Shown here: positions 1 through 62,357 of the stretch, in pieces | Numbering within the stretch: position 1 is the stretch's first letter | Layout of the letters: every line of letters starts with the position of its first letter | NCBI GenBank assembly: GCA_041907025.1 | Contig: JAYRIB010000062.1 | Span: 1 to 62,357 of the forward strand | Direction: 5' to 3' | From: Candidatus Saccharimonadia bacterium | GTDB lineage: Bacteria > Patescibacteriota > Saccharimonadia > CAILAD01 > JADZBC01 | DNA length: 62,357 bases | Translations under genes and position numbers: made by a program | Notes under the pieces: generated by a model | What the model was told of the DNA's origin: nothing | Databases searched by the model: none | What the model saw: only the letters and a program-made list of their open reading frames with translations

Positions 1-228
1 CTCCTTCTGGTAGAACGGCTCAGCGGTGACCGGGCGCCTGACCTCGGAGAGGTCGGGCACATCGCACTGGGCGCGAAGCACGCTGATGGTTCCTCCGAAG
101 GTGTCGTGACGGTTCTCGTCACGCTTGCGGCAGTAGCCGTGTCGCTTCTTGCGGAGCACGGTCTTCTTCCGGCGGGCGGAACGCTTGTCTCGCTCCATGT
201 CCTTGTTGCGCTTTCGATCTGCCTTCAA
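1..228 (-). CDS. Hypothetical basic protein, GC3-rich, truncated by the window edge
   Basis: Minus-strand ORF absent from the ORF track because it runs off the left edge. It reads (L)KADRKRNKD-MERDKRSARRKKTVLRKKRHGYCRKRDENRHDTFGGTISVLRAQCDVPDLSEVRRPVTAEPFYQKE... An in-frame TTG at 228 lies 4 nt after AAGGAGG; an alternative ATG is at 198. Nearly every codon ends in G/C. Function unknown. Confidence 0.45.
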   Translation of the reverse strand, partial: MKADRKRNKDMERDKRSARRKKTVLRKKRHGYCRKRDENRHDTFGGTISVLRAQCDVPDLSEVRRPVTAEPFYQKE

Positions 229-277
229 ATCCCCTCCTTGGAGATATTGTTATTGCACGAATAAAACAAGGACTGTC

Positions 278-306
278 ATCATACATCATAAGTGCTATTA
301 TGTCAA
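278..306 (-). promoter_or_regulatory. Sigma70-like promoter for the edge-truncated GC-rich ORF
   Basis: Minus strand reads CATTGACA-17 nt-TATGAT. It lies in a short AT-rich spacer between the GC-rich ORF and the stop of the 312..1205 gene. The -35 region (CATTGACATAATAGCACTT) closely resembles the one at 15117 (CATTGACTTACTAGCACTT). Confidence 0.4.
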
Positions 307-311
307 TGGCT

Positions 312-1205
312 TTAGAGAGCTTTTTTAGTGCGCGTAAACCGCCGAGCAATCTTAGCGCTCTGGTCAAAGGCATGGAGGTTTAATATATCTGGCCGGACGC
401 GCACGAACGCTTCCTTGGTGTGCATCTTCGGCTGGCCTGCCGTGTGCTTGAGATGCTTACGGTAACCTTTGTTATCCAACTGATCCAGCCATGTTAAGCC
501 GCCGCTATAAACCCGGATCTGCGACTTTGGCCACACGTAATTCGGAAACACCTCCTGCACATAATCGCTACTTTTGAGCAGGTCGTACCATATACTCGCG
601 CCATAAACAGGCCGGGCCAACATGAGCCAATAACCTAAGTGCGGGCCGTTTACCGCCATAATGTCTCTCTGCCAGTTAGCACCCGCAGTGGTCATAAACA
701 TTCCTAGACTAAAACGGCCAGCTTTGCGCTTCTCGATTTCTAGCTGCCCAAGAAGTTTTAGGGTATACATCAAGATTCCCTTGGTAATGTAAATTCGGTT
801 TGGCTTAGTGACAATAAGCAAATCAATGTCGCTATCGGCACGGACATTGCCAATAGCCACACTATTAACTACTACAACCGCCTTCACAAAGGGTAGTAAG
901 CCAAAAGACTTTGCCCAGCGTCGGGCCTTTGTTAGTAGCTTTGTTTGACGCCTGTTACTGATTTCACGGCCTAGGTAAGCAGGTCCCACTAGGCGGTAAT
1001 ACCCGTCGCCATCTTGTTCTATGCGCTTAGCCTCCACCAGCTCTCGAAGTGCCTCTTTTACCGCTAGATGACCAGCCTTAATGTTAATAAGCACGTTAGC
1101 CTCATTCTCGCTAAGTGGTATAGAGAAGATAGCAAAATAAGCCATCAGCTCCAAGATTGCCCCCTCCACCCTACGCTCAGTCTTCTCTAGCACGCCCTCC
1201 GCCAT
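312..1205 (-). CDS. Nucleotidyltransferase-domain protein with an N-terminal winged-helix-like region
   Basis: 297-aa ORF. VVVVNSVAIGNVRADSDIDLLIVT fits the minimal nucleotidyltransferase-fold G[SN]...DxD motif. Function beyond the fold is unknown. Confidence 0.7.
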   Translation of the reverse strand: MAEGVLEKTERRVEGAILELMAYFAIFSIPLSENEANVLINIKAGHLAVKEALRELVEAKRIEQDGDGYYRLVGPAYLGREISNRRQTKLLTKARRWAKSFGLLPFVKAVVVVNSVAIGNVRADSDIDLLIVTKPNRIYITKGILMYTLKLLGQLEIEKRKAGRFSLGMFMTTAGANWQRDIMAVNGPHLGYWLMLARPVYGASIWYDLLKSSDYVQEVFPNYVWPKSQIRVYSGGLTWLDQLDNKGYRKHLKHTAGQPKMHTKEAFVRVRPDILNLHAFDQSAKIARRFTRTKKAL

Positions 1206-1209
1206 ATGA

Positions 1210-2553
1210 TTATGACTTTAGGATCTTCATAAGTTCATCTACCTTTTCTTGCGTTAGCTTGGCGTCTTTGGACTCCACACTCAAACGAAGCAGGGGCTCT
1301 GTATTACTAGGTCGCACGTTGAACCACCAGTCCGAATACGTAACGCTTAACCCATCGAGCTCATCCTGTTCGCCATCGCTATATGCCATACGTAACTCGC
1401 GTAGCTTAGCTTCGGTGTCGCCAACCGGCATGTTAATTTCTCCCGAATTGCTATACATCCTTAGCTTATCGACCATTTCAGACAAGCTTTGGCCAGACCT
1501 GGAGAGAATATCCAGCGCCAGCATTGCAGCAATTAATCCAGAGTCTGCAAACCAATTATCTTTAAAGTAATAGTGGGCAGATTGCTCCACTCCGAGTATT
1601 GCTCCGTGCTGGTGCATAAGCGCCTTGATGTTGCTATGCCCTACCTTGCTCCTAACACCTACTCCGCCCAAGCGCTCAATGGTATCGCGGACAATGTGAC
1701 TCGCGCGAACGTCATACACAATGGTGGCACCGGGGTGCAGAGCCAAGAAGTTCTCGATAAGTAGCGCGCCCAGTATACCCGGGTTTACCGGCCTGGCTTG
1801 ATCGTCTATCAATACTGCCCGATCGCCGTCACCGTCAAATGCAATGCCGACCTCCAATGCTTTACTACGAACCATCTCGATAATGTCTTTGAGTCCTTCT
1901 GGTAAAGTCGGGTTTGCAGGGTGGTTCGGGAACGTGCCGTCGAGCTCGGCAAACATCTTCTCGATCTTAAAAGGTGTCGCGGCCTCGAGCTCATCGAGCA
2001 CAATCCCAGCCATGCCATTACCAGCGTCAATGGCGAGGTGGAACGGCTGCAGTCGCGCCACGTCTACAAAGCTAAGGACGTAGGCAATCCAACGATCACG
2101 TACATCGAGCTGCTCACGGAGTCCAGGTTTCGTAGCCTCTTTGAACATCTCGCTCTTTACGAGGTTCTTAATTTGAGCAAGACCAGTCGTCTCGCCAATA
2201 GGCACTACGCCTTTACCACACAGCTTAATGCCGTTGTATTTACCAGGGTTATGGCTGGCTGTCACCATGGCCCCGCCGGCCGCCTTTAAGCTACCGACGG
2301 CAAAGTAAACCATATCGGTACTTACTAGGTCAATATCTACTACGTCTCTCCCCTGCTTTAGGAGGCCATCTACGAGGGCGGTGTGAAGCTCCTCGGAATC
2401 AGCCCGCATGTCTCGGCCAACAACTACCTTGCCAGAATTAGGTAATGTGTCGGCTAGCGCTCGGCCAACGGCATGAGCAACGTCTGGGCTGAGCTGTTCT
2501 GGGCTGAGGCCACGAATGTCGTAGGCCTTAAAGATTTCCTCCACAAACTTCAT
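1210..2553 (-). CDS. Phosphomannomutase/phosphoglucomutase (alpha-D-phosphohexomutase family)
   Basis: 447 aa. Active-site loop MVTASHNPGKYNGIKL (phosphoserine motif TASHNP), metal loop FDGDGDR, and the N-terminal FKAYDIRG typical of PMM/PGM. Confidence 0.9.
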   Translation of the reverse strand: MKFVEEIFKAYDIRGLSPEQLSPDVAHAVGRALADTLPNSGKVVVGRDMRADSEELHTALVDGLLKQGRDVVDIDLVSTDMVYFAVGSLKAAGGAMVTASHNPGKYNGIKLCGKGVVPIGETTGLAQIKNLVKSEMFKEATKPGLREQLDVRDRWIAYVLSFVDVARLQPFHLAIDAGNGMAGIVLDELEAATPFKIEKMFAELDGTFPNHPANPTLPEGLKDIIEMVRSKALEVGIAFDGDGDRAVLIDDQARPVNPGILGALLIENFLALHPGATIVYDVRASHIVRDTIERLGGVGVRSKVGHSNIKALMHQHGAILGVEQSAHYYFKDNWFADSGLIAAMLALDILSRSGQSLSEMVDKLRMYSNSGEINMPVGDTEAKLRELRMAYSDGEQDELDGLSVTYSDWWFNVRPSNTEPLLRLSVESKDAKLTQEKVDELMKILKS

Positions 2554-2603
2554 GAGGTCATTATAATCTGATTAGCAGCAGTCCACAAATCAGCATGGAA
2601 TAC

Positions 2604-2632
2604 TTGACAGAGCTAGAGTGCTAAGCCAAAAT
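2604..2632 (+). promoter_or_regulatory. Possible sigma70-like promoter of the plus-strand GC-rich unit
   Basis: TTGACA (2604-2609), 17 nt, CAAAAT (weak -10). It shares the divergent intergenic region with the PMM/PGM gene. Confidence 0.3.
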
Positions 2633-2809
2633 TACCCTAACGCTGTAAGGTAAAGTCGATGTTCTGACCAACATTGCACCTCCTGGAGTTGAACCAGGAA
2701 TGTAATCGAAGAAAGTTCCGAAGCCACCTTCCGCACCTATGTGCTGCAGCGCTGTAATGCCCGAACGGAACCCCGTTCGGAGCCGCCCTACGCCTCCTGG
2801 AGGTACCGC

Positions 2810-2926
2810 ATGTGCACCATGCTGAAGGGTGAGACCATGACCGTCTTCGATGCCACCGCGCCCGACGCGCGCGGTGCACCGGAGGCCGCTGGCTTCCTCT
2901 CCTGCACCGGGCAAGCCATCGTCTGA
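2810..2926 (+). CDS. Possible 38-aa small ORF (MCTMLKGETMTVFDATAPDARGAPEAAGFLSCTGQAIV)
   Basis: GGAGG at 2799-2803 lies 6 nt upstream of the ATG at 2810. This is the only ORF in the 2.6-3.1 kb GC-rich block with a good RBS. No recognisable family; it may be non-coding. Confidence 0.25.
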   Translation: MCTMLKGETMTVFDATAPDARGAPEAAGFLSCTGQAIV

Positions 2927-3057
2927 CCGCCCGACGGCGTAACAGACGGTGCTCACCTGGAACAGTGGTGAGGCCAACCCAGGCCAACGTACGCGCCTAG
3001 GTTCCACCGGGGCTAGCTCGGTGGTCGTCGCGCTCTTCGGGGTTCGACGCGCAGTTC

Positions 3058-3116
3058 GGTGGGGTCGGGAATCGCTCCCGGCCCCACCCTCAAGTCCCAG
3101 TCATACTCGACTGGGA
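3058..3116 (+). terminator. Tandem GC-rich hairpins closing the plus-strand unit
   Basis: GGTGGGGTCGGGA-ATCG-CTCCCGGCCCCACC forms a 13-bp stem (3058-3088). TCCCAGTC-atactc-GACTGGGA (3095-3116) follows, then TGTTCGCTTTGT. Confidence 0.45.
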
Positions 3117-3159
3117 TGTTCGCTTTGTATAATATTTAGCATGATTTACCGCCAAAATA

Positions 3160-3838
3160 AAAAGAACCCCCGGGTCGAGCCGTCCGAAGACGGCTCGACC
3201 CGCGAGCATTACAGCGAAATAACACTTGGGAGGGTTTTTCGCCACCGGGGTAAGGATGAACCCCAGTTCTAACGCCGGATAGCCCCGGCTTTGAGCTCCC
3301 CGGAATACCACCACCGGCATCCGGGTTCAAGCCAGGAGCGCATGAGCTGCGCATCACAACCAGCTTGGAGACTAGGTTCCTGCACTCACACTACACCCGT
3401 TTTGGAGTTATAGGTAATAAGTGCAGCATTCAACGCAGAGACGCACAGGTTGGGGGACCCGGCGAGTCTTCTGACGCTACGCGAGTGCAGGAACACTATT
3501 TGACGCCGAGGCGCCGCGAACATCGACTCCGGCTGCCTTAAGTCAGCCTGGTTTTAAGCCAAGCTTAACAGCAGACCCGTACCCCTACGATGCCGGAGTC
3601 GACGATTTGTGCTGTACTAAGAAGTACTGCAGCGATATTCGCATGGGTGTTACTAGACATTGACCCTTCGGCCCTATTATCTCGGCTCTAGCGAGAGCGA
3701 GCTTTGGGCTGACTCCGTGGAGAGAGTGGCTTTGCGCACCAGGTAACACTGCCGCCACGCATTGCAAAACTCCAGGGGTATCGTCTACCCTATCGCTGAA
3801 GCGAATGGGCCCATACGAGAACTTGAACTCAAGGAACT
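3160..3838 (-). ncRNA. Candidate ~0.68-kb structured non-coding transcript, class unknown
   Basis: Bounded by a near-consensus minus-strand promoter (3845-3873) and a strong intrinsic terminator (3172-3201 plus a U-tract). No ORF has an RBS. Long-range perfect complementarities are visible (minus-strand sense): GTTCCTGCACTC...GAGTGCAGGAAC and CGACTCCGG...CCGGAGTCG. Confidence 0.4.
3172..3201 (-). terminator. Intrinsic terminator of the minus-strand GC-rich unit
   Basis: Minus strand reads GGGTCGAGCCGTC-TTCG-GACGGCTCGACCC followed by GGGGGTTCTTTTTATTTT. Confidence 0.6.
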
Positions 3839-3844
3839 GCTTGC

Positions 3845-3873
3845 AATATACTCCCGAGCTAACTTAGCGTCAA
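3845..3873 (-). promoter_or_regulatory. Sigma70-like promoter driving the minus-strand GC-rich unit
   Basis: Minus strand reads TTGACG-17 nt-TATATT, immediately downstream of the FemAB stop codon at 3877. Confidence 0.5.
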
Positions 3874-3876
3874 GAG

Positions 3877-4935
3877 CTAATAATACAGCTCTTTTTTCAC
3901 CTTGAATGAATACGTACTCACTATACGCTCGCCATACTTCGTCCATCGCGCATACTTGCGCTGATCAATCGGCAAATTATACACCCCGACATACTCAGTT
4001 ACTTCCGTATTAAAACCGGACTTGAATTGCACTAATCCTGCCAATGGATGATTGGGGTTCTCGAGTTCCGCCTTGGGCGGCATACCATGCAGGTCATATT
4101 CCTCCACACCACGCTGCTTGAGCCACTTCATAACTTCCCATTGCATCAGGTAGGGCGCCATCAGGTTCGCTTTGTCCCTAGTAGAGCCGCCGTCCTTATA
4201 CAGACCTTTCTTGCCCAAGTAGAGTGCATAGAGGCCAGACAAGACCTCGCCCTCATGGGTGGCAAAGAACATTTGGCCCATGCCAGCGGTGCCGTACGCC
4301 TGCCAGAAGTCCTCCAGGTAGTCTTGGCTACGCATATAAAAGCCGCCGCGCTCCTGAGTAGCCTTGAGCAGTCCATACATTGTCGCCATGTTCTCTTTGG
4401 TTAGCTCAACAACCTGAACTTCCACGCCTTTGCGGGCAGCCAAGCGGATGTTGTAGCGCGTCTTTTGCTTGAAATGTGCAATAATGTCGTCTTCACTCGG
4501 AGCGAGATCGACCAGGGTAGTGGCTTGGTTCCATTGCAAGTTGAATTTGGACTTTACGAGTCCGAGCTTCTCCAGCTTGGCCTTAGGCGCATCGCCCATG
4601 AGGAGGTCTGGCTCAATCTTGACCATGAAGACGTTCTTATCTGCCACGTAAGCGCGAACTTGAGCAATGAATTCTTTGAGCTGAGCTAGATCCTTCACGC
4701 CCGGGCCTTTGGGCGCATACCAAAGCTCACCCAAGCCAACTACTTTGCGCGTCAACAAGGCGACTTGCAGCTTAGTGCCATCACTCAACTCGGCCACAGC
4801 ATAGTGGGCTGGCCACTTGTGTGCAGATTTAAAGTCGCCATAGGCTTTGGTTTGTAATATATTGCCGCCATCGGGGTTGTGAACAATCTGCTCGTCCCAC
4901 TGGGCTAATTCGTGTTTGGTCGCCTGATGCATCAT
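3877..4935 (-). CDS. FemAB-family peptidoglycan interpeptide-bridge aminoacyltransferase (FemX-like)
   Basis: 352 aa. The overall pattern is typical of FemX/FemAB: N-terminal WDE..V..P.GG.ILQT..YG..K and C-terminal GL..FK.GF. Its start overlaps the stop of the upstream paralog by 4 nt. Confidence 0.85.
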   Translation of the reverse strand: MMHQATKHELAQWDEQIVHNPDGGNILQTKAYGDFKSAHKWPAHYAVAELSDGTKLQVALLTRKVVGLGELWYAPKGPGVKDLAQLKEFIAQVRAYVADKNVFMVKIEPDLLMGDAPKAKLEKLGLVKSKFNLQWNQATTLVDLAPSEDDIIAHFKQKTRYNIRLAARKGVEVQVVELTKENMATMYGLLKATQERGGFYMRSQDYLEDFWQAYGTAGMGQMFFATHEGEVLSGLYALYLGKKGLYKDGGSTRDKANLMAPYLMQWEVMKWLKQRGVEEYDLHGMPPKAELENPNHPLAGLVQFKSGFNTEVTEYVGVYNLPIDQRKYARWTKYGERIVSTYSFKVKKELYY

Positions 4936-5915
4936 ACGACCTTCTTTAGTAACGAGTAGAGCATGTACTTGCTACTTTTGAGCGGCAAGTCCCAGGTGCC
5001 GACTGAGCTCACTGTGTCACCGCCAATCGACTTCTTAAACTTTGTGTGGCCTGCCCACGGATGACTGGCTGGTGCACCTTCTGGTGCCACGCCGCCGTAG
5101 TCAAAAGCCTTAAGGCCTTTAGCCTGAGCATCCATAATCAACCACCAAAGCAGCGCAATGGCAGCTTTGAGTTTGTTATTCTGCTCTGGGAACGTACCAG
5201 CATAGATGTAGTAGCGCGTACCCTCGAAGTCCACGCAAAAAGCGCTCGCTATCCTCTCGCCCTCGTGTTCTACAAAGTACAGCTTAGCTTGGCCAGTTGG
5301 TAGCAAGCTCTTAGTCAGCTGATAATAATAGTTATTCGCCTGTGGCTTCCAGCCACCGCGCTGGGCAGTAGCGTGCTGCATGGCCAAGAAGTCGGCTGTG
5401 TCTTTGGGGTCCTCGCTGATCACAAACTTGAGTCCGCGCTTAGCAGCGGTGTTGATGAGGTTACGATTGCTTGGTGACATAGCGTGGCGAATGGCCGCTT
5501 CGGTCTGCGTGAGGTCGAGCACCATGCGGTGCGGTGGTTGCATGTCGGCTACTGGTCGGGCGCCCAGCTTGCGCAAGTCTGCGGCCTTAATTTCTACGTT
5601 GCCCATAGGCTCAAAGCGCACAAAGTCTGCATTGTGGGTTTTGCCCGCGTCGCGCAAACTTTTTAGCGCCGCGCGCAAACTTTTTAGGTCACTCACCGTT
5701 GGCCCATAAGCTGCATACAAATAATTGAACCCAAGTCGGCCATGGCGAATGGCCGCCGTCCATTGCCAGCCATTTTCCCCCTCTTCGCCCTCGTCCATTA
5801 GCACTTGGCGGCTCTGCGCGTTCTGGAACTCCGCCCACAATGAGGACTGAAAGGCGTGCCCGCCAAGCTTGGCAAGGCGTGCGTCCCAATCCTTTGGCAT
5901 GTCTACGAGTGTCAT
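4932..5915 (-). CDS. FemAB-family aminoacyltransferase, second tandem paralog
   Basis: Start set at M89 of the 415-aa track ORF (MTLVDMPKDWDARLAKLGGHAFQSSLWAEF...). TGGTACAAT lies 7 nt upstream, giving a leaderless arrangement. The track's N-terminal extension runs into the opposite-strand GC-rich cassette. Confidence 0.8.
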   Translation of the reverse strand: MTLVDMPKDWDARLAKLGGHAFQSSLWAEFQNAQSRQVLMDEGEEGENGWQWTAAIRHGRLGFNYLYAAYGPTVSDLKSLRAALKSLRDAGKTHNADFVRFEPMGNVEIKAADLRKLGARPVADMQPPHRMVLDLTQTEAAIRHAMSPSNRNLINTAAKRGLKFVISEDPKDTADFLAMQHATAQRGGWKPQANNYYYQLTKSLLPTGQAKLYFVEHEGERIASAFCVDFEGTRYYIYAGTFPEQNNKLKAAIALLWWLIMDAQAKGLKAFDYGGVAPEGAPASHPWAGHTKFKKSIGGDTVSSVGTWDLPLKSSKYMLYSLLKKVV

Positions 5916-6027
5916 AAGCCTTATTGTACCAGAAGCCACTCTGCCCTCATAAGTATTGACTCCTTGGCAACCCAGTTGTAATCTATGCCTATCCCAAAGT
6001 CTGGGTGCACCTATCGAGAGGTAGAAC

Positions 6028-6123
6028 ATGAAACGGAACTGGAAGAAGGTCGCGGCGGCCATCGTGCCGACTGTTGCCTTCCTGCTGTACGTCAACTTCC
6101 GCCGTGCCAAGAAGGTGCGATGA
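6028..6123 (+). CDS. 31-aa single-TM peptide (MKRNWKKVAAAIVPTVAFLLYVNFRRAKKVR)
   Basis: GAGAGG RBS 6 nt upstream. The stop overlaps the next start (GCGATGATG). GC3-rich. Too short to appear in the ORF track. Confidence 0.4.
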   Translation: MKRNWKKVAAAIVPTVAFLLYVNFRRAKKVR

Positions 6124-6416
6124 TGGCGCCAGCAGTGAGAGCGAGGTTCGTGGTTGGCGGGCTTACGGACGCGAGCCAAGCGAAGGACATCGTCGTCTCA
6201 AGGGTTCGCTTGCACCAAGCGAGCCATCCCGGGGCACGAATCGGCCAATCTGTCGGAGCAGTACTCGACGATCTGACCTTCGTCGAGTCGGGTCGTCTGC
6301 TCGGTGCGCTCAAGAAGCAGCCTGGAGTCGCTGGGCTGCCGGAGGGCCAGGCGGCAACTGCCGTCATCGACCTGCTCATCAAGCACTGCCAAGGGGTGAT
6401 TGATGTTCCGTCCTGA
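6120..6416 (+). CDS. 98-aa hypothetical protein, GC3-rich
   Basis: Internal ATG of track ORF 5985..6416 (MMAPAVRARFVVGGLTDASQAKDIV...). It is translationally coupled on both sides. No recognisable motif. Confidence 0.5.
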   Translation: MMAPAVRARFVVGGLTDASQAKDIVVSRVRLHQASHPGARIGQSVGAVLDDLTFVESGRLLGALKKQPGVAGLPEGQAATAVIDLLIKHCQGVIDVPS

Positions 6417-6528
6417 GGCCTTCGCCCACACCATCATGATCGTGCGGCTCTGTGCCCTCGGCGCTGGCTTCCTGGTCGTGGCCCAAGTCCTGATCCTCGT
6501 GAACAGCTTCACCGCCCCCCGGCGCTAA
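6403..6528 (+). CDS. 41-aa single-TM peptide (MFRPEAFAHTIMIVRLCALGAGFLVVAQVLILVNSFTAPRR)
   Basis: The ATG at 6403 overlaps the end of the 98-aa ORF by 14 nt. The stop lies inside the terminator stem. Confidence 0.4.
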   Translation: MFRPEAFAHTIMIVRLCALGAGFLVVAQVLILVNSFTAPRR

Positions 6529-6548
6529 CGGGGGGCGGTTCGCCTTTT
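6512..6548 (+). terminator. Intrinsic terminator of the three-ORF GC-rich cassette
   Basis: CCGCCCCCCG-gcgctaa-CGGGGGGCGG followed by TTCGCCTTTT. Confidence 0.7.
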
Positions 6549-6575
6549 ACCCACAAATTCCTTATTATATAAGCC

Positions 6576-7628
6576 ATGATTATTGTTGCTATCGAATCGA
6601 GTTGTGACGAAACTGCCTGCGCTATTGTGCGCGACGGTCGCGACGTGCTCGCCAACGTCATTAGCTCGCAAATCGTCATTCACGCTCAGTTTGGCGGCGT
6701 GGTGCCCGAGGTAGCGGCCCGCAGCCACATAGAAGTTATCATTCCTGTCATAGAGCAAGCGCTCACCGAAGCTAAGCTCAGCTGGGACGACGTTGATGCC
6801 ATTGCCACTACGCGCGGACCTGGCCTGATTGGCTCTCTCCTGATTGGCACCCTGACCGCGCGAACTATCGCAATGGTCAAACACAAACCATTACTTGGCG
6901 TAAACCACATTATTGCCCACGCCTTCGCCGCTTTTTTAACCGAGAACCAACCAAAGTTTCCGATACTTGCCTTAACAGTCTCCGGCGGCCATTCAGCGCT
7001 CACTATGTACGATTCTAAATTACAACGCACGCTGATTGGCGAGACGCGCGACGACGCGGCTGGCGAGGCTTTTGATAAAGTGGCTAAGCTCCTCGGCCTC
7101 CCCTACCCTGGCGGCCCAGCCATCGACAAGGCCGCGCTAGACGGTGATGAAAACAAATATAAGTTCCCAATTGCCAGGTTGTCTGCCGAGCGGGGCGTGA
7201 ACAGCAACGATAGCTACGACTTTAGCTTCTCTGGCCTAAAGACCGCTGTGCTCCGCCAAGTACAAGAGATTACTGGCCACAACCCCGGCGACTTGAGCCT
7301 GCCCAAGACGTATGAGCTTGAAAACCAAGTCGTGGCCGACATTGCCGCCAGCTTCCAGAAGGCGGTGGTGGACGCACTGGTGCGCAATACCGTGCGGGCT
7401 GCCGAAGAATTTGGGCCAGCATCGATCGTGGTTGGTGGCGGCGTGGCGTGTAACAAGAAACTGCGCTCGGAGCTTACAGCTAAGCTACCAAACGCAATCT
7501 TCGTCCCCCCTATACTTTGTACGGACAACGCCGCAATGATCGGCGCCCTGGCTTACCGCATGGCGCGCCAAGATATGTTCTCTAGCCCGGAATCATTAGT
7601 GGCAGATTCTAGCCTAGAAGAACTTTAG
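6576..7628 (+). CDS. tsaD: tRNA N6-adenosine threonylcarbamoyltransferase TsaD (Kae1/Gcp family)
   Basis: 350 aa. N-terminal IVAIESSCDETACAIV, VVPEVAARSH and GGGVACNKKLR are typical of TsaD. Confidence 0.92.
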   Translation: MIIVAIESSCDETACAIVRDGRDVLANVISSQIVIHAQFGGVVPEVAARSHIEVIIPVIEQALTEAKLSWDDVDAIATTRGPGLIGSLLIGTLTARTIAMVKHKPLLGVNHIIAHAFAAFLTENQPKFPILALTVSGGHSALTMYDSKLQRTLIGETRDDAAGEAFDKVAKLLGLPYPGGPAIDKAALDGDENKYKFPIARLSAERGVNSNDSYDFSFSGLKTAVLRQVQEITGHNPGDLSLPKTYELENQVVADIAASFQKAVVDALVRNTVRAAEEFGPASIVVGGGVACNKKLRSELTAKLPNAIFVPPILCTDNAAMIGALAYRMARQDMFSSPESLVADSSLEEL

Positions 7629-7631
7629 CCT

Positions 7632-7982
7632 TTAAGCCTCATTCCCTTCGGTGCCTTCGTCTTCGTCCCCCTCATCGTCAATTTCGGCGTCTGCAAACGA
7701 CGGCTCGCCGGGTTCATTCTCATCTGGGCCACTCTCTCCAGCCTCGTCTGGCTCATCTGGCTCTATGTCTTCAGTCTCGGGCTCATAGCCTTCATTGCCC
7801 CATCCAGCGTGCACCAACCTACTGCCTGCTTCTCGGATTCTTGCAAGCCTCTTTGGTTTCTCATTATTACTTCCTGCTGCAATCTCCTCGAGTTCCCTAC
7901 CAAGTTGTTGGCCCTTAGTAAGCCCCCCCTCTTCTTGGTTGGATTCTAATTCTGGGCTGACGCCATCTGGTCCTGTTGACAT
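7632..7982 (-). CDS. Acidic, low-complexity hypothetical protein
   Basis: 116 aa, with an extremely Glu/Asp/Pro/Gly-rich C-terminal half. Native-like composition. No family recognised. Confidence 0.55.
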   Translation of the reverse strand: MSTGPDGVSPELESNQEEGGLTKGQQLGRELEEIAAGSNNEKPKRLARIREAGSRLVHAGWGNEGYEPETEDIEPDEPDEAGESGPDENEPGEPSFADAEIDDEGDEDEGTEGNEA

Positions 7983-8032
7983 AGTGTGTTCCTTTTTATT
8001 TTCTTGCTTAAGAAAGTGAGCGTACGATCTGG

Positions 8033-8455
8033 CTACCTCTTCTGTTTTGGCTTACTGTTACCATCGTGTGACTCGACGTCTCTAGTGGGTTCGAATACAT
8101 CCTCACCTGATTGGGTGCGGCTCTTGGGCATACGTGCTCCTGGCTCAGTAAATACTTCGTCTGCCACACCTACTGGCATAATGTCGGTTGGGTTTTCGAG
8201 CGTTGGGCGTGGAGTTACTTCGGTAGAGACTGCCTGGCCACCGCTCGACAATTCTGTAGCGAGGTGTTGGTCACGGCCATAAACCTCCGTACGTCCGTCG
8301 TATAACTCCCCGTGTGCTGTCATACCACTTTCGTCGTGATACGTTTCTGCGACAAAATCCCCCTTCACACCGGAGGCCGATGCTCCAGCCATTCGCTCGG
8401 TCGAGGAACTTTGTTGTGCTTTTAGAGTGCCTGAACTTGGTTCGGTGAACGTCAT
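8033..8455 (-). CDS. Hypothetical Ser/Thr/Glu-rich protein
   Basis: Start moved to the ATG at 8455 (MTFTEPSSG...), which follows AAGGAG by 5 nt. No domain recognised. Confidence 0.5.
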   Translation of the reverse strand: MTFTEPSSGTLKAQQSSSTERMAGASASGVKGDFVAETYHDESGMTAHGELYDGRTEVYGRDQHLATELSSGGQAVSTEVTPRPTLENPTDIMPVGVADEVFTEPGARMPKSRTQSGEDVFEPTRDVESHDGNSKPKQKR

Positions 8456-8574
8456 GAATCTCCTTTTTGTTTTTGTGATGTTGCTACCATTATAGCAAAC
8501 CATAAGCGTCTTGTCAAGTTGACTCTAGTGTTCCCCTTCTGGAACTTGAGCGTGGTTTGAGCTATACTTTGGCC

Positions 8575-10953
8575 ATGGAATCATCTATGCCGAAGGCGTA
8601 TTCGCCGGCTCATTATGAAGAGCGTTTGTACAAACTGTGGGAAGAATCGGGAGCATTCAAGCCCAACTTGGACGCGCCTAAATCTCCCTTTAGCATCATT
8701 CTGCCGCCGCCTAACGCCAACGGCAACCTACACACAGGCCATGCAATGTACGTGGTCGAGGACATTATGGTGCGCTACCGCCGCATGCAGGGCCACCCTA
8801 CCCTATGGCTCCCAGGAACCGACCATGCAGGGATTGAGACCCAAGTGGTGTTCGAGCGCGAGCTAGCTAAGGAAGGTAAGAGCCGCTTTGACTTCACCCC
8901 GAGTGAGTTCTACGACGCCGCCCTTGCCTACACTAAGCAGAATCAACACAACATTATCACCCAACTTAAGTCGCTTGGTTTCTCACTCGACTGGAGCCGG
9001 CTCAAGTTTACCTTGGACGATGACATTATTGAGACGGTTTACGATACCTTCAAGCGTCTCGAAGCCGATGGGCACATTTACCGTGGTGATCGGATTGTAA
9101 ACTGGTGTCCGCATTGCCGATCGAGTTTTGCTGACATCGAAATTAAGCACCGTAACCAGATTGACCCGCTCTACTACGTAAAATACGGGCCGTTTGTAGT
9201 AGCCACGGTGCGCCCAGAACCAATGTTCGCCGACACCGGCATTGCCGTTCACCCAGAAGACGAGCGCTACCAGCAGTGGATTGGCAAAGAAGTAGAAGTT
9301 GATCTACTCTGGGGTCCACGTAAGCTCAAGGTGGTTGGTGATCGGCACGTTGACCCTGACTTTGGGACTGGCGTGGTTAAGGTTACGCCTGCGCACGACC
9401 CGAATGACTGGGAAATGGCGCAACGCCACGGTCTAGAAGTAATCAGCGGCATCGGCACCGACGGACTCCTAACCGAGGCAGCTGGACGCTATGCCGGCAT
9501 GCCGGTTACTGAAGCGCGCGACCAGATAGCCCACGACCTGGAAGAAGCGGGTTTAATCGACCACATCGACATGAACCGCGAGCACTCCATTGCCTACCAC
9601 GACCGCTGCGGCAACCTAATTGAGCCACTAGTCACTGAGCAGTGGTGGATCAAGGTGGAAGAACTTAAAAAGCCGGCCATCGAGGCTGTAAGGAACGGTG
9701 AAATCAACATCGTGCCAGCTCGGTTCAAGAAGTCCTACATAGATTGGCTCGAGAACCTACGGGACTGGAACATTAGCCGTCAGAGCTGGTTCGGCATTCA
9801 CATCCCTGTTTTTTATAACGCTAGTGGCGACAAGACCAAGAAGCCTTACCTAGTTACCAACGACGAAGCCGAGGCGACCGCCTACTACGGCGAAGGCAAC
9901 TACGAGCGCGAAACCGACACCTTCGACACTTGGTTCTCAAGTAGCCAATGGCCGTTTGCGACCCTCATGGCTACCGGTGACTTCGATACTTTCTACCCCA
10001 CTACCGTCATGGAAACTGGCCGCGACATCCTCTTTCAATGGGTTACACGCATGGTTATGCTAGGCACCTACCGCACAGGTAGGGTCCCGTTTGAAAACGT
10101 CTACCTGCATGGGCTCGTTAATGACGCTCACGGCAAGAAGATGAGCAAATCCAAGGGTAACGTACTCAACCCACTTGAGCTCACCGAAGAATATGGAACT
10201 GACGCGCTGCGCCTGGCCCTCACCATCGGCATCACTCCAGGTAACGACGGGGCTTTATCCGAAGAAAAAGTTATTGGCTACCGCAACTTTTGTAACAAGC
10301 TGTGGAACGTGGCGCGGTTTGTGCTTAGTAAACTAGAGGTCGACTATTCCCCTGCTGCGCCCGAGCTCATCAGCAACGCCGACCACTACATGGCGCGCGA
10401 GCTAACCGAGACCAACGCCCTCGTGACCAAGGTCATCGAAGCCTACCGCTTCTCCGAAGCTGGCCAAGCGCTCTATTCCCTTCTGTGGGACAAGTTTGCC
10501 GACCGCTACATTGAGTACTCTAAGTCCGAACTCAACCCTGCTATGCTGGCTACTACGCTGGAGACCATTTTGCGCCTACTCCACCCGATTGCTCCATTCG
10601 TGACCGAAGCGCTGTGGCAAGAATTGCCGTGGACTGATTCCCAGCTTATTACCGAACGCTGGCCGAATATCATTCTGGAGCACGACGACGTCAAAGCCGA
10701 CAAGTTTGAACGTGAAATAATCGAGGTTCTAGCCCAGAAAGCTGCGGGGGAGACCGAACAGCGTCGCAAGGCCCTGGAGCGCGAACTTGCACTCAAGCAA
10801 AACGCGGTGCGCATCAGCGAGCACAAGCTGGCGAGTAAAGCCTTTGTAGCCAACGCACCAAGTGAAGTTGTAGAGGCCGAGCGTAAGCGGCTTGAAGATG
10901 CTAAAATAGCAGTGAAGGAACTGCAATTGAGCATCGATCAACTTGAAGACTAA
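8575..10953 (+). CDS. valS: Valine--tRNA ligase
   Basis: HIGH-region PPPNANGNLHTGHA, KMSKS motif KMSKSKGN and a C-terminal coiled coil. Start ambiguous: ATG at 8575 or 8587 (the track starts at TTG 8557). Confidence 0.93.
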   Translation: MESSMPKAYSPAHYEERLYKLWEESGAFKPNLDAPKSPFSIILPPPNANGNLHTGHAMYVVEDIMVRYRRMQGHPTLWLPGTDHAGIETQVVFERELAKEGKSRFDFTPSEFYDAALAYTKQNQHNIITQLKSLGFSLDWSRLKFTLDDDIIETVYDTFKRLEADGHIYRGDRIVNWCPHCRSSFADIEIKHRNQIDPLYYVKYGPFVVATVRPEPMFADTGIAVHPEDERYQQWIGKEVEVDLLWGPRKLKVVGDRHVDPDFGTGVVKVTPAHDPNDWEMAQRHGLEVISGIGTDGLLTEAAGRYAGMPVTEARDQIAHDLEEAGLIDHIDMNREHSIAYHDRCGNLIEPLVTEQWWIKVEELKKPAIEAVRNGEINIVPARFKKSYIDWLENLRDWNISRQSWFGIHIPVFYNASGDKTKKPYLVTNDEAEATAYYGEGNYERETDTFDTWFSSSQWPFATLMATGDFDTFYPTTVMETGRDILFQWVTRMVMLGTYRTGRVPFENVYLHGLVNDAHGKKMSKSKGNVLNPLELTEEYGTDALRLALTIGITPGNDGALSEEKVIGYRNFCNKLWNVARFVLSKLEVDYSPAAPELISNADHYMARELTETNALVTKVIEAYRFSEAGQALYSLLWDKFADRYIEYSKSELNPAMLATTLETILRLLHPIAPFVTEALWQELPWTDSQLITERWPNIILEHDDVKADKFEREIIEVLAQKAAGETEQRRKALERELALKQNAVRISEHKLASKAFVANAPSEVVEAERKRLEDAKIAVKELQLSIDQLED

Positions 10954-11833
10954 GCTCCACCCCAAAACTCCATTCTTCGTGATTGCTGGCGCCACACTTG
11001 TGGCGGCTAGTTTGCTTATTGTGCTGTCGATGCCACGGGTTCTGGCCTGGCGCGATGCACAAACCAACGCCCTCATTACCAAATCCAAAGCAGCTAGCGC
11101 GGCCGCGCAGCGCGAAGAATACCTCGCCCAAGCTGCCATCGTGGGGTGGGGTAGGGAAGCCGCACCAAAGGCTCTAGTCGACTACTACGTGTCGATCGGC
11201 CGCTACGACAAAGCCTGGCGGGTATTGCAAAGCTGGCCACTGAAGCCCAATTACACCCAACTTGGTGGCTACGCCCTCAAGTCCCAAGACTATGGCGCCG
11301 CCCAGCGCTTCTACGCCCGTGCCATTGCTCAAAAGGGGACAGCCGAAGCCTACGTGGGCCTAGCCGCCGCGCTGTTTAACAAAGGGGATAACAAGAATGG
11401 CTGCGCCAATGCCGCTAAGGCCAACAAGCTCGACCTTGGTAGCCCAGCGGCGCAACAAGTCGCCGTAGCTTGCATTATTCTTGAGCCCCAGCAGACAGCA
11501 TTGCTGCCAGGCGATTATCCGCAGAGTCAAAGCACGCAGCTGCAAACTGACCGCGGAATGGGGCAATTCTTACTCAGCAACCGCATTTATAGCGTAGGTG
11601 AAGATCGCCTCAATGCCAGTTCGCACAAGACGGCCGACGACTGGCTAGCCCTCGCCCTGGTGGCCAACGCTCGTGGCGACTACGACCTGACCGTGCAGCG
11701 AGCAGAGCGGGGTATTGCCCTTGATCGGTCTAACGCTGCATTAAACACCTTACTCGCGCAGACATATCGCACTCTAGGTCAAGACAAAGCGGCCCTATAC
11801 GAAGCTCGGCTCAAATCCCTGCCCAAAGACTAG
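10943..11833 (+). CDS. Membrane-anchored TPR-like repeat protein
   Basis: N-terminal TM helix (FFVIAGATLVAASLLIVL), then Ala/Leu/Tyr-rich helical repeats (e.g. ARGDYDLTVQRAERGIALDRSNAALNTLLAQTY). The TTG start overlaps the valS stop, so the start is uncertain. Confidence 0.65.
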   Translation: MKTKLHPKTPFFVIAGATLVAASLLIVLSMPRVLAWRDAQTNALITKSKAASAAAQREEYLAQAAIVGWGREAAPKALVDYYVSIGRYDKAWRVLQSWPLKPNYTQLGGYALKSQDYGAAQRFYARAIAQKGTAEAYVGLAAALFNKGDNKNGCANAAKANKLDLGSPAAQQVAVACIILEPQQTALLPGDYPQSQSTQLQTDRGMGQFLLSNRIYSVGEDRLNASSHKTADDWLALALVANARGDYDLTVQRAERGIALDRSNAALNTLLAQTYRTLGQDKAALYEARLKSLPKD

Positions 11834-12058
11834 CTAGGTTCATATGAATTGACAAATCCAAAAAATGTGTCCGTATAATATTCGGTTTACCTCCTATGCT
11901 AGGCGGAATAATATGCAGGATATATGCCAGATTCCTAATCCCAAAAGTTGAACCGAACCGCTGGTTAGCGGTGTTTGATTGATAAGAAGGAAGAACACCC
12001 AGATAGCTGGAGTGGAATCTCGAAGAGATTTCGCGTAAACTATATGGTGTTCTGACAC

Positions 12059-12152
12059 GGAGAGGTACCCAAGTGGCTATAAGGGGACGGTTTGCTAAAC
12101 CGTTAGTAGGGAGCAATCTCTAGCGAGGGTTCGAATCCCTCCCTCTCCGCCA
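12059..12152 (+). tRNA. tRNA-Ser (anticodon GCU)
   Basis: Acceptor stem GGAGAGG/CCTCTCC, anticodon stem-loop ACGGT-TTGCTAA-ACCGT, long variable arm, T-arm GAGGGTTCGAATCCCTC, encoded CCA. Confidence 0.9.
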
Positions 12153-12162
12153 GGAGAGAGCT

Positions 12163-12192
12163 GGTCACACGCAAGTGTGGCCGTTTCTCTTC
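12163..12192 (+). terminator. Hairpin plus U-tract directly after tRNA-Ser(GCU)
   Basis: GGTCACAC-GCAA-GTGTGGCC followed by GTTTCTCTTC. Confidence 0.55.
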
Positions 12193-12274
12193 TGAATGAA
12201 GAAAAGGATTCGGGCCCGAGGAGGGTCGGTGTAGAGAGCCTGCCTTCTGGGCGAACGGAAGTGGCGTAGCCACC

Positions 12275-12291
12275 ATCCCTCCCTCTCCGCC
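12275..12291 (+). repeat. 17-nt direct duplicate of the tRNA-Ser(GCU) 3' end (att-like footprint)
   Basis: ATCCCTCCCTCTCCGCC is identical to 12134-12150. It is preceded by the hairpin GTGGC-GTA-GCCAC plus C, and followed by a second terminator (GCTGG-TCA-CCAGC TTTTT, 12307-12324). Confidence 0.8.
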
Positions 12292-12362
12292 CTGCAAAGC
12301 GCCGGTGCTGGTCACCAGCTTTTTGTATTGTTGACTTATATGCTTGCTTGTAGTATAAACAT

Positions 12363-12869
12363 ATGGTCATAAGATCGCACCCCGAAAACTGGAGTACTGA
12401 TTTGCCTACTGCAATCGTTGGTATTGGCCTCCCGGCCAGCGGCAAGACCACCACGCTCAAGCAGCTCGCGACTGAAAAGGGCGCTGCGTACATCTGCGCA
12501 GACGACATCCGTGAGCAGCTCAGCGGCAGCGCCAAAGATCACTCGCGCAACGACGATGCTTGGAGCATTATCTATCGCAAGATTGAGGCTGCCCTGTTGG
12601 AGGGCCATGATGTGGTCGTTGATGCCACGAACGCCAAAGTGAAGGATCGCCGACAGATGGCGCGCTTCTGCAGCAACCTTGGTGCGAAGACGATCGGCTA
12701 CTGGTTCGTGACGCCCTTGCGCGTTTGCATGAGGCGCAACCAGGCGCGAAAGCGCGTCGTGCCAGATCGGGCTATGCGTCGAATGGATTACTGCCTGCGT
12801 AGCGCTCCGCCCGACTTGTCCGACGGCTTCAGCAAGATCGTCAAGATCTTCCCTCCCCAGGGATCGTAG
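12363..12869 (+). CDS. P-loop kinase (AAA_33 / polynucleotide-kinase-like ATP-binding protein)
   Basis: Walker A GLPASGKTT. VVVDATN and the RRNQAR region are typical of small AAA_33/zeta-like kinases. Followed by the hairpin CCGCCCCCT...AGGGGGCGG. Confidence 0.7.
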   Translation: MVIRSHPENWSTDLPTAIVGIGLPASGKTTTLKQLATEKGAAYICADDIREQLSGSAKDHSRNDDAWSIIYRKIEAALLEGHDVVVDATNAKVKDRRQMARFCSNLGAKTIGYWFVTPLRVCMRRNQARKRVVPDRAMRRMDYCLRSAPPDLSDGFSKIVKIFPPQGS

Positions 12870-12970
12870 TCCACCTTTCCGCCCCCTCCAGAGATCGTCT
12901 GAAGGGGGCGGTTTCACGTTATAGGTGGAAAATAATGCTAGATTTGGTAAACTATAGCCTAGCTACTTAA

Positions 12971-13060
<90 letters not shown>

Positions 13061-13203
13061 ATAGAAAGAGTCCGAGCACGTCTCGGGCTTTTTCTATGGT
13101 AGACTAGGTAAGAACCCAGGTTCGGTGGAGTAACGCGCGCAGCGTCAATGCCAAGCTCGCTTGCGCTTTGACCAAGCACGTTACGAAGGTCGCGGCAGCG
13201 ACC

Positions 13204-13221
13204 ATCCCACCCTCTCCGCCA
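13204..13221 (+). repeat. 18-nt direct duplicate of the tRNA-Ser(UGA) 3' end (att-like footprint)
   Basis: ATCCCACCCTCTCCGCCA is identical to 13043-13060. It is preceded by the hairpin GGTCGC-GGCA-GCGACC. The junction ACC|ATCCC is the same as at 12272-12279. Confidence 0.8.
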
Positions 13222-13230
13222 TGCAATTAT

Positions 13231-13587
13231 ATGAAGAACGCAAACGTACAACTTAAACAATCAACCAAGGCTAAGCCGAAGGAGAAGTACTGGCACATTT
13301 ATGCCGGTAAGCTTAGGACTGGGCATGTGGCTATAAAAGAATCGCACAATGAGGAATTGGGCGACCACTACTCAGTAGATATCCACATTAACCAGCGCCA
13401 TCGCGGCAAGGGGATTGGCAAAGCCGCCTACAAGCAGGCGAGCGTGAAGAGTGGCTACCCCACTATTTACGCCCATATGCGTAAAACCAACTTGGCATCG
13501 CAAAAGGCTGCCGAAGCAGCTGGCTACGCGGTTATTCCCCTCGAGAACGATAAGCAACTGACCATGAAGTGGGAACGCGAAGCCTAA
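13231..13587 (+). CDS. GNAT-family N-acetyltransferase
   Basis: 118 aa from the ATG at 13231. The acetyl-CoA motif QRHRGKGIGKAAY (R/Q-x-x-G-x-G/A) and the C-terminal N.AS.K..E..GY are typical of GNAT proteins. Confidence 0.75.
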   Translation: MKNANVQLKQSTKAKPKEKYWHIYAGKLRTGHVAIKESHNEELGDHYSVDIHINQRHRGKGIGKAAYKQASVKSGYPTIYAHMRKTNLASQKAAEAAGYAVIPLENDKQLTMKWEREA

Positions 13588-13655
13588 GACTTGTCGACAT
13601 CGCGCTGGCTTTGTAGCATAATTGGAAGTGATAAAGCATAGGCGCAATTAGGACA

Positions 13656-14378
13656 ATGGACGAAGACGCAAAACCAGGGGTAGTGTATAGGCCAACAGCT
13701 GCAGAGCCGCATGTGGCTGATTCGGGCATGGGCGCCAACCAGCCCATGAGTGCCCCTGTGGCCGCACCAGAGCCCGCTCAAGTAACGCAAAGCCCTCAGC
13801 CGCCTAATTCACCGCCCCCCGTCCAAAACCCCACTCCAGAGCCCGTAGCGTCACCACAACCAGTGCAAAATATTGACGAGGATGACGAAGAGGCAGACGA
13901 TGCCCAACAAGCTGCGGCCGAAACCACCCTCATGAGCTGGAACGCGCCTGAGTTTACCTTTACCAACAAACCCGCCGGTTGGTACGTCCTCCTAGCCCTA
14001 TTCTTTATGGCCATGATTGGCCTCGCCATCTATACCCAGCAGTACCTCACCATCGGCCTTTTGGTACTCATGTGCATTTCGCTTATCATTTACGCCCAAC
14101 GCAAGCCACGCACCCTGAACTACACCATTACCACCCATGGCGTGTATGTAGGGGAGAAGTCCTACCCGTTCGACAGTTTCTCTTCTTTCTACGAAATTAG
14201 CGACTACGGCCAACGAGTGTTTGAGCTGGTGCCAAGCAAGCAGTTGGGCACTCTTGTGTCTCTGCCAATCCAAGAGGGCGAGGAGCGCACCATCGAAGGC
14301 CTGCTAGGCAGCGTGTTGCCCAAAGTTCCACCCCGCAATGATCTGATCGACCGCCTGCTGCGCGCCATGCGGTTCTAA
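13656..14378 (+). CDS. Membrane protein with a Pro-rich N-terminus and two TM helices
   Basis: 240 aa. PQPPNSPPPVQNPTPEP low-complexity region, then WYVLLALFFMAMIGLAIY and LTIGLLVLMCISLIIYA. The C-terminal ~100 aa may form a PH-like domain. Confidence 0.6.
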   Translation: MDEDAKPGVVYRPTAAEPHVADSGMGANQPMSAPVAAPEPAQVTQSPQPPNSPPPVQNPTPEPVASPQPVQNIDEDDEEADDAQQAAAETTLMSWNAPEFTFTNKPAGWYVLLALFFMAMIGLAIYTQQYLTIGLLVLMCISLIIYAQRKPRTLNYTITTHGVYVGEKSYPFDSFSSFYEISDYGQRVFELVPSKQLGTLVSLPIQEGEERTIEGLLGSVLPKVPPRNDLIDRLLRAMRF

Positions 14379-14483
14379 CTATTGTTCATCAGCTCTGTAC
14401 GCCAAGCTATGGCAACACTCCTCCTCTGCTAGCCTAATTTACTTATAGGCACGAATAGGGTAGAATAACGGTTGCTCCAACGT

Positions 14484-14560
14484 GTACCCGTAGCTCAGTT
14501 GGATAGAGCGTCGGCTTGCGGAGCCGAAGGCCGCAGGTTCAAGTCCCGCCGGGTACACCA
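14484..14560 (+). tRNA. tRNA-Arg (anticodon GCG as read from the loop TTGCGGA)
   Basis: Acceptor GTACCCG/CGGGTAC, D-arm GCTC-AGTTGGATA-GAGC, anticodon stem TCGGC/GCCGA, T-loop TTCAAGT, encoded CCA. The T-stem has one A-C mismatch. Confidence 0.8.
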
Positions 14561-14656
14561 TTGACTTATTCGAATATTTATGCTATTATAATCAGGTTCG
14601 CTATTTGGCGGAAGCAAGTTTCTATTTACATCCAAATCGACCAGGAGGTCATTCCA

Positions 14657-14986
14657 TTGAAGCGTTTCGCTGCAATGCTCGTCATGATGTGGGCGTTCCT
14701 GCTGGCAGTCCCTGCTTCGGCACAGGCTGGCCCAGCCGACCGTACCCCGCCTGGGTGTGCATCGCCCGACGATCACGTTGTGGTCGTGTGGAGTGAACTG
14801 AGTTGCCGCACCTTCAAGGTGATGCCGTATGTCGGCCCCACGTTCTACGTGGTCAAGGCAGGCGATACCCTCTGGGGTATCGCGACCCGGTTCTCAGGAG
14901 GCGGCAAGAACTGGAGAGACCTCTGCACCGACTACCGAGATGACCCGCGTCACCTCCCCATCGATTCGAAGGTGTACTTCTGCTAG
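14657..14986 (+). CDS. Small secreted LysM-domain protein, GC3-rich
   Basis: TTG start 8 nt after AGGAGG. Signal peptide MKRFAAMLVMMWAFLLAVPASAQA. LysM core YVVKAGDTLWGIATRF. The promoter TTGACT-17-TATTAT starts right after the tRNA-Arg CCA. Confidence 0.7.
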   Translation: MKRFAAMLVMMWAFLLAVPASAQAGPADRTPPGCASPDDHVVVVWSELSCRTFKVMPYVGPTFYVVKAGDTLWGIATRFSGGGKNWRDLCTDYRDDPRHLPIDSKVYFC

Positions 14987-14998
14987 GCGTTCACTCGC

Positions 14999-15038
14999 CC
15001 AGGCGGACAGAGAAGAGCAATCAACTCTGTCCGCCTGG
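14999..15038 (+). terminator. GC-rich hairpin after the LysM gene
   Basis: CCAGGCGGACAGAG-12 nt-CTCTGTCCGCCTGG. Confidence 0.55.
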
Positions 15039-15197
15039 CGGGCTCAACCCAAGTATTTAATGTGAATTGAATGTTTAGGTCGAGACTAAGTTAGTAAATC
15101 ACTCCGTAAGCTATGGCATTGACTTACTAGCACTTTTATACTATTGTATACTTATTCTGTGCATCCGTGAAGGATAATCGCCTACCGAGAGGTACCC

Positions 15198-15602
15198 ATG
15201 CAGATCAGCATGCATTTCAGCATCCTGGACGAATACACCGACGTCGATTCGATGCTCGCAGCCATCGACAAGATGAAGGTGGGTGACGTGTACCACATCA
15301 CATTCCACCGAGACCCCGACGACATCGAACGAGAGGAGCTTGACGCCGTGGCGTTCTGGCGCCTCTGCGGCGACCGGACAAACGGTGCGGTCATGCCGCT
15401 CGAGCTCATCTACGAGGCGCAGCGGCACAACCTCAACTTCGTGGTGAACCGCGTGGGCACCCACGGCTGGTCGGGCTGCTACTCCTACAAAGTCAAGGTC
15501 CGGGCCGTCACCGCCTTCCTTCGGGCTGGTCTTCATGGCCTGATCCGGCAAGGACGGATCGCCTCCATCGAGAAGTTGGAAGCCGTGACCGCGGCCGCCT
15601 GA
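15198..15602 (+). CDS. Hypothetical 134-aa protein, GC3-rich
   Basis: GAGAGG RBS 5 nt upstream and an upstream TTGACT-17-TATTGT promoter. The strong G/C third-position bias is on this strand only. No family recognised. Confidence 0.6.
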   Translation: MQISMHFSILDEYTDVDSMLAAIDKMKVGDVYHITFHRDPDDIEREELDAVAFWRLCGDRTNGAVMPLELIYEAQRHNLNFVVNRVGTHGWSGCYSYKVKVRAVTAFLRAGLHGLIRQGRIASIEKLEAVTAAA

Positions 15603-15609
15603 GCACCAA

Positions 15610-15671
15610 GGTTGCCAGACCTCAAAACTGGCACTACCCAAGTTCATAACGAAAGTTGTGAGTTTAGGTGG
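15610..15671 (+). repeat. Two-hairpin repeat, copy 1
   Basis: GGTTGCCAGACCTCAAAACTGGCACTACCCAAGTTCATAAC-GAAA-GTTGTGAGTTTAGGTGG. It starts 8 nt after the stop codon of the 15198..15602 ORF. Confidence 0.85.
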
Positions 15672-15756
15672 TTGAGCTACTACAACTGTTGCATTTGTGC
15701 AAAATTGGAATATACTCCTAAATACCTTCCATCCTTCCTTAGAAAGGCGATAGCAC

Positions 15757-16377
15757 ATGGGGGAGAACCTCAAAGCAAGCGGACCGCAATTCGAGACTTT
15801 CCTGGGCAACTTCATCTATACCGCCCGCTGGGTATCTGGGTGTATTGTAGGAGCTCCCCTGGTGCTGGCCTACTACGCAGCCGACCGTGGCCTACGGACC
15901 GCTCGCCTCGTTTTGTCAGTCCTGATTCTGGCCTGCCTGCTGGTGCCAACTGCGATTGGTGTGCACCTCGGCATCCAGTGGGCGCGGCAAGACACGATGC
16001 TGCGAGAAGCGTGGCAGCCCACGCTAGCCACTCTTGACGACATCGAACCGGAGCGGCCAGGAGATGCATACTCTCTGTGGTATAGCTACAGGTTGCCAAA
16101 TTCGGAAAAGGATTACTACCTGTCGCAACCGCTCAAACAAAGCGCGCACAAAGGAGACCAGATCACCATCTGGGTGTCGGCAACTAGTCCAGATGACATC
16201 TACCTCGAAGATCCCTCGCCGATGTGGCCGAACAGCAGTCCGGAGACGCCGATTGTAAACGGAGTTATGGGCTTCTCACTTGGCCTGTTGGCCCTAGGTT
16301 GGGCAACTTGGTCCTACCTGCAGGCCAAGTTAGCTCGTAGAGCAAATCGAAGGTTGGCTGCCGAAAGGACGGAGTAG
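15757..16377 (+). CDS. Hypothetical membrane protein with TM helices at both ends (possibly DUF3592-like)
   Basis: 206 aa, GC3-rich. N-terminal helices (CIVGAPLVLAYY, LVLSVLILACLLVPTAIGV), a soluble middle region, and a C-terminal helix (VMGFSLGLLALGWATWSYL). Own promoter TTGCAT-16-TATACT. Confidence 0.6.
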   Translation: MGENLKASGPQFETFLGNFIYTARWVSGCIVGAPLVLAYYAADRGLRTARLVLSVLILACLLVPTAIGVHLGIQWARQDTMLREAWQPTLATLDDIEPERPGDAYSLWYSYRLPNSEKDYYLSQPLKQSAHKGDQITIWVSATSPDDIYLEDPSPMWPNSSPETPIVNGVMGFSLGLLALGWATWSYLQAKLARRANRRLAAERTE

Positions 16378-16382
16378 CCAAA

Positions 16383-16445
16383 GGTTGCCAGACCTCAAAA
16401 CTGGCACTACCCAAGTTCATAATCTTTAATTGTGAGTTTAGGTGG
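16383..16445 (+). repeat. Two-hairpin repeat, copy 2
   Basis: The first 40 nt and last 16 nt are identical to copy 1. The loop-closing pair changes from C-G to T-A, and the loop from GAAA to CTTTA. It starts 6 nt after the stop of the 15757..16377 ORF. Confidence 0.85.
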
Positions 16446-16552
16446 CAGCTCATAGGTCATTGTTGTTACGGTTGATTATCATAAGGTAATTGTGCTCTAA
16501 TAGCCTAGATCGAATTCGGTCAAACTGTCCCCTAGATGGAGAAGTACCTAGC

Positions 16553-17137
16553 ATGAGAGCACTTTTGTCTGTGTATGACAAGGCGGGCATCGTTGAGCTG
16601 GCTCAACAGCTTCACGACCTCGGCGTTGACCTCGTTTCGAGCGGGGGTACGGCTGACGTCATCGAAGCAGCCGGGATTCCCGTAACGCGGGTCGCCGACC
16701 TGACTGGCTACCCGGCCATGTTGAGCCACCGCGTTGCCACGCTCCACCCGAAGATCCACGGTGGCCTGTTGGCCGACAGGGACAACCCCGAGCACCTGGC
16801 CGAGGTCGAGAGGTACGAGATCCCCTTGATCGACCTGCTGGTCGTCAACCTCTACCCCTTCACCTCGGAGCCGTCGATCAAGCAGATCGATGTGGGTGGA
16901 CCGGCCATGATCCGTGCAGGTGCCAAGAACTATGCCTTCGTCGGAGTGGTGACTGACCCCGCCGACTACGACGTGGTGGTGAGCGAGATCAAGTTGTTCG
17001 GCAACCTGATGCTCAGCAGCCAACAACGGCTCGAGCTGGCTCGGAAGGCATTCGCCCACACCGCCGAGTACGACACCGCCATCGCTGCCTGGTTCCAGGA
17101 CGTGACCATCGATTCCGACGTCGGAAGCAGCACTTAA
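16553..17137 (+). CDS. Stand-alone PurH N-terminal domain (MGS-like IMP cyclohydrolase domain) with no AICAR transformylase domain
   Basis: 194 aa. ALLSVYDKAGIVELAQQL..GVDLVSSGGTA....G.PVT.V...TG.P.ML..RV.TLHPKIHGGLLA...VVNLYPF matches the PurH IMPCH domain. The ORF ends just after the domain boundary (AEYDTAIAAWF). GC3-rich. Confidence 0.75.
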   Translation: MRALLSVYDKAGIVELAQQLHDLGVDLVSSGGTADVIEAAGIPVTRVADLTGYPAMLSHRVATLHPKIHGGLLADRDNPEHLAEVERYEIPLIDLLVVNLYPFTSEPSIKQIDVGGPAMIRAGAKNYAFVGVVTDPADYDVVVSEIKLFGNLMLSSQQRLELARKAFAHTAEYDTAIAAWFQDVTIDSDVGSST

Positions 17138-17325
17138 CCACATGTCCCTACGACCATGAACGGCGCAGGGGTGGGTCTAAGCAGGCCCACCCCACAGCCA
17201 CACTCCAAGGATCTTCGAAAGAGGGTCCTCTTTCGTTAGAAGAGAAAGTTCGTAAATCGCTCTGTAAGCTATACCAAGTATTCTTTATGCATAGAGCCCA
17301 ACGAACTCTCTGGTATACTGCATTC

Positions 17326-17796
17326 ATGAAGTTACTCGTAATTGGTCCGCAGCTTTCGGGCAAGACCACCCTGGTCAGGCACCTGCGCAAGCATACCAAT
17401 ATGAACGTTTCGGAAATTGACGAGGAAATCCTGGCTGCTAACGACGGATCCTGGCCGAGCGATAATACACATAAGGACAAAGTGCTCATACCTGCCATTT
17501 ACGAGCGTATAGCGAAGCTAGATGACATTGTGTTCTTCGCCAACTACTTTGCTCCGCTTTCCCAAGTGCAGATGTTCAGAGATGCTGGCTTTACTGTTGT
17601 ACTGCTTGAGCCTCCTTACGAGGAGATGCTGCGTAGAAATAAACAGCGTATGGAGCAGGAGGGGTATGAAGACGCCACCCAATGGCTGATGGGACAACTA
17701 GAGAATCATAAAGACATTCTTGAAGCAGGATTAGTCGATAAAACATTGGACGCTACCCTTCCTACTGCCAAGATTGCTCAGTTATTGGAAGACTGA
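17326..17796 (+). CDS. P-loop NTPase / small kinase-like protein
   Basis: Walker A GPQLSGKTT. The start at 17326 lies 6 nt after TGGTATACT (extended -10), giving a leaderless arrangement. Native-like composition. Confidence 0.7.
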   Translation: MKLLVIGPQLSGKTTLVRHLRKHTNMNVSEIDEEILAANDGSWPSDNTHKDKVLIPAIYERIAKLDDIVFFANYFAPLSQVQMFRDAGFTVVLLEPPYEEMLRRNKQRMEQEGYEDATQWLMGQLENHKDILEAGLVDKTLDATLPTAKIAQLLED

Positions 17797-17936
17797 AGCA
17801 CGCTATCGAAAATTATGGCGTCACAAAGATAGTTCTGGCTTCGTCGAACAGACCAAGCATAAGCACTTCCTGCAGACTCCGTGTGGAGTTATTTTGCAAA
17901 CTTCCCGCTTTAATTGCCCGAGAACGTGTAGAGATA

Positions 17937-17965
17937 TTGACTTGCTCTATATATTATAGTACAAT
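17937..17965 (+). promoter_or_regulatory. Sigma70-like promoter of the dikinase operon
   Basis: TTGACT-17 nt-TACAAT in an AT-rich spacer. It predicts a leader of about 150 nt. Confidence 0.55.
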
Positions 17966-18055
17966 ATGCGCCTATTAACTTTGTATTAATTGCAGGAGTA
18001 CAAACACTCCTTTGACAACTGCATAGTTCAAAAAGTGTGCTGGCATAAGGTATGC

Positions 18056-18099
18056 GAATCAGCGAATAGTCTTTCGGCCGGAAGATTGTTCGCTGATTC
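18056..18099 (+). promoter_or_regulatory. 44-nt perfect palindrome (about 20-bp hairpin or operator) abutting the RBS
   Basis: GAATCAGCGAATAGTCTTTCGG|CCGGAAGATTGTTCGCTGATTC. Every position pairs (three are G-T). It ends 12 nt before AGGAGG and 20 nt before the ATG at 18120. Confidence 0.6.
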
Positions 18100-18119
18100 G
18101 ACTACCCCTAGGAGGAACC

Positions 18120-20306
18120 ATGTCAGCACCGCGCCAAGTGGTATTCCTCTTCAACGAGGGAGGCCAGGCAACCAAAACTCCCGCGTTTCGCGGCGGCAAG
18201 GGTGCAGGTTTGGCGGACATGGCGGCCCTCGGGCTTCCGGTTCCTCCAGGCTTCACCATCGCTACTTCGGTGGCACGTGCATTCGCCGAGACAGATCAAC
18301 TGCCTCGGCGGCTCGAAGGTCAAATCCGACGAGCCATGCGCAGCATCGAAAGCGAGAGTGGCTTCACGTTCGGTGACCCCAGTAACCCACTGTTGGTATC
18401 GGTGCGCTCCGGCGCTCCGGTTTCCATGCCCGGGATGATGGACACCGTGCTGAACGTTGGCCTACAAGAAAGCATGCTTGAGTCGCTCGAGCGCGTCAGC
18501 GGACGAGAGTTCGCTCAGGACACATACGAGCGCTTCTTGCGTCAATTTGGATCCGCAGTCCTCGATCTCCCGACCGAAGACGATCAGCTTCTCATCAAGG
18601 AGTCGGCGAGCCTCGTGCCCGATGACCCCTACGAACAGTTGATTATGGCAATCCGAGCCGTTCTGCTCTCCTGGAACAGCGATCGCGCGTGCGCGTACCG
18701 CGACAACCAGGAGATCCCTCACTGGTGGGGGACAGCAGTTACCGTTCAGGCCATGGCCTTTGGTAACCGAGATGATCGGTCGGCAACCGGCGTGGTGTTT
18801 AGCCACGACGTCAACTCAGGCGCCGAGGGTCTCACTGGAGAATTCCTCGTTCGCGCCCAGGGTGAAGACATCGTGAGTGGGACAACCTCGCCACAGTCGA
18901 TTGCGTGCATGCAAGCCTGGCATCCGCAGCTCTTCCAAGAGCTTCAAGACCAGGTTCGTCTGCTCTCAGACCATCTCGACAGCATGGTCGATGTTGAGTT
19001 CACCGTTGATAGCGGCAAGCTCTTCATCCTCCAGGTACGACGTGCTACACGCACTCCACTCGCTGCGGCGACCTTCGCGGTTCGTCGTGTGTGGAGTAGG
19101 CGATGGACTCACGGCGAAGCTGTTGCAAGCCTGAGCAAGGCAGAGCTTTCCCAGCTCGATTCAAGCCAGGCCAAGCTGTCAGGAGACTCTTTGCGACTTG
19201 CCGCCTGCGGTGTTGCTGCTTCAAGCGGCTGCGCGGTAGGCGAAGTCGTCTATAGCTCCCAGCGGGCAGTAGAACTTGCCAAGACTGGTCGGCAGGTAGT
19301 TCTGGTTCGTCCAGATACATCACCCGACGACCTACCCGGCATGCTGGCTGCAGTTGCGGTCGTTACGGCTCGTGGCGGCATGAGCTGCCACGCAGCTGTA
19401 GTCTGCCGCGGTCTCAACCGACCGGCAGTCGTTGGCGCCAGCGGCCACCTTACCACTCTGGGCACAAAGCCCTCGGAAGGTGTGGTCGTTTCCGTCGACG
19501 GCGCTACGGGCAAAGTCTACTTCGGCGAGCAGCCGATCCTCGGAGGTATCAACTCCAAAGAGGCACGACTGATCAAAGAGTGGGTCAAGCAGCCGATGCC
19601 TCGCAAAATCGAGTTCAACACGCTCGATCAGCGAGTTTCGGCGAACGCCTATCTGGCCGCTTTCTACATGACCGAGGCCATGGCTTACCAGTCCCGCGGC
19701 AGCGAACTGGAGGCACAAGCACGGGAGCTTCATGAGTCGGTCGTAGCCACGATCGCCCCATACTTCGCCACTTACCTGGCCCTGGCCACTGGTGGCGAAG
19801 TCCGTCACTACAAAGGCAGCTTCCTCCATAAAGCTCCAAATGAGCTAGTAGTGGACTTCCATGCTACTGCAATGCTCAGCGCGAACAGCCGTGAGCGGGC
19901 GCAACTGGAGACAGCGGTCATCCTCGACGGCATTAGTGTTAAGCGACAAGCTCGGTTCACCGAACTCGTAGCGCGCACTTTTGCGATAGAGGACGAGTGG
20001 TCGAGCGCTTATGGCGGCCCGAGGTGGGCCAAGATCGCCGAGACACTGCACGACTACATTGGAGGAACTACACCGGCAGCCGTGTTCGTCGATGCGGTTT
20101 TCGACCTGCGCCACAATGGCGGGGTGCTCTTCAACAAGCACCCAATGTTCACCGAGAAGACTAATGAGCACGAGCTGCATCACATGCTCGAGCTCAAGAA
20201 GACCCGCACCATCCAGGAGTTGTGGCTAGAATTTGGCTGCGTTGACGTGGCTGACTTCTGGTGGAGCGGGTTGTACATCAAGGGCCACAAGGCAAAACTA
20301 TGGTGA
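18120..20306 (+). CDS. PPDK/PEP-synthase-family dikinase (ATP-grasp plus swivel phospho-His domain) with an unrecognised C-terminal domain
   Basis: 728 aa. The N-terminus GGKGAGLADMAALGLPVPPGFTI matches the PPDK nucleotide-binding domain. The mobile-domain motif TARGGMSCHAAVVCRGL carries the catalytic His. The last ~230 aa (contains GGEVRHY, YGGPRWAKIAE and DLRHNGGVLFNKHP) do not resemble the PEP/pyruvate TIM barrel. Strong RBS AGGAGG. Confidence 0.8.
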   Translation: MSAPRQVVFLFNEGGQATKTPAFRGGKGAGLADMAALGLPVPPGFTIATSVARAFAETDQLPRRLEGQIRRAMRSIESESGFTFGDPSNPLLVSVRSGAPVSMPGMMDTVLNVGLQESMLESLERVSGREFAQDTYERFLRQFGSAVLDLPTEDDQLLIKESASLVPDDPYEQLIMAIRAVLLSWNSDRACAYRDNQEIPHWWGTAVTVQAMAFGNRDDRSATGVVFSHDVNSGAEGLTGEFLVRAQGEDIVSGTTSPQSIACMQAWHPQLFQELQDQVRLLSDHLDSMVDVEFTVDSGKLFILQVRRATRTPLAAATFAVRRVWSRRWTHGEAVASLSKAELSQLDSSQAKLSGDSLRLAACGVAASSGCAVGEVVYSSQRAVELAKTGRQVVLVRPDTSPDDLPGMLAAVAVVTARGGMSCHAAVVCRGLNRPAVVGASGHLTTLGTKPSEGVVVSVDGATGKVYFGEQPILGGINSKEARLIKEWVKQPMPRKIEFNTLDQRVSANAYLAAFYMTEAMAYQSRGSELEAQARELHESVVATIAPYFATYLALATGGEVRHYKGSFLHKAPNELVVDFHATAMLSANSRERAQLETAVILDGISVKRQARFTELVARTFAIEDEWSSAYGGPRWAKIAETLHDYIGGTTPAAVFVDAVFDLRHNGGVLFNKHPMFTEKTNEHELHHMLELKKTRTIQELWLEFGCVDVADFWWSGLYIKGHKAKLW

Positions 20307-20314
20307 AAGGAGCC

Positions 20315-20788
20315 ATGATGCCAAGAAGCCATCAGCCCCACGTTGGCGCAAGCGTCAGTGTGGGGGGATACAGTGTGTATGTCGGGGGCAGTCAGGACCT
20401 GGCAGGCGCACCGGACATCTTCCGCGAGATGGACATCATCATCCCTCTCAACGGCATAGTGTCAACCATCTTCGAGGGCACAGTGCTCCCCATCGTCCTT
20501 CAGGACTTCGGTGGAGTACCCCGCGACTGGGAGCAGATCCTGCGCGAGCAGGTCATCCCGGCTCTCGAAGCGGACAAAAGGGTTCTCGCCTACTGTACGG
20601 CCGGCCACGGTCGCACAGGTACGTTGCTGGCATCGCTCGTTGCGCTGCTGGAACCAGACATCGAGGACCCGATTGCCACGGTACGCGCGCGTCACTGCGA
20701 GCACGCTGTGGAAACCCGAGCACAGGCGGAGGCCATCTTCGCCCTGCTCGACCAACCCATCCCAGAGCCGTACACGAGGCTCTACTAG
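20315..20788 (+). CDS. Cys-based (CX5R) protein-tyrosine / dual-specificity-type phosphatase
   Basis: 157 aa. The P-loop CTAGHGRTG fits C-x5-R-[ST]. AAAGGAG RBS. The start lies 9 nt after the dikinase stop. Confidence 0.75.
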   Translation: MMPRSHQPHVGASVSVGGYSVYVGGSQDLAGAPDIFREMDIIIPLNGIVSTIFEGTVLPIVLQDFGGVPRDWEQILREQVIPALEADKRVLAYCTAGHGRTGTLLASLVALLEPDIEDPIATVRARHCEHAVETRAQAEAIFALLDQPIPEPYTRLY

Positions 20789-20804
20789 GCCGAAAGGGGC
20801 CACC

Positions 20805-21167
20805 ATGAGGCAGCAAGACAAGCAGAAGTGGTACATGGGGGGAACGGAGGGCACCGGGGAGTACCTGGTGATCGCCCGAGCTCCCTACCGCGGCAGGATC
20901 GGCGTACGCCTCCTGCCGGGCGGGATCGTGCGCATCCGCGTCGAGCCCGTCAACACTGCCGCAGCGCAGCGGCTGGCTGAGCACTTCCCCGTCGGGGAGT
21001 GGAAGCAGCCCGACCTCGGTCAGCTGCGGTTCTCGCGGGTGCTCAGCGCCAGCGAGGCCATCCCGGTGATCGAGGCGGCCATCACGGCGCTCAACACCAG
21101 GGGCCTGGAGCCCAACTCCAAGGCCCGTACCTGGCGCCGCAAGCTCCGCTCGCACGCGGGCGGCTGA
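20805..21167 (+). CDS. Hypothetical 120-aa protein, third gene of the dikinase operon
   Basis: ATG 5 nt after GAAAGGGG and 17 nt after the phosphatase stop. GC3-rich. No motif recognised. Confidence 0.55.
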   Translation: MRQQDKQKWYMGGTEGTGEYLVIARAPYRGRIGVRLLPGGIVRIRVEPVNTAAAQRLAEHFPVGEWKQPDLGQLRFSRVLSASEAIPVIEAAITALNTRGLEPNSKARTWRRKLRSHAGG

Positions 21168-21222
21168 GACCAGAACGCATCCGGGTGCGCATAGATAGTG
21201 GCTGGGCCCGGAATCCCAGTCA

Positions 21223-21251
21223 TTGACATTCAGCACGTTAAGTGCTAAAGT
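21223..21251 (+). promoter_or_regulatory. Sigma70-like promoter of an ORF-free GC-rich unit
   Basis: TTGACA-17 nt-TAAAGT. A second possible promoter, TTGGCG-18-TAATAC, lies at 21407-21436. Confidence 0.45.
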
Positions 21252-21257
21252 GATGCT

Positions 21258-21832
21258 CTCAGCCAATCAAAGGAGATGCTGTGAGTTAAAGAGAAGCCAA
21301 AAAGAAGCTGTAGTAGAGGTTTTGGTTGTGTGGCTCATCGAGCCCCGGGACCCCTTTGCCGGTACGCAGGGACAGTCTACACTTGAAAAGCTAAAGTAAA
21401 ACCATGTTGGCGTGAGGTTTGTTTTTAAGATAATACTCATGCTAACAGTGGCTGCCATGCGCCGAAGGGTTGATTGTAACTTCGGTTACATTTGCCCAAG
21501 CGTGGTCTGGAGTCAGTTCCCTGTCCGGATTGACTTCAGTATGTAGGCCTTGTGGCGCCCAGCAGGGTGTCTCGGCAGAATGCGGCCTGGCAACCGCAGC
21601 GTAGACAGAACGCAGGCAAGCTACCTTGGAGTGGGTAGTGTAAAGTGCCATCACGGAGCAGGGCAGCAGCCCTAGGCGACGGCGAGGTTTCGGGTTACTG
21701 TATTAGTGTACCGAGACCAGCTATCGCGACAATCGGTCCGGAGCTCCTACCTAATCTAAAAAAATCTTTTGCACTCGTGCAGGAGTGGCCCCTCCCGGAC
21801 GCTTTGGCGTTTAGGAGGGGCTCTTTCTTTTC
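21258..21832 (+). ncRNA. Candidate structured non-coding transcript(s) of about 0.4-0.58 kb, class unknown
   Basis: Bounded by a promoter and a terminator. No ORF has a start context. Many local hairpins (e.g. GTAAC-TTCG-GTTAC). GC-rich relative to its flanks. Confidence 0.35.
21788..21832 (+). terminator. Intrinsic terminator
   Basis: GCCCCTCC-18 nt-GGAGGGGC followed by TCTTTCTTTTC. Confidence 0.65.
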
Positions 21833-21842
21833 CCCGAAAGAT

Positions 21843-21905
21843 GGTTGTCAGACCCTAAAACTGGTACTACCCAAGATCATAACTTAGCGTTGTGAGTTTA
21901 GGTGG
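21843..21905 (+). repeat. Two-hairpin repeat, copy 3 (diverged)
   Basis: GGTTGTCAGACCCTAAAACTGGTACTACCCAAGATCATAAC-TTAGC-GTTGTGAGTTTAGGTGG. There are 5 substitutions in the first 40 nt; the two that fall in hairpin 1 both convert Watson-Crick pairs to G-U pairs. Confidence 0.8.
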
Positions 21906-21920
21906 TAAGCAGGGTAAGGG

Positions 21921-22676
21921 TTATGTCGGCGCAGATGCCGCCCAAATTACGTCATACATCGCACCCATCATCTCGTGATGCTCAGCTGAAGTAACGAGAA
22001 GGGCATACCCACTTGGGAGAGACGATATATACAGTACATTTGAATCATACATAAACACGGTCGTCCTAAATTTGCCTCCAAAATCCGCTGGCATCATGCG
22101 TATTTCAGAACGCTGGTAGTAATTCTGGATAATACCGGGGTCGATCTTTTCTGCCCACAAATTGCGCGTACGAACCCCCAAACGATTGCGCGTAGAGACA
22201 TAATGCGTGACAAATTCTTCGCCAAACTGCCAAAAGAAGTTTTGCTTGGGAACGATGGAATCAATACGGCGCCCATGACAATATACTGCCTCCATAATAA
22301 CACTGCGAACAGCAGCAATTCCTTCGTAAAAAGAAACTTGGGGTTTATGATCCCCATCAGGCTGCTTGGCTACGATTGAGTTAAGGGCATCGACCTCCTC
22401 CCGCAATGCGTCAAGCTCTGACTGCCTTTCGGCTACGATGGTCTGCAAGCGCGACACAGGCTCCACTCTCCACATGGACGGCTCGGCAAGTCCTGTTTTG
22501 CTGAGCAGTCCGCGGCGTTCCAGTGCGGAAATAGCGTAGTAAACCGTAGGTCGACTTCGACCCGTTGTCTTAATGACGTCGCTCGCAGTCCTTGCGCCTG
22601 CAAACATTGCCAGATAGACGTCAACTTCGGATTCTTGAAGCCCCAGTTTAAGGAGCGTGTTGCGTGGTTGTTCCAT
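21921..22676 (-). CDS. TrmB-family transcriptional regulator
   Basis: 251 aa. The N-terminal wHTH LGLQESEVDVYLAMFAGARTASDVIKTTGRSRPTVYYAISALERRGLL is typical of the TrmB family. Native-like composition. Confidence 0.75.
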   Translation of the reverse strand: MEQPRNTLLKLGLQESEVDVYLAMFAGARTASDVIKTTGRSRPTVYYAISALERRGLLSKTGLAEPSMWRVEPVSRLQTIVAERQSELDALREEVDALNSIVAKQPDGDHKPQVSFYEGIAAVRSVIMEAVYCHGRRIDSIVPKQNFFWQFGEEFVTHYVSTRNRLGVRTRNLWAEKIDPGIIQNYYQRSEIRMMPADFGGKFRTTVFMYDSNVLYISSLPSGYALLVTSAEHHEMMGAMYDVIWAASAPT

Positions 22677-22761
22677 ATCGTCTAACCATTATTATACACT
22701 ATTAACTTTAGCCCCACGCGGGACTACGATGAGGCTGTTCCTCGACAGAAAGGCAAGCACA

Positions 22762-23376
22762 ATGACCACACCAAACCTTATGCAGCGCTGGGTTGACCAG
22801 TTTCCAGAAGTAAGTCTGGATCACTGTCTATACGTGTTCCGGCTCGTAGAGAAACACTACAACGAGACACACAGGCACTACCACACGCAGGGCCACATTG
22901 TAGACATGTTGGAGAAGATGGATGTGCACTTCCCAGGAGCGCCGCGATCGGTAGTACTGGCCATCTTCCTGCACGACGTGATCTACCAGCCTGGCTCGCC
23001 AAACAACGAGCTCAACAGCGCCCGGTTCGCCAAGCGGCATCTGAGCCGGCTTGGGCTGAGCCGCGAGGAGGTGAGGGCAGTTGCTCGCGCGATAATGGCC
23101 ACACGCAAGCACGTCGCCCGCAATCGTGTGGAAGCAATCGTGTGCGACCTGGACCTGCTGTCGCTGGCATGTGAACCAGCGTGGTATCGCAGGAATACCC
23201 GTTTGCTCAGGCAGGAGTTCTGCGGATTCACAGATGCTCAGTGGAACTTCGGCAGAAGCAGGTTCATCAACTCCTATTTGGGGCGTAAGTACATTTACGC
23301 AAACCCCAAGCTACGGCGAGCACATGAGGCCAATGCGAGGAGGAACTTGCAGGCAGAGCCGAGCTATAGGGCATAA
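22762..23376 (+). CDS. HD-domain metal-dependent phosphohydrolase (COG4339-like)
   Basis: HYHTQGH ... FLHDVIY forms the H..HD metal-binding signature. Start at 22762 (GAAAGG RBS) or 22729. GC-rich. Divergent from the TrmB gene. Confidence 0.7.
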   Translation: MTTPNLMQRWVDQFPEVSLDHCLYVFRLVEKHYNETHRHYHTQGHIVDMLEKMDVHFPGAPRSVVLAIFLHDVIYQPGSPNNELNSARFAKRHLSRLGLSREEVRAVARAIMATRKHVARNRVEAIVCDLDLLSLACEPAWYRRNTRLLRQEFCGFTDAQWNFGRSRFINSYLGRKYIYANPKLRRAHEANARRNLQAEPSYRA

Positions 23377-23541
23377 AGGTAGGGGAGGAAACTTAACAGG
23401 GGAATACCGTCCGGTGAGGCTTCGGCTTCGCCGGGCTTCGCTTAGCGCAAATAGTATTGACCGCTTAGGCACATTATGTTATTATCTAGTTCTTGTTTGG
23501 GGAAACTGTAGTACCCGACCAGAACCCATAAGGGGATGTAA

Positions 23542-24117
23542 GTGAAGATGTTCATCGAGTTCATGCTCACGGTCACGAGCAAGGTCACGCACAAGAACGC
23601 GATCGTCGCGACCGTGAAGATCACCGACGCCGAGGGCGAGCCCATCGTGGCCGCCGAGACCATGCGGCGCCGCGCCGACACGATCAAGGACAAGCTCAAC
23701 GCCGCCCTCGAGAAGCTGACTGGGATCATCGACCCCGACACCAACTTCTCGTTGGGCTGCGACAAGGCCACGGGCGGCAATGGCCACCTGCAGATCCCGG
23801 AGCTGAGCATCCCGCTGCCCGACGGTAACATCATGTTGCTCCGCCTCGACATCGACACCATGGGCTACACGCCGGCGGACCAGGACATCAACGAGCTCGT
23901 GCTCGAGACCCTCGAGGAGGTGCTTGAGGAGATCGGCGACGCCTGGCTCGAAGATGACGTGCCGCTCGACGAGATGATGGCGTGGCACACCAAGGCGACC
24001 GTGTCGATCCACGAGCAGCTGGGCCTTCCGGCTCTCGCGCTCGTCAGCGCCGCCGCCGGTGGTGCCGACAACTCCGAGAGCCAGATCCAGCACGGCCGCG
24101 ACGCGGCCATCGGCTGA
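23542..24117 (+). CDS. Hypothetical 191-aa acidic protein, extremely GC3-rich
   Basis: The first 20 codons all end in G or C. Upstream promoter TTGACC-17-TATTAT. GTG start at 23542 or ATG at 23548. Followed by the hairpin GGCCGGGGGAG...CTCCCCCGGCC. No family recognised. Confidence 0.6.
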   Translation: MKMFIEFMLTVTSKVTHKNAIVATVKITDAEGEPIVAAETMRRRADTIKDKLNAALEKLTGIIDPDTNFSLGCDKATGGNGHLQIPELSIPLPDGNIMLLRLDIDTMGYTPADQDINELVLETLEEVLEEIGDAWLEDDVPLDEMMAWHTKATVSIHEQLGLPALALVSAAAGGADNSESQIQHGRDAAIG

Positions 24118-24234
24118 CCCTCTCGCCATCCATGGCAAACGGGCCGGGGGAGCGCATCTCCCCCGGCCACGAGCCACCAACCCACAAGGGCTTTTCCTCA
24201 GGAAGAGTCCTTCTTTCGTTCTAGTAATGACTAC

Positions 24235-25431
24235 TTAGCGTTCGAAGGTAGTTGCTGTCGAGGTGAATCCAGTTACTTCTGTGGCAGTCTTGCCCAAGAA
24301 TACTTGAGCCTTGAGCTTCTCGCCAGATTGGACCTGTACAAGTATAACGCCTTGAACTTGCGCGTTTGAAGCGCCAGCCTGCTGCTGTGGTTGGCCTGGT
24401 GAAGCTGGTTGCTGAGTAAGCTCGTATTTAATCACGCCACTTGAGGCACTAATCGTAGCGGGGTCGGGTGCATTACCCTTCACCTGGAAGGCACGAGGCT
24501 GACCATCACCTGGGTCGCCAATTGAAATGACAATTATGCCTGGGTCGTAAGCGTAGGGGATAATGGCTAGGTGCCCGCTCCAGTAGCCACGGCCGCTACT
24601 GTCGCCAACCTGGGTATTCTTAGGCCCTGCGTAGCCATTGGTACCCTGTTTGAACCAGTTACCAATCAGTTTGCCTGGCTGGTCGTAATCAATCTTGCCC
24701 GCGCGCGGCTCCACTGTGCGGGCGTTCTTGGCGAGCATTGGCATCTTCATGGCGGCGTCAAAATAACTAAAGAAGTCATCGGTATGGACCTTCCACGGCT
24801 CACCCTCATACATCTTTGGGCTAATGAAGCCGGAAAGAGTAAGCTCTTGATCGTAAATTGCCGTATCGAGTGACTGTTCGCCAATCCAGCCGATAATCTG
24901 CCCTGATTTGATAGCGATCTTGCCGTTATAGCCCTTGGTTGAAGCATCAGGAGCTTTGGAGGTAATGCTGTCGTCCAGCTTGGTAATCAGGTCGAAGTAG
25001 CTGGTGGTGCGACAGGTGTGCTGCATCTCAAGTCGATACTCAGGTGGACGTTGCTCGCCGTTGCTGACATTCACGCCTCGTACCTGAATGTTGCTAATGT
25101 AGCCATCCGCCATGGCATAGACTGGGTATTTGTCGCGTGGGCCAGCTTTCGGGTAGAAGTACAGGTGGTCTATTGGGGTTACGTGAGCACCGGCCGTGAG
25201 CCCCATAGGGGCGACTGATGACACGTCGGCCATATCCATTGGTTGGTGTGTCATCGCTACTTTATTTTCCCCCTTGCAGCCACTCAACGCCTTAGATAGA
25301 GGATTGTTATTGCTACTCTTGCCACCCTTGCCAGCGAGAGCAAAGAAGACCATCCCACCTATGAGCGCAAGGATGATGATTGGGAGGATTATATGCGAGA
25401 TACCTGTAGGGGTGCGTTTGGATGATTTCAT
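24235..25431 (-). CDS. Membrane-anchored extracytoplasmic hypothetical protein
   Basis: Leaderless ATG at 25431, 7 nt after TATAAT (the track starts at TTG 25437). N-terminal TM helix ILPIIILALIGGMVFFAL. Native composition. No family recognised. Confidence 0.65.
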   Translation of the reverse strand: MKSSKRTPTGISHIILPIIILALIGGMVFFALAGKGGKSSNNNPLSKALSGCKGENKVAMTHQPMDMADVSSVAPMGLTAGAHVTPIDHLYFYPKAGPRDKYPVYAMADGYISNIQVRGVNVSNGEQRPPEYRLEMQHTCRTTSYFDLITKLDDSITSKAPDASTKGYNGKIAIKSGQIIGWIGEQSLDTAIYDQELTLSGFISPKMYEGEPWKVHTDDFFSYFDAAMKMPMLAKNARTVEPRAGKIDYDQPGKLIGNWFKQGTNGYAGPKNTQVGDSSGRGYWSGHLAIIPYAYDPGIIVISIGDPGDGQPRAFQVKGNAPDPATISASSGVIKYELTQQPASPGQPQQQAGASNAQVQGVILVQVQSGEKLKAQVFLGKTATEVTGFTSTATTFER

Positions 25432-25571
25432 AGTCAAGATTATAGTCTAAGCATAAGTACTTAGGCTAGTGTTTTATACATGTAAGATTCTTGCGCTTGT
25501 CTGACGATCTAGAGCGCTCTATAGTAAGAATCAGATCGCAACGCACCCCTACACGAAAGTGATGTGACCTA

Positions 25572-25955
25572 ATGTCCGACCTACATCCGACCACTAGGCA
25601 TGAAGTCTGGAGTGGCACCCCCAAGGGATCGCTTGATTACCGCCTGACAGATCTCTACGCCGGCAGGATTCGTGCCTACATACCGCCTGGCTTCCAGGGT
25701 CTGCTGGTTCCCAAGAAGGAGGGTCGACGAATCCTTCGTATTCCGTTTGGTGCACAAGTACCAAACGAGGGACTTGATGGGCTACGAGATCTCGAGACGG
25801 ACAAGAAGGATGAGCTCCTCGACCTGTTTCGAGAGCTAGGGCACACACTGCCCATCTTTCGGTCTGACCCAGAGAGGTTGCAGGCCCAAAACGACCTTCT
25901 TGCCGTCCATAGAGTCGGCTTCACTCAAACCGAAGGTGTTTTCGTACTCGTGTGA
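25572..25955 (+). CDS. Hypothetical 127-aa protein
   Basis: ORF downstream of a TTGTCT-17-TATAGT promoter and followed by a strong terminator. The RBS is weak. Confidence 0.45.
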   Translation: MSDLHPTTRHEVWSGTPKGSLDYRLTDLYAGRIRAYIPPGFQGLLVPKKEGRRILRIPFGAQVPNEGLDGLRDLETDKKDELLDLFRELGHTLPIFRSDPERLQAQNDLLAVHRVGFTQTEGVFVLV

Positions 25956-25981
25956 CCTCCTTCGGCGCGACAGCACCAACA

Positions 25982-26029
25982 CCCACCGACCAGAGCCCAT
26001 CGGCCTCTGGTCGGTGGGTTTCTCGTTTT
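25982..26029 (+). terminator. Intrinsic terminator
   Basis: CCCACCGACCAGAG-9 nt-CTCTGGTCGGTGGG followed by TTTCTCGTTTT. Confidence 0.65.
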
Positions 26030-26065
26030 GCAAGAACAGAAGCAAGAAAGTGGTATAATATCGGC

Positions 26066-26533
26066 ATGAAGAAGTACGCCCCACTCATCGGCATAGGCAT
26101 AGCGGCTCTGGCGATAATCGGCATTGTCCTATTCGCACCCAAGGCCAATGACTATAAATCAGAGTCCATGAAGGTTCCAGTCAGTACGTCGAGCAATAGC
26201 AATGCGACAACAACCACACAAACAGCGCCCGGGGCCTACATAGATTACTCGGCGGACGTAATCGCCAACACCAACGGAACCAAGATCCTCTTCTTCCACG
26301 CGCCGTGGTGCCCACAGTGCAAAGCGCTCGAGGCTAGCATCAAGGCTGGCCCGATCCCGACAGACACCACCATTATCAAAGTGGACTACGACTCAAACCA
26401 AGCCCTCAAACAAAAGTATGGCGTTACCACGCAAACCACACTTGTGCTGGTGGATGACAATGGCAATCTCGTCAAGAAGTACGTAGCCTATAGCACCCCA
26501 TCGCTGAGCGCTGTAATTTCCAACCTACTCTAG
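26066..26533 (+). CDS. Membrane-anchored thioredoxin-fold protein
   Basis: WCPQC active site and an N-terminal TM helix. The ATG lies 6 nt after TGGTATAAT (leaderless). Confidence 0.8.
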   Translation: MKKYAPLIGIGIAALAIIGIVLFAPKANDYKSESMKVPVSTSSNSNATTTTQTAPGAYIDYSADVIANTNGTKILFFHAPWCPQCKALEASIKAGPIPTDTTIIKVDYDSNQALKQKYGVTTQTTLVLVDDNGNLVKKYVAYSTPSLSAVISNLL

Positions 26534-27252
26534 TGCCGCTCATCATTATCGCATTCTTAGCCGGTGTGCTCACTGCCCTGGCGCCGTGTGTCTTGCCCAT
26601 CATACCAGTCGTCATTGGTGGGTCGGTCGGCGGCAAGCCAGATCGCCGCAAGCCCTTCATAGTCTGTGCGTCTCTGCTCGTGTCAATCGTAGCCTTTACC
26701 TTGTTGCTCAAGGGTAGTACCTTACTCATCTCGGTGCCAGATGTGTTTTGGCGCACGCTCTCGGGCGTAATGATTGCATTCTTTGGCCTAACCCTCTTGT
26801 TCCCGCTACTGTGGGACAAGCTCACCGCTTGGACGGGGATTTTTAATAAGTCACAACGAGCTCTTGGTGGTGCCTACAAGAAGGGTGGGGTTGGTGGCGC
26901 GGTTATGATCGGCGCCATGCTTGGCCCGGTTTTCTCGAGTTGTAGCCCGGTCTATCTCTTTATTCTCTCTACTGTATTGCCGCGCAACTTCCTCGAGGGG
27001 ATCATCTATATCGTCGCATACGCGCTTGGACTGTGCGTGGTACTTCTGCTGGTTGGTATCTTTGGTCAAAAGGTAATCGCCAAGTTTGCCTGGGCCACCA
27101 ACCCGTATGGTTGGTTCAAGCGGGGAACAGGTGTGTTACTGGTATTAGCGGGGCTTGCCATTGTAAGTGGTGCCGACAGAAGCTTGCAGCAATACGTGGT
27201 GGATCGTGGCATCCTCGACATAACCAAGGTCGAGCAGCAGCTCCTTAAGTAG
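26533..27252 (+). CDS. ccdA: Cytochrome c biogenesis / thiol-disulfide transporter CcdA (DsbD family)
   Basis: 239 aa and polytopic. The N-terminal LAGVLTALAPCVLPIIP motif has the conserved Cys. The GTG start overlaps the thioredoxin stop by 1 nt. Confidence 0.85.
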   Translation: MPLIIIAFLAGVLTALAPCVLPIIPVVIGGSVGGKPDRRKPFIVCASLLVSIVAFTLLLKGSTLLISVPDVFWRTLSGVMIAFFGLTLLFPLLWDKLTAWTGIFNKSQRALGGAYKKGGVGGAVMIGAMLGPVFSSCSPVYLFILSTVLPRNFLEGIIYIVAYALGLCVVLLLVGIFGQKVIAKFAWATNPYGWFKRGTGVLLVLAGLAIVSGADRSLQQYVVDRGILDITKVEQQLLK

Positions 27253-27283
27253 AGGCGATAAGGGAATATACCTAGAATATAAT

Positions 27284-27304
27284 AAGGAGCCCTTAGGGCT
27301 CCTT
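27284..27304 (+). terminator. Hairpin after ccdA
   Basis: AAGGAGCCC-TTA-GGGCTCCTT. Confidence 0.6.
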
Positions 27305-27511
27305 ATGTAGGCTGCCTACTTTTATGTAGGCTCTACCTGTGTTTAGCCACCTCACTGGTGACAATCTTATTGTACACCCACCGCTACTAAACGCGTCAAG
27401 GGGGTTTTGGGGACTTTTTACGAACGCTTTACGAACTTATCAACAGTCTTGTACACAGGGGGATAACACTCCTTGTTTACACCAGGCTAAGCCGTGTGCT
27501 TTAATACCCTT

Positions 27512-28303
27512 ATGCTCAAATCACTTCTCAAGATTCGCCTGTCCCTCCTCGCCCCGAGCTTCTTTGTCTTCTTTGTCGTATTAGTTTATATAGTTCCACG
27601 CCAAACGCTGACGCCTGGCCAGCTGGCGCTGTTCTCGGTTAACTCATTCCTGTTTGGCTACTACTTCGGGCCACTACTCAGTGCTCAAAAGAGCCGTGTG
27701 GCCGGCCTCAACGCCCTCACCCGCCAAGAGGAGATGACGATGCTCGACATCCTCTCCCAGGCACACCTCCTAAAGAAGGAGTCGACTCGCCATACACTCA
27801 AGATAAAACTCAAAACCTATCTAGACAGTATTATTGGCAACTACCACATCTCGGCTGACAACGCCCACTATGATGAACTACTGTACTGGCTGAAACACCA
27901 ACAAGGCGAGGACCAACAAGTGCTTGATCAGATCTACAATGAAGTATCAAAAACCCAAGATCACCGCAGCGACATATCCAACCTCCTCGCCTCCAAGGTC
28001 TATAGTCACGAATGGCTCGTAGTAACGGTGCTGTTCTCAATTACACTCTACTTCTCGGTTATGACAAACTTTGGCGACTCACTCTTCTTCGGCTTTATGC
28101 TGGCTGTGTTGTGTGCTGGGCTTTGTATGCTCATGGCAATTCTCATCAAGTTCGCGACTCTGAGCCACAAGGAATCCAAGCGCATGTGGGATACACTCAA
28201 GGCGCTCGACGCCAAGCACTTTGACGACATTACCCATGCCGAGGTGGTAGCCGAAGTTCATCGACTCAGAGAAGCCAACATCAAACGCCACCACACAAAC
28301 TAG
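27512..28303 (+). CDS. Hypothetical membrane protein
   Basis: ATG at 27512. TM helices at the N-terminus (LLAPSFFVFFVVLVYIV, LALFSVNSFLFGYYFGPLL) and C-terminus (LVVTVLFSITLYFSV, FFGFMLAVLCAGLCMLMAILI). Confidence 0.6.
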   Translation: MLKSLLKIRLSLLAPSFFVFFVVLVYIVPRQTLTPGQLALFSVNSFLFGYYFGPLLSAQKSRVAGLNALTRQEEMTMLDILSQAHLLKKESTRHTLKIKLKTYLDSIIGNYHISADNAHYDELLYWLKHQQGEDQQVLDQIYNEVSKTQDHRSDISNLLASKVYSHEWLVVTVLFSITLYFSVMTNFGDSLFFGFMLAVLCAGLCMLMAILIKFATLSHKESKRMWDTLKALDAKHFDDITHAEVVAEVHRLREANIKRHHTN

Positions 28304-28339
28304 AATACAAGGCCTTTTTGCGCTAAACTGTCTTTGTTC

Positions 28340-28431
<92 letters not shown>

Positions 28432-28466
28432 TACAAAGAGTCGGTGCTAGCCACCGGCTTTTTGTA

Positions 28467-29129
28467 TTACTTCTTGGCCACCACCAAGCCCCACACCTGT
28501 TTGGCCCCGGCGGCCTTGAGCATGCGAGCACATTCGTTCATTGTTGCGCCCGTAGTCATGACATCGTCTACAATCAATATGCGCTGGCCAGCCACGTCTT
28601 GCGGCTTGTAGCAAACAAAGTTACCCTTGACCGCCTCGAGCCGCTGAGAGCGGCGCAGGTGCGTCTGTGAGGTATGGGCTGTACGCAAGAGGGTAGCGCG
28701 GTAAGGCAGTGACGCCTGCTTGGCAACAGCCCGCGCTAGCAACTCGGCTTGATTGTAGCCGCGCTGGCGCAAAGCCCTACCGTCGCTCGGTACTGCGGTC
28801 ACGACGTCGTAACCAGAAAGATCAGAGTTTTCGACTAACTGAGCGGCCATAAACCCAGCCACCGCTCGGTCGTTGGCATATTTAAGCCGATACACCAAGG
28901 ACTTTACGTGTCCATCGTAGCGCCATAACACACTCGCGCCGCGCAATGACGTTTTACGCACGCACACCGAGCAGGCTCGGCCATCCGCCGTAAGCCGGTT
29001 GCAATAAAAGCAACTGGGCACCTTGCGCACAAAAGCAGTCTGCGCGCACTCCACGCAGACAACTTCACCTGGCCGGGCACAAACCGCGCAGTCATGTGGC
29101 GCAATGAATCCTATGAGTTTTTGTAGCAT
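28467..29129 (-). CDS. ComF-family phosphoribosyltransferase-domain protein
   Basis: N-terminal Cys-rich zinc-finger-like segment (CAVC...CVEC...CFYC...CSVC) and the C-terminal PRTase motif ILIVDDVMTTGAT. Confidence 0.8.
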   Translation of the reverse strand: MLQKLIGFIAPHDCAVCARPGEVVCVECAQTAFVRKVPSCFYCNRLTADGRACSVCVRKTSLRGASVLWRYDGHVKSLVYRLKYANDRAVAGFMAAQLVENSDLSGYDVVTAVPSDGRALRQRGYNQAELLARAVAKQASLPYRATLLRTAHTSQTHLRRSQRLEAVKGNFVCYKPQDVAGQRILIVDDVMTTGATMNECARMLKAAGAKQVWGLVVAKK

Positions 29130-29204
29130 ACTTGTTGCAATTACTCCTGTTGTGTGGCTATAATAAGGTTAAGAGTAGCGCTAAGCAAGGATAAGGAGTA
29201 ATTT

Positions 29205-29633
29205 ATGGCACGCAAAAATGATGTTGACGAAGAGATCTTGCAAGAAGAGTTCTTAGACGACCAAGCCAGTGGTGATGACTGGATGGCCGAGGGTGAGTTT
29301 GAGGGCCAATTGGCTGTAGATGTTTACCAAACCAAAGACACAGTAGTAATTAAGGCGCCGATTGCCGGTGTGCGCCCCGATGACATTGACGTTGCCATCA
29401 GCGAAGATGTGGTAACTATTCGTGGTGACCGCAAAGACGAGAAGGCCGTTGATAAAGAGCACTACTACGTACAAGAGTGCTTCTGGGGTTCATTCTCGCG
29501 CTCAGTCATTCTGCCAACCTCAACAATTGCCGACAAGGCTGTAGCCAGCCTCAAGGATGGTGTGCTCACTATTGAGATTCCAAAGGTAGTTCAGAACAAG
29601 GTTAAAAAGATTAAGGTCAGCGCGAGCCTCTAG
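29205..29633 (+). CDS. Hsp20/alpha-crystallin small heat-shock protein
   Basis: 142 aa. The alpha-crystallin core is present: AVDVYQT.D..VIKAP.AGV.PDDIDV......V.I.G.R...........Y..E...G.F.R...LP... and GVLTIEIPK. Confidence 0.88.
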   Translation: MARKNDVDEEILQEEFLDDQASGDDWMAEGEFEGQLAVDVYQTKDTVVIKAPIAGVRPDDIDVAISEDVVTIRGDRKDEKAVDKEHYYVQECFWGSFSRSVILPTSTIADKAVASLKDGVLTIEIPKVVQNKVKKIKVSASL

Positions 29634-29655
29634 TAAGCGTCCTATCTGCAACAAT

Positions 29656-29680
29656 CGACCCGCCACTCGGGTCGTTTTTG
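29656..29680 (+). terminator. Intrinsic terminator of the hsp20 gene
   Basis: CGACCCG-ccact-CGGGTCG TTTTTG. Confidence 0.7.
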
Positions 29681-30123
29681 TTTACGCACATTCCCCTTGC
29701 CCCTAACCCCGACCTTGGATCCGCCAGCTGGCGGATCAGGCAGTGAGGAGCTTAGACACCAGACAGAGTGAACCACGAGAGCCTTCAAGGCTTGCAGTGG
29801 GCACGACATTCTAGTGTCTAAGCGAATGAACGCACCTTGATGCGAACCCGTGGTCGGGAATACTTTTGACTACTTTTGGTATCTTCAAAAGTAGTAAGAG
29901 ATTAAAGTAACTATTCTCTTAACCTAATTGTTCTTTTGAAAAGACCAAAAGAACCTAAAGTCTTTGCGGCATGGGGCTTATCTCTTGGTGGTACTCCTCC
30001 ATACTCAAACAGAAGTGCTCTGCGGGGTTCGCTTGGATGCCAAGCTCAGCAATCCTCGAGCGTTCTGTTCTGAGCACTTCGTAGCACGTCCACGATCTTC
30101 GAATGTCGCCAGGGGGCAGAAGG

Positions 30124-31461
30124 CTATTCGCTGCGCGAGATCTCTTGGGTAGTACGGGTAGCGGCTGTGTCCACGGCCGCTTGAGCATCGCCGCCACTGA
30201 GTACAGCGCCAATCATGTCACCAAAAATACCATCGACATTATAGCTGTTACCCTTATACCAGGTGGTTGCGCTCAGCGTCTGCTTAGCAAATGGCCCAAG
30301 GTACTTGTCTTGACCTTGTTGAATCACCAGGTCTTTACGGGCCGCTGGACGATAGGTAGCAATACTATAGCGATTAAGCTGCGTACGAGTTGAGACAAAG
30401 CGCAGGAAGTCCCAAGCCACTTCCTCATGCTTGCTCGTCTTACTCACCTGCTCAACCCAAAACTCCGCGCCGTTGATTGGCTTGGCGGTGTTTACCTGGG
30501 GCAGGGCGGCCATCTTGTACTTCAGGCTTGGTGCGGCGGCGTCAATCTCTGGGGCGCGGTAGGCATAGTCAATCATCATGGCAACCTTGCCAGCCTTAAA
30601 GGCGTCTAGTGAGTTGCCAAGTTTATCGTTCCAAGAATAGTTTGGGTTGGCAGGCTTAGCAAAGCTGGTGTAAAAGCTCATAGCCTTAGCGCTGGACGCG
30701 TAGCCGGTGCTATCTGGTTTGTTAAACGTAGCCTGGGTGGGGGGAGTGTTGGTCATGATAGCGCCGTTTTGCTGCATCAGAACCGATACAATCGCAGTGT
30801 AATCGGTAACTGAGGCGCTGCCCAGCGCTACCCCTGCTTGGGTTATGTCCGCGCCGTTTTTAATAGCCAGCTTAGCGTTCATATCCATCAGCTCCTGCCA
30901 AGTCTTGGGGGGGCTCGAAATTCCGGCTTTGCTCAGCAGGTCTTCGTTATAAAACAGCCCGAGCGTCGAGACGCTATAGGCCAAGCCCTCCACCAGCTGC
31001 CCGCTGACCAGTTTGCTTGAGGCCACATCTACAAAGGTGTCTTTAAACTCTTGGGCGCTGTAGACGGTGTCTGGTGCCGGCTCATGGTAGGCGCGGTAGC
31101 GCGGTAGCCAATCATCTTTGATGGAGTATATGTCCGGCAGTTTGTTGGCTTTAGCCGCCTCTGTCAGCTGTTTGTCGTAGGTGGCAACGTCAACATTGCT
31201 CAGCTTGATCGTCACATTCGGGTGAATCGCCGCATAATCCTTGATGATCTGATTAAACGGCTCCGTGCCGTCAACTGTGCGCCAGTAGCTGAGAGTAATC
31301 GGCTCAGACGGAAAAACGATCCGTGATCCCGACGGCTCTATACCCTCTACTGTTATGGAGTTTTGCTGCGTAGTTGGCACCATCAAGGCCAAGCCAACCA
31401 GAATAGCCAACGATATGCTTACCGCAACAATAGTAGCCTTATGTCGTTTCAGAGACTTCAT
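30124..31461 (-). CDS. ABC transporter extracellular solute-binding protein (family 1, sugar-type)
   Basis: 445 aa with an N-terminal membrane anchor or signal. The overall SBP_bac_1-like pattern is present (LSYWRT...NP.V.I......Y..KL......LPD). No permease or ATPase genes are adjacent in this window. Confidence 0.8.
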   Translation of the reverse strand: MKSLKRHKATIVAVSISLAILVGLALMVPTTQQNSITVEGIEPSGSRIVFPSEPITLSYWRTVDGTEPFNQIIKDYAAIHPNVTIKLSNVDVATYDKQLTEAAKANKLPDIYSIKDDWLPRYRAYHEPAPDTVYSAQEFKDTFVDVASSKLVSGQLVEGLAYSVSTLGLFYNEDLLSKAGISSPPKTWQELMDMNAKLAIKNGADITQAGVALGSASVTDYTAIVSVLMQQNGAIMTNTPPTQATFNKPDSTGYASSAKAMSFYTSFAKPANPNYSWNDKLGNSLDAFKAGKVAMMIDYAYRAPEIDAAAPSLKYKMAALPQVNTAKPINGAEFWVEQVSKTSKHEEVAWDFLRFVSTRTQLNRYSIATYRPAARKDLVIQQGQDKYLGPFAKQTLSATTWYKGNSYNVDGIFGDMIGAVLSGGDAQAAVDTAATRTTQEISRSE

Positions 31462-31552
31462 TACTGCCTATTTTACCACGGCGCTAGCAGCAGCTCCTAA
31501 ACACAAAACGCTCAGGCGGATCCTGAGCGTTTTGTGGAGCGAGAGTGGAGCG

Positions 31553-31915
31553 CTAAAACTGCTTGATAACAAAGTTGGCAATACTATAAGCAAGCAAAGA
31601 CACAACCAAGCCAATAACGGCGTACAAGATAGTGTCCTTAGCTGCCGTGGTGTTCTTAGAATCACCACCCGAGAGGACGTAGCGGAAGCCACCGATGATA
31701 ATCATAATAACTGAGATTATCCCAACTGCCAGAATGAGTACATTGGTAATGTTCCCGAGCTGTGATTCCAGTGTTGGGCCACCCGTCTGTCCTGTACATT
31801 CAGCGCCAGCAGCAGCTCCACCGGTAAGGTCGCAAGCAGCAAAAGCCCGCTGTGAGCCGAGGAGAACGGCTGTTGCAGCGGACGACAAGATAAGGTTTAG
31901 CCTAGCTAAGCGCAT
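31553..31915 (-). CDS. T4SS pilin-like protein (TrbC/VirB2-like), paralog 1
   Basis: Start set at M49 of the track ORF (MRLARLNLILSSAATAVLLGSQRAFA = signal peptide). It has a variable region, then two hydrophobic helices joined by GGFRYVLSGGDSKNTTAAKDTILYA. Confidence 0.7.
   Translation of the reverse strand: MRLARLNLILSSAATAVLLGSQRAFAACDLTGGAAAGAECTGQTGGPTLESQLGNITNVLILAVGIISVIMIIIGGFRYVLSGGDSKNTTAAKDTILYAVIGLVVSLLAYSIANFVIKQF
31619..31699. repeat. 81-nt near-identical segment shared with 31986..32066
   Basis: By my reading the two 81-nt segments differ at about 5 positions. They encode the conserved inter-helix loop of pilin paralogs 1 and 2. Confidence 0.8.
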
Positions 31916-31919
31916 GGCT

Positions 31920-32273
31920 CTAGAACTGGTCAATGACGAACTGCATAATCGAGTAGGATAGCAGGGCCACAACCACACCGATGATGGCGTACAGGATGGT
32001 ATCCTTAGCTGCCGTGGTGTTTTTAGAATCACCACCTGAGAGGACGTAGCGGAAGCCACCGATGATCAGCATGATGACCGAGATGATACCAATCACGGTA
32101 ATCATGATGTTTGTTACGTTGGCGACCGAATCAGTTAAGCTGGTGGTCTGTAGGTTACCCTTAGCCGCATTAATGCCCTCTTGAGCATCAGAGTTAGCAG
32201 CCATTGCAGTGCTTGCGCTCAGCATAGCGCCAGTAAGGCCTAAGCCGACTTTAGAAGTGAGTTGTTTGAACAT
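31920..32273 (-). CDS. T4SS pilin-like protein, paralog 2
   Basis: 117 aa with the same architecture. GGFRYVLSGGDSKNTTAAKDTILYAIIGVVVALLSY. Confidence 0.7.
   Translation of the reverse strand: MFKQLTSKVGLGLTGAMLSASTAMAANSDAQEGINAAKGNLQTTSLTDSVANVTNIMITVIGIISVIMLIIGGFRYVLSGGDSKNTTAAKDTILYAIIGVVVALLSYSIMQFVIDQF
31986..32066. repeat. 81-nt near-identical segment shared with 31619..31699
   Basis: See the partner feature. Confidence 0.8.
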
Positions 32274-32371
32274 GTTTATGATTTCTCCTTAACAATTATG
32301 CTTAGATTGTAACGTAGCGGAGAAGGTTTGACAATACAAGAGCCTGAGAACATGCGCAGGAGAGTGTAGGC

Positions 32372-32722
32372 TTAGAATCGGCCGAGTACGAAGTTGACTA
32401 TCGCACCAGCTAAGAGGGTAATAACGAGGCCAATGACTGCATAAAGGATTGTGTCCTTAGCCGTGCCGGCCTTCTTGGAATCACCAGCAGATATAGCATA
32501 CATTATCCCACCGACAATAATCATAATGACAGAGATGATACCCGCGGCGTACAGGAGGGTGTTAGTGATATTGGGGATTATTTCATCCACGGTAGCCGGA
32601 GTGCCACTAAGATTGTCTATTTTAATTCCAGTAGATGTGGCTGCGGATGCGACAGCTCCTACCCGCAGTGTGGCTGCGGTAGAAATCATGGCGACAGTAA
32701 TTAACTTAAGTAATCTCTTCAT
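32372..32722 (-). CDS. T4SS pilin-like protein, paralog 3
   Basis: 116 aa. GGIMYAISAGDSKKAGTAKDTILYAVIGLVITLL. Confidence 0.7.
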   Translation of the reverse strand: MKRLLKLITVAMISTAATLRVGAVASAATSTGIKIDNLSGTPATVDEIIPNITNTLLYAAGIISVIMIIVGGIMYAISAGDSKKAGTAKDTILYAVIGLVITLLAGAIVNFVLGRF

Positions 32723-32765
32723 AGTTGAGATTATAGGCTAATACCAAATAAGAATAAAGTCTGGC

Positions 32766-33152
32766 TTAGTTAAGAGCTGAGAGTACGAAGTTTCCAATAG
32801 CCGCCGCGCTGATAGCAAGTACTAAGCCCAAGATTGCATAAGTAATGGTAGTCTTAGCCTTCTTGGTTCCGCTAGGATTGCCAGTTGATACAGCTAACTG
32901 GATGCCGCCTATGATTATAAATATTACCGAAACAATACCTACGGCGGTAAATGCCAAGTTAGTAACGTTAGATATGAGTTTTTCAACACCTGCAAGACAC
33001 GATGTATCAACTCCATCAAAGATACCTCCCGAAGCAGTAGTTCCTTGGCAGTTGTCTCCCGACGCAGCTCGAGAAATTGCAGGAATTACAAGGAACAAGG
33101 CTAACTGCACAAGAGTCAAAAGTCTTAATGCGATATTCTTACAGCTAGGCAT
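32766..33152 (-). CDS. T4SS pilin-like protein, paralog 4 (Cys-containing variable region)
   Basis: 128 aa. GGIQLAVSTGNPSGTKKAKTTITYAILGLVLAI. Confidence 0.65.
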   Translation of the reverse strand: MPSCKNIALRLLTLVQLALFLVIPAISRAASGDNCQGTTASGGIFDGVDTSCLAGVEKLISNVTNLAFTAVGIVSVIFIIIGGIQLAVSTGNPSGTKKAKTTITYAILGLVLAISAAAIGNFVLSALN

Positions 33153-33160
33153 GGTCGTCC

Positions 33161-33541
33161 TTAGCCTCCTATCGCAATTCCGAGTAAGCTCAGAATCGCC
33201 CTAAAGCTTATGAGGAGCACCAAACCAACAATCGCATTAGTAAGTCGGCTCTTTGCCGACTTAAGTCTGTCTGGGCTATCAGCAGCAGAGGCCATCTGTA
33301 CTCCGGATATAACCACGGCGAGGACGAATAGGGAACCAAATATGCCAACCATCCAGTTCGCGACATTCCCTATGAACTCGTATATATCGCTCGTGCAAAA
33401 CTCCTGAGGCAAGAAGCTACACTCAACAGCGGCGGAACTACTTGGTAGTACTGCCTCTTCCGCCCTTGCAAACTGCGGCAAGATCATCATCGCCAGAGCA
33501 AGAGTAGTAACTATGACAGTTTTGATGTATCGAACCTTCAT
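33161..33541 (-). CDS. T4SS pilin-like protein, paralog 5 (most divergent)
   Basis: 126 aa with a signal peptide, two Cys residues and two hydrophobic helices joined by SGVQMASAADSPDRLKSAKSRLTNAIVGLV. Confidence 0.6.
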   Translation of the reverse strand: MKVRYIKTVIVTTLALAMMILPQFARAEEAVLPSSSAAVECSFLPQEFCTSDIYEFIGNVANWMVGIFGSLFVLAVVISGVQMASAADSPDRLKSAKSRLTNAIVGLVLLISFRAILSLLGIAIGG

Positions 33542-33637
33542 TATCCTCCTTGCTGTTGACTAAATAACCTTAAAGATGCTTGTTCTGGCCATAAGCACTA
33601 TACCTACTAGTGCCTATTATACTATAATCACCATATA

Positions 33638-36040
33638 ATGATGCGAACTCTTCGTAAAGCAATTCTTCTATTATTCGGCCAACTAGCGCTAGTTAGCCTA
33701 TTGTTGTTTGTGGTGCTTTTAGTACCCTCAACGTCGCATGCTGCAAACTCCAAAGTCCCTAGTGCCTATGCGGCAGTAGACAAAGACGGGGGGCTAAGCA
33801 TCTCTGGTACAGAGTTCTTCTGTGATTTTGCCAGCACGGCCGAGGTAATTTGCAAAAGAAGTTCGACCGCAAGCGAACTCACGGCCGACGGTACATCAAA
33901 AGAAATGTCATATTGGTTTGACCCGGAGTTATCTAAAAAAGCAGGGCACGATGTATTCAGACCCGACGGCGGCACTCGGCAAGCCGAGTTTGGCTGGCTC
34001 CACTTCCCTAGGTCCGCTCAAGGAGACTACTCACTCGGTCAAGTATCGACCAGCTCCTTAGATGGCGAGGGTGGTGTTTACGACGATGATGTAAATACGG
34101 ATAAGTTTAAAAAGGATGTAGGGGACACTTCAACCTGCTCAGTAAGGAAGTTCCGCAATGGGAAGGGTACTATTACCTGTAAGATCGGGGGCAGCAAGGG
34201 GGGTAGGAGCGTAACCGTAACTCAGTACAAAACGGGTTATTCAAACTTTACAGAGCTAAAGAAGTGCGACAAGGGCGGGCTTGGTTTTTTCCTCTGCCCA
34301 ATTCAAAACATGTTCTGGGACACCATTAGGCTTACTACTGGTTGGATAGGCAACATATTAGACGTCAATACAAGTAATTTTCAGAACACTACCATAAGGG
34401 AGGCGAGCAATAATCTTCTCGGAGTAGCTAACGCCGTCTACGCCCTTGTTTTTCTGGTTATTATATTTGCTAACGGCCTCTCCTTGAACCTAGATAGCTA
34501 CATGCTGAAGAAGATGGTACCGCGACTCGTAGTAGCTATTATTCTTTCGCAATTCGCATTCTTCCTCACAGGCGCCTTTATTGATTTTGGAAACGTTCTA
34601 GGCAGAGGTGTGCAGGCCTTCTTTGAGCAGCTAGCCCCTGTCACCAACCCAGGGGCTGGCCTCTTTGCCGTCAGTGCAATTGCTGGTTTGGGAATAATGA
34701 TCGCGTTGATACTGTCTCTGTTTATATTAATTGCCATACTCATTGCGTTGGTGGTACTCATGATTCGACAAGCTATTCTTTATGTACTAATACTGGTCGC
34801 GCCGCTAGCTATTGCCGCCAGGGTACTACCGAATACTGATAAGCTCTTCAAAATGTGGCTCGATAACCTCATTAAGCTAGTGCTCATGTACCCTATAGTC
34901 GTAGCAATCATATCTGGTTCAGCATTCTTGGGCAGCGTTATGATGGGCAACAAGAACTCTTTAGCAATTCAGATTATGGGAGTGTTGTTGCCATTCATTG
35001 GGCTTGCACTATTGCCTAAAGCATTTAAGTGGAGCGGCAATATAATGCATGCTACTGGTGGCAAGCTGGCTGGCTGGGGTGCTGGAGGCTTTAAAAAAGG
35101 AGTTGTTCAGCCACTCAAAGGGGCTGCCAAAGACACTCTTAATGACCAAAGACGCCTCCAGGGCGCGAAGCTTGCGGCCTCAGACAGCAAGCTAGCACAG
35201 CTGGGTAGCGGAGTCGTTGGAGGAAAACTTGGCGCATCACTCCAAACCAGAAAGGGCCATGCAGAGCGTCTCCGCATGCAGGCAAATGCAGCAGCCGAAG
35301 AACGCAAGCTAGAAGACGCGAAAATGTCAGTACTCAGTGGTCCAGCTCTCCACAAAGAAGCTGAGGAAGCTGGTAAAGCTCTGGCTAAAAACCCAGCCGA
35401 TATTCGGGCTAAGGCCAGGATGGAGTCAGTGTTAGCTCGTGCCGGAGCAGTGAGTGATATGAACGCCGTTGCGCGAGCGAACAACGCGTTCACCTCATCG
35501 ATGACAGATAAGGTTGCTGCAAATGATACTTGGGGTAGTGCTCTGGGAAATTCAGGTATCATGGGTGATATCAAAGAGAAGAGTCCAGAACTTAGTAGTG
35601 TTGGTACGTTCTCGTTCGATGCTGCAGGCAGCAGGAGCCTAGATGAGACATGGTCGGTAAAAGACCAGGGTAAGCACGCTGGGGGCACTGGAACTGGTAC
35701 ACCTAATGGAGTTCGTATTGCAGTAACTAACACTAAAGCAATTGATCTTAGTGGTAAGAACCGCTCGGGGCTTGCGGGTCTTTCAAAGGACACTGTCAAA
35801 TCTATAGCTACCGCTGTGGCCGACCCAGCTTCTAGAGCTGCTCAGCTCAAGAGCCTAAGTATTGAAGAAATGGGGCAATTAACCGATCCACGCTACGCTC
35901 CAAAGGATCCTGGAGCGAAGGAACATTGGAGGAAAGTTGCCGATGCTGTTGTCGCTGACTATGGCGCTCTAGCAGCAACCGACCCTGCAGCCAGGGCAAA
36001 GGTTAATGCTGCAAATCAAATTATTCGCGCAGGGTGGTAA
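33638..36040 (+). CDS. VirB6/TrbL/PrgH-like polytopic T4SS channel protein
   Basis: 800 aa. N-terminal signal/TM, a ~250-aa Cys-containing extracytoplasmic domain, at least 6 hydrophobic helices (e.g. LFAVSAIAGLGIMIALILSLFILIAILIALVVLMI), and an Ala/Lys-rich tail. Assigned by topology and by its position next to the PrgI-like and VirB4 genes. Confidence 0.6.
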   Translation: MMRTLRKAILLLFGQLALVSLLLFVVLLVPSTSHAANSKVPSAYAAVDKDGGLSISGTEFFCDFASTAEVICKRSSTASELTADGTSKEMSYWFDPELSKKAGHDVFRPDGGTRQAEFGWLHFPRSAQGDYSLGQVSTSSLDGEGGVYDDDVNTDKFKKDVGDTSTCSVRKFRNGKGTITCKIGGSKGGRSVTVTQYKTGYSNFTELKKCDKGGLGFFLCPIQNMFWDTIRLTTGWIGNILDVNTSNFQNTTIREASNNLLGVANAVYALVFLVIIFANGLSLNLDSYMLKKMVPRLVVAIILSQFAFFLTGAFIDFGNVLGRGVQAFFEQLAPVTNPGAGLFAVSAIAGLGIMIALILSLFILIAILIALVVLMIRQAILYVLILVAPLAIAARVLPNTDKLFKMWLDNLIKLVLMYPIVVAIISGSAFLGSVMMGNKNSLAIQIMGVLLPFIGLALLPKAFKWSGNIMHATGGKLAGWGAGGFKKGVVQPLKGAAKDTLNDQRRLQGAKLAASDSKLAQLGSGVVGGKLGASLQTRKGHAERLRMQANAAAEERKLEDAKMSVLSGPALHKEAEEAGKALAKNPADIRAKARMESVLARAGAVSDMNAVARANNAFTSSMTDKVAANDTWGSALGNSGIMGDIKEKSPELSSVGTFSFDAAGSRSLDETWSVKDQGKHAGGTGTGTPNGVRIAVTNTKAIDLSGKNRSGLAGLSKDTVKSIATAVADPASRAAQLKSLSIEEMGQLTDPRYAPKDPGAKEHWRKVADAVVADYGALAATDPAARAKVNAANQIIRAGW

Positions 36041-36048
36041 AGTAGGCG

Positions 36049-36885
36049 ATGCCACAGTACAAAGTCCCCCAAAACGTAGAGAGCGAAGACACAATCCTTG
36101 GTCCGTTGACGATCAAGCAGTTCATCTATGTCGTGATTGCGATTGGGTGGGGGTTCTTATGCTGGCGCGTGATAGGAGTAGCTCCTGTGGTGGCGATTGC
36201 GCTCATCCTACCAGTCTCAGGACCACTGCTGGCCTTGGGCTTGATTCGTCGTGAGGGTCAGAGCTTCGAAACTTACTTTGTTGCGATGATTCGCTTTTTG
36301 CTTGTACCGCGCAAACGAACCTGGCACAAAGACGAGGCTAGGGTGATTATTAAAGCCGAAGAAAAGAAGCCGATTGAGCAAATGCCGACGCGTAATCAAG
36401 CCCAGGTACGCGGCGAGCTCCGCAAACTCGCTACCATTGTAGATAGTCGCGGACGCATCCCCAAGGGCACCGACGTGCAGGCGGCCGATGCCAATGTAGC
36501 CGGCAGCGCGCTTAGTCAACGCGTCGTAACGCCAGAGGCTACCCAAGTAGCAGGGGAGATTATATCCACCAAAGTTGCGGCTCCCCGCACCGACATGCTC
36601 GACATGCAACACAACCCACAGGCTGTCGCGGTTGGTGAACTACTTAAGACCTCTGGAGACGATATGCGGGCGCAAGCAATTGCCAATATGCAAAAGGCGG
36701 CCACGGAATCCGCTGCCACACCTGCGCCGCAAGCACAAGCACCTTCGCAAGACGAGGGTCAAAATGCTATACTACAAAGAGCAGTGCAAAACAGCGATAC
36801 CATATCTGTTCAGCAACTTTCTGACCAGGTGAATCGCCAAAACGTACTGCAACAAGGCAAAAGCGCACAAGTTCGCCAAGCCTAA
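36049..36885 (+). CDS. PrgI-family (VirB3-like) T4SS membrane protein with a long Ala/Gln-rich tail
   Basis: The N-terminus YKVPQNVESEDTILGPLTIKQFIYVVIAIGWGF, followed by a second helix, is the PrgI/TcpE-type signature. Confidence 0.6.
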   Translation: MPQYKVPQNVESEDTILGPLTIKQFIYVVIAIGWGFLCWRVIGVAPVVAIALILPVSGPLLALGLIRREGQSFETYFVAMIRFLLVPRKRTWHKDEARVIIKAEEKKPIEQMPTRNQAQVRGELRKLATIVDSRGRIPKGTDVQAADANVAGSALSQRVVTPEATQVAGEIISTKVAAPRTDMLDMQHNPQAVAVGELLKTSGDDMRAQAIANMQKAATESAATPAPQAQAPSQDEGQNAILQRAVQNSDTISVQQLSDQVNRQNVLQQGKSAQVRQA

Positions 36886-36922
36886 TTTTTCGCTTTAGTA
36901 CTAATACCGCAGGTAACTTAAG

Positions 36923-37963
36923 ATGGCCAACGTAGCTCAACCTAATCCTCATATCACGGACCAACAGCGCCAAGCTCTGGCCTCTGTAACGCCGCCTAAA
37001 TCCAAGAAGGACCAGCGCGCCAGTACTCAGAATCACCTGATGTTCTCCGAAGTCCGTGACAACATCGTCGTCATGCGCGACGGCTCACTGCGCATGGTAA
37101 TCTTGGCTTCAGCCCTCAACTTCGACCTTAAGAGTGCCCGCGAACAAGCGGCAATTGAGTACTCATTCCAAGGATTCTTAAACGGCCTGCACTTTCCTGT
37201 TCAAATCATTGTGCGCTCACGCAAGATTGATTTAGATAACTACCTAACTAAGCTTGAGCAACGCCAGGCGGAGCAAGAAAACGCTCTGCTGGCCGGACTG
37301 ATGGAAGACTATATATTCAACATCCGCGGGCTCCTCGAGGACGTTAACATCATGTCGAAGTCGTTTTACGTGATTGTACCGTACTTTGTGCAAGCAGTTA
37401 GCAAGGATAATATAGCTAGCAAGATAAGTAGCTTACTGAAGGCGAGCGAGGACGTGGTGCAAAGCAGCGCTGATTACGAAACGCACAAGCGGGACTTGTT
37501 GCAGCGCACTAATTTGGTCGCTCAAGGCTTAGCGCAGATCGGGGTGCGCGCCGCTGTTCTGTCCACTCAGGAGCTGATTGAACTTTACTATGGTTCATAT
37601 AACATCGATGAAGCTCAGAACCAGCCACTTGGCGATGTGGAGGGCATTAGCACCCCAGTGGTTGGTCGCTCGGGCCCTGCCCCTGCACCACACGGCCCAG
37701 AACCACGAGCTGCGGACCCCGACGACATGTTTGCGGCAGCACGTCACGCCCATCCAGAAATGCACGCTGTGCCAACACCAGCCCCGGTAGCGGCACCAGT
37801 CCCAGCAGCAACCCCTACACCGCAAGCTGCGCCCGTGCCACAAGCCACTACTGCTCAGCCTAGTTCTGTAGCTCAAGCAGCGCCTCAACAAGCTCCACAG
37901 AGTGTAGTGGCTCAGCCTGGGCAAGCAACTCAGATAAGTCAGCAACCAGGAGGGCAGAAGTAA
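36923..37963 (+). CDS. T4SS-associated protein: VirB4-N-terminal-like domain plus a Pro/Ala/Gln-rich tail
   Basis: VRDNIVVMRDGSLRMVILASALNFDLKSAREQAAIEYSFQGFLNGLHFPVQIIVRSRKIDLDNY resembles the first domain of VirB4/TraC proteins. No Walker motifs. Its stop overlaps the virB4 start (TAATG). Confidence 0.5.
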   Translation: MANVAQPNPHITDQQRQALASVTPPKSKKDQRASTQNHLMFSEVRDNIVVMRDGSLRMVILASALNFDLKSAREQAAIEYSFQGFLNGLHFPVQIIVRSRKIDLDNYLTKLEQRQAEQENALLAGLMEDYIFNIRGLLEDVNIMSKSFYVIVPYFVQAVSKDNIASKISSLLKASEDVVQSSADYETHKRDLLQRTNLVAQGLAQIGVRAAVLSTQELIELYYGSYNIDEAQNQPLGDVEGISTPVVGRSGPAPAPHGPEPRAADPDDMFAAARHAHPEMHAVPTPAPVAAPVPAATPTPQAAPVPQATTAQPSSVAQAAPQQAPQSVVAQPGQATQISQQPGGQK

Positions 37964-39816
37964 TGGCCGACAAAAAGCCTAAGATTGACCCAAAGGTTCA
38001 AGCCGAGATTAATCGCCGCTTAGCCGTCCAAGGCCAGGCAGACAAGATCTACCGCGAAGGCGTAGTCAGTTTGCGTGATATCATTGCGCCGGCCTCGTTC
38101 GAAGTAGAAAGTAACTTCCTTAAAATCGGTAAGCGCTATGCGCGCACGCTGTTTGTCTTTGGTTACCCCCGCACCTTGTTCACGGGATGGCTTTCGCCTT
38201 TGATTAACATTGATGAGGTCATCGACATTAGCCTCAATATTATCCCAGTGGAGAGCAAAGTAGTACTTGATAACCTGCGCAAGAAGGTAGGGCAACTGGA
38301 GGCTAACTACAACATTAACCAAGAAAAGGGTAAGGTTCGTGACCCAGGATTAGAAGCCGCCATTCAAGATGCTGAGGAGTTGCGCGACAGCCTGCAAGTC
38401 GGCTCGGACCGATTCTTCCGCTTTGGGCTTTACATTACCCTCTACGGTAAAGACCTCGAAGAGCTCGACCTGGTTGGGCGTAAGATCGAAAGCATGCTCG
38501 GCAGTAGTCTGATCTACACCAAGCCAGCTACCATCCAGATGGAGCAGGGCTTTAACTCTACCCTGCCACTCGGCCTCGACCAACTCAATGTCTACCGCAA
38601 CATGAACACTGGTGCGCTCTCAACGTCTTTTCCGTTTACCACCGCCGAGCTCAGTCAAGACGACGGTGTGCTCTACGGTATTAACAGGCACAACAATGGC
38701 CTGGTCATCTTTGATCGCTTCAGCTTAGAAAACGCCAATATGGTGGTGTTTGCCAAGTCGGGTGCTGGTAAAAGTTTCGCGATTAAGCTGGAGTGTTTGC
38801 GTTCCCTCATGATGGGTACCGAAGTCGTCATTGTTGACCCCGAAAACGAATACCGGACCTTGTGTGACGCGGTCGGCGGAAGCTACCTACACCTTTCACT
38901 TAACAGTAATACCCGCGTCAATCCGTTTGATTTGCCAACCACCGTTGATCCTGAGGAGGCCGAGAACGCCCTGCGCGCCAACATCATCATGCTGCATGGC
39001 TTGCTCCGGCTGATGGCAGGGGAGATGAACCCAACAGAAGAAGCCGACATGGATATGGCGCTGATTAATACCTATGCGCGCAAAGGTATTACCAACGATC
39101 CGCTCACTCACACGGCCGTACCACCCGTTATGTCCGACCTCTACAACGAGCTCAACGCCATGCCAGGCACTGGCCCAGCACTGGCGTCACGCTTGCGCCG
39201 CTTTACCGAAGGCACGTTCTCGGGTATCTTCTCCCAACAATCAAACGTTGAGCTCAACAATAAGTTTGTGGTCTTTAACATTCGCGACCTCGAAGATGAG
39301 CTTAGGCCAATTGGCATGTATATTGTACTGAACTACATTTGGAACCGCGTGAAGACTGACAAGCGCAAGCGCATCCTGGTAGTAGATGAAGCCTGGCAAC
39401 TACTACAGTACCAAGACTCAGCCATGTTTATGTTCTCGATTGCCAAGCGCGCCCGTAAGTACTTCCTAGGCCTCACGACCATCTCGCAAGATGTAGAGGA
39501 CTTCTTAAGCACCCGCTTAGGCCGGGCAATTGTAAACAACTCCTCGCTTCAACTCTTGCTCAAACAAAACCCTGCGGCTGTCGATATTGTGGCTGACACT
39601 TTTAAGCTCACCACTGAGGAGCGTAGTCGGCTCAGCCAGTTCCCAGTTGGTGAAGGGTTATTCTTCGCCGGTATGAGCCATGTAATTCTACGCATTCTCG
39701 CTTCGCCTATGGAGGAGCAGTTGATTAGTACGAACCCGCAATACTTACTTGATCAACGTGAAGCCCAGGCGAGTGCGGACGCAGCCGCGCTGGCCGCCAG
39801 AACGGCGCCTCAATAA
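37963..39816 (+). CDS. virB4: VirB4-family T4SS ATPase
   Basis: 617 aa. Walker A FAKSGAGKSFAIK, Walker B ILVVDEAW, and the downstream GLTTISQ motif. Confidence 0.88.
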   Translation: MADKKPKIDPKVQAEINRRLAVQGQADKIYREGVVSLRDIIAPASFEVESNFLKIGKRYARTLFVFGYPRTLFTGWLSPLINIDEVIDISLNIIPVESKVVLDNLRKKVGQLEANYNINQEKGKVRDPGLEAAIQDAEELRDSLQVGSDRFFRFGLYITLYGKDLEELDLVGRKIESMLGSSLIYTKPATIQMEQGFNSTLPLGLDQLNVYRNMNTGALSTSFPFTTAELSQDDGVLYGINRHNNGLVIFDRFSLENANMVVFAKSGAGKSFAIKLECLRSLMMGTEVVIVDPENEYRTLCDAVGGSYLHLSLNSNTRVNPFDLPTTVDPEEAENALRANIIMLHGLLRLMAGEMNPTEEADMDMALINTYARKGITNDPLTHTAVPPVMSDLYNELNAMPGTGPALASRLRRFTEGTFSGIFSQQSNVELNNKFVVFNIRDLEDELRPIGMYIVLNYIWNRVKTDKRKRILVVDEAWQLLQYQDSAMFMFSIAKRARKYFLGLTTISQDVEDFLSTRLGRAIVNNSSLQLLLKQNPAAVDIVADTFKLTTEERSRLSQFPVGEGLFFAGMSHVILRILASPMEEQLISTNPQYLLDQREAQASADAAALAARTAPQ

Positions 39817-39849
39817 GCTATAATAAGGCTATGAAGAAAGTATTGTACG

Positions 39850-42800
39850 ATGGCTCGACCAGCTGAGAGACTCGAAGATGACCGCCAAGAGGGTGGACTA
39901 CTTGATAATGACTTAGGTATACAACCACGCAGCAGCCGCGTAGGACAGGGCGCCTCTGAACATGGTGAGAATATCCGTGTGAGCCCAGTACAGCAAGGGA
40001 TTCATACCTCGAGTGGTCCTGGCGGCTCAGGACCAACACCCTCTGAGAAGCATAGTCTTAAAGATGGGAAAGCTATTGACCCGCAAAGCGCACTTACAAA
40101 AAAAGCTGCGGGAAAAGCACTAGACCACACTCCCGGAATGGTATCGAAGGCTGAGCAGGCTGAGCAAGGATCACTTGAGAAAGCTGGTCGCAAAGCTGCT
40201 TCTAAGGTTGCTAAAAAAGCAGCTCAGGCAGCCGCAACAGATTCAGGAGTCGGTGCGCCACTTGCAAAGGCAGCTGGCGATATTGCAGAAGAAGCTGTTA
40301 AGCGAATTGATGTCAAAGGTGGTGCCAAGAAGAGCGTCAAGGTAGTTGCTATTGCAGCTTTTGGTTTTATTGTTGTTGCTATGCTGCCTTTACTAATGTT
40401 TACATATATCGTCACTCAGCCATGGAAAGCGGTACAACAGGTTTTAAAGGACTCTAGTTTTACAAACTTTGCACTCAGTGCTCGTAAACTTGCTATTGGC
40501 GATGGTAATAATCAAACATTAATGGCTATCGCGGGCAGCATGCCATATGAGGCGGACTACAAACCTGGTAGCGCCATTGCTGCGACTGCAGGTCAGCGCC
40601 CAGAGCCAGGCACCCTGCTAGATGTAATATCAAAAGTTGATTATGAAAAATCACGCAACTTGTTTAAAAATGTGAGCTGTCCCTACAAGGTTAAAACTAA
40701 GCAAGTGGTCGCTAGTGATGGTGCGCAAAGAGCAGTTATTGACAAGGTAGTAGATGCAAAGGGGGATACGGCTGATATCGCAGATGCTGATGTGTTTGAC
40801 TGTATCCTTGAACAATATCCTGTTTTCGAAGCTATGATGCGTAGCCCCGAAGCACGCAAGATCAATAAGCAAATGAAGATAAATCTGTCCTACGCAGAGA
40901 AAAAGGACTCGGAAGCTATAAAAGATAAGCCTAAGGAAGAAGTAAAAAGGGTACTCCATAAGAAGACCACAGACCGAGTTTGGCGAAACGCTAAAGATAC
41001 TAAAGGTCTCTTATACCCAGACAGCTGTCAGGAAGACTTCAAGCCTACGGGAGACAAAGCAAATAAAGCAATCTTGGAAGTTGCGAACGACTTATTGTGT
41101 GGAGATTTAGCTGAGAATATTCAAATCAACTACCCCGTCGAAGACTTAGATGATGACTTTAGTAAGCAGACTGTCAAGCAGCGCATTGATGAGGCAGATG
41201 TTATATGTGTTTTCTATGATAAGCTCAACGCTGACCCTGAGGCCGCCAAGAAGCAACGATATGATAGGGCACTTTCTTCAGCAAGAGCTGGAATTTCAGC
41301 ACTTACACTAGCGGACACTGGAGTGGTGCCGGGTGACATATCTGTAGAGGAATTAGATAATGATTTCTATAAAATATCAAATTTTGCATCCTCACGAGCT
41401 TATAATCAAGAAATTAATGGTACGAGAAACGGTGTTCAGATGGACCCAGAGGCGATACCGACAAGAGCTATCGGCCTGACTAAAGCATACTTTGACAGCC
41501 TATCCGATCCTAATCGACCTGGGGGACAGTTATTAAACCTGGGGGAGCAGTGTAAAAAATTCAAAGCAAACAAACCCACTACTTTGACTCAAAATGTAAG
41601 AGATATTCAGAGCTTAGCGGCAATCGCAAAAGGGCAAATAGCGCGCGAGAATCAAGACTTTTACGGCGGCACTTCGGCAAATCTTGTCTCTACTAACGAC
41701 CTTATTATCCGCACAATCAGGTTGGTTTCAAACATAAGTAACAGTGGTGCTGAGGGAGGTGAGAACAACTTTAACCGTATGACAGTAGGAGCTAAAAACA
41801 CAATGTATAACTACACCATCTCGCTACTTGGGGGTAGCTATCAAACAGATGCGCAGGCAAACGAGGACAGTATAGCAGTTGGAGTTATGAAAAAAAATCG
41901 AGATAAGCAGAGTAGTATGCTTGCTCGTATATTTGATACGAAAAACCCACGTTCTCTAGCTTCCAGGATCGCTGCTGGCTCTACCGCAACACCGAAGCAG
42001 ATTACCGAGAATACCACGCGTTACGCTGTTAATATCCTAAACCCTATCAAGGCACTTGCTGATATTAATGCCGGAATTGCATTCATTGGTTACGGTGAGA
42101 CGAATATTGCCTTGGCAGCCCGAAGTGATGACATGGAGTACTGGAAAATTGACACCACAGGAACTACAACCAATCTCGATACCCTTAAGAATGCTGCATA
42201 CATAGAGAGGCTAAAAAAATCTGGTGCTAACACAGAACTTTTTGCATCCTTTGATAAGTGTATGGAGACCTACTTCCCAGATAAACAAGCTGTAGACGAA
42301 GCTAAAGATGAAAACTGTATGATTATGCGTGAAACAGACGAAGGAAGAAGGTTAGGTGCCGCCAACCCAGCTAAACGTAGTTTGGCTAGGAGCTATGCTA
42401 CTTATAAGGGCAATATGAACTTTTACACCGCTTGGGCCAAGCTTAGTAGCGACGAGCAAGATGACAGTATTTATGCTAAGGGTGAAAACAGTAGTGGTTT
42501 TGGGGTCGGTGGAGCGGTCGGGGCTGATCCAGATGGACCACAGTCTGACCCAGGCGCGGATACATCTGGAACCGATTGTCCTCAAGAGCCCGGCATAACA
42601 ACAGCGCCAGAAGACACTAAGAACGGCGTAGACGCCAAGGGTGTGGTTCAAACATACGGCCCTGGCAGAGTTCCGAAGAATAAGATTAAGCTCTGTGTCG
42701 TACAGGGCATCAGGGTAAATGTCTCGGTAGCGTCTAACCTCAACAAAATGGTGTCAGCAGCTGGCACTAGTGGGCTGGCGTTATCTGGTAGTGGCTGGCG

Positions 42801-43053
42801 CAGTTATGATAGACAAAAGGAATTGCGAATTTCTAACGGTTGTCCTGCGGATGATAATGCACCTTCAAGCTCTTGTAGAGTACCAACTGCTCGACCCGGA
42901 AGCTCAAACCACGAACAAGGTGAAGCGGTCGACTTCAATAATTCGCGAACTAGAGGCACAGCCGTCTATGCCTGGCTCAAAAGTAATGCTAGTAAGTATG
43001 GTTTCTTCAACTTCCCGAGAGAAGCGTGGCACTGGTCAAGGAATGGTAAGTAA
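39850..43053 (+). CDS. Large membrane-anchored protein with a C-terminal M15 (VanY-type) peptidoglycan peptidase domain
   Basis: 1067 aa. Disordered N-terminus, TM helix VKVVAIAAFGFIVVAMLPLLMF, and a ~700-aa unrecognised ectodomain. The C-terminus SGWRSYDRQKELR...PGSSNHEQGEAVDF...FPREAWHW carries the H-x6-D...H zinc ligands of VanY/M15. Confidence 0.7.
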   Translation: MARPAERLEDDRQEGGLLDNDLGIQPRSSRVGQGASEHGENIRVSPVQQGIHTSSGPGGSGPTPSEKHSLKDGKAIDPQSALTKKAAGKALDHTPGMVSKAEQAEQGSLEKAGRKAASKVAKKAAQAAATDSGVGAPLAKAAGDIAEEAVKRIDVKGGAKKSVKVVAIAAFGFIVVAMLPLLMFTYIVTQPWKAVQQVLKDSSFTNFALSARKLAIGDGNNQTLMAIAGSMPYEADYKPGSAIAATAGQRPEPGTLLDVISKVDYEKSRNLFKNVSCPYKVKTKQVVASDGAQRAVIDKVVDAKGDTADIADADVFDCILEQYPVFEAMMRSPEARKINKQMKINLSYAEKKDSEAIKDKPKEEVKRVLHKKTTDRVWRNAKDTKGLLYPDSCQEDFKPTGDKANKAILEVANDLLCGDLAENIQINYPVEDLDDDFSKQTVKQRIDEADVICVFYDKLNADPEAAKKQRYDRALSSARAGISALTLADTGVVPGDISVEELDNDFYKISNFASSRAYNQEINGTRNGVQMDPEAIPTRAIGLTKAYFDSLSDPNRPGGQLLNLGEQCKKFKANKPTTLTQNVRDIQSLAAIAKGQIARENQDFYGGTSANLVSTNDLIIRTIRLVSNISNSGAEGGENNFNRMTVGAKNTMYNYTISLLGGSYQTDAQANEDSIAVGVMKKNRDKQSSMLARIFDTKNPRSLASRIAAGSTATPKQITENTTRYAVNILNPIKALADINAGIAFIGYGETNIALAARSDDMEYWKIDTTGTTTNLDTLKNAAYIERLKKSGANTELFASFDKCMETYFPDKQAVDEAKDENCMIMRETDEGRRLGAANPAKRSLARSYATYKGNMNFYTAWAKLSSDEQDDSIYAKGENSSGFGVGGAVGADPDGPQSDPGADTSGTDCPQEPGITTAPEDTKNGVDAKGVVQTYGPGRVPKNKIKLCVVQGIRVNVSVASNLNKMVSAAGTSGLALSGSGWRSYDRQKELRISNGCPADDNAPSSSCRVPTARPGSSNHEQGEAVDFNNSRTRGTAVYAWLKSNASKYGFFNFPREAWHWSRNGK

Positions 43054-44003
43054 TGAATAAACGAACCATAATCCTTATTTGCGCCGCCATAGTGCTTCTT
43101 GCTAGTGTGCTTACGGTAATATCAATCCTATCTGCTCCAAAAAAAGCTGAAGTGATCGTGCCTTCTGGAGTAAGCGGGCTATATGGCGTAAGCGGTGGCA
43201 AGATATATTACCGAGTAGGCCGATCTCTGATTGCCAAACCAGTGAAGGGTAAGGGGCTAGAGACAATCACAAACCAGTTTAACACCGCCACAATTTCGCC
43301 TGACAGAACTGAATTATTCTACCGGACCATGGTTAATTATGTGATTGACGGATATAAACTCAACCTTGAAACACAAGACTCAAGTAAGTACATCGATATT
43401 ACGGATGGAATATGGTGCGGCCTGAATTTATTCACTATCTCTGAGCAAGGACCTTCTACCTATACCATCAAGGATGCAAAAGATAAGACATATTTCCAGA
43501 ATGTGCCAACAGAAGAAGTATATTGTCTAGATGGCGACCTCGTCTATAATGCCAGCAGTAGCCTCTCTGATTCTGAAGAAGATGGTACGCTTACTCTTAA
43601 ATACCTATCACAAACGAAGGGTAATGCCAAGATTCAAATTAGTTTACAAGAATCTCCGCTCCTACAGAATAATAAGGAACTAAGCTACTTAAACAGCTCA
43701 GGTAGCTTAATCTTAACTAATGCAACGAAGAATACTGTCTTGCCCTTGAGAGTGTCCAATGCAATTACTACGCAACACAGCTCAGGTGAGATGTATGTCA
43801 TAGACAGTCCAAGTAGTGAAGAAAATGGTGTAGATCTGTATCGGGTGGACTTACTGAGTAAGAACTTTGCCAAAGTGGCCTCATATGTGACGAACGCAAA
43901 TGTTGAGCAGAACATGTCGAATATCGACACAAATGTAGCCTTCGAGTACGAGAATTACCTCTACTTCATGGTTGGGAACTCAATTGTAAGGGTGGAACTA
44001 TGA
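43053..44003 (+). CDS. Membrane-anchored hypothetical protein (possibly beta-propeller-like)
   Basis: 316 aa with an N-terminal TM helix. Its start overlaps the upstream stop (TAATG) and its stop overlaps the next start (ATGA). Confidence 0.55.
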   Translation: MNKRTIILICAAIVLLASVLTVISILSAPKKAEVIVPSGVSGLYGVSGGKIYYRVGRSLIAKPVKGKGLETITNQFNTATISPDRTELFYRTMVNYVIDGYKLNLETQDSSKYIDITDGIWCGLNLFTISEQGPSTYTIKDAKDKTYFQNVPTEEVYCLDGDLVYNASSSLSDSEEDGTLTLKYLSQTKGNAKIQISLQESPLLQNNKELSYLNSSGSLILTNATKNTVLPLRVSNAITTQHSSGEMYVIDSPSSEENGVDLYRVDLLSKNFAKVASYVTNANVEQNMSNIDTNVAFEYENYLYFMVGNSIVRVEL

Positions 44004-45319
44004 AGTCTACATTGCAACGATTCATCATGGCAGTCTCGGCTATAACGCTGTGCTTTAGTAGTATTGGTGTGCCGGGTGCCGAAGCATTCACCCCTCAGCA
44101 ACGCAAAGAGATCGAGCTGAGGACGTTCTATGACGCTACTGACATTAACTTATGTACCCAGGCCGACTCGACTGCTGGGTCTGATTCAGCGGCTCAGCCT
44201 ACGGCTGGAGCACCTGATACAAGTGGTGGTGACAAGGGTAAGGTATATATGATCGGTGATTCCATTACCGAAGGCACCCAATCACAGCTTACAACGGCAC
44301 TGAAAGATAAAAAGTATAGCAATGTAGTGATTAATGGCAAATCGAGCCGTCGCCTTAGTGTAGGCAACACCACGCTCGACGGCGTAAGCGTATTCCAACG
44401 AGACAGAGCCCAATGGACTGACGCCTCGACTATCATCATCGAGCTAGGTACTAACGGTGGCGTGTCGGGAGCCAACATTAATAAGATTGTTGAACTCGCT
44501 AAAACCTCTAAAGCCAAGCTTTATTGGGTTAATATTGCAGTCGATAACTCCAAACGCAGTGGTGCCGACATCGACACCGGTCCGATTAATAAGCTACTGA
44601 GTGACGCTGCATCCAAGGGTGGCTTTACCATCATTGACTGGGCTAGTGCGGTCAGGAAAAACCCTGACTTCATTGATCCGAACCCAGCGACTGGCCTAGG
44701 AGTACACCCCTTTACCGCCACTGGTCGACCTGGTTTTGCCAATACAGTAGCGAGTGGCGTTAGTGGCGCGTTTGCGAGTATTGGAGACGCGGCAGCGGCA
44801 ACTGGTAGCTCGGCTGACTGTAATGCAGCCACCGTCGTGAGCAGTACGACTCTCAGCGGTAACACAAACGCGGAAGTAATATGGAACTTCCTGAGCTGTA
44901 AGGGACTGAGCGCTAATCAAGTAGCGGGTATTATGGGGAATATTCAGGCAGAGTCTGGTTTTAACCCTGGGATTGAAGAAAAGACACCGCGGACGAGTAA
45001 GGGTTATGGTATTGTGCAGTGGACGTTTGGACGCCGAACAAACCTAGAGAATTATGCTAAAACACGTGGTAAACCAGCCAGCGATCTAGGTGTACAGCTC
45101 GACTTCTTATGGATTGAGCTTAATACTGCTTACAAAACAAATACTCTCGATCCGATCAGGGCAACGACATCGGTTGAAGTGGCGACCGATATATTCCTGC
45201 GCAAATTTGAGCGCCCTGCTAATCCGGACCGGACTAAGCCTGTCCGACTTGGCTTCGCGCAGAGTATACTAAGACAAACATGGGCTAAAGACGGAGGGAC
45301 CGACTGTGCAGCAAAATAG
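44000..45319 (+). CDS. Secreted bifunctional cell-wall hydrolase: SGNH/GDSL hydrolase plus tail-lysozyme-like muramidase domain
   Basis: Signal peptide, then GDS block VYMIGDSITEG. The C-terminal IMGNIQAESGFNPGIEE...GYGIVQWTFGRR...FER is typical of the phage-tail-lysozyme family. Confidence 0.7.
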   Translation: MKSTLQRFIMAVSAITLCFSSIGVPGAEAFTPQQRKEIELRTFYDATDINLCTQADSTAGSDSAAQPTAGAPDTSGGDKGKVYMIGDSITEGTQSQLTTALKDKKYSNVVINGKSSRRLSVGNTTLDGVSVFQRDRAQWTDASTIIIELGTNGGVSGANINKIVELAKTSKAKLYWVNIAVDNSKRSGADIDTGPINKLLSDAASKGGFTIIDWASAVRKNPDFIDPNPATGLGVHPFTATGRPGFANTVASGVSGAFASIGDAAAATGSSADCNAATVVSSTTLSGNTNAEVIWNFLSCKGLSANQVAGIMGNIQAESGFNPGIEEKTPRTSKGYGIVQWTFGRRTNLENYAKTRGKPASDLGVQLDFLWIELNTAYKTNTLDPIRATTSVEVATDIFLRKFERPANPDRTKPVRLGFAQSILRQTWAKDGGTDCAAK

Positions 45320-45329
45320 CTTTTGGACA

Positions 45330-45977
45330 ATGAATAAAAAGAATCTACTAATTATTCTTGGTATCGTCGCAGTTTCGCTGCTCGGATTGGTAATCTATAC
45401 TGCCGCGTCGTTTCGTGTAACAAATATTGATCCTGGTCAGAACACCACTATTCAAAGTTTAACGAAGACGGTTGTGTTTAGCTTTAGTAAAGACCTCTCG
45501 GCCTTCGATAGGCAGACTCAAATAAAAGGCGGTGAGGGGATTATTGCTGGCAGCAAGGTAGATGGTAATAAGCTCTATGTGCAGCTTAAGTCTATGGAGG
45601 GCAATCAGTCCTATGAATTGGTTTTAGTTGGTGTAACGGCAACTGACGGCTCAACTATTAACGAAGTTAGCTATAAGTTTAAGTACCTCTTTGACCCACA
45701 AGCCAGTGCGGCTACCGAGAAGGGCAGTAAGGACCCGCTTGTAACCAACCTACCTGTTAGCACTGATCAATACTACATTAGCTATGAACTACTTGATGAG
45801 CCGACCGCCGATGGCAAGACTGAGAAGCTCATTATCGCCTTACTTCTAACGAACGAGGACTTAGCAGACCCTCAAAAGGTAGCGAGTTACAAGAAAGCCG
45901 CCCTCGACTTCTTAGACTCTAAAGGCATCGTCGCTAGTAGTTACGTGGTTGAGTTCTCGCCACCTGAAGTGGAATAG
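45330..45977 (+). CDS. Membrane-anchored Ig-like-domain hypothetical protein
   Basis: ATG at 45330 (MNKKNLLIILGIVAVSLLGLVIY). The beta-rich ectodomain begins FRVTNIDPGQNT. It is the last gene of the T4SS-like operon. Confidence 0.55.
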   Translation: MNKKNLLIILGIVAVSLLGLVIYTAASFRVTNIDPGQNTTIQSLTKTVVFSFSKDLSAFDRQTQIKGGEGIIAGSKVDGNKLYVQLKSMEGNQSYELVLVGVTATDGSTINEVSYKFKYLFDPQASAATEKGSKDPLVTNLPVSTDQYYISYELLDEPTADGKTEKLIIALLLTNEDLADPQKVASYKKAALDFLDSKGIVASSYVVEFSPPEVE

Positions 45978-45991
45978 GGCCAAACCGCGGC

Positions 45992-46267
45992 CTAACGAAC
46001 AGTGACACGTAGAAACTTCACAACCTCAGGCTTAATGCGCTCGTTAATAGCCTGACGCAAATCAGCTGAGCGTAGCCTAATCTCGCTTGCCGCTGAGCTG
46101 TCTTCGGTTGCTAGCCGGAGCGTGCCATTCTGAAAGCTGAGCACACGCACTTCAACCTTAATGTGTTCAAGAATCACTAGCTTAGCCTCAGTCATAACGT
46201 CATGCTTACCGCTATCGAGCTGGTCGACGCGGCGAGCTAACATATCACGGATGTTCTCGAGTGCCAT
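45992..46267 (-). CDS. DUF721/DciA-like small protein downstream of recF
   Basis: 91 aa. The position after recF and the pattern G.L.L.......A.E.R.....L...IN are typical of DUF721. Confidence 0.7.
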   Translation of the reverse strand: MALENIRDMLARRVDQLDSGKHDVMTEAKLVILEHIKVEVRVLSFQNGTLRLATEDSSAASEIRLRSADLRQAINERIKPEVVKFLRVTVR

Positions 46268-46271
46268 ATGG

Positions 46272-47333
46272 TTAGCTTAGCCCACTCAGGTCAATAATGT
46301 AACTGTTCTTCGGAATGTTCTTATCTAGTTCCGTAGTCGTAAGCAGAGTCTGTTGCGTAGCGATCAATTCCATCAGGTGCTTGCGGCGCTCAGCATCAAG
46401 TTCGCTAAAGACATCGTCAAGCAGCAAGATTGGCTTGAGCTTGAGTGATTCTTGCAGCAAACGCATCTCAGCAATCTTAAGCGCTAAGATGATCGTCCGT
46501 GTCTCACCACGTGAGGCGGTCGAAGTAATGTTGCCCGTCTTAAAGTCTAGACGCATGTCATCGCGGTGCGGGCCGCTCGTGGTAAAACCAGCGGCGGCGT
46601 CACGGCCGTGGTTACGAGTGAGTACATCAACGTAGCGCCCCGAACGTATATCCACACTCGGTTCATACACAAGTTCGAGTTGCGTCTGAGAGCCGGCAAT
46701 GTCACTATACACCTCGTGGATAATGGGCGAGAGGCGAGCAATAACGTCCTGGCGTTGCCTTGAGACCTCCTCGGCTGGCTGGCTAAGCTGCACATCCCAT
46801 ACAAACAGCTCGTCTTCGCTCACACGGCGCTGCTGGAGCTTCGCTTGGTGTAATAAGCTGTTGCGTTGCCTAAGTATGCGTTTAAAGGCCGCTAGGGCGA
46901 TCATATAGCCTGGTGAGAGTTGGCATAGCACCGTATCTATGTAGCGACGACGCTGATCGGGTGAACCGTCAAATAAGTTCATATCGTGCGGCTCAAACAG
47001 CGTCACGGGGTTTCGGCCCAAGAGCGAATGGAGACTCTGCTTCTTACCATTAAGCTTTAGCCGCTTGGCCTGACTACCACCCTGGTGAGACAGCGAGAGT
47101 TCGACTAGGTCTTTGTCGAACTGAGCCACGACCCGGAAGAATTCTTCCTCAGTGTTCACCAAATCAGCATCATGGGACCGAAATGACTTGGTTGTGGAGG
47201 CTACAAAGATCGATTCGAGCAGGTTGGTTTTACCCACAGCGTTAGGGCCGCTAATAACGGTTAGGTTGTCTTCAAAGTTGAGCTCAATCGATTTATATGA
47301 GCGGAAGTTAGTAAGCGAAAGCGAGCGAATCAT
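46272..47333 (-). CDS. recF: DNA replication and repair protein RecF
   Basis: 353 aa. Walker A GPNAVGKTNLLE, signature SRGETRT, Walker B ILLLDDVFSELD. Confidence 0.9.
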   Translation of the reverse strand: MIRSLSLTNFRSYKSIELNFEDNLTVISGPNAVGKTNLLESIFVASTTKSFRSHDADLVNTEEEFFRVVAQFDKDLVELSLSHQGGSQAKRLKLNGKKQSLHSLLGRNPVTLFEPHDMNLFDGSPDQRRRYIDTVLCQLSPGYMIALAAFKRILRQRNSLLHQAKLQQRRVSEDELFVWDVQLSQPAEEVSRQRQDVIARLSPIIHEVYSDIAGSQTQLELVYEPSVDIRSGRYVDVLTRNHGRDAAAGFTTSGPHRDDMRLDFKTGNITSTASRGETRTIILALKIAEMRLLQESLKLKPILLLDDVFSELDAERRKHLMELIATQQTLLTTTELDKNIPKNSYIIDLSGLS

Positions 47334-47336
47334 ACA

Positions 47337-48440
47337 TTAGCTGCGCAACGGCATGATGATATGTATGTAACTATCATCATCGGCTTTCTTAGCGACGGGC
47401 TTTATAAGACAAGGGTCTAACTTATCATTCACGGCAATCTCAACCTGTGGTGTTGCGATAACACCAAGGACATCAAGGAGATAGCGGGCGTTAATAGATA
47501 TGTCAGCTTCTGCGCCAACTAGCTTACTTTCAACCAACGAGCTGTTTTCGCCAACTTCTGAAGCTTTGGCGGATAGTTGAAGGCCCGTCGAGGTAAAGTC
47601 GAGCTTTATGGTGTGGGCACTTTCGCGGGCAAATAAGCTGGTCACCTTCACAACACTCATAAGTTCCGACTTCTCGAGTACCATCGAAGTTGTGGATTTA
47701 GTGGGGATAATCTGGTTATAATTTGGGAATTTTCCTTCAATCAGGCGCGATACCATACTAATATCACCAATTTCGAATTGAATCTCGGTCTTGCCGATCG
47801 AGATGGTTACGTCGTCGCTCGTATCACTCAAAATACGGTTGAGCTCATTAATCGTTTTAGCAGGCACAATCACACTTATGTCCTTTTCGGACTTCACGCT
47901 CAGCTTGGTTTCGGCCAGTCGATAACTATCAGTCGCAGCCAGTGTTAGGGTGCCAGACTCAACACTAAAGAGTACACCGGCCAGCACCGGGCGTGATTCG
48001 TCAGCCGAAGCGGCTACAACAACTTTGGCTAGGTTGCCCACGAGAATCTCGGCCGGTATCGTTACGACTGCGTCTGGCGCCACCTTTGGGGTAGTAGGAA
48101 ACTCACTAGCGGCAATGCCATTAAGTTGTGACTCGAAGTTCGTGGTCTTGACCTTTAGGTTGTCACCAGTGGCGATCAATTGTAGCTTATCGCTTGGTAG
48201 GCCAGCTACGAGTTCACTCAAGAGGCGAGCGGGAACACTGGTGGAACCTTCTTTTTCTACTTTACAGCCAATACTACAACTAATAGCGATTTCTAAGTTA
48301 GTAGCGCTGACAACTAAGCGAGATGACTCAGTCTTTAAGAGGACATTGGCAAGTACTGGTAGGCTAGTGCGTGAACCAACGACTCGACTAACGTTCCCTA
48401 ATGCCTTATGTAGGTTTTCTTGTACGACTGACAGTTTCAT
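47337..48440 (-). CDS. dnaN: DNA polymerase III beta sliding clamp
   Basis: 367 aa. N-terminal MKLSVVQENLHKAL..V.RVV......PVLANVLL and C-terminal MPLRS. Sits between dnaA and recF. Confidence 0.92.
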   Translation of the reverse strand: MKLSVVQENLHKALGNVSRVVGSRTSLPVLANVLLKTESSRLVVSATNLEIAISCSIGCKVEKEGSTSVPARLLSELVAGLPSDKLQLIATGDNLKVKTTNFESQLNGIAASEFPTTPKVAPDAVVTIPAEILVGNLAKVVVAASADESRPVLAGVLFSVESGTLTLAATDSYRLAETKLSVKSEKDISVIVPAKTINELNRILSDTSDDVTISIGKTEIQFEIGDISMVSRLIEGKFPNYNQIIPTKSTTSMVLEKSELMSVVKVTSLFARESAHTIKLDFTSTGLQLSAKASEVGENSSLVESKLVGAEADISINARYLLDVLGVIATPQVEIAVNDKLDPCLIKPVAKKADDDSYIHIIMPLRS

Positions 48441-48768
48441 TTCTCACCTCTATTGTTATTAGTATTATAAGTTTAAAAAGAAGATAGTAATAGTAGTAGG
48501 TCTTGTGGAAAGAGGGTATAAGCTTTTGATCTTACTTACACAGAAGCATAAATTGTAGCTCACACCTTGTGGTAAAGCAGTGTATAAGGGTTGTGAACAA
48601 AGTAAGTACTCAGCTACTTATACACCCTTGCTACATATATAGCCTCATGACGTGTGCAGAACCTGTGTATGAATTAGTAAGATATGAACAGTTCATAAAC
48701 AGCCTTTACACAGTTTATCCACTAGTTATACACACATTTTACACACAGCTGTGCATAACTCTTATTAC
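48441..48768. other. Candidate oriC: DnaA-box cluster plus AT-rich unwinding region in the dnaA-dnaN spacer
   Basis: Multiple TTATCCACA-like 9-mers occur on both strands: TTATCCACT (48714), TTATACACA (48725), TTATACACC (48618), TTTACACAG, TTTACACAC, TGTGGAAAG (48504) and TGTGGTAAA (48567). The AT-rich tract ATTGTTATTAGTATTATAAGTTTAAAAAG lies at about 48450-48480. Confidence 0.65.
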
Positions 48769-50154
48769 CTACGTGTTAAAGATCTTTTGTTTTAAGGTTT
48801 GTATTTCATGGCTAATAGGCTCACTTGAACCCACTAGCTTGTTTATTTTACGCACCCCGTGCATAACGGTGGTGTGATCTCGGCCACCCAGTGAGTGGGC
48901 GATCTGTGGGAAGCTCATACCAAGTTCACGCCGCATAATGTACATCGCCATTTGCCGTGGCACCACAATCTCTTTGTCTCGCTTCACCCCTGTTATGTCG
49001 GTAACCTTAATATCGTAAAAAGCTGCTGTGCGCTCGATGATCTGCTTGGGGGATAAGCTTTTGCTCGGTGGGGCTAATGAGCCCCCGAGCACAGTTTGGG
49101 CAACACTTAAGTCGAGCGATGCCCCGTGAGCCTGGCAGTAAGCAATGACACGCGTTAGACCACCTTCTAGTTCACGAATGTTACTTTGAATGGTTTCCGC
49201 TATGTAGGCTGCGACCTCGCTAGAGATCTCAAACTCCTTTTCGATCGCCTTGCTCTGAATGATCGCCACACGCGTTTCGTAGTCGGGTGGTTGAATGTCG
49301 GCGACCATTCCCCACTCAAAGCGACTCCTGAGCCTGTCTTCGAGCGTAGCAATAGCCTTAGGCGGCCGGTCACTACAGAGGACGATCTGCTTATTGGCCT
49401 GGTGGAGGGCATTAAAGGTGTGGAAGAACTCCTCCTGGGTCTTTTCTTTACCAGCTATAAACTGCAAGTCATCAACAAGTAGCACGTCTACACTTCTATA
49501 ACGATCACTAAAGTTCTCACCCTTACGAATAGCGTTTGTGAATTGGTTTAGAAAGTCCTCCGTCGTAATGTAGGTAATCTTGGCTTTGGGATTACTGGCT
49601 TCAATCGCGCTACTGATTGCCCACATCAGGTGGGTCTTACCAACTCCTGGCGGACCGTAGAGGAACAGGGGATTGTAGGCTACACCGGGCTTTTCACTGA
49701 CGAGCTTTGCGGCCGAGAAGGCTAGACGGTTACTTGAACCCACTACGAAATTCTCGAAGCCATAGCGTTGGCCTATACCAGAGCCTTGTAAGCTCAGCTG
49801 CGGCGCTTCAGGCTGCTTCTGTTGGACTGCTGGCTGTTTGGTTGGCGCCTTGGTCTCTGCCGGAGCTTTAGTAGGAGCTTCGATCGGTTGCTCTTCTAAG
49901 CTCGAGCCGATAATGTACTCGACCTTCTCAACGTCTGGAGCGAGCTTTTGCAGGGCTTCAATGATTTGTGAGTTATACACAGTAGCTAGTCGGTCACGCG
50001 CAAATATATGCGGTACTGAGACCGTTGCTAAGCTACCTTCAATACTCAAAAGTTGAGTATTTTTCACCCAGGTTTTAAAGTTAGCTTTACTCATACCGAC
50101 CTCGAGTTCACCGAGAACAGCCTGCCAAATTTTCTGACGTGTTAGTTGCATCAT
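48769..50154 (-). CDS. dnaA: Chromosomal replication initiator DnaA
   Basis: Walker A GPPGVGKTHL, Walker B LLVDDLQF, and the C-terminal DNA-binding domain (MYIMRELGMSFPQIAHSLGGRDHTTVMHG). Start at ATG 50154 or 50151 (the track starts at GTG 50163). Confidence 0.93.
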   Translation of the reverse strand: MMQLTRQKIWQAVLGELEVGMSKANFKTWVKNTQLLSIEGSLATVSVPHIFARDRLATVYNSQIIEALQKLAPDVEKVEYIIGSSLEEQPIEAPTKAPAETKAPTKQPAVQQKQPEAPQLSLQGSGIGQRYGFENFVVGSSNRLAFSAAKLVSEKPGVAYNPLFLYGPPGVGKTHLMWAISSAIEASNPKAKITYITTEDFLNQFTNAIRKGENFSDRYRSVDVLLVDDLQFIAGKEKTQEEFFHTFNALHQANKQIVLCSDRPPKAIATLEDRLRSRFEWGMVADIQPPDYETRVAIIQSKAIEKEFEISSEVAAYIAETIQSNIRELEGGLTRVIAYCQAHGASLDLSVAQTVLGGSLAPPSKSLSPKQIIERTAAFYDIKVTDITGVKRDKEIVVPRQMAMYIMRRELGMSFPQIAHSLGGRDHTTVMHGVRKINKLVGSSEPISHEIQTLKQKIFNT

Positions 50155-50163
50155 CACCCTCAC

Positions 50164-50310
50164 TCACTTGTTTCTATCATACCCGCTAGCAGAGTTTTCC
50201 ACAACTAGAAGAAATACCAAAAGTTATCCACTATATCTGACAAAAGGGTGGATAAGTCGCCTTAACAGCGATTGACTTTTAGCCGTAAAACGCGTAGAAT
50301 TGACAAGATT
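50164..50310. promoter_or_regulatory. Second DnaA-box cluster and the rpmH promoter
   Basis: TTTTCCACA (50195), TTATCCACT (50224) and an inverted GGTGGATAA (50248). rpmH promoter TTGACT-17-TAGAAT at 50272-50300. Confidence 0.55.
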
Positions 50311-50445
50311 ATGAAACGAACACACCAACCAAAGAAACGAAGACGACAACGCGTACACGGCTATATGTCACGTATGGCTACACGCGTTGGCCGGGCGGTT
50401 CTCAAGCGCCGACGCCTCAAGGGCCGTAAACGGGTAGCTATCTAA
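50311..50445 (+). CDS. rpmH: 50S ribosomal protein L34
   Basis: 44 aa, [44 protein letters not shown]. Too short for the ORF track. It sits in the canonical position upstream of rnpA. Confidence 0.9.
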
Positions 50446-50448
50446 GCT

Positions 50449-50796
50449 ATGATCGCCCGGGCCTATCGCTTGCGAGCGGCCGCCGACTTCAATAAGACCT
50501 ATAAACACGGCCGTAGTACAAATGCGGACGTGCTTTATGTTAAGACGTACCAAAGCCACCAGGCTCACTCGCGGGTAGCCGTAGTGGCCTCCAAGAAGGT
50601 TTCAAAACGCGCCGTCGTGCGTAATCGCTGCAAACGGCGGGTGGTAGAAATTATTCGTAAAGATTGGCAACACATTAAGCCAGGGTATAACTTCATCGTT
50701 ACAATCAAGCAAGACATTGCAGGTTTGCCGAGCGGGGAGTTAGAGGCGAGATTGCTCGATTGCCTTAAACGCGCTCAACTCTGGCAGGAGGGTTAA
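50449..50796 (+). CDS. rnpA: Ribonuclease P protein component
   Basis: 115 aa and basic. The RNR-type motif (VSKRAVVRNRCKRRV) is present, in the canonical rpmH-rnpA context. Confidence 0.88.
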   Translation: MIARAYRLRAAADFNKTYKHGRSTNADVLYVKTYQSHQAHSRVAVVASKKVSKRAVVRNRCKRRVVEIIRKDWQHIKPGYNFIVTIKQDIAGLPSGELEARLLDCLKRAQLWQEG

Positions 50797-50805
50797 GTAA
50801 GAGTA

Positions 50806-51084
50806 ATGATTAAGCGTACCGCGCTCAAGACCATCCGCCTCTACCAGAGAACGCTCTCACCCGATCACGGTTGGTTTAAGCACCGCCATCCATATGGCTA
50901 TTGCCGGTTTTACCCGAGCTGTAGCGAGTATAGCTATCGGGCCATCGATGAGCGTGGACTGGTGGTCGGGACTGGCTTAAGTCTCGTAAGAATAGTAAAA
51001 TGTAACCCATTGAGTACACCACGGGTCGACGAAAGTTATAAGAAGAAGACCAAGAACTCAACCAGAAAGGCAACCAACCACTAG
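50806..51084 (+). CDS. yidD: Membrane protein insertion efficiency factor YidD
   Basis: LYQRTLSP.....CRFYPSCSEYSYRAI is the YidD signature. Confidence 0.85.
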   Translation: MIKRTALKTIRLYQRTLSPDHGWFKHRHPYGYCRFYPSCSEYSYRAIDERGLVVGTGLSLVRIVKCNPLSTPRVDESYKKKTKNSTRKATNH

Positions 51085-51086
51085 AT

Positions 51087-51899
51087 ATGTTTAATACCCT
51101 GATTGTACACCCCCTGCTTAACCTCCTGATGGCTATCTATGGCCTCATTCCTGGTCATGACTTTGGCCTGAGCGTAATAATCCTTACATTACTACTGCGC
51201 TTTGCTATGTGGCCACTGACTGGCAAACAGCTAAAGTCACAAAAGAAGATGCAAGCGCTGCAGCCAGAAATCGCGAAACTCAAAGTTAAAGCGGCAGGGG
51301 ATAAGCAAAAGGAACAGCAGCTGCTCATGGAACTCTACAAGGAGAAGGAGATTAATCCTTTCTCTTCTTGCTTGCCACTGTTACTCCAATTCCCATTTCT
51401 AATTGCCCTCTTTTTTGTACTTAAAAAGGCGTCTTTGCCTTTCGATCAGATAAGCGGCCTTCTCTACCAGCCAGTCAAGAATATTCCATACATTAGCCAG
51501 CTTATTAGTGGTGCGATTGTTTATGACCCAATGCTCCTTAAAATAATTCCTATGGATACAGCCAGCAAGGTCCTGGCGGTTATAGCCGGTATTACGCAGT
51601 ACGTTCAAGTTAAGATGATCGCTCCTAAGAACGTTGACCCAACCGACCAGCAGGCTAAGATGACCTCGACCATGAACTACCTCTTCCCTGTCATGACCAC
51701 CTTCATTGCCTGGTCACTGCCAGCAGCTCTACCGCTCTACTGGATTACTGGTAATGGCGTGGCAATCTTCCAGCAATGGCTGATTATGCGCGAAGAAGTC
51801 GAGAAGATGGAAGAAGCGGTGATAGTCGAAGAAACTCCAGACAAGAAGACGCTGCCAAAACCTCGCAAGAAGACAAGCAAAAAGAAAAGGAAGAAGTAA
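51087..51899 (+). CDS. yidC: Membrane protein insertase YidC (short monoderm type)
   Basis: 270 aa. PL..KQ..S..KMQALQPE...LK.K...D.....QE.M.LYKE..INP and a C-terminal Lys-rich tail. Confidence 0.88.
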   Translation: MFNTLIVHPLLNLLMAIYGLIPGHDFGLSVIILTLLLRFAMWPLTGKQLKSQKKMQALQPEIAKLKVKAAGDKQKEQQLLMELYKEKEINPFSSCLPLLLQFPFLIALFFVLKKASLPFDQISGLLYQPVKNIPYISQLISGAIVYDPMLLKIIPMDTASKVLAVIAGITQYVQVKMIAPKNVDPTDQQAKMTSTMNYLFPVMTTFIAWSLPAALPLYWITGNGVAIFQQWLIMREEVEKMEEAVIVEETPDKKTLPKPRKKTSKKKRKK

Positions 51900-52343
51900 A
51901 TGAACACAGCTGGTGCACAAGCTCGATTGGAGGAGCTCTTGAGAAAGCTTGGCTTTGACGCCAGTGTCTCGGCTGAAGAAGTCGACGGCAAACTTGTGCT
52001 CAGTGTCGACTCAGCGCACCACGCATTATTGATAGGCAAGCGGGGTGAGACGCTACGTTCACTCCAACAAATCTTCAATGCCATGCAGCGTCAGGCTGGC
52101 GAAGACTTTGTTACTATCGACATTGCTGGCTACCGCAAAGAACGCGAAGCTAAGTTAGAAGCAATTGCCCACGAAGCCGCCGACCGAGCGCGGCTGACAA
52201 AAGCCAAGGTTCACCTTAAGCCCATGAACGCCTACGAACGGCGCCAAGTCCATATGGTCTTAGCAGACATGCCAGACATCGTAACAACCAGCGAGGGAGA
52301 AGAGCCACACCGAGTTATTATGGTACAGTTGCGCGAGGCATAA
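51900..52343 (+). CDS. jag: Jag/KhpB-type RNA-binding protein (KH plus R3H)
   Basis: 147 aa. LIGKRGETLRSLQ (KH GxxG) and YERRQVHMVL (R3H). Canonical position after yidC. Confidence 0.8.
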   Translation: MNTAGAQARLEELLRKLGFDASVSAEEVDGKLVLSVDSAHHALLIGKRGETLRSLQQIFNAMQRQAGEDFVTIDIAGYRKEREAKLEAIAHEAADRARLTKAKVHLKPMNAYERRQVHMVLADMPDIVTTSEGEEPHRVIMVQLREA

Positions 52344-52351
52344 GGAATAAT

Positions 52352-53734
52352 ATGTCTGACGTACGTCGTCCTCAGACTGAGACTATTGTAGCTCTCTCCA
52401 CACCACACGGCCGGGGAGCGATCGCTATTATTCGCTTGAGTGGCCCACAGGCGCTACCAATCGTACAATCGTTCTGGCGGGGCAGTAAGCCGCTCGAACA
52501 TCTTGAGCCACGAAAGCTCTATGGCGGCTGGGTGGTTATTGGCGGTGCTCGGCTTGATAGTTGCCTAGTTGCAACCAGTCAGGCCCCACGTTCATATACG
52601 GGGGAGGATATGGTGGAGCTGCAGGCCCACGGTTCACCCGCTGTCATCCAGGCCACGTTAGCTGCCGCTCTCAAGGCTGGCGCCCGGTTAGCAGAGCCAG
52701 GTGAGTTCACACGGCGAGCCCTGCTAAACGGTAAGCTCGACGTCACCCAGGCCGAAGCGGTGGCCGATCTTGTTGAAGCTGAGAGCACAAAACTTGTGCG
52801 TTTAGCGGCCGACCAATTGGCTGGGGGATTGTCGCACACAATTATTACTCTGGTTGAAAAAATTGTATCCATTGCGGCGCAGGAGGCTGCCTACCTCGAC
52901 TTTAGTGAGGAGGACATCGCTAGTGAGAATAGTGAAGCCTTGCGCGAACGCATAACGGAGTGCACACATGAACTTCAGAAGATGCTCGATTACTCGGTTA
53001 ACATTCCATTACTTCGTGATGGAGTAAGGATTGCCCTGATTGGTCTGCCGAACGCTGGCAAATCAACACTCCTTAATACCTTGGTTGGGTTTGAACGTTC
53101 CATTGTCACCGACGTGGCCGGCACTACTCGAGACACAATCGACGAGCGTATTATGCTTGGTGACGTGCCAGCCCGGATCACGGATACCGCTGGACTAAAC
53201 TTGCGACCCGACGCCGTTGAGGCGATTGGGATTGAGCGCACCCACCGTACGGTGGGGCAGACGGACATCGCGATGGTGCTTGTGGCGCCTGGCCAGCTGA
53301 CCGCGACAGAAGAATACTTAAAGACTCAAAAGCTGGTGAAACTTCTGAGGCCTGAGAACACGATATGTATTTTCACCAAGATAGATCTTGGAGAACCTGA
53401 CCATCAGAGGGTGGACTGGGCTCACCAGATCTGTAGCATCTCAGCCACCACTGGCGTGGGCATAGAAGATCTTAAGGCAATCCTGGCTGCCCAAGTGAAT
53501 GTGGCGAATAGCGAAGAAGCCACGGCTCTGACTACGCAGCGTCAGGTTGAACTAGCTCGCGCATCCAAAAACCGCCTTAATCAGGCGCTTAAGCTATTGG
53601 ACGACAACGCACCTAGAGATGTTGTGTTAGTTGAGCTCGAGGCTGCCGCTAAGGAACTCACCCGTATTACTGGGGTGGACACCAACGACGCTATGCTCGA
53701 TGACATGTTCAGCCGCTTTTGCATTGGTAAGTAG
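52352..53734 (+). CDS. mnmE: tRNA modification GTPase MnmE
   Basis: 460 aa. G1 GLPNAGKSTLLN, G3 DTAG, G4 TKIDL, and the C-terminal FCIGK. Confidence 0.92.
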   Translation: MSDVRRPQTETIVALSTPHGRGAIAIIRLSGPQALPIVQSFWRGSKPLEHLEPRKLYGGWVVIGGARLDSCLVATSQAPRSYTGEDMVELQAHGSPAVIQATLAAALKAGARLAEPGEFTRRALLNGKLDVTQAEAVADLVEAESTKLVRLAADQLAGGLSHTIITLVEKIVSIAAQEAAYLDFSEEDIASENSEALRERITECTHELQKMLDYSVNIPLLRDGVRIALIGLPNAGKSTLLNTLVGFERSIVTDVAGTTRDTIDERIMLGDVPARITDTAGLNLRPDAVEAIGIERTHRTVGQTDIAMVLVAPGQLTATEEYLKTQKLVKLLRPENTICIFTKIDLGEPDHQRVDWAHQICSISATTGVGIEDLKAILAAQVNVANSEEATALTTQRQVELARASKNRLNQALKLLDDNAPRDVVLVELEAAAKELTRITGVDTNDAMLDDMFSRFCIGK

Positions 53735-53790
53735 TTCGCTATGAAAAACAACCATAAGTAGTTATACTTAAGCTAAATTGTGGAGGCAAG

Positions 53791-55317
53791 GTGAGTATGG
53801 GTAGGGTGAGGCTGTTTAGTGGGTTACAGCGCTGTCTATCTATGCTCGTAACCTTAGGGGCGCTCGTCACGATCCTCGCTCCACAGCCCGCAGCCGCCTT
53901 TAGTGGTAGTGGCGCCGGCACAGCTGGAGACCCGTTTGAGATAAACAGCTGCGCTGAGTTATTGGAAATATCAAACAACCTCGCCGCTTATTATGAGTTA
54001 GTCGATGACGTAGACTGCACCGGCACCAGCTATACGCCAATTGGTACGAGCGGTAGCCCCTTCATCGGTAGCTTAGATGGTAACCTGCAGACCATCTCGC
54101 ACGTTTCGTTATCGAGCGGTAGTAGTCTCGGAGTCTTTGGTTACACCACTGGCGCAACCTTGAAGAATCTCAAGTTGTCTTTTGTCAGTGTGTCTGGCTC
54201 GAACACTACTGGCTCGCTGGTTGGTAGCCCGACTGATGGGATTATAAGCAACGTCCGCGCAGATAGCACTAACTCAGTAATAAGTTCATCAGGAAGTGCC
54301 GGCGGCTTAATCGGTATCGCATATGGCACCCTGCAGTTATCTAAGAGTTACTATAATGGCACCGTTGAGTCAGTTGGGGCCGGCTATATCGGCGGCTTAG
54401 TCTCCCGATTACAAGGCAATGTTGTAATAAGCGATAGCTACAGTACAGCAACCATCATCACAAACAGCAACAGTTACGCTGGCGGCTTGGTCGGAGCGAA
54501 CTTGTCTGGCAGCCCGCAGGTGCTCAGGTCTTATGCGGCGGTTACGTTTAACGGTATGGGGACATATAATGGTGGCCTGATCGGAGGCTTCTTTGGTGGT
54601 TTGGTGCAGGACTCTTTCTCTGCTTCGGATATGAGCTCGGCGGCTGGAACACTCTCAGGAGCTATGTTTGGGGTCGGTGATGGCATAAGTACTAACAACT
54701 ACTTTGATCAAACTTTGGCAAATCGATCTGGCTGTACTGGCAATGGCGCGGCAGCGTGTACCGCGGTAAACGTGGCAAATGCTGATCCAAACTACTTTAA
54801 AAGTAACCATACGAACGCACCACTCGATACCTGGAACTTCGACTACTTCTGGAGCAATGTGGGTACACTGCCCACCTTTTCCATGTTTGGCGCCGCTCAG
54901 GTCGGCAATATTGAATCAACTAGCTCAACTATTACCTTCGTTTGGCAGCTTGTAGGCTTATCCGGCTCGGGAGCTATGAGTGGCCAAGAGCTACGTTATC
55001 GGGTAGTAGGGTCTGATTCCGCTTGGACGTACCTTAGCCTCAACGCTTCAAGTGGTACTACAACGCTTTCTAATCTCGTGGCCAGCAGTAGCTATGAAGT
55101 ACAGATGAGACTAGCTTTTGCTAATGCTGGCACGACCGACTGGCTAGACGGTGCATTCACAGCCTCTACTCAAGTTGCTCCAGCAGTCGCTACCCCTATT
55201 ACGGCCGAGTCCTTGGCCACGACAGGGGACGATGCGAGACTACTTACAATCATTGCGGGGTTGCTCGCACTCAGTTCGGCTTCATTGGGGTTGGTTCTGG
55301 CCCGCCAGAATTCTTAG
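53791..55317 (+). CDS. Cell-wall-anchored surface protein: GLUG-type repeats, FN3-like domain and an LAxTG sorting signal
   Basis: Signal peptide; repeated GG(L/I)(V/I)G motifs (AGGLIGIAYG, IGGLVSRLQG, AGGLVGANLSG, NGGLIGGFFGG). The C-terminus LATTG plus hydrophobic stretch plus RQNS is a sortase signal. Start at GTG 53791 or ATG 53797. Confidence 0.7.
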   Translation: MSMGRVRLFSGLQRCLSMLVTLGALVTILAPQPAAAFSGSGAGTAGDPFEINSCAELLEISNNLAAYYELVDDVDCTGTSYTPIGTSGSPFIGSLDGNLQTISHVSLSSGSSLGVFGYTTGATLKNLKLSFVSVSGSNTTGSLVGSPTDGIISNVRADSTNSVISSSGSAGGLIGIAYGTLQLSKSYYNGTVESVGAGYIGGLVSRLQGNVVISDSYSTATIITNSNSYAGGLVGANLSGSPQVLRSYAAVTFNGMGTYNGGLIGGFFGGLVQDSFSASDMSSAAGTLSGAMFGVGDGISTNNYFDQTLANRSGCTGNGAAACTAVNVANADPNYFKSNHTNAPLDTWNFDYFWSNVGTLPTFSMFGAAQVGNIESTSSTITFVWQLVGLSGSGAMSGQELRYRVVGSDSAWTYLSLNASSGTTTLSNLVASSSYEVQMRLAFANAGTTDWLDGAFTASTQVAPAVATPITAESLATTGDDARLLTIIAGLLALSSASLGLVLARQNS

Positions 55318-55383
55318 ATTGCTTCTTCCTGGAATAAGTCTCCTTGCTCGTCTCGCAAGTAGTTGTGACGATCAATTGTTAGA

Positions 55384-56514
55384 TTAATTTGGCATAATCC
55401 TTCTAAACCAGCCGCGATTAATCACAAACCATAGAATGTATACCAGTGCTCCGGACATGATCGTGTTGGCTACGAAGTTGGTCTTCGCAATAAAGATTGA
55501 TGCTAAGAATATAAGGTAGGCTTGCACGATGTAGGTCCGTAAGGATTGTTGACCAAAAAGTAACAGAAGCTTACCAAAGTACTTTGTTATTTTCTTTTCG
55601 TATCTAGTGAAGAGTACGAAAGCACCAGCTCCAATGAGAACAAACAGAACTATCCGCAAGACACCAGTGCGCTGGTTCATAAGCAGCGGCTGGAGTGTAG
55701 TTTGATCGAAACCCCCGACCTTTTCTCCGCTGCTCTTGAGTACTTCTTGGGTAAACAAAGGTAGTTTATCGACAAGCTTCACTATTACTTTAGAGTAGTA
55801 CATGAAGAAGTAGTTAAGCAGGAGGAGTGACGCACTAAGAACTAACAAGGCTGTTCCAGCTCGCTGCCGAAACTCGTGAGGCAACAACAGCACACGGGCT
55901 TTAATTTCTCCATAGTAGTAGCCAAAGACTAATTCAAACACAAAGTAGCTACCCCAATAGAAGTGATAGCTATACATTCCCCAGTCAACAATTCTTGGTT
56001 CAAACCAGCTTATTGCTCCAATCGCTAAAACAAACCACCACAGGTTGTATCGTAAAGCATAAAGCAGGGGGATGGCGGCAAGCAGAAACAGCACGTAATA
56101 GGGCAGAAAGTCAGCAAAGCCGTACGTGTATTGCAACAAGCTGGTTCTAATTGTGGTTGCTAGATCAAGACTCGTTGCAAATCCAGGCTTAACGAGCGCT
56201 TGTAGGTTGTCCGGCAGTGCAACCGCTGCGACGGTAAGACTGAGGGTGACTACTATAGTCGTAATATATAAGATGAATGCGCGGCGGATGAGCTTCTTTC
56301 TGGTTGTACTGCCGCTGTCTCTCTTTCGAACTAATCCAACCATCATGCCGGATAGAAAAAAGAATCCTTCGGCAGCGCTAACCCAAAACAGATTGCGCCC
56401 GGTTATAAATTGAAACAGCGATGGCGACAACGCAAGGTGATTTATGAAGATAACAAAAATGAGATACCCGCGCAGCAGGTCAAAACTTACTATTCTCTTA
56501 AAGGTTGTTGTCAC
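55384..56514 (-). CDS. Polytopic acyltransferase-3/OpgC-like membrane protein
   Basis: 376 aa with about 10 TM helices. The N-terminal SFDLLRGYLIFVIFINH is typical of the acyltransferase-3/OpgC/DUF1624 group. Confidence 0.65.
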   Translation of the reverse strand: MTTTFKRIVSFDLLRGYLIFVIFINHLALSPSLFQFITGRNLFWVSAAEGFFFLSGMMVGLVRKRDSGSTTRKKLIRRAFILYITTIVVTLSLTVAAVALPDNLQALVKPGFATSLDLATTIRTSLLQYTYGFADFLPYYVLFLLAAIPLLYALRYNLWWFVLAIGAISWFEPRIVDWGMYSYHFYWGSYFVFELVFGYYYGEIKARVLLLPHEFRQRAGTALLVLSASLLLLNYFFMYYSKVIVKLVDKLPLFTQEVLKSSGEKVGGFDQTTLQPLLMNQRTGVLRIVLFVLIGAGAFVLFTRYEKKITKYFGKLLLLFGQQSLRTYIVQAYLIFLASIFIAKTNFVANTIMSGALVYILWFVINRGWFRRIMPN

Positions 56515-56583
56515 CCTCCTCGTCCCCTGTATTGTGATTACTATATAACGCGGGGCGTTAGCTTAGCAACAGGTTGGGGTGGC

Positions 56584-58446
56584 CTATTCTTCGGCAACTG
56601 GATAATCAAGCGCGGATTTGTAGTAGGTGTTAAAGGTATCTGTCTTCGTTACTTGGCCGCCTACCAATACATCCCGGTAGAAGACGGTATGCGATGGTTT
56701 GTTTACGTCTGAATCACCAGTTACAAAGAATGGTCCACGAATCACACCTTCCTTCTTCTTCGTGCCGTAGAATCTAAATTTGAGCGTTGTACCAACCATC
56801 TCGGTTTGAATCAGGATGTGGGCATCGGTGTCATTACGGAACTTAAAGTCGACTGGTGGATAGTAAATGGTCGCATCAACTCCGGGCACACCGTAGGGCG
56901 CGGTGTAGTAACTAATAGCAAAGGCGTGGTTGGTGCGCTCGAGAATTGGCAGGCCAGCCATCAAGGCAGCTCGAAAGGCGGTAGACGATACCTGGCACAA
57001 GCCGCCACCATAGTCTTCTACTTCTCGGTCCGCTAGGATGATCAAACTCTTTTTATAACCTTGTTCTGGTCCTACCGCACCAAGTAACTTACCAAACGAG
57101 AATGCCTCGCCGGGCTTGAGGAGCACTCCGTTGTAGCGGGCAGCGCCGACGCGCACGTTTGTGAGGCGATTAGCAGACGAACCAGGGAAGTAACTGGCAC
57201 CTTCGCTCAAGAGCTCTTTGATGCCGAGGTTATTAATGCTCTCTTCGTTCACAGTTGGCTTCAGTATGGCTACATTCATAGCAACACTGCGCTCAGCCTC
57301 GGTAGATTTGAGTGAAGCCAGGATGGCGTCACGGGTTTTGGCGACTTCTAGTTTACGACCATCTTTACTGGCTACAAATATAGTCGCACGGCCCTCGGTT
57401 ACATTCAGTTGAGCGTCGACCGCGGCAGAATCAACCTCCTTACTAATCGTTGTTAAGAACGAATCAATAGCACCGCTGTCGAAGTCGAGGTTGGTAGTGG
57501 TCTCGAGCGCAGGGTAGGCTTCGGTTACTAAGCTTCTGGCATAGACGGCAGCTTCAGGGCTGCGCGTGGAGTGGAGCCAACTAAGCGTTGTGGTTGGTTC
57601 AACCGCCCAGGTCTTGTCGGCAAAGCTAAGTTGTAAGGGCTTGGCAATGTAGCTCTGCGCTAAATCCTTGTTAGCTTCTAGGGTGGTGTTATCTACTGCC
57701 GGGTCCGTGCGTGCCAACACCACCTGAACTGGCTCATCACTTAGTTGAGACACGCGGTCATAAAAGGCGAGTCCGAGAGCGGCGAGGTCGAGCCGCGTTC
57801 CGGCTTGACCATTAACAAAAGTAACAGCGCCATCTTTGGCCTCGTAACGTACATTCACGCTCGGAGTGGCAACCTCGTTATTTAGCGCAATAGCCTGGTT
57901 GGCTAAGGCTTCAGCGTTAAAACTAAGTTGAGCTTCTTCCCGGCCTCGCATGCCAAGCAGTAATGCCCACTGGGTTCTTACTTGCTCGAGCGTAGAACCC
58001 TCACGACCTTGCCGCATCAAGCCTTCAACAAGCTTTGGGTTATCATAGCGTAAACCGATGTCAGCGGGCTTAAGGGTTACTGTCTTTGACTCGGTTTGTA
58101 TCAAGATAGGTTGCTTCGCGTATGCTTCAGACTCTTTAGCTAGTAACTCCGTGGCCGCTTGCGTACTTAGGCCACCCAGGTAGGTGCCGTGACCCCACAC
58201 GCCAGGGTAGAGGCGGTTAGCGTATGCAACGCGCAAGCTCACCGTCGTTAAGCCGAAAAGTAGAACAAAGCCAATGCTTATGTAGATGAGTTTATGTGTG
58301 AAGCTCACATTCTTGCGTGTTGGTAGTACGAAGGTGTCCTCTGTGTCTGTGCTGGTTTTGGTCGACGGTTTAGCAACCGGTTTCTTTACGGCTTTTGGAG
58401 TCGGTGACTTAGGGTTGGATGATTGCTTGGTTGCCATTGCTACCAA
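56584..58446 (-). CDS. VanW-family protein (YoaR-like), membrane-anchored
   Basis: 620 aa with an N-terminal TM helix. C-terminal VanW core: PGEAFSFGKLLG...GGGLCQVSSTAFRAALMAGLPILERTNH. Confidence 0.8.
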   Translation of the reverse strand: MVAMATKQSSNPKSPTPKAVKKPVAKPSTKTSTDTEDTFVLPTRKNVSFTHKLIYISIGFVLLFGLTTVSLRVAYANRLYPGVWGHGTYLGGLSTQAATELLAKESEAYAKQPILIQTESKTVTLKPADIGLRYDNPKLVEGLMRQGREGSTLEQVRTQWALLLGMRGREEAQLSFNAEALANQAIALNNEVATPSVNVRYEAKDGAVTFVNGQAGTRLDLAALGLAFYDRVSQLSDEPVQVVLARTDPAVDNTTLEANKDLAQSYIAKPLQLSFADKTWAVEPTTTLSWLHSTRSPEAAVYARSLVTEAYPALETTTNLDFDSGAIDSFLTTISKEVDSAAVDAQLNVTEGRATIFVASKDGRKLEVAKTRDAILASLKSTEAERSVAMNVAILKPTVNEESINNLGIKELLSEGASYFPGSSANRLTNVRVGAARYNGVLLKPGEAFSFGKLLGAVGPEQGYKKSLIILADREVEDYGGGLCQVSSTAFRAALMAGLPILERTNHAFAISYYTAPYGVPGVDATIYYPPVDFKFRNDTDAHILIQTEMVGTTLKFRFYGTKKKEGVIRGPFFVTGDSDVNKPSHTVFYRDVLVGGQVTKTDTFNTYYKSALDYPVAEE

Positions 58447-58520
58447 TTATATACTGTTGTGGACTAATTCGGCAGAGTTTCGTGATGATTCCAGATGACA
58501 GCAGTACTGGCAACTGATAA

Positions 58521-60383
<1,863 letters not shown>

Positions 60384-60391
<8 letters not shown>

Positions 60392-61430
60392 GTTGCTCAA
60401 GAGCCTTTTTAATATCCTGCGCTCTACGCTTGTGGCAAACGAGGGTGCCATTTGGAGTATCAATTACCACGATGTCGCGCAGCCCAATAGTGATTACTGG
60501 TTTATTGGTGTTAGTACTCACTACCAAGCAGCCATCACAGTCTAGGAGGCTAGATTCGTTGCCATTCGTGCGAACCACATTGTCGTTAGCCGAACCAAGT
60601 ACCTCGTGCAAATCACTAAAGCTACCGATGTCCGCCCAACCAAAGGCGCCAGGCACTACCAGGAGTTTTGGCAGCTTCTCGATGAGCGCAGTATCAATTG
60701 GCTCGCTTGGCAGAGCCATATAGGTGGCATCAAGTCTGCTCTTGTCGTTTATCACGCCTACTAGACTCACAAAGCCGGCGTATAAATCCGGATTATGCTC
60801 TTGGCAGGCTTTTGTAAAGCTTTTAATTGGCCCAGCAAACAGGCCAAGATTCCATAAGTACTGTCCGCTACGTACATACTCGTCTGCCGTTGGCTGATCT
60901 GGCTTCTCTACAAAACTCTCAACTTCGAACACCTCGGCATCATTGAGACCTTCAGCGCGTTCGCCCATTTTGATGTAACCAAAGCCGGTAGCAGGGTAGG
61001 TGGGGTTGAGGCCAATGAGGCTAATGGTGTTCTTTTGCTTGGCGCTCTTACTCGCAAGCTTAACAGCATCGCTAAAGAGCTTAGTGTTGGTAATGTGATG
61101 GTCAGCGTGCAAAAACGCTACATCCTCATCCTCCCCATACTTGGCTTGGAGCTTTGCTAGGGCAAGGAGTACACACGATGCGGTGCCACGTCGGCCAGGC
61201 TCTACGAACAAATTCTCCTCGGTAAGTTCCGGCAAGTGCTCTAGTATCTGATCAGCATGCGATTGCTCGGGGATAATGTAGATCTTATCAGTTAACTTGC
61301 TTACCCGTTCATAGGTGTTGCGTAGTAGGGACTTCTCGTTCGTAAGCGAGAGCAAATGTTTGGGTTTATGGTTGGTGGACAGGGGCCAGAGCCGAGTTCC
61401 TTGGCCGCCTGCGACGATGACTATTATCAT
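60384..61430 (-). CDS. Mannose-1-phosphate guanylyltransferase-type sugar nucleotidyltransferase
   Basis: 348 aa. The N-terminal [14 protein letters not shown] is typical of ManC/CpsB-type NTP-transferases. No C-terminal isomerase cupin was recognised. Confidence 0.85.
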
Positions 61431-61493
61431 GTTTGGGATTATAGCACAAATAATCTCGACTTCTCGATGTAGCTTATGCTACAATGGGGTTAA

Positions 61494-62054
61494 ATGGGGG
61501 CATTAGATATGGGTACAAAAACAAACAAGAAACATCGCCAAAAGAACTTCAAAATTGCTGCAATTGTCGCGGGTGTTGTGCTGCTCGTTGGTGCTGGCTT
61601 TGCCTATAGGCCGTGGAAGAACGACAGAGACAGCAAAACAGCCGGAGTCGCCCAGGAAAAGAACAAGTCCCAAGCGGATACGACTAAATCAAGCACCAGC
61701 TCGGGCGGTGTGGTGGATAACAACGCCACAAAGACCAATACGCCAACAGCACCACAGCCTCAGCCTCAAGCGTCATCGGCCGCCATTATGCTTTCAAGCC
61801 CGGCGGATGGTGCACTCGTGACGAATGGCACCACGCTAAGCGGTACAGCTACGGTAGCTACCGTGCAATACCGCTTTAAGGATGCCGATGGACTCGATGT
61901 TGCGACTGGCGCACTCACGGTATCTGGTGGCAAGTACTCTGGCAGCGTGGCTGGGCTCAACGGCCGGACTAACGCTGGGACCCTCGAGGTATATAACTAC
62001 AATGCTAGCGGCGCGGAAGAAAATTGGGTAAAGATTAATGTGAGGTATAAATAA
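61494..62054 (+). CDS. Membrane-anchored hypothetical protein with an Ig-like C-terminal domain
   Basis: TM helix IAAIVAGVVLLVGAGFAY, a Ser/Thr/Pro-rich linker and a beta-rich C-terminus. TGCTACAAT lies 8 nt upstream of the ATG. Confidence 0.5.
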   Translation: MGALDMGTKTNKKHRQKNFKIAAIVAGVVLLVGAGFAYRPWKNDRDSKTAGVAQEKNKSQADTTKSSTSSGGVVDNNATKTNTPTAPQPQPQASSAAIMLSSPADGALVTNGTTLSGTATVATVQYRFKDADGLDVATGALTVSGGKYSGSVAGLNGRTNAGTLEVYNYNASGAEENWVKINVRYK

Positions 62055-62057
62055 CGT

Positions 62058-62357
62058 ATGAAGAGCATGCTTCGCAAATCAAAGTACTTATTAATCCCAC
62101 TGGTAATAGGCTTATTTATTATTGCTTCAGCCCCTAAGGCCCACGCTGCTTATACTGATAACAATATTATCGATGACAGTGTGTTCTTAAACTCAAACAG
62201 TATGTCGCAAACTGACATTCAGAACTTCCTGAATAGTAAAAGCGGTGCGATTAAGAACTATTCGGCTCCGAATACCGACCCTGGCCAAAACAACCGGATG
62301 ATGAGCGCTGCCGAGATCATCTATTTTACAAGTCAGTACGTAGGTATTAATCCGCGA
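62058..62357 (+). CDS. Secreted hypothetical protein, 5' fragment running off the right edge
   Basis: ATG at 62058. Signal peptide MKSMLRKSKYLLIPLVIGLFIIASAPKAHA. The frame stays open to the window end, and the ORF is not in the track. Confidence 0.5.
   Translation, partial: MKSMLRKSKYLLIPLVIGLFIIASAPKAHAAYTDNNIIDDSVFLNSNSMSQTDIQNFLNSKSGAIKNYSAPNTDPGQNNRMMSAAEIIYFTSQYVGINPR

What the first reader, a model, noticed from the sequence alone, without database searches (positions are those of the whole stretch)
14561..26029. tRNA-Arg-flanked 11.5-kb accessory island built from single-gene modules of promoter, GC-rich ORF and hairpin
From the tRNA-Arg CCA to the terminator at 26029, the region alternates between GC3-rich genes and a few native-composition genes.

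The GC3-rich units are:
- a LysM secreted protein (14657)
- a 134-aa unknown (15198)
- a membrane protein (15757)
- a PurH N-domain (16553)
- the dikinase-phosphatase-unknown operon (18120-21167)
- an ORF-free unit (21258-21832)
- an HD phosphohydrolase (22762)
- a 191-aa acidic unknown (23542)
- a 127-aa unknown (25572)

The native-composition genes are a P-loop protein (17326), a TrmB regulator (21921) and a membrane-anchored protein (24235). Almost every GC-rich gene has its own AT-rich sigma70-like promoter and its own hairpin or repeat at the 3' end.

The organisation therefore resembles a cassette array more than a prophage or ICE. No integrase, transposase, relaxase or phage structural gene is visible. 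I do not recognise this modular architecture as a described element type.
Basis: partly seen in the sequence, partly recalled or inferred. Interest (0 to 1): 0.7.

Follow-up and report, generated by a model that had tools for sequence, protein, structure and literature searches.

The report
Strain-variable gene-swap region in Saccharibacteria
The stretch after tRNA-Arg is a real, strain-variable patch of a Saccharibacteria chromosome whose small self-contained genes are swapped between relatives, most likely by ordinary homologous recombination rather than a new mobile element; its most interesting cargo is an uncharacterised kinase-phosphatase module that is also found in phages.

Summary
tRNA-Arg(GCG) ends at 14560 and the listed genes, promoter-like sites and hairpins are present. 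GC3 in the island ranges from 0.50 to 0.94, against 0.60±0.04 in the flanks. No integrase, transposase, relaxase or phage structural gene was found, and the tRNA 3' end is not repeated anywhere.

The only close relatives available are three metagenome contig types. They carry different genes between tRNA-Arg and a conserved thioredoxin-CcdA-bestrophin-tRNA-Ser block. Breakpoints fall at the tRNA end, in promoters, at stop codons and in hairpins. Identity to one relative swings between 64% and 100% in 0.25-4.5 kb tracts, and one contig is a recombinant of two haplotypes.

The dikinase-phosphatase-120-aa operon, together with a conserved non-coding unit (about 17933-21832), sits at another chromosomal site in a related genome and is compositionally foreign there.

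I read the region as a flexible genomic island of the "minimal mobile element" type, turned over by homologous recombination in a naturally transformable lineage. It is not a new element class, and it is not integron-like.

The dikinase carries a confidently predicted all-alpha C-terminal domain. It has no Pfam family and no PDB fold match. It is homologous to phage family phrog_20946, which sits beside a phage dikinase, tyrosine phosphatases and DNA polymerase.

The parts
14484..14560 (+). tRNA-Arg(GCG). It forms the left edge of the variable region. Identity with relative L001 stops exactly at the CCA end.
14561..15090 (+). LysM unit: promoter-like TTGACT-17-TATTAT at 14561-14589, CDS at 14657-14986 (GC3 0.74), then a long hairpin followed by a diverged copy of the conserved hairpin (15047-15080). 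The unit is absent from L001 and L094.
15113..15672 (+). 134-aa unknown unit: promoter-like site at 15119-15147, CDS at 15198-15602 (GC3 0.84), 63-nt repeat D1 at 15610-15672. In L094 an unrelated 122-aa gene precedes the same conserved hairpin.
15673..17796 (+). Block shared with L094 at 88% identity. It holds the 206-aa membrane protein (15757-16377), D1 copy (16383-16445), the PurH N-domain-only gene (16553-17137, GC3 0.81), two hairpins (about 17168-17229) and the P-loop kinase-like gene (17326-17796). In L001 everything left of 17308 is replaced by 4.2 kb of other genes.
17933..21832 (+). Dikinase module. It comprises a promoter (17937-17965), a 5'-UTR inverted repeat (18049-18106), the 728-aa dikinase (18120-20306), the Cys-phosphatase (20318-20788) and the 120-aa protein (20805-21167). 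It also includes a conserved non-coding unit with its own promoter (21223-21251) and intrinsic terminator (about 21786-21832). The module is 100% identical in L001. It is 78% identical in L090/L103, where it sits at another chromosomal site and is compositionally foreign.
21843..21905 (+). Fourth D1 copy. It lies just outside the right end of the module shared with L090.
21921..22676 (-). TrmB-family regulator. Its allele is 87-92% identical to that of L001. Contig L003 carries the L001-type allele on a window-type left side.
22756..23376 (+). Phosphohydrolase (phrog_19425, 1e-28). Its 3' part (22808-23307) is 100% identical to L001. Identity ends at its stop codon.
23453..24223 (+). 191-aa acidic protein unit (GC3 0.94): promoter at 23457-23485, CDS at 23542-24117, terminator at 24186-24212. 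It is present in L094 at 80.6% identity between different neighbours and is absent from L001.
24235..25437 (-). 400-aa membrane-anchored protein. It is absent from L001, which has Crp, DUF5670 and YggT genes there, and from L094, which has a 267-aa gene there.
25491..26029 (+). 127-aa unit: promoter at 25497-25525, CDS at 25572-25955, terminator hairpin at 25981-26019. It is 85-90% identical to L001. In L094 only the promoter region is shared and a different 138-aa gene follows.
26066..28431 (+). Right-hand frame conserved in all three relatives: thioredoxin, CcdA/DsbD, bestrophin-like protein and tRNA-Ser(CGA). It is itself mosaic, ranging from 64% to 99% identity to L001.

Best explanation
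The interval from tRNA-Arg (14560) to about tRNA-Ser (28340) is a flexible, hypervariable chromosomal region. The genome is a Saccharibacteria-like Patescibacterium, and the region lies roughly 20-35 kb from dnaA.

The region is built of small, independently transcribed units, each with its own promoter and its own hairpin or terminator. These units have separate evolutionary histories.

The region is not a self-mobile element. Units are gained, lost and replaced when DNA from related strains is taken up. The DNA is then integrated by RecA-type homologous recombination, anchored in conserved neighbouring genes or in conserved intergenic promoter and hairpin sequences. Occasional short-homology joins move a unit to a new site. 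This is the 'minimal mobile element' or flexible-genomic-island mode of gene flux.

The main cargo is a compositionally foreign expression module. It encodes a PPDK-like dikinase (ATP-grasp domain, swivelling His domain and a new all-alpha substrate domain), a Cys-phosphatase, a 120-aa protein and a roughly 580-nt non-coding RNA. The proteins are the cellular, fused version of a gene set that phages keep next to their DNA polymerase.

I infer that the dikinase phosphorylates, and the phosphatase dephosphorylates, a nucleotide-like or nucleic-acid substrate.

What is shown: variable content, mosaic identity, a recombinant haplotype, relocation of the module, and the absence of mobility genes and att repeats. 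What is inferred: transformation plus recombination as the mechanism, and the biochemical role of the cargo.
For: **Organism**
- The window holds ValS, a Patescibacteria-type T4SS cluster and DnaA.
- Homologues of window proteins are named Saccharibacteria or Patescibacteria by their sources.

**Variable content**
- L001 consists of the tRNA-Arg end, then 4.2 kb of other genes, then window 17308-23373. After that come 1.7 kb of other genes and then window 25491-28567.
- L094 keeps 15628-17742, 23453-24223 and 25963-28369. It has other genes in between and lacks the dikinase, TrmB, HD and 400-aa genes.

**Breakpoints**
- They fall exactly at the tRNA CCA end, at the -10 of the P-loop promoter, at the HD stop codon and at the -35 of the 127-aa promoter.
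- One falls between the two hairpins of repeat D1.

**Mosaic identity and recombination**
- Window against L001 shows 100% identity over 17808-22057, next to tracts of 84%, 87-92%, 71%, 97-99% and 64-78%.
- L003 joins a window-type left side to an L001-type TrmB allele.
- Intergenic regions are often more conserved than the genes beside them, which would supply recombination anchors.

**Module relocation**
- BLAST-detectable DNA homology spans window 18011-21826. It recurs at 78% identity between a MacB transporter and rpsB in GCA_964496815.
- The upstream promoter near 17933 is also conserved in L090 and L103.
- In that genome the module's GC3 is .65/.76/.93 against neighbours at .38-.51.

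**No mobility machinery**
- No integrase or transposase was found among the island's own genes or among 18 further ORFs checked in the rest of the window.
- The tRNA 3' end is not repeated.

**Literature**
- Saccharibacteria are naturally transformable through comEC and integrate DNA by homologous recombination (PMC10633639).
- Minimal mobile elements are defined in PMC3787668.

**Cargo**
- The gene order dikinase N-part, C-domain, phosphatase, 120-aa protein is kept in about 14 distinct metagenome loci. The phosphatase lies beside the C-domain in about 40.
- The AlphaFold2 model of the C-domain has pLDDT 92.9 and no PDB fold match (best E 1.7).
- phrog_20946 hits all 18 members of the C-domain alignment.
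- Three annotated phage genomes show the order PPDK, PTP, phrog_20946 protein, (second PTP), DNA polymerase.
Against: - Only three close haplotypes were available, all short metagenome contigs of 15 kb or less. I could not show that this interval turns over faster than the rest of the genome.
- Transformation and recombination were not observed here, and the organism's own com and rec genes lie outside the window.
- Relocation of the dikinase module to an unrelated site cannot be explained by flanking homology alone. The joining mechanism for that event is unknown.
- The 63-nt repeat is confined to the island and lies at two junctions, which leaves room for a site-specific process.
- Several cargo genes have phage-family relatives, so a decayed phage-derived insertion could have seeded the region.
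Confidence: 0.68

Rival explanations
1. The region is an integron-like cassette array. The 63-nt hairpin repeats would be recombination sites, analogous to attC, and an unlinked recombinase would excise and insert promoter-ORF-hairpin cassettes.
For: - There are four same-strand copies of a conserved hairpin, found only inside the island.
- The stem is kept while the loop varies, and it contains G-U pairs.
- Two junctions between genomes fall at copies of the repeat. L094 has an unrelated gene before the same hairpin, and the L090 module ends 17 nt before a copy.
Against: - No integrase was found among the ORFs checked in the window.
- I found no RYYYAAC or GTTRRRY cores when reading the repeat sequences.
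- Most cassettes have promoter-like sites upstream.
- About 9 of 11 mapped junctions are not at a D1 copy.
- The repeat is absent from the alternative segments of L001 and L094, from L090 and from IMG/VR.
- The G-U pairing favours function as + strand RNA, that is, a terminator or insulator.
Confidence: 0.07
2. The region is a decayed remnant of a phage or integrative element that once integrated at tRNA-Arg. It would since have lost its integrase, att repeat and structural genes and been overwritten by recombination.
For: - The region abuts the tRNA 3' end.
- The dikinase, phosphatase, C-domain, phosphohydrolase and P-loop proteins all have PHROG or phage relatives.
- Several units are compositionally foreign.
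Against: - There is no att repeat.
- No integrase, structural, replication or lysis genes were found.
- The units have different histories and different partners in each relative.
- The fused dikinase is widespread in cellular genomes and nearly absent from IMG/VR.
- In L090 the module sits away from any tRNA.
Confidence: 0.12
3. The region is an ordinary core chromosome segment. The compositional heterogeneity would reflect expression level or amino-acid bias, and the differences between contigs would reflect assembly chimeras of mixed strains.
For: - Mean GC3 is only marginally above the flanks.
- All comparators are short metagenome contigs, which can be chimeric.
- GC3 differs even within the one operon, at .66.74 and .91.
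Against: - The same alternative arrangements appear in independent samples and assemblies: L001 from ENA and L002 from Logan, and L090 to L093.
- Breakpoints fall at gene boundaries rather than at random positions.
- The replaced segments are whole, different genes.
- The module is at a different locus in a 160-kb NCBI contig.
Confidence: 0.08

Closest known systems
Minimal mobile elements and recombination-driven flexible genomic islands (Neisseria; Saunders and Snyder 2002, as cited in PMC3787668)
   Same: - Different gene sets sit between the same conserved flanks in close relatives.
- There are no mobility genes.
- Exchange is by transformation plus homologous recombination.
- Sequence identity is mosaic.
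   Different: - This case is in a Patescibacterium with a reduced genome.
- The interval is bounded by tRNA genes.
- It holds about a dozen units that turn over individually rather than one cassette.
- One unit has also moved to an unrelated locus.
tRNA-adjacent additive genomic islands and tycheposon-type islands of marine bacteria (from my own knowledge, not tested here)
   Same: - It is a tRNA-flanked hotspot.
- Small cargo modules of different origin accumulate there.
   Different: Those islands carry, or are fed by, elements with tyrosine recombinases and leave partial tRNA repeats. Neither feature is present here.
Integron cassette arrays and CALINs
   Same: There is a series of mostly co-oriented short ORFs, each followed by an imperfect hairpin.
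   Different: - No IntI was found.
- The repeat has no attC core motifs.
- Most cassettes have promoter-like sites upstream.
- Most junctions are not at the hairpin.
Phage gene set PPDK, tyrosine phosphatase and phrog_20946 next to DNA polymerase (about 80-kb Vibrio siphophages, Stenotrophomonas DLP3, Rhodobacter RcZahn)
   Same: The proteins are homologous: the dikinase N-part is 34-38% identical, the C-domain 25-30% identical, and both sets include a Cys-phosphatase.
   Different: - In the window the dikinase and the phrog_20946 domain are fused into one protein.
- A 120-aa partner and a non-coding unit are added.
- The setting is a cellular chromosome.
- The phage genes are uncharacterised and are described as metabolic 'PPDK' (PMC12038007).
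Canonical pyruvate, phosphate dikinase
   Same: The ATP-grasp nucleotide domain and the phosphohistidine swivel domain (GGMSCHAAV) are present. The match to NF004531 is 430.8 bits.
   Different: The PEP/pyruvate-binding TIM-barrel domain is replaced by an unrelated all-alpha domain, so pyruvate is unlikely to be the substrate.

Membership tests
Integron / CALIN cassette array | IntI tyrosine recombinase adjacent to the array (may be absent in CALINs) | tested here: not met
   No recombinase family was found among the island's genes or the other window ORFs scanned. Not every ORF of the 62 kb was scanned, and the rest of the genome is not available.
Integron / CALIN cassette array | attC sites with R''/L''...L'/R' boxes and RYYYAAC / GTTRRRY cores at each cassette end | tested here: not met
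   I found neither core when reading the D1 repeat sequences. Only 4 of about 13 units are followed by D1. No attC-specific model such as HattCI was run.
Integron / CALIN cassette array | Cassettes mostly lack promoters | tested here: not met
   Consensus-like sigma-70 sites lie upstream of most units: 19 against 5.3±2.2 expected. Their function was not tested.
Classical tRNA-integrated genomic island, prophage or ICE | Integrase next to the tRNA | tested here: not met
Classical tRNA-integrated genomic island, prophage or ICE | Direct repeat of the tRNA 3' end at the distal boundary | tested here: not met
   No copy within 3 mismatches of the 22-nt 3' end. The 14-nt matches with 2 mismatches lie inside unrelated genes.
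Classical tRNA-integrated genomic island, prophage or ICE | Phage structural genes, or relaxase and T4SS genes, inside the element | tested here: not met
   None in 14.5-26 kb. The T4SS cluster at 31.5-46 kb lies outside the region and is of the chromosomal Patescibacteria type.
Minimal mobile element / flexible genomic island | Different gene content between the same conserved flanks in close relatives | tested here: met
   Three arrangements lie between tRNA-Arg or the P-loop gene and the thioredoxin-CcdA block.
Minimal mobile element / flexible genomic island | No mobility genes of its own | tested here: met
Minimal mobile element / flexible genomic island | Signs of homologous recombination (mosaic identity, recombinant haplotypes) | tested here: met
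   Tracts range from 64% to 100% identity. L003 is a recombinant of two haplotypes.
Minimal mobile element / flexible genomic island | The host is naturally transformable | not testable with these tools
   The com and rec genes are not in the window. Transformability has been shown for cultivated Saccharibacteria (PMC10633639).
Pyruvate, phosphate dikinase (for the 728-aa protein) | PEP/pyruvate-binding TIM-barrel C-terminal domain | tested here: not met
   Pfam finds only PPDK_N and PEP-utilizers. TIGR01828 scores 458.8 bits against a cut-off of 843. The C-domain model is all-alpha with no PDB match.

The most novel reading that the evidence does not exclude
The promoter-ORF-hairpin units could be true mobile cassettes. 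In this reading the conserved 45-nt hairpin, found only in this region, is a structure-specific recombination site. It would be used by a recombinase encoded elsewhere in the genome, or by the uptake and recombination machinery itself. That would give Patescibacteria an integron-like gene-capture platform at tRNA-Arg that needs no linked integrase.

Separately, and more likely, the dikinase-phosphatase-120-aa-ncRNA module could be a new nucleotide- or nucleic-acid-modifying system shared with phages.
Probability: 0.08. Interest if true: 0.85.

Novelty: new member of a known kind. Interest (0 to 1): 0.5.

Why it matters
- Patescibacteria have tiny genomes and are often described as highly syntenic. 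A documented locus where single genes are swapped between strains, with a recombinant haplotype caught in metagenomes, shows how these epibionts renew their accessory genes without dedicated mobile elements. It also fits their recently shown natural competence.
- The region points to an uncharacterised enzyme system. The dikinase's substrate domain is predicted with high confidence, has no PDB fold match and no Pfam family, and has about 3,440 representative clusters.
- That domain is always partnered with a Cys-phosphatase, and phages keep the same set beside their DNA polymerase, where it has been annotated as metabolic 'PPDK'.
- Working out its substrate would correct that annotation and may reveal a new nucleotide or DNA modification pathway.

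Tried and rejected
- **Genome-contig scan with the whole dikinase.** It was flooded by canonical PPDKs at about 40% identity.
- **Metagenome-contig scan with the P-loop protein.** It found nothing.
- **CcdA/DsbD relatives at about 70% identity.** Only the thioredoxin-CcdA pair is kept in those genomes, so they are too distant to test synteny.
- **Rfam.** There were no hits at gathering threshold across the window and only chance-level hits in the ORF-free unit.
- **Covariance model of the ORF-free core.** It hit only the three sequences it was built from and none of 78 distant loci. Conservation beyond close relatives is therefore unproven.
- **PADLOC.** No defence-system match was found, apart from a weak P-loop hit.
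- **PDB sequence searches.** None was found for the C-domain, the 120-aa protein or the HD protein.
- **The listing of cluster members for PurH-N hits.** It gave no usable taxonomy, so host-to-epibiont transfer of the GC-rich genes could not be tested.
- **IMG/VR.** The D1 hairpin has no match, and the fused C-domain has one weak locus.
- **tRNA association of the dikinase module in other loci.** It is inconsistent.
- **Literature search for Saccharibacteria genomic islands.** The only hit was unrelated.
- **Rejected idea: the ORF-free unit encodes a small protein.**

Full report
**Context**

The 62-kb window comes from a Saccharibacteria-like Patescibacterium. It holds valS (8557-10953) and four T4SS pilin genes. 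It also holds a VirB4-like ATPase (31.5-46 kb) and dnaA (48769-50163, - strand). Sources name homologues of window proteins as Candidatus Saccharibacteria or Patescibacteria. The finding lies between tRNA-Arg(GCG) at 14484-14560 and tRNA-Ser(CGA) at 28340-28431.

**Checking the observation**

- The 'HD' protein has no Pfam hit but matches phage family phrog_19425 'phosphohydrolase' at 1e-28.
- The phosphatase has only sub-threshold Pfam hits but carries a CX5R motif, and it weakly matches SsoPTP and DUSP23.

With corrected gene starts, GC3 runs from 0.50 to 0.94 inside the island. The flanks within 31.5 kb are 0.60±0.04 and 0.62±0.03, and the origin-proximal half of the window is 0.51±0.055. 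The alternation of GC3-rich and ordinary genes is therefore real, although the mean shift against the immediate flanks is modest.

Promoter-like sites number 19 against 5.3±2.2 expected. The left flank has 18 against 9.2±3.1.

A 63-nt repeat (D1) occurs at 15610, 16383 and 21843, with a diverged copy at 15047. All copies are on the + strand, and none occurs elsewhere in the window. D1 consists of a variable first hairpin and a conserved second hairpin whose G-U pairs favour the + strand RNA.

No integrase, transposase, relaxase or phage structural gene was detected in the island or among the other window ORFs scanned. The tRNA 3' end is not repeated anywhere.

**Comparative evidence**

An exact-protein look-up of the dikinase returned eight contigs.

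*L001 and L002.* These start inside tRNA-Arg at 100% identity and then carry 4.2 kb of different genes (Trp repressor, a 303-aa protein, HAD, a 155-aa protein, a Mur ligase). They rejoin the window at 17308-23373, diverge again for 1.7 kb (Crp, DUF5670, YggT), and rejoin at 25491-28567. The junctions fall at four places:
- the CCA end of the tRNA;
- the -10 of the P-loop promoter;
- the stop codon of the phosphohydrolase;
- the -35 of the 127-aa promoter.

Identity along the shared parts is strongly mosaic:
- 100% over 17808-22057;
- 84% just to the left of that;
- 87-92% in trmB;
- 100% over 22808-23307, in the phosphohydrolase gene;
- 71-90%, then 97-99%, then 64-78% through the thioredoxin, CcdA and bestrophin-like genes.

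*L094.* This contig was reached through an 88%-identical PurH-N protein and gives a third arrangement. It shares 15628-17742 (D1, TM206, D1, PurH-N, P-loop) at 88%. It also shares the 191-aa unit at 23453-24223 (80.6%) and the right-hand frame at 25963-28369 (81%). In between it has other genes, and it lacks the dikinase module, trmB, the phosphohydrolase and the 400-aa gene. An unrelated 122-aa gene with a different first hairpin precedes the same conserved D1 hairpin there.

*L003.* This contig joins a window-type left side to the L001-type trmB allele, so it is a recombinant haplotype.

Intergenic sequences are often better conserved than the neighbouring genes.

Relatives at about 70% protein identity keep only the thioredoxin-CcdA pair, so they cannot test synteny.

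**The dikinase module**

The nearest non-identical dikinases (73-76% identity) lie in contigs L090-L093 and L103. There the same three genes, with the same spacing and a following 0.7-kb ORF-free stretch, sit between a MacB transporter and rpsB-tsf-frr.

BLAST-detectable DNA homology spans window 18011-21826, and the promoter near 17933 is also conserved. In that genome the module's GC3 (.65/.76/.93) stands far above its neighbours (.38-.51). The module is thus a discrete, compositionally foreign expression unit that occupies different loci in related genomes.

Its ORF-free part has several features of a functional non-coding RNA:
- It has a conserved promoter (21223-21251) and a conserved intrinsic terminator (about 21786-21832).
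- It has no conserved ORF and no codon periodicity.
- In a 143-nt core, 10 of 30 predicted pairs carry compensatory changes (0 of 500 shuffles reach this; slid controls give 2-3).

Only three sequences support this. Rfam has no match, and a covariance model found nothing in 78 more distant loci. I therefore call it a likely structured non-coding RNA of narrow known distribution.

**What the cargo is**

The 728-aa protein has the PPDK ATP-grasp domain and the phosphohistidine swivel domain (motif GGMSCHAAV). It lacks the pyruvate-binding barrel. Instead it ends in a roughly 230-aa domain with these properties:
- It is conserved across hundreds of 700-800-aa proteins.
- About 3,440 representative clusters match it at E ≤ 1e-3, including stand-alone forms of about 250-350 aa.
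- It has no Pfam family and no PDB sequence match.
- AlphaFold2 models it confidently as all-alpha (pLDDT 92.9). Foldseek finds no PDB neighbour (best E 1.7, TM 0.23).
- It matches four viral models at TM 0.66-0.71.
- phrog_20946 (function unknown) hits all 18 members of the C-domain alignment.

In Vibrio, Stenotrophomonas and Rhodobacter phages the phrog_20946 gene lies in a fixed set: 'pyruvate phosphate dikinase', small ORFs, a tyrosine phosphatase, phrog_20946, a second phosphatase-like gene, and DNA polymerase. The literature treats the phage dikinase as an uncharacterised metabolic gene (PMC12038007).

Across about 14 distinct metagenome loci the gene order dikinase N-part, C-domain, phosphatase, 120-aa protein is conserved. 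The phosphatase lies beside the C-domain in about 40 loci.

I infer a phosphoryl-transfer cycle on a non-pyruvate substrate. Given the phage setting next to the polymerase, and the kinase-like and phosphohydrolase neighbours here, the substrate is probably a nucleotide or nucleic acid. This is inference only.

**Mechanism of the region as a whole**

The data fit a flexible genomic island of the minimal-mobile-element type. Different cargo sits between conserved anchors, there are no mobility genes, and identity is mosaic with recombinant haplotypes (definition in PMC3787668). The phylum has been shown experimentally to take up DNA through ComEC and integrate it by homologous recombination (PMC10633639).

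Breakpoints at promoters, terminators and stop codons are what selection for intact expression units would leave. Conserved intergenic stretches would provide the recombination anchors.

The rivals fare as follows:
- The integron-like reading fails on integrase, attC cores and promoterless cassettes. Most junctions are also not at D1. It is not fully excluded, because D1 is confined to the region and lies at two junctions.
- A decayed tRNA-integrated element is possible as the seed of the region. It lacks an att repeat and any backbone gene.

**Limits**

- Only three haplotypes, all on short contigs, were available.
- I could not compare turnover here with the rest of the genome.
- The event that moved the module to another locus is unexplained.
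- Taxonomic origins of the GC3-rich orphan genes could not be obtained.

**Verdict**

The claim of a new element class is not. This is a new member of a known kind of variable region, in a phylum where such loci are, to my knowledge, little documented. It carries an uncharacterised module shared with phages that deserves follow-up.

Noticed in passing
window 21223-21832; L090 13100-13700; L104 about 13262-13790: A conserved ORF-free unit has its own promoter and intrinsic terminator. It shows no codon periodicity, has compensatory changes in a 143-nt core, and has no Rfam match. It is likely a roughly 580-nt structured RNA that travels with the dikinase operon.
   Followed up: partly
window 19620-20306 (dikinase residues about 500-728): The all-alpha C-terminal domain has no Pfam family and no PDB fold match. 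About 3,440 representative clusters match it, and it is homologous to phage family phrog_20946.
   Followed up: yes
L183 (phage DLP3) 6771-7547; L186 (RcZahn) 6925-7695: The DLP3 gene annotated 'thymidylate synthase' matches the window's Cys-phosphatase (46% over 56 aa). Its RcZahn counterpart is annotated as a PTPc phosphatase. phrog_17568, labelled 'thymidylate synthase', also hits the phosphatase. These phage annotations look wrong.
   Followed up: partly
window 18049-18106; L104 about 9920-9985: A long inverted repeat lies directly upstream of the dikinase ribosome-binding site. It is conserved in sequence in L090 and L103. In L104 a hairpin of unrelated sequence occupies the same position. 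This may be a translational or attenuator control element.
   Followed up: no
window 17808-22057 compared with L001: About 4.25 kb is 100% identical between haplotypes that differ by 8-16% immediately on both sides. This suggests a very recent spread of the dikinase module across diverged backgrounds.
   Followed up: partly
window 27491-28300: The bestrophin-like gene is only 64-78% identical to its L001 counterpart, while the adjacent CcdA gene is 97-99% identical. Allelic replacement therefore extends beyond the island boundary given in the finding.
   Followed up: partly
window 16553-17137: The 194-aa PurH fragment (MGS domain plus the start of AICARFT) is not obviously a pseudogene. Proteins of 190-340 aa at 55-68% identity lie on long contigs, including one from a Saccharibacteria genome, and an 88% orthologue exists in L094.
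   Followed up: partly
L001 and L002 ends; L094 end: Independent metagenome contigs start inside tRNA-Arg and stop at or just past tRNA-Ser(CGA). The assemblies therefore break at both tRNAs that bound the interval, as expected if strains diverge there.
   Followed up: no
window 31553-46000: This stretch holds four tandem T4SS pilin genes, PrgI-like and VirB4-like genes and a 1067-aa protein with a VanY-like end. It has lower GC (0.42-0.52) than the left half of the window.
   Followed up: no
L001 2753-2790; L094 1274-1310 and 3463-3487: A second short hairpin-like motif is shared between otherwise unrelated intergenic regions of the relatives' alternative segments (86-92% over 26-36 nt).
   Followed up: no

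Follow-up and report, generated by a model that had tools for sequence, protein, structure and literature searches.

A two-hairpin element is present in four copies in the window, the 62,357-nt stretch of Saccharibacteria DNA analysed here. It belongs to a family that Rfam does not contain, and we consider it most likely to be a transcribed RNA signal positioned where messages end. Our tentative reading, at a probability of about 45%, is that it is a transcribed 3'-UTR module that replaces the terminator or stabilises the 3' end, with its second hairpin (H2) read by a putative factor. The search for further copies suggested in the first-pass annotation of this DNA recovered the element in ~10 Saccharibacteria assemblies, as 24 distinct sequences that show covariation, the host group being wastewater Saccharibacteria. 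No match to the element was found in Rfam or in the phage, plasmid or IMG/VR collections. The element is a discrete module of ~65 nt with sharp borders, and is 88-91% identical between genomes, compared to ~72-79% DNA identity for the flanking genes.

A search of the window with the hairpin-2 pattern returned exactly three sites, copies 1-3, with 0.00 expected from 100 shuffles. The three copies listed in the first-pass annotation are thus real, and their number needed correction: a fourth, divergent copy (copy 0) was matched by the covariance model at 32.8 bits with the first model and at 52.3 bits with model R2. The rest of the window holds no further copy, giving four per 62 kb. The sequence details described earlier were seen again. 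Copies 1 and 2 share their first 40 nt and their last 16 nt exactly, and the loop-closing pair is C-G in copy 1 and U-A in copy 2; in copy 3, a G-C and a C-G pair of hairpin 1 are changed to G.U and U.G. In hairpin 2 of copy 0, three core pairs are swapped compensatorily, with the C.A mismatch and the tandem G.U/U.G retained. On either side of the element, homology between the window copies is lost after a few nt, so they are not leftovers of a segmental duplication, an origin that had been raised as a possibility.

Table 1. Coordinates of the element copies and neighbouring features in the window.
Feature	Position	Strand	Remarks
tRNA-Arg(gcg)	14484..14560	+	Fixed left border of the variable, cassette-bearing region
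Promoter-like module TTGACTTAT-N12-TATGCTATTAT	14561..14589	+	Abuts the tRNA CCA end; would drive ORF 0
Cassette ORF 0, small secreted LysM-like protein, 103 aa	14675..14986	+	Weak LysM match; stop codon ~10 nt upstream of copy-0 hairpin 1
Copy 0 (divergent; not in first-pass annotation)	14996..15084	+	Covariance-model match 15022-15084; hairpin 1, long GC-rich stem, 14996-15040; hairpin 2, 15043-15084, TCAACCCAAGTATTTAAT-GTGA-ATTGAATGTTTAGGTCGAG
Promoter-like module, second copy	15119..15147	+	Repeat family D10; 34 nt past copy 0; would drive ORF 1
Cassette ORF 1, 134 aa, without Pfam family	15198..15602	+	Stop TGA 15600-15602
Copy 1	15610..15671	+	74.8 bits; starts at 8th nt past ORF 1 stop; hairpin 1, 15613-15633, TGCCAG-ACCTCAAAA-CTGGCA; hairpin 2, 15634-15671, loop GAAA
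Promoter-like site TTGCAT-16-TATACT	15689..15716	+	Predicted from sequence; 17 nt past copy 1; conserved with the L025 homologue of ORF 2
Cassette ORF 2, membrane protein, 206 aa, without Pfam family	15757..16377	+	Stop TAG 16375-16377
Copy 2	16383..16445	+	81.5 bits; starts at 6th nt past ORF 2 stop; hairpin 1, 16386-16406; hairpin 2, 16407-16445, loop CTTTA
Canonical intrinsic terminator	21788..21832	+	Just upstream of copy 3
Copy 3	21843..21905	+	76.5 bits; hairpin 1, 21846-21866 (G.U and U.G pairs); hairpin 2, 21867-21905, loop TTAGC
TrmB-family regulator gene, convergent	21921..22676	-	Stop codon 15 nt from copy 3 end

Both hairpins are backed by covariation, in agreement with the structure-preserving substitutions first noticed in the window. 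Among the 24 distinct copies, 97.4% of cells were paired; shuffles gave 89.1±0.6% and slid partners 31-44%. Both partners were changed in ten pairs, where shuffles gave 4.0±1.3 and none of 500 reached ten. Divergent copies swap core pairs and keep the wobbles. The stems of hairpin 1 (H1) vary with compensation, conserving structure and not sequence. The H2 stem, a 17-bp irregular helix, has an identity of 0.85 (0.78 among copies outside the search-pattern matches) and conserves a tandem G.U/U.G, one more U.G and a C.A; its loop, at 0.34-0.41, is free to vary, as had been proposed. If the opposite strand were folded, four conserved G.U/U.G pairs would become A.C mismatches, and the fold is therefore specific to the + strand. 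As RNA, the + strand of copies 1-3 folds at -20.6 to -24.5 kcal/mol with z of -2.0 to -2.5, whereas the - strand gives z of about -0.15 in copies 1-2 and -1.8 in copy 3. As ssDNA, the three canonical copies reach merely -4.8 to -9.1 kcal/mol, and the strand bias is absent. RNA gives a far stronger fold than ssDNA, and the folded strand is the sense strand.

The element was originally placed at the 3' ends of modules, and this position holds across the family. Of 25 copies, 24 have an ORF of 80-230 codons ahead of them on the same strand, and no copy stands before a gene start unless an ORF precedes it too. Nearly all begin 2-60 nt past the stop of a small hypothetical ORF on the same strand, many of them at 2-9 nt; the distances given earlier for copies 1 and 2 are correct (Table 1). 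The sole exception is copy 3, which lies between a terminator and the 3' end of a convergent TrmB-family gene, as already described. Copy 3 is orthologous to the L009 and L022 copies, which do follow an ORF, and it reflects replacement rather than insertion, the ancestral ORF and its H1 being gone. The ORFs that carry the element form co-oriented cassettes with one site 3' of each ORF, in arrays of 1-4 beside a fixed tRNA border, and occupy variable sites adjoining tRNA or tmRNA genes. The tRNA-Arg(gcg) that borders the array in the window also does so in L006, L009, L022, L024 and L025, and array content differs between related genomes. Cassette proteins are small orphans, part of them with secreted or membrane features, and the element is the only sequence conserved between otherwise unrelated cassettes.

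In two independent cases, the element occupies the slot of a textbook hairpin-plus-T-run terminator. The window gene at 15757-16377 is followed by the element and its L025 orthologue (17158-17775) by a canonical terminator, with homology picking up again 5-8 nt past H2. A comparison of L025 13948-14496 with L022 and L009 likewise places element and terminator in a shared slot. In these swaps, the gene stays in place and the terminator is replaced, not kept beside an insert. Together with the + strand RNA fold and the position after stop codons, the swap makes a 3' stabiliser or processing signal, which was among the roles put forward at first, the best fit. No canonical terminator lies within -120 to +150 nt of 21 of the 25 copies; terminators occur near 3/25 copies, a deficit that is not clearly distinct from the crude background of 44/169 gene ends. 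Since three copies adjoin a canonical terminator, upstream of copy 3 and downstream of L003b and L015, the element is not always the sole 3' signal. Like intrinsic terminators, it sits where a transcription unit ends, immediately ahead of the next promoter, has hairpins in tandem and, in two orthologue pairs, trades places with a canonical terminator. Unlike them, it has an AU- and GU-rich rather than GC-rich H2, whose stem sequence is conserved across unrelated genes and genomes, and no T-run or U-tract was found after it, so that intrinsic termination would be non-canonical. In Actinobacteria, U-tract-free hairpin terminators ('I-shaped') and tandem ones ('V-shaped') are described. The strong conservation of the H2 stem sequence would not usually be expected of a simple terminator or stabiliser and counts against our explanation.

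We infer that the element is transcribed in sense as the terminal part of the upstream mRNA, capping independently transcribed accessory genes of one Saccharibacteria lineage. One to three structure-only hairpins (H0/H1) precede H2 and would fold directly behind the terminating ribosome, followed by the sequence-specific 17-bp irregular helix. Jointly, the hairpins would take over from a canonical hairpin-plus-U-tract terminator in setting the mRNA 3' end and shielding it, acting as a U-tract-free terminator or as a barrier to 3' exonucleases. The near-invariant H2 stem and its free loop imply recognition by a hypothetical trans-acting factor.

Some copies are mosaics, with two junctions that fall between H1 and H2. 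L002 and L005 have a common H2, loop and 6.7 kb of downstream sequence and differ in H1 and in the upstream ORF; copy 3 of the window has its H2 loop and downstream flank in common with L009 and L022, with a different H1. Identical H2 loops occur together with different H1 types. A site acting at the DNA level would also be compatible with these junctions and with the clustering of cassettes at tRNA and tmRNA CCA ends, and the first-pass annotation had considered a recombination site that defines cassette boundaries. Such a site would be a folded ssDNA similar to integron attC, cut at the 5' foot of H2 by a recombinase encoded at another locus, with promoter-ORF-H1 cassettes inserted or exchanged at platforms beside tRNA and tmRNA genes. 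The arrays are indeed integron-like in their co-oriented small orphan ORFs, each closely trailed by a structured site with conserved stem ends and a variable middle, in their strain-variable content and in the strand-specific fold. The conserved mismatches could be recognition features like attC extrahelical bases, the promoter modules always abut a real or pseudo ...CCA end, and the L011 cassette is flanked on both sides by a 65-nt direct repeat containing the 3' end of tRNA-Met. We nevertheless consider this explanation unlikely. No recombinase, transposase or reverse transcriptase adjoins the copies, none of the arrays has an integrase or HUH gene nearby, and the lone serine recombinase belongs to a prophage-like insert that ends without the element. 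The ssDNA fold is weak and lacks strand bias, copy 3 reflects replacement, and a plain terminator can take the place of the element with the gene unmoved. Similarity of shared cassettes ends at the H1/H2 junction, at the H2 end or 30 nt further, and homologous exchange fits these variable ends equally well or better. As the only conserved sequence among unrelated cassettes, the element is also a short homology tract, and cassette exchange and homogenisation of copies may be a side effect of the 3'-UTR module that we favour. Membership of the integron attC class fails on its defining tests: the element does not carry the R''/R' core (RYYYAAC...GTTRRRY) at its outer ends; the element consists of two or more separate hairpins and attC of one; intI, attI and Pc are absent and the cassettes have their own promoters; and the better fold is that of the top (sense) strand, with RNA favoured over DNA.

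A selfish palindromic repeat of the REP/MITE type, spread by a RAYT-like or other transposase encoded at another locus and landing near gene 3' ends with no host function, would account for a discrete multi-copy module with sharp borders, and for one subtype being attached to unrelated ORFs within single genomes and between genomes. Like the REP/BIME repeats of Enterobacteria and Pseudomonas (RAYT/TnpA-REP), the element is an imperfect palindrome of ~35-40 nt with conserved sequence that lies outside genes just 3' of stop codons, where it would be co-transcribed with the upstream gene. REPs stabilise the upstream mRNA, influence termination and affect translation if within ~15 nt of the stop; many copies of the element start 2-9 nt past it. 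The GTAG and palindrome that had been read on the opposite strand as the hallmark of REPs are present only in window-type copies, relatives having TTAC, TCAC, CCAC or TCAA at that place, and the assignment is not supported. Copies occur singly, are always oriented the same way with respect to the gene before them, are low in number and never form clusters or inverted pairs, and no Y1/RAYT gene was found in ~270 kb of surrounding DNA, nor any other transposase in the DNA examined. Thus, the element fails the defining tests of GTAG, inverted pairs and RAYT. It also differs from REPs in its structure-only second hairpin and optional hairpins, which make a modular 3' UTR, in its Saccharibacteria (CPR) hosts and in the tie of its copies to accessory cassettes beside tRNA genes. 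No target-site duplication was found at two filled-versus-empty comparisons, where the terminator was replaced, and the compensatory changes and kept wobbles in the old, diverged copies indicate that the fold is under selection. A selfish repeat is therefore improbable.

Alternatively, the element may be a 3'-UTR-derived small regulatory RNA or decoy, released from the mRNA tail by processing, in which H2 titrates or guides a factor in trans without acting on its own mRNA. In favour of this, the RNA structure is conserved, strand-specific and located at mRNA 3' ends, H2 is conserved as a binding site would be, and the last bases of its 3' arm, AGGUGAU or AGGUGGU, in our own reading resemble a Shine-Dalgarno sequence. 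There is, however, no terminator at the 3' end to define a stable species, no evidence for a discrete transcript and no conserved single-stranded seed, the loops varying freely, and several copies per genome sit on unrelated genes; we regard this role as quite unlikely. A small RNA with its own promoter, as suggested earlier, is disfavoured because many copies start 2-9 nt past a stop. That H2, an imperfect inverted repeat, is a dsDNA operator for a dimeric regulator, such as the TrmB-family protein encoded next to copy 3, is very improbable. The half-sites are spaced 3 to 8 nt apart and are unequal at the G.U positions of the fold, same-genome copies differ by compensatory pairs (copy 0 versus copies 1-3), hairpin 1 keeps its structure without its sequence, and most copies are far from any regulator gene.

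Other repeats share single features with the element. The pneumococcal BOX A-B-C repeats are built from modular hairpin units, and Neisseria Correia/NEMIS, BOX and ERIC/IRU occur in mRNA untranslated regions, where hairpins in such repeats are RNase substrates. The element differs in lacking whole-unit terminal inverted repeats and target duplication, in its strictly sense orientation and in its far fewer copies, and no sequence similarity to any of them was found. A weak hint of expression comes from cDNA-type wastewater runs. In three of four, sparse undirected contigs cover just the L009 cassette ORF, and one undirected contig spans the entire L009 element.

The two-hairpin element occurs in four copies in the window, all in direct orientation and all single. 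The first-pass annotation had described three of them on the forward strand, and its account was borne out by the sequence. A pattern spanning hairpin 2 (H2, a 17-position irregular stem) matches only these three sites, with 0.00 matches expected in shuffles; copies 1 and 2 share identical stretches of 40 nt and 16 nt and differ by a C-G to U-A change in the loop-closing pair; hairpin 1 (H1) of copy 3 keeps its pairing with G.U and U.G pairs; copies 1 and 2 begin at the 8th and 6th nt past stop codons; and copy 3 has a terminator ahead of it and a convergent TrmB-family gene behind. The fourth, divergent copy (copy 0) was found with a covariance model of the family, which returned nothing further when run over the whole 62 kb with filters off. 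The window itself comes from a Saccharibacteria (CPR/Patescibacteria) chromosome and encodes ValRS, TsaD, FemAB, T4SS pilins and four tRNAs, and DNA near-identical to it is present in activated-sludge metagenomes. Beyond the three units behind tRNA-Arg(gcg) lie a truncated purH-like gene, a kinase gene, a gene for a PPDK_N-domain (PEP-utilising family) protein and a phosphatase-like ORF, and then a non-coding stretch with a canonical terminator, which leads into copy 3 and the TrmB-family gene. The coordinates of these and other features are collected in the table.

Coordinates and settings of the features discussed (window, forward-strand positions; L numbers, loci from other Saccharibacteria assemblies or metagenomes)
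Feature	Locus	Position	Remark
Element copy 0	window	15022-15084 (+)	behind a small LysM-like ORF
Element copy 1	window	15610-15671 (+)	
Element copy 2	window	16383-16445 (+)	
Element copy 3	window	21843-21905 (+)	
tRNA-Arg(gcg)	window	14484-14560	followed by three units of promoter-like site, small ORF and element
Promoter-like module	window	14561-14589, 15119-15147	
Promoter-like module	L012	near 4916 (-)	
Promoter-like module	L022	5639	
Promoter-like module	L006	1860, 2451	
Co-oriented cassettes	window	14.6-16.4 kb	element immediately 3' of each ORF
Co-oriented cassettes	L022	5.2-7.2 kb	element immediately 3' of each ORF
Copies directly downstream of tRNA-Arg(gcg)	window, L006, L009, L022, L024, L025		
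Copies near tRNA-Arg(cct)	L007, L008		
Copies near tRNA-Met	L004, L011, L001		
Copies near tmRNA	L012		
Cassette protein gene	window	15198-15602	protein look-up gave ~1 kb contigs only
ORF followed by element	window	15757-16377	
Homologue of the preceding ORF	L025	17158-17775	promoter and 5' UTR in common
Gene followed by element	L025	13948-14496	homologues in L022 and L009
Truncated purH-like gene	window	16553-17137	directly behind copy 2
AAA_33-type kinase genes	window	12363-12869, 17287-17796	
Non-coding stretch	window	21223-21840	~560 nt
Promoter-like site of the stretch	window	21223-21251	
Canonical terminator of the stretch	window	21788-21832	strong
TrmB-family gene	window	21921-22676 (-)	convergent with copy 3
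209-nt direct repeats (three)	window	31550-32577, 32766-33541	62-74% identity
Decayed tRNA-Met	L011	2820-2935	same as L004 60-178, minus strand
Prophage-like insert	L020	10810-19694	~8.9 kb
Prophage-like insert	L021	10810-18797	~8 kb
Empty site of the insert	L022	5092	same sample as L020
~120-nt element	window	13100-13221	
~120-nt element	L009	4345-4468, 5758-5879, 6165-6286	
~120-nt element	L006	836-955, 7413-7535	
~120-nt element	L022	3448-3570, 3731-3852	
~120-nt element	L002	170-300, 1405-1525	

Scanning the GTDB species genomes once with the H2 pattern turned up 16 matches, spread over six Saccharibacteria/Patescibacteria MAGs. Running the model over the retrieved loci recovered extra copies that the pattern had missed, and more were obtained from orthologous loci located via a conserved protein upstream of tRNA-Arg. 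A relaxed pattern returned two divergent copies (L014 and L015) as the sole matches in a JGI metagenome scan. The family thus stands at 24 distinct sequences from ~10 assemblies. Covariation was assessed on these 24, and positional and terminator counts on 25 copies, a small and partly non-independent sample that includes orthologous and model-fitted copies. Rfam held nothing overlapping the element either at the gathering threshold or at E <= 10, with tRNAs alone passing the threshold. The IMG/VR pattern scan gave 0 matches, blastn left the element unmatched among INPHARED phages and PLSDB plasmids, and searches of the full-text literature on Saccharibacteria/Patescibacteria (cassettes, attC, islands, hairpins, terminators) found nothing on it. 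Several ideas were considered and rejected, namely a known self-cleaving ribozyme (no Rfam match), a DGR target hairpin (no TR/VR repeat or reverse transcriptase), a TnpB omega-RNA (upstream ORFs small and mutually unrelated) and a Xer/dif-like site (spacer length of 3 to 8 nt).

The fold of the element is covariation-supported and strand-specific. Standard pairs fill 97.4% of cells across the 24 distinct copies, compared to 89.1 ± 0.6 after shuffling and 31-44% with slid partners, and both sides have changed in 10 of 21 pairs, compared to 4.0 ± 1.3 in shuffles (0/500). The H1 sequence is wholly replaced between copies with pairing kept (TGCCAG/CTGGCA, GCTGG/CCAGC, GATCCGA/TCGGGTC and GATGCCCG/CGGGCATC). 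Some copies carry one or two additional hairpins between the stop codon and H1, and these covary too, for example CTGCAC/GTGCAG versus CTGCGC/GCGCAG. The H2 stem is near-invariant, at an identity of 0.85 (0.78 in copies that the pattern did not find); the search pattern fixed part of H2, and copies found by synteny or by model give the same picture. Its loop is free to vary (identity 0.34-0.41). Inner pairs of H2 are swapped compensatorily in divergent copies (window copy 0, L015, L022a and L025), which retain the tandem G.U/U.G and a further U.G; the C.A is mostly retained, and is U-A in two copies. Read on the opposite strand, the four wobble pairs become A.C mismatches. The + strand RNA fold reaches -20.6 to -24.5 kcal/mol (z -2.0 to -2.5), and the - strand RNA fold has z of about -0.15 in copies 1 and 2 and -1.8 in copy 3.

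Behind a same-strand ORF of ~80-230 codons lie 24 of the 25 copies, and the distance from stop codon to model start is 2-9 nt in ten copies, with larger gaps mostly filled by the extra hairpins. The exception is window copy 3, whose orthologues in L009 and L022 do follow an ORF. The upstream ORFs are unrelated orphans, several with signal peptides or transmembrane segments, and the cassette proteins scanned, including ten further ones, matched no Pfam family. The copies are gathered in short variable stretches bordered by tRNA or tmRNA genes plus housekeeping genes; those that are not beside a tRNA or tmRNA gene lie between housekeeping genes such as TrmD, MnmG, DinB and MsrA. Between tRNA-Arg(gcg) and tRNA-Ser(cga), gene content differs per genome and one to four elements are present.

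Like canonical intrinsic terminators, the element lies where a transcription unit ends. Such terminators consist of a GC-rich hairpin with an immediate U-tract, whereas a T-run follows H1 or H2 in no copy, and for want of a U-tract the element is not a canonical terminator. A hairpin-plus-T-run terminator is also absent from -120 to +150 nt in 21 of 25 copies, and what usually comes next is a promoter-like site 17-60 nt behind the element or, in other cases, a convergent gene. Two independent orthologue comparisons bear on this slot. Where the window ORF at 15757-16377 has its element, the L025 homologue is followed by GAGACCCTCG-TCTCCA-TCGAGGGTCTC-TTTCTTTCC; similarity between the two stops at the stop codon and restarts 5-8 nt past H2. 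Another L025 gene has an element, and its L022 and L009 homologues have GGCCCACGG...CCGTGGGCC-TTTTTCG instead. These comparisons show that the element is a discrete ~65-75-nt unit, exchangeable for an intrinsic terminator. Three copies do adjoin a canonical terminator, which weighs against a simple terminator-replacement reading, and the deficit of terminators near copies (3/25, compared to a crude background of 44/169 gene ends) is not significant in what is a weak test.

We tentatively favour, at a probability of roughly 45%, the reading that the element is a transcribed 3'-end module standing in the terminator's place, with H2 bound by a putative factor and used as an exchange anchor. Sense transcription would carry the element as the tail of the upstream mRNA, and the hairpins would fold directly behind the stop codon. 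There they would set the 3' end and shield it, substituting for a canonical terminator and acting as a non-canonical terminator or as an exonuclease block. H2 would be recognised sequence-specifically by the putative factor, and its conservation suggests that it may also be the recombination anchor for cassette swaps. The family, its fold and strand, its position, the exchange with terminators and the mosaics are shown; sense transcription, the 3'-end activity and the factor are inferred. This reading and its rivals are not fully exclusive; REPs, for instance, combine mobility with a role in RNA.

Transcript data are sparse. Logan contigs holding the window, from DNA and 'RNA?' runs, are broken at the repeat and undirected, and the RNA-type runs tried for the window (sparse, undirected libraries) gave no coverage of the element. 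L011 yielded a single 151-nt contig, on the 3' end of its ORF. The L009 cassette ORF is covered in three of four cDNA-type wastewater runs, by strand-less contigs limited to that ORF, and one of the three runs spans the whole element plus 60 nt beyond.

Mosaic loci bear signs of DNA-level exchange. Identity between L002 and L005 is 94% over 6.7 kb, with the homology beginning inside the element: H2, its loop and the downstream flank are in common, and H1 and the upstream ORF differ. Window copy 3 has the H2 loop CTTAGCG and the downstream TrmB flank in common with L009 and L022c, and its H1 is of the window type; as the ancestral ORF is missing from the window, the event was a replacement, not an insertion. 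The two L006 copies have one loop in common and different H1 sequences. A conserved promoter-like module, TTGACTTAT-N12-TATGCTATTAT, is in every case immediately preceded by a ...CCA end, real or pseudo: that of tRNA-Arg in the window, that of tmRNA in L012 and a CCA-like end elsewhere, where the module three times lies 29-48 nt after an element. Judged from sequence, these CCA-abutting modules suggest that tRNA and tmRNA 3' ends may be where cassettes are joined. In L011, a cassette is flanked by a direct repeat of 65 nt in which the tRNA-Met 3' end is included. A decayed copy of the 3' two-thirds of a tRNA-Met lies ~10 nt after a copy of the element and is followed by the 65-nt repeat of the sequence downstream of the intact gene (CCA end and terminator), which places the cassette between a tRNA gene and a pseudo-tRNA. 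The tRNA-Arg 3' end has no second copy in the window, so the region is no simple island between att repeats. Because the end points of similarity have no fixed position, we read the mosaics as homologous exchange and gene conversion, probably anchored at the conserved helix, tRNA genes or the shared promoter module, with site-specific recombination as the alternative. A 'joint' seen in one run (X2, 21765 to 21867) was considered as a deletion ending exactly at the H2 foot; this was ruled out, as the 'joint' turned out to be a divergent allele, 104 nt long, that covers the terminator and H1 and has conserved sequence on either side.

The rivals include a selfish REP/MITE-like repeat, which we consider unlikely. 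REP/RAYT elements (REPINs) lie outside genes, mostly 3', a location that the element shares. They have a high copy number and frequent inverted doublets or clusters, whereas the element occurs four times in 62 kb, direct and single. Their genomes hold a RAYT (Y1 transposase) gene, typically REP-flanked; the window ORFs scanned and the 8-20 kb neighbourhoods of copies in 10 assemblies contained no gene for an integrase, a Y1/RAYT transposase, an HUH protein or a reverse transcriptase near any copy, and a 240-aa conserved neighbour of the array, considered as a recombinase, proved to be a membrane protein. The first-pass annotation had taken GTAG on the opposite strand as a REP hallmark. This did not hold, as the corresponding CTAC is found in window-type copies only and others have TTAC, TCAC, CCAC or TCAA. 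With GTAG not conserved, no inverted pairs, a low copy number and no RAYT seen in the DNA scanned, the element is not a REP/RAYT member. A MITE would have terminal inverted repeats and a target-site duplication; at the two filled-versus-empty comparisons the element replaces ~75 nt including a terminator, with no duplication visible and with borders too diverged to read exactly. The element may work most like REP/BIME elements and hairpin terminators that have no U-tract or stand in tandem. Falling outside REP/RAYT, attC, canonical terminators and Rfam, it is classed with structured repeats outside genes at mRNA 3' ends.

A recombination site acting as folded DNA would suit the mosaics and the cassette layout, as integron cassettes are likewise co-oriented with a site immediately 3' of each ORF. 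attC recombines as folded bottom-strand ssDNA; the element's wobble pairs are on the top strand and its ssDNA fold is weak: in the three canonical copies it reaches -4.8 to -9.1 kcal/mol, with the full H2 not formed and no strand bias. An attC site is a single imperfect hairpin with R'' (RYYYAAC) and R' (GTTRRRY) at its outer ends, in contrast to the two or more separate hairpins of the element, in which AAC...GTT sits at the H2 apex and not at the base. No Phage_integrase match lies near any array, and the intI/attI/Pc setting of an integron was not found. Without R boxes at the outer ends or intI, and with several hairpins and a promoter for each cassette, the element is not an attC, and we give a folded-DNA site a low probability. 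Also rather improbable is an integron-like CPR cassette system without an adjacent integrase, for which the element would serve as the folded recombination site and in which promoter-ORF-hairpin units would be captured serially at tRNA/tmRNA CCA ends with strand exchange at the 5' foot of H2. Strand exchange would then fall to a recombinase or HUH nuclease whose gene lies elsewhere, or to host machinery that works on ssDNA taken up by natural transformation. Should a DNA-level reading hold, the family would represent a new type of cassette capture. We think it improbable that the element is a 3'-UTR-derived small RNA or decoy. A double-stranded DNA operator, against which the turnover of H1 with pairing kept speaks, is very improbable indeed.

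To our knowledge, descriptions of regulatory or structural RNA signals from Saccharibacteria and other CPR bacteria are few, and both the ending and stabilisation of their transcripts and the uptake of accessory genes by such small genomes are poorly understood. The element family offers a testable handle on CPR 3'-end formation and accessory-gene uptake. Its near-invariant H2 helix predicts a specific binding partner, and since the element marks variable cassettes beside tRNA genes, it is a practical flag for accessory-gene hot spots.

Several further features were seen in and around these regions. The truncated purH-like gene, inside the variable region, encodes an MGS domain and the first ~60 residues of an AICARFT domain. 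One of the two AAA_33-type kinase genes of the window is in the variable region; L006 and L025 carry homologues of it at this hot spot, which makes it a semi-conserved array resident. The non-coding stretch ahead of copy 3 has no convincing ORF and no Rfam match and carries several small indels in a related strain; it may encode a small peptide or a non-coding RNA. Elsewhere in the window, three diverged 209-nt direct repeats overlap paralogous T4SS-pilin genes that stand in a row ahead of large ORFs; in the syntenic locus L024 the next gene has a TrbL-type T4SS domain. In L020 and L021, a prophage-like insert with genes for a large serine recombinase, an S24 repressor and an SNase-domain protein occupies the tRNA-Arg(gcg) 3' end, and the final portion of this tRNA is duplicated at the far end of the insert. 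The element-bearing cassette array lies beyond this insert, whose own ends carry no element.

A second conserved element, of ~120 nt, is found just behind tRNA genes (Ser-gct, Ser-tga, Ser-cga and Arg-gcg), past the tRNA's own terminator, and in L002 and L005 also behind a copy of the two-hairpin element. It has no Rfam match. RNAalifold predicts a three-way junction in which 8 pairs have changed on both sides, and the final 15-19 nt repeat the adjacent tRNA 3' end in most tRNA-following copies. One possibility for this element is a tRNA-linked non-coding RNA, another an att-type remnant.

Follow-up and report, generated by a model that had tools for sequence, protein, structure and literature searches.

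A dikinase with an orphan third domain, a Cys phosphatase and a small basic protein form a conserved and mobile three-gene module

Three adjacent genes in a 62,357-nucleotide stretch of DNA from a Candidatus Saccharimonadia bacterium (hereafter the window) form a conserved, self-contained and horizontally mobile module, composed of a dikinase-type phosphotransferase (gene 1), a Cys phosphatase (gene 2) and a small basic protein (gene 3). The three ORFs lie where the original prediction, made from the window alone, had put them. Their order is shared by Saccharibacteria, other CPR bacteria, Obscuribacterales and Proteobacteria MAGs, while the flanks are unrelated (window and loci L004–L011, L021–L025 and L027–L030; gene 3 was not detected in L011). 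Dozens of independent loci repeat the arrangement, and it is also seen in gene fusions, either of all of kinase, third domain (C-dom) and phosphatase (P0129) or of phosphatase and gene 3 (P0176, P0204, P0161 and P0185). Because the order recurs amid unrelated flanks and as fusions, the trio is more than a chance neighbourhood. C-dom is split from the kinase in L004 and L028 and fused to it in other loci, the kinase being included in 108 of the best 150 C-dom matches. In IMG/VR, kinase and phosphatase genes are found within 7 kb in 70 of the best 80 C-dom loci, and in six of the remaining ten the contig extends less than 3 kb upstream of C-dom. As anticipated, the trio corresponds to no known defence system: none of the three proteins is matched by the PADLOC-DB 2.0 models (E ≤ 0.1), and the literature searched yielded no paper describing such a cassette. 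Findings that go beyond the original prediction are the homologues in phages, the fusions of gene 3 (with TIR among others), the movement of the cassette as one unit and the structured RNA gene behind it.

Gene 1 (18120–20306, plus strand, 728 aa) is a PPDK-lineage swivelling-His phosphotransferase in which the TIM barrel for PEP/pyruvate has been swapped for an orphan all-alpha domain. Residues 1–479 (18120–19556) comprise a PPDK-type ATP-grasp nucleotide-binding domain and a swivelling phospho-His domain, with the catalytic His424 in GGMSCHAAVV. Pfam recovers this predicted architecture in the PPDK order (PPDK_N, 5.5e-44; PEP-utilizers, 7.1e-20), and all the motifs initially named are found in the protein (GGKGAGLADM..., TARGGMSCHAAVV, GGEVRHY, YGGPRWAKIAE and DLRHNGGVLFNKHP). 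Gene 1 thus resembles PPDK (TIGR01828) and the short actinobacterial PRK05878 “PPDK” in its ATP-grasp and swivelling His domains, their order, the GGxxxHAAVV motif and the linker helix past the His domain. In contrast, it has no barrel but an orphan all-alpha third domain, its partners are always a Cys phosphatase and gene 3, and its scores stay below the curated NCBIfam cut-offs (TIGR01828: 458.8 vs. 843.45; PRK05878: 430.8 vs. 456), the PPDK models aligning only as far as about position 531 of 865. Homologous phage kinases have been published as a “PPDK” auxiliary metabolic gene (PMC12038007), and the first ~500 residues of gene 1 are clearly PPDK-like. Nevertheless, the reading of the enzyme as a genuine PPDK or PEP synthase of central carbon metabolism is effectively refuted and retains a negligible probability, since an unrelated helical domain has taken the place of the PEP/pyruvate-binding barrel, every curated PPDK cut-off is missed, and the genes that obligatorily accompany it encode phosphatases and orphan proteins instead of glycolytic enzymes.

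The rest of gene 1 (residues 480–728; 19557–20306, plus strand) consists of a short PPDK-like linker followed by C-dom, i.e., about the last 230 aa, presumed to be the acceptor-binding or catalytic domain. The tail is unlike the PEP/pyruvate barrel, as had been noted, and unlike the RPH domain as well: its AF2 model has 13 helices (all-alpha, pLDDT 90), and a search of PDB folds returned no match for it (best E 0.2, TM < 0.2). Likewise, Pfam has no match for residues ~500–728 and no match to the C-terminal PEP/pyruvate-binding TIM barrel (PF02896) in gene 1, while the BFVD structures matching C-dom are phage homologues only. The C-dom family, with about 1255 cluster representatives, is characterized by the motifs ExRH (in 83 of 124 family segments), YGGxxWxxIA and DxxFxLxHNxGxxF(N/D)K. 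Invariant residues include E81, G153, G154, W157, D179, H186 and K194, with N187 nearly so, and both R83 and H84 are widely conserved. Because C-dom sits where the acceptor domain of PPDK does, has enzyme-like invariant polar residues and gives a confident model without a PDB relative, we take it to be a novel domain with a catalytic or acceptor role.

RPH and PigC/RedH-type enzymes also combine ATP-grasp and swivelling-His chemistry with a non-pyruvate acceptor set by a third domain, but that domain is central in them and unrelated to C-dom, and they have no phosphatase partner. That gene 1 would be a xenobiotic or antibiotic phosphotransferase akin to rifampicin phosphotransferase, gene 2 and gene 3 being accessory to it or unrelated, is very improbable, even though some members of the enzyme family, RPH among them, phosphorylate small molecules and weak NCBIfam matches to RPH and PigC/RedH are seen for the His domain. 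Indeed, the domain order is that of PPDK and not of RPH, the RPH model NF041857 scores 30.6 bits (vs. 999) on the His domain only, and drug resistance would account neither for a co-encoded phosphatase that undoes the reaction nor for the gene fusions and the conservation in phages.

Gene 2 (20315–20788, plus strand, 157 aa) is a minimal dual-specificity-type (DSP/PTP) Cys phosphatase. It was correctly placed close downstream of gene 1, the gap being 8 nt, with AAGGAG preceding its ATG at 20315. The P-loop CTAGHGRTG, from which the enzyme class had been recognized, is present, and the CX5R(T) signature is retained in 32/32 homologous phosphatase matches; the general-acid Asp loop, which phosphatases of this class have about 30 residues before the Cys, is found as DFGGVP in gene 2 and in most cellular-type matches, D-x-x-x-P being matched in 16/32 alignments overall. 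Matches of gene 2 to Pfam DSP-PTPase families are weak (Tc-R-P: 3.1e-5, 24.9 bits vs. a cut-off of 27), while its phage homologues both pass the gathering score (SIO-2: 33.6; DLP3: 27.9). The families touched carry names of polymorphic-toxin, Swiss-Army-Knife and NAD+-kinase-fused proteins, not of classical signalling phosphatases. The nearest solved relatives are SsoPTP (best PDB match, E = 1.4e-3) and DUSP23, two small protein-directed PTP/DSPs. Their acid loop is PDFxxP, to which DFGGVP is similar, and this kinship argues for a protein acceptor. Glucan, water dikinase and SEX4/laforin are comparable to the module insofar as they, too, pair a dikinase from this superfamily with a DSP-fold phosphatase that undoes its action. 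Yet the glucan analogy originally drawn is not supported: no CBM family is found in gene 1 or gene 2 (Pfam, E ≤ 0.1), glucan, water dikinase has a different domain order from gene 1, and gene 2, unlike SEX4/laforin, is a minimal DSP.

The original prediction went on to propose that a new acceptor is phosphorylated and dephosphorylated in a dedicated cycle. As an inference, such a cycle is well supported, because the tail of gene 1 is neither barrel nor RPH domain, because the genes co-occur widely in a fixed order or fused, and because the catalytic residues are kept, not only in the phosphatases but also in the kinase–C-dom fusions (His motif in 90/96). The best reading is a transfer from ATP to His to acceptor that is undone by the phosphatase. 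The ATP-grasp domain would load His424 from ATP, as across the enzyme family, then the His domain would swing onto C-dom, which would hold the acceptor and catalyse phosphoryl transfer to it, and gene 2 would finally strip the acceptor phosphate. With transfer by one enzyme and removal by the other, the pair would determine how far one specific target is phosphorylated.

Gene 3 (20805–21167, plus strand) is a small basic alpha/beta protein of 120 aa with another orphan fold, and is a candidate for either the acceptor or a reader/nucleic-acid-binding partner. That it has no recognizable family still stands after searches of Pfam, NCBIfam and PADLOC, all blank, and a structure search without any fold match, HPr-like or other. 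Its own family has more than 200 members, with a median pI of 9.6 (11 for gene 3), four invariant arginines (Arg35/43/45/75) and a GTEGTGxY loop in which G13, T14 and Y20 are invariant and E15, T17 and G18 occur in at least 90% of 82 sequences. This loop falls in the least confident, N-terminal portion of the model (pLDDT 70–76).

The explanation that we consider best, while holding it weakly, is that phospho-His424 would deliver its phosphate through C-dom to gene 3 itself, on hydroxyls of the flexible Gly-Thr-Glu-Gly-Thr-Gly-x-Tyr loop (transfer to Thr or Tyr being assumed), and that the phosphorylation state of gene 3, reversed by the phosphatase, would switch its nucleic-acid binding, in Saccharibacteria perhaps to an adjacent RNA of ~560 nt. 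The acceptor role is suggested by the conservation of the loop, its low-confidence N-terminal position and a phage counterpart (G-T-S-x-G-S-x-Y-Y), as well as by a precedent in the PTS, where the PEP-utiliser His domain of Enzyme I phosphorylates the small HPr docked on the helical subdomain of Enzyme I. The module would resemble this relay while being ATP-driven and DSP-reset. The analogy is functional: a swivelling-His domain, a small partner (~90–120 aa) and an all-helical docking domain are common to both, but the donor of the module is ATP via ATP-grasp instead of PEP, a DSP phosphatase is added, and gene 1 has neither PEP-utilisers_N nor PEP-utilisers_C (TIGR01417: 20.1 bits vs. a cut-off of 341.7). 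Moreover, gene 3 has no HPr fold and its family alignment no invariant His, which excludes a PTS-type His-to-His relay. A site for a small molecule or a nucleotide would fit the invariant polar residues of C-dom just as well, which counts against gene 3 as acceptor, and the Gly-rich loop with its invariant arginines could equally make gene 3 a phosphate-binding reader instead of a substrate. We also counted against this explanation the locus without a detected gene 3, the neighbourhood, which is not a defence island, and the moderate support for a phage homologue of gene 3.

Homologues of the module occupy a constant, syntenic position, flanked by terminase on one side and DNA polymerase I/portal on the other, in SIO-2-like vibriophages, Delepquintavirus (DLP3/DLP5) and Rhizobium phage RHph_TM16. 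The phage kinases are true homologues of the window kinase (34–40% identity), as are C-dom and phosphatase, but C-dom is there a separate protein of ~330 aa, the kinase is extended at its C-terminus by ~170 aa of its own, and there are two phosphatases. “Thymidylate synthase” labels beside the phage module are errors, the genes concerned being phosphatases. A probable gene-3-like domain, headed by the G-T-S-x-G-S-x-Y-Y motif, ends a larger phage protein (X-protein); its homology to gene 3, judged from profile comparison, is moderately supported (hhalign probability 48%, P = 1.8e-4). The cassette is found in many uncultured bacteria, at times in fused form, and in this lineage of phages, whose kinase has been mislabelled as a metabolic gene.

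Downstream of the cassette, the window contains a structured RNA gene of ~560–590 nt (21258–21845, plus strand) with its own promoter (21223–21251, plus strand; TTGACA-17-TAAAGT with TG extension), its own terminator (about 21784–21842) and a conserved hairpin, CCUAG-[8 bp]-GACAA (21671–21732, plus strand). In 9 CPR loci it comes after the cassette, and it is missing from 5 cellular-type arrangements of the module and from 80/80 viral loci. Rfam covariance models, among them RNase P, tmRNA, SRP, 6S, OLE, ROOL and GOLLD, gave no match at gathering score (window and 10 loci) and nothing relevant at E ≤ 10 (three lineages). The RNA is an unproven candidate part of the system. Together with the pI of gene 3 and a gene 3–Rho_N fusion (P0240), its adjacency in 9 loci would link gene 3 to nucleic acids.

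These observations are also compatible with a rather doubtful alternative, in which C-dom would bring a hydroxyl of DNA or RNA, or else a (d)NMP, to the phospho-His, one or more phosphatases would trim or reverse the product, and gene 3 would be a nucleic-acid-binding subunit, the outcome being DNA hypermodification in phages and modification of the adjacent RNA or of invading DNA in Saccharibacteria. In its favour are the genomic position of the phage module, the strongly basic gene 3 with its invariant arginines and Rho_N fusion, the RNA gene, the names of the Pfam families touched by gene 2, and the DNA of the module-carrying phage DLP3, which resists all 15 restriction enzymes tested and whose modification was not identified there (PMC7326821). 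However, a glycosyltransferase of DLP3 is a possible source of modified DNA (PMC7326821), and the mistaken thymidylate synthase annotations remove another clue. Furthermore, neither C-dom nor the phage C-dom proteins match a Pfam family, those of the known thymidine hypermodification enzymes (aGPT-Pplase, 5-HMUDK) included, the search of PDB folds was blank, cellular cassettes have no polymerase or nucleotide-metabolism partner, and the RNA accompanies neither the viral modules nor 5 of the cellular-type arrangements. More broadly, we tentatively propose that the cassette is a hitherto unrecognized kind of system for phospho-regulation or modification. Its dikinase-type enzyme would phosphorylate a non-glucan macromolecule (a dedicated small nucleic-acid-binding protein, or DNA/RNA), in Saccharibacteria together with the new ~560-nt RNA, and in SIO-2/DLP3-type phages the system would be behind some DNA modification or a step of replication control.

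Gene 3 is also found fused to TIR (P0218 and P0270), next to HNH- and HIT-type genes, on short contigs that show no kinase gene, so that a sensor role fits these fusions better than a substrate role. Producer, degrader and receptor make up the logic of known nucleotide-signalling immune systems. By that logic, the kinase–C-dom protein would make a phosphorylated signal or toxin (e.g., a nucleotide derivative), the phosphatase would degrade it as reset or antidote, and gene 3 would be the receptor, to which some lineages would have joined a TIR effector. The Gly-rich loop and invariant Arg/Lys of gene 3, which look like a phosphate-binding site, and the patchy, cassette-like distribution with copies in phages agree with this reading. 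We nevertheless deem it unlikely, considering that PADLOC models match none of the three proteins, that the neighbours of the cassette are housekeeping genes, that most gene 3 proteins are devoid of an effector domain, and that in phages the module belongs to the syntenic core of a lineage and is not an accessory anti-defence gene. Under the explanation that we consider best, the patchy distribution, the phage copies and the TIR fusions would make a role in virus–host conflict or in the control of replication or gene expression more likely than one in central metabolism.

Regarding expression, the native-type promoter expected ahead of the operon was recovered as a sigma-70-type element (17937–17965, plus strand; TTGACT-17-TACAAT, 10/12 consensus positions), and the leader is conserved in loci L005 and L006 from about 18011 on. 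The operon is GC-rich, as had been remarked (0.585–0.589 vs. about 0.45–0.55 for its surroundings). The palindrome reported at the ribosome-binding site does exist, though it runs somewhat beyond the 44 nt first given: its two 29-nt arms (18049–18106, plus strand), 83% complementary, end 2 nt before the GGAGG and might act as an operator or as a translational or attenuation hairpin.

The three co-directional genes of the original prediction are present in the window, all on the plus strand: gene 1 (18120-20306; 728 aa), a PPDK-type kinase; gene 2 (20315-20788; 157 aa), a Cys-phosphatase whose ATG lies behind an AAGGAG, 8 nt past the gene-1 stop; and gene 3 (20805-21167; 120 aa), a basic protein. 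A sigma-70-type promoter (17937-17965, +) is found upstream of gene 1, a palindrome with two 29-nt arms (18049-18106, +) directly abuts the RBS, and the block is GC-rich as predicted (~0.59 GC, above its surroundings). The 62-kb window itself is a cellular genome fragment, encoding ValRS, phosphoglucosamine-mutase-like, VirB4/TraG-like and VanY/VanW proteins along with four tRNAs, and its nearest relatives in a species-level genome collection are Candidatus Saccharibacteria MAGs. Given these relatives, the ValRS, GlmM-like and T4SS-like genes and the tRNAs, a phage origin of the window was rejected. No defence island was seen in the neighbourhood of the cassette. Elsewhere in the window, a 215-aa ORF (16490-17137, +) combines an MGS-like domain with no more than the ~60 N-terminal residues of the AICARFT/IMPCHase (PurH) domain; its product is a truncated PurH or else an IMP-cyclohydrolase-like protein that stands alone. 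A long run of co-directional genes (33638-45977, +), among them those for a VirB4/TraG-type ATPase (37963-39816) and for a 1067-aa protein ending in a VanY peptidase domain (39850-43053), resembles a type-IV-secretion-like apparatus.

According to Pfam, gene 1 has the expected PPDK ATP-grasp (PF01326; 5.5e-44) and swivelling His (PF00391; 7.1e-20) domains, in the PPDK order. The PPDK equivalog model, however, aligns to it only as far as ~531 of its 865 profile positions, gene 1 falls below every curated PPDK cut-off in NCBIfam, and residues ~500-728 have no match in Pfam, NCBIfam or PADLOC. The AlphaFold2 model of residues 480-728 (hereafter C-dom), computed from a 27-sequence alignment, is all-alpha, with 13 helices (pLDDT 90.1; pTM 0.88). 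Foldseek returned no significant PDB match for it (best E 0.2; TM < 0.2) and, in BFVD, uncharacterised phage proteins only (TM 0.59-0.66). Against PDB sequences, the C-dom profile recovered only the PPDK linker helix with which the segment opens. With an all-alpha model lacking any Pfam or PDB fold match, the claim that this tail bears no resemblance to the PEP/pyruvate barrel holds. Taken with the sub-threshold NCBIfam scores, these results effectively exclude a genuine PPDK role, in spite of the two PPDK-type domains, and the Pfam, NCBIfam, model and Foldseek results effectively exclude an RPH-like drug kinase as well. C-dom carries invariant or near-invariant polar motifs (E-x-R-H; Y-G-G-x-x-W-x-x-I-A; D-x-x-F-x-L-x-H-N-x-G-x-x-F-(N/D)-K), as would be expected of a catalytic or substrate site. 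The catalytic His motif is conserved in 90 of the 96 long kinase-C-dom fusions. On one phage contig (L031, 1432-3447), a 671-aa protein (P0135) has a C-dom-like region downstream of a Metallophos_2 phosphoesterase, with no PPDK-type kinase in the 8-kb contig, so that C-dom may also work with other partners.

Gene 2 combines a CX5R(T) P-loop with a DFGGVP acid loop. It lies just under the threshold of the Pfam DSP-PTPase families Tc-R-P and PTP-SAK, for which its phage homologues score above, and, among solved structures, the minimal PTP/DSPs SsoPTP and DUSP23 are related to it best. The CX5R motif is conserved in all 32 phosphatase matches (32/32). Gene 3 is very basic (pI 11) and has more than 200 homologues. 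Its AF2 model (pLDDT 90.1) is arranged as alpha-beta-beta-beta-alpha-beta-alpha-alpha. In agreement with its description as a protein of no recognisable family, it had no match in Pfam, NCBIfam or PADLOC and no significant PDB fold, nor did its profile find any relative among PDB sequences; the T3SS chaperones and the T4 MotA C-terminal domain proposed by Foldseek against the PDB (TM ~0.4; E > 0.04) were not accepted as fold relatives. Across 82 sequences, G13, T14, Y20, R35, R43, R45, E47, P48, P69, R75 and S77 are invariant, and E15, T17, G18, K67 and Q68 nearly so. Two proteins (P0218 and P0270; L019 574-1395 and L020 477-1298) join the gene-3 domain to a TIR domain; their neighbours are HNH-like and HIT genes, and neither kinase nor phosphatase occurs on these 4-kb contigs, which suggests that the gene-3 fold can serve as the sensor module of an immune-type effector.

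The distribution of the module was examined in a cellular sample of one genome per species, using the C-dom alignment as query. Among the 14 loci recovered, 7 have the kinase followed by C-dom, as in the window (four Saccharibacteria, one Obscuribacterales, one “Cyanobacteria SZAS LIN-3” and one Proteobacteria MAG), and 5 of these 7 (L005, L006, L008, L009 and L010) have all four elements, i.e., kinase, C-dom, phosphatase and gene 3; no phosphatase was detected in L007 and no gene 3 in L011. At the nucleotide level, the window resembles its nearest relatives, L005 and L006, only over 18011-21847, the flanking genes being unrelated, which indicates that the block moves as a cassette. Further contigs, reached through gene-3 homologues, carry the same three or four genes amid housekeeping genes in CPR-type genomes. 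An exhaustive HMMER search (E <= 1e-3) yielded 1255 cluster representatives of the C-dom family. Kinase fusions account for 108 of the 150 best matches among these 1255, making the fused form the usual one, while in the split form (L004, L028) C-dom is a gene of its own right behind a 488-549-aa kinase. The partners are themselves joined in other proteins: P0129 unites kinase, C-dom and phosphatase in a single chain, and the phosphatase is fused to gene 3 in P0176, P0204, P0161 and P0185. Together, the cellular loci with unrelated flanks, these fusions and the phage homologues described below establish that the genes co-occur elsewhere.

In GenBank phages, tblastn matches to C-dom are ~330-aa hypothetical proteins from SIO-2/VHS1-like vibriophages, Stenotrophomonas phages DLP3, DLP5 and Summit, Rhizobium phages RHph_TM16 and Y1_11, and Rhodobacter phage RcZahn. 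Each of these phages encodes a 650-700-aa “PPDK” or “kinase” 2-4 kb from C-dom, with one or two DSP phosphatases in between. Nine phage or prophage loci share a fixed order: terminase, kinase, two small ORFs, phosphatase 1, C-dom protein, phosphatase 2, a larger protein “X”, a small ORF, DNA polymerase I and portal. The conserved part of X, its C-terminal ~110 aa, aligns to the N-terminal half of the gene-3 family (hhalign probability 48%; P = 1.8e-4; GTSxGSxYY...KVaaR...LSIRIEG / GTEGTGEY...GRVGxR...RIRVEP), and a smaller X-versus-gene-3 profile comparison gave P = 0.005. Pairwise BLAST between gene 3 and the phage X proteins returned nothing, only the profile-profile comparison being moderately supportive; on this basis, the X domain is likely homologous to gene 3. 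In IMG/VR, 117 loci encode a C-dom relative. Kinase and phosphatase lie within 7 kb in 70 of the best 80, X being present as well in 63, while 6 of the 10 remaining loci have less than 3 kb of contig upstream of C-dom.

The phage kinase has been read, on modelling only, as an auxiliary metabolic gene of carbon metabolism (PMC12038007), and the DNA of DLP3 resisted 15 of 15 restriction enzymes tried, its modification not being identified in that study (PMC7326821). The genes entered in GenBank as “thymidylate synthase” for SIO-2 (L001, VPEG_00063) and DLP3 (L003, DLP3_141) in fact encode DSP-type Cys phosphatases, based on Pfam Tc-R-P/PTP-SAK and the CX5R motif, a mislabel that could mislead searches for DNA-modification pathways. 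An aGPT-Pplase or thymidine hypermodification role was rejected, since neither a family nor a fold matched and the neighbouring genes labelled “thymidylate synthase” encode phosphatases. A small conserved ORF right after the phage kinase (L002 8005-8286; L003 6528-6869; VPEG_00064 in L001; family F6 in L012-L018) shows, by eye, a C-terminal motif (..A.DAP.E(I/V)RI.R...) resembling the RNA-binding protein CsrA.

In the chemistry of this family, ATP loads the swivelling His through the ATP-grasp domain. Judging from its conserved domains and motifs, gene 1 would do likewise, and the swivelled His domain would then give the phosphate to whatever occupies the third domain. Because a new, conserved and enzyme-like domain takes the third position here, the acceptor should be new too, and we strongly infer that C-dom serves a new phospho-acceptor. 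The obligatory and sometimes fused DSP-type phosphatase suggests that the product is a phospho-ester later removed, the phosphatase presumably reversing the phosphorylation as a cycle or trimming step. Read from sequence, predicted structure and gene context, the favoured acceptor would be the gene-3 protein itself. It is the only other universal component, the phosphatase is of the small protein-directed DSP type, and gene 3 has an invariant Thr/Tyr-bearing Gly-rich loop in a flexible N-terminal part, a similar loop heading the phage X domain. There is also a precedent in the PTS, where the swivelling His domain of Enzyme I phosphorylates a small protein, HPr, docked on a helical domain; gene 3 and C-dom would be the counterparts of this small partner and helical domain. 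On the other hand, the loop and the invariant arginines could instead form a phosphate-binding site, and the TIR fusions, without kinase on their short contigs, suggest that gene 3 may be a sensor or reader. There are two serious alternatives to gene 3 as acceptor: nucleic acid or nucleotides may be phosphorylated, gene 3 being the subunit that binds them, or the system may produce a small-molecule signal for which gene 3 is the receptor. That ultra-small episymbiotic bacteria have the system in common with large proteobacterial phages may hint that it serves in virus-host conflict or in genome handling.

PADLOC-DB 2.0 holds no description of the module, and full-text literature searches on dikinase/PPDK with phage hypermodification, phosphatase and anti-phage defence gave nothing relevant; the trio thus matches no system described in the sources searched. 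Its enzyme chemistry is of a known kind; what is new is the acceptor domain, the small protein, their fixed partnership, a spread that takes in CPR bacteria as well as phages, and the RNA (see below). With ~1255 C-dom cluster representatives, more than 200 gene-3 proteins and 117 viral loci, this is a large uncharacterised enzyme system, offering two orphan folds and a testable chemistry, i.e., a new acceptor for the PPDK/PEP-synthase swivelling-His machinery. It also corrects the annotation of phage copies published as “pyruvate phosphate dikinase” auxiliary metabolic genes. The CPR copies are given no name in the sources searched; should they be taken for PPDK as well, this would affect how glycolysis is reconstructed for these reduced genomes.

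A candidate new large structured RNA accompanies the cassette. In the window, gene 3 is followed by a terminator, then by a separate RNA promoter (TTGACA-17-TAAAGT; 21223-21251, +) and ~560-590 nt without ORFs (21223-21845, +, promoter included), ending in a strong terminator (~21784-21842, +). This RNA folds far better than its shuffles (z = -6.1) and is conserved along with the cassette in L005 (7690-8265) and L006 (7665-8300). Gene 3 is likewise followed by 600-920 nt free of ORFs in L008, L009, L025, L027, L029 and L030, whose module proteins are only 35-50% identical to those of the window (RNA at ~7875-8465 in L008 and 8838-9525 in L025). A hairpin, CCUAG-[8-bp stem]-GACA(A/C), is common to 9 of 9 RNA loci, with 7-8 of 8 positions paired and compensatory changes from A-U to G-C (four versus four sequences) and from G-C to U-A, while G-U pairs assign the RNA to the plus strand. 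Conservation of the RNA extends over three divergent CPR lineages. The three closest sequences served to build a covariance model, which matched L030 (E = 0.006) and L027 (E = 0.026), each where the RNA was expected, and gave no other match in 240 kb. In L027, a tRNA-like sequence (GGTTCGAATCC T-arm; ~5510-5590) seems, by eye, to lie between gene 3 and the RNA. RNase P RNA, proposed on a by-eye resemblance (CCUAG...GACAGAA-like), was rejected by covariance-model tests on RNA from three lineages, for which no Rfam family, RNase P included, was found at E <= 10. When metagenomes were scanned for the RNA motif, the only match was a contig known beforehand. Five loci (L007, L010, L011, L021 and L028) lack the RNA behind the cassette, as do all 80 viral loci, so the RNA is no obligatory part of the module. 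In Saccharibacteria-type systems it may act as a fourth component, possibly a partner of the basic gene-3 protein, or else it may be an independent gene beside which the cassette tends to sit. Finally, a ~63-nt direct repeat (83-86% identical) occupies three intergenic sites of the window (15610-15672, 16383-16445 and 21843-21906, all +), the last copy lying directly behind the terminator of the RNA, on the border of the conserved cassette. Its minus-strand translation in spurious ORFs reads ...MNLGSASFEVWQP..., and it could be a REP-like element, a terminator element or a cassette boundary.
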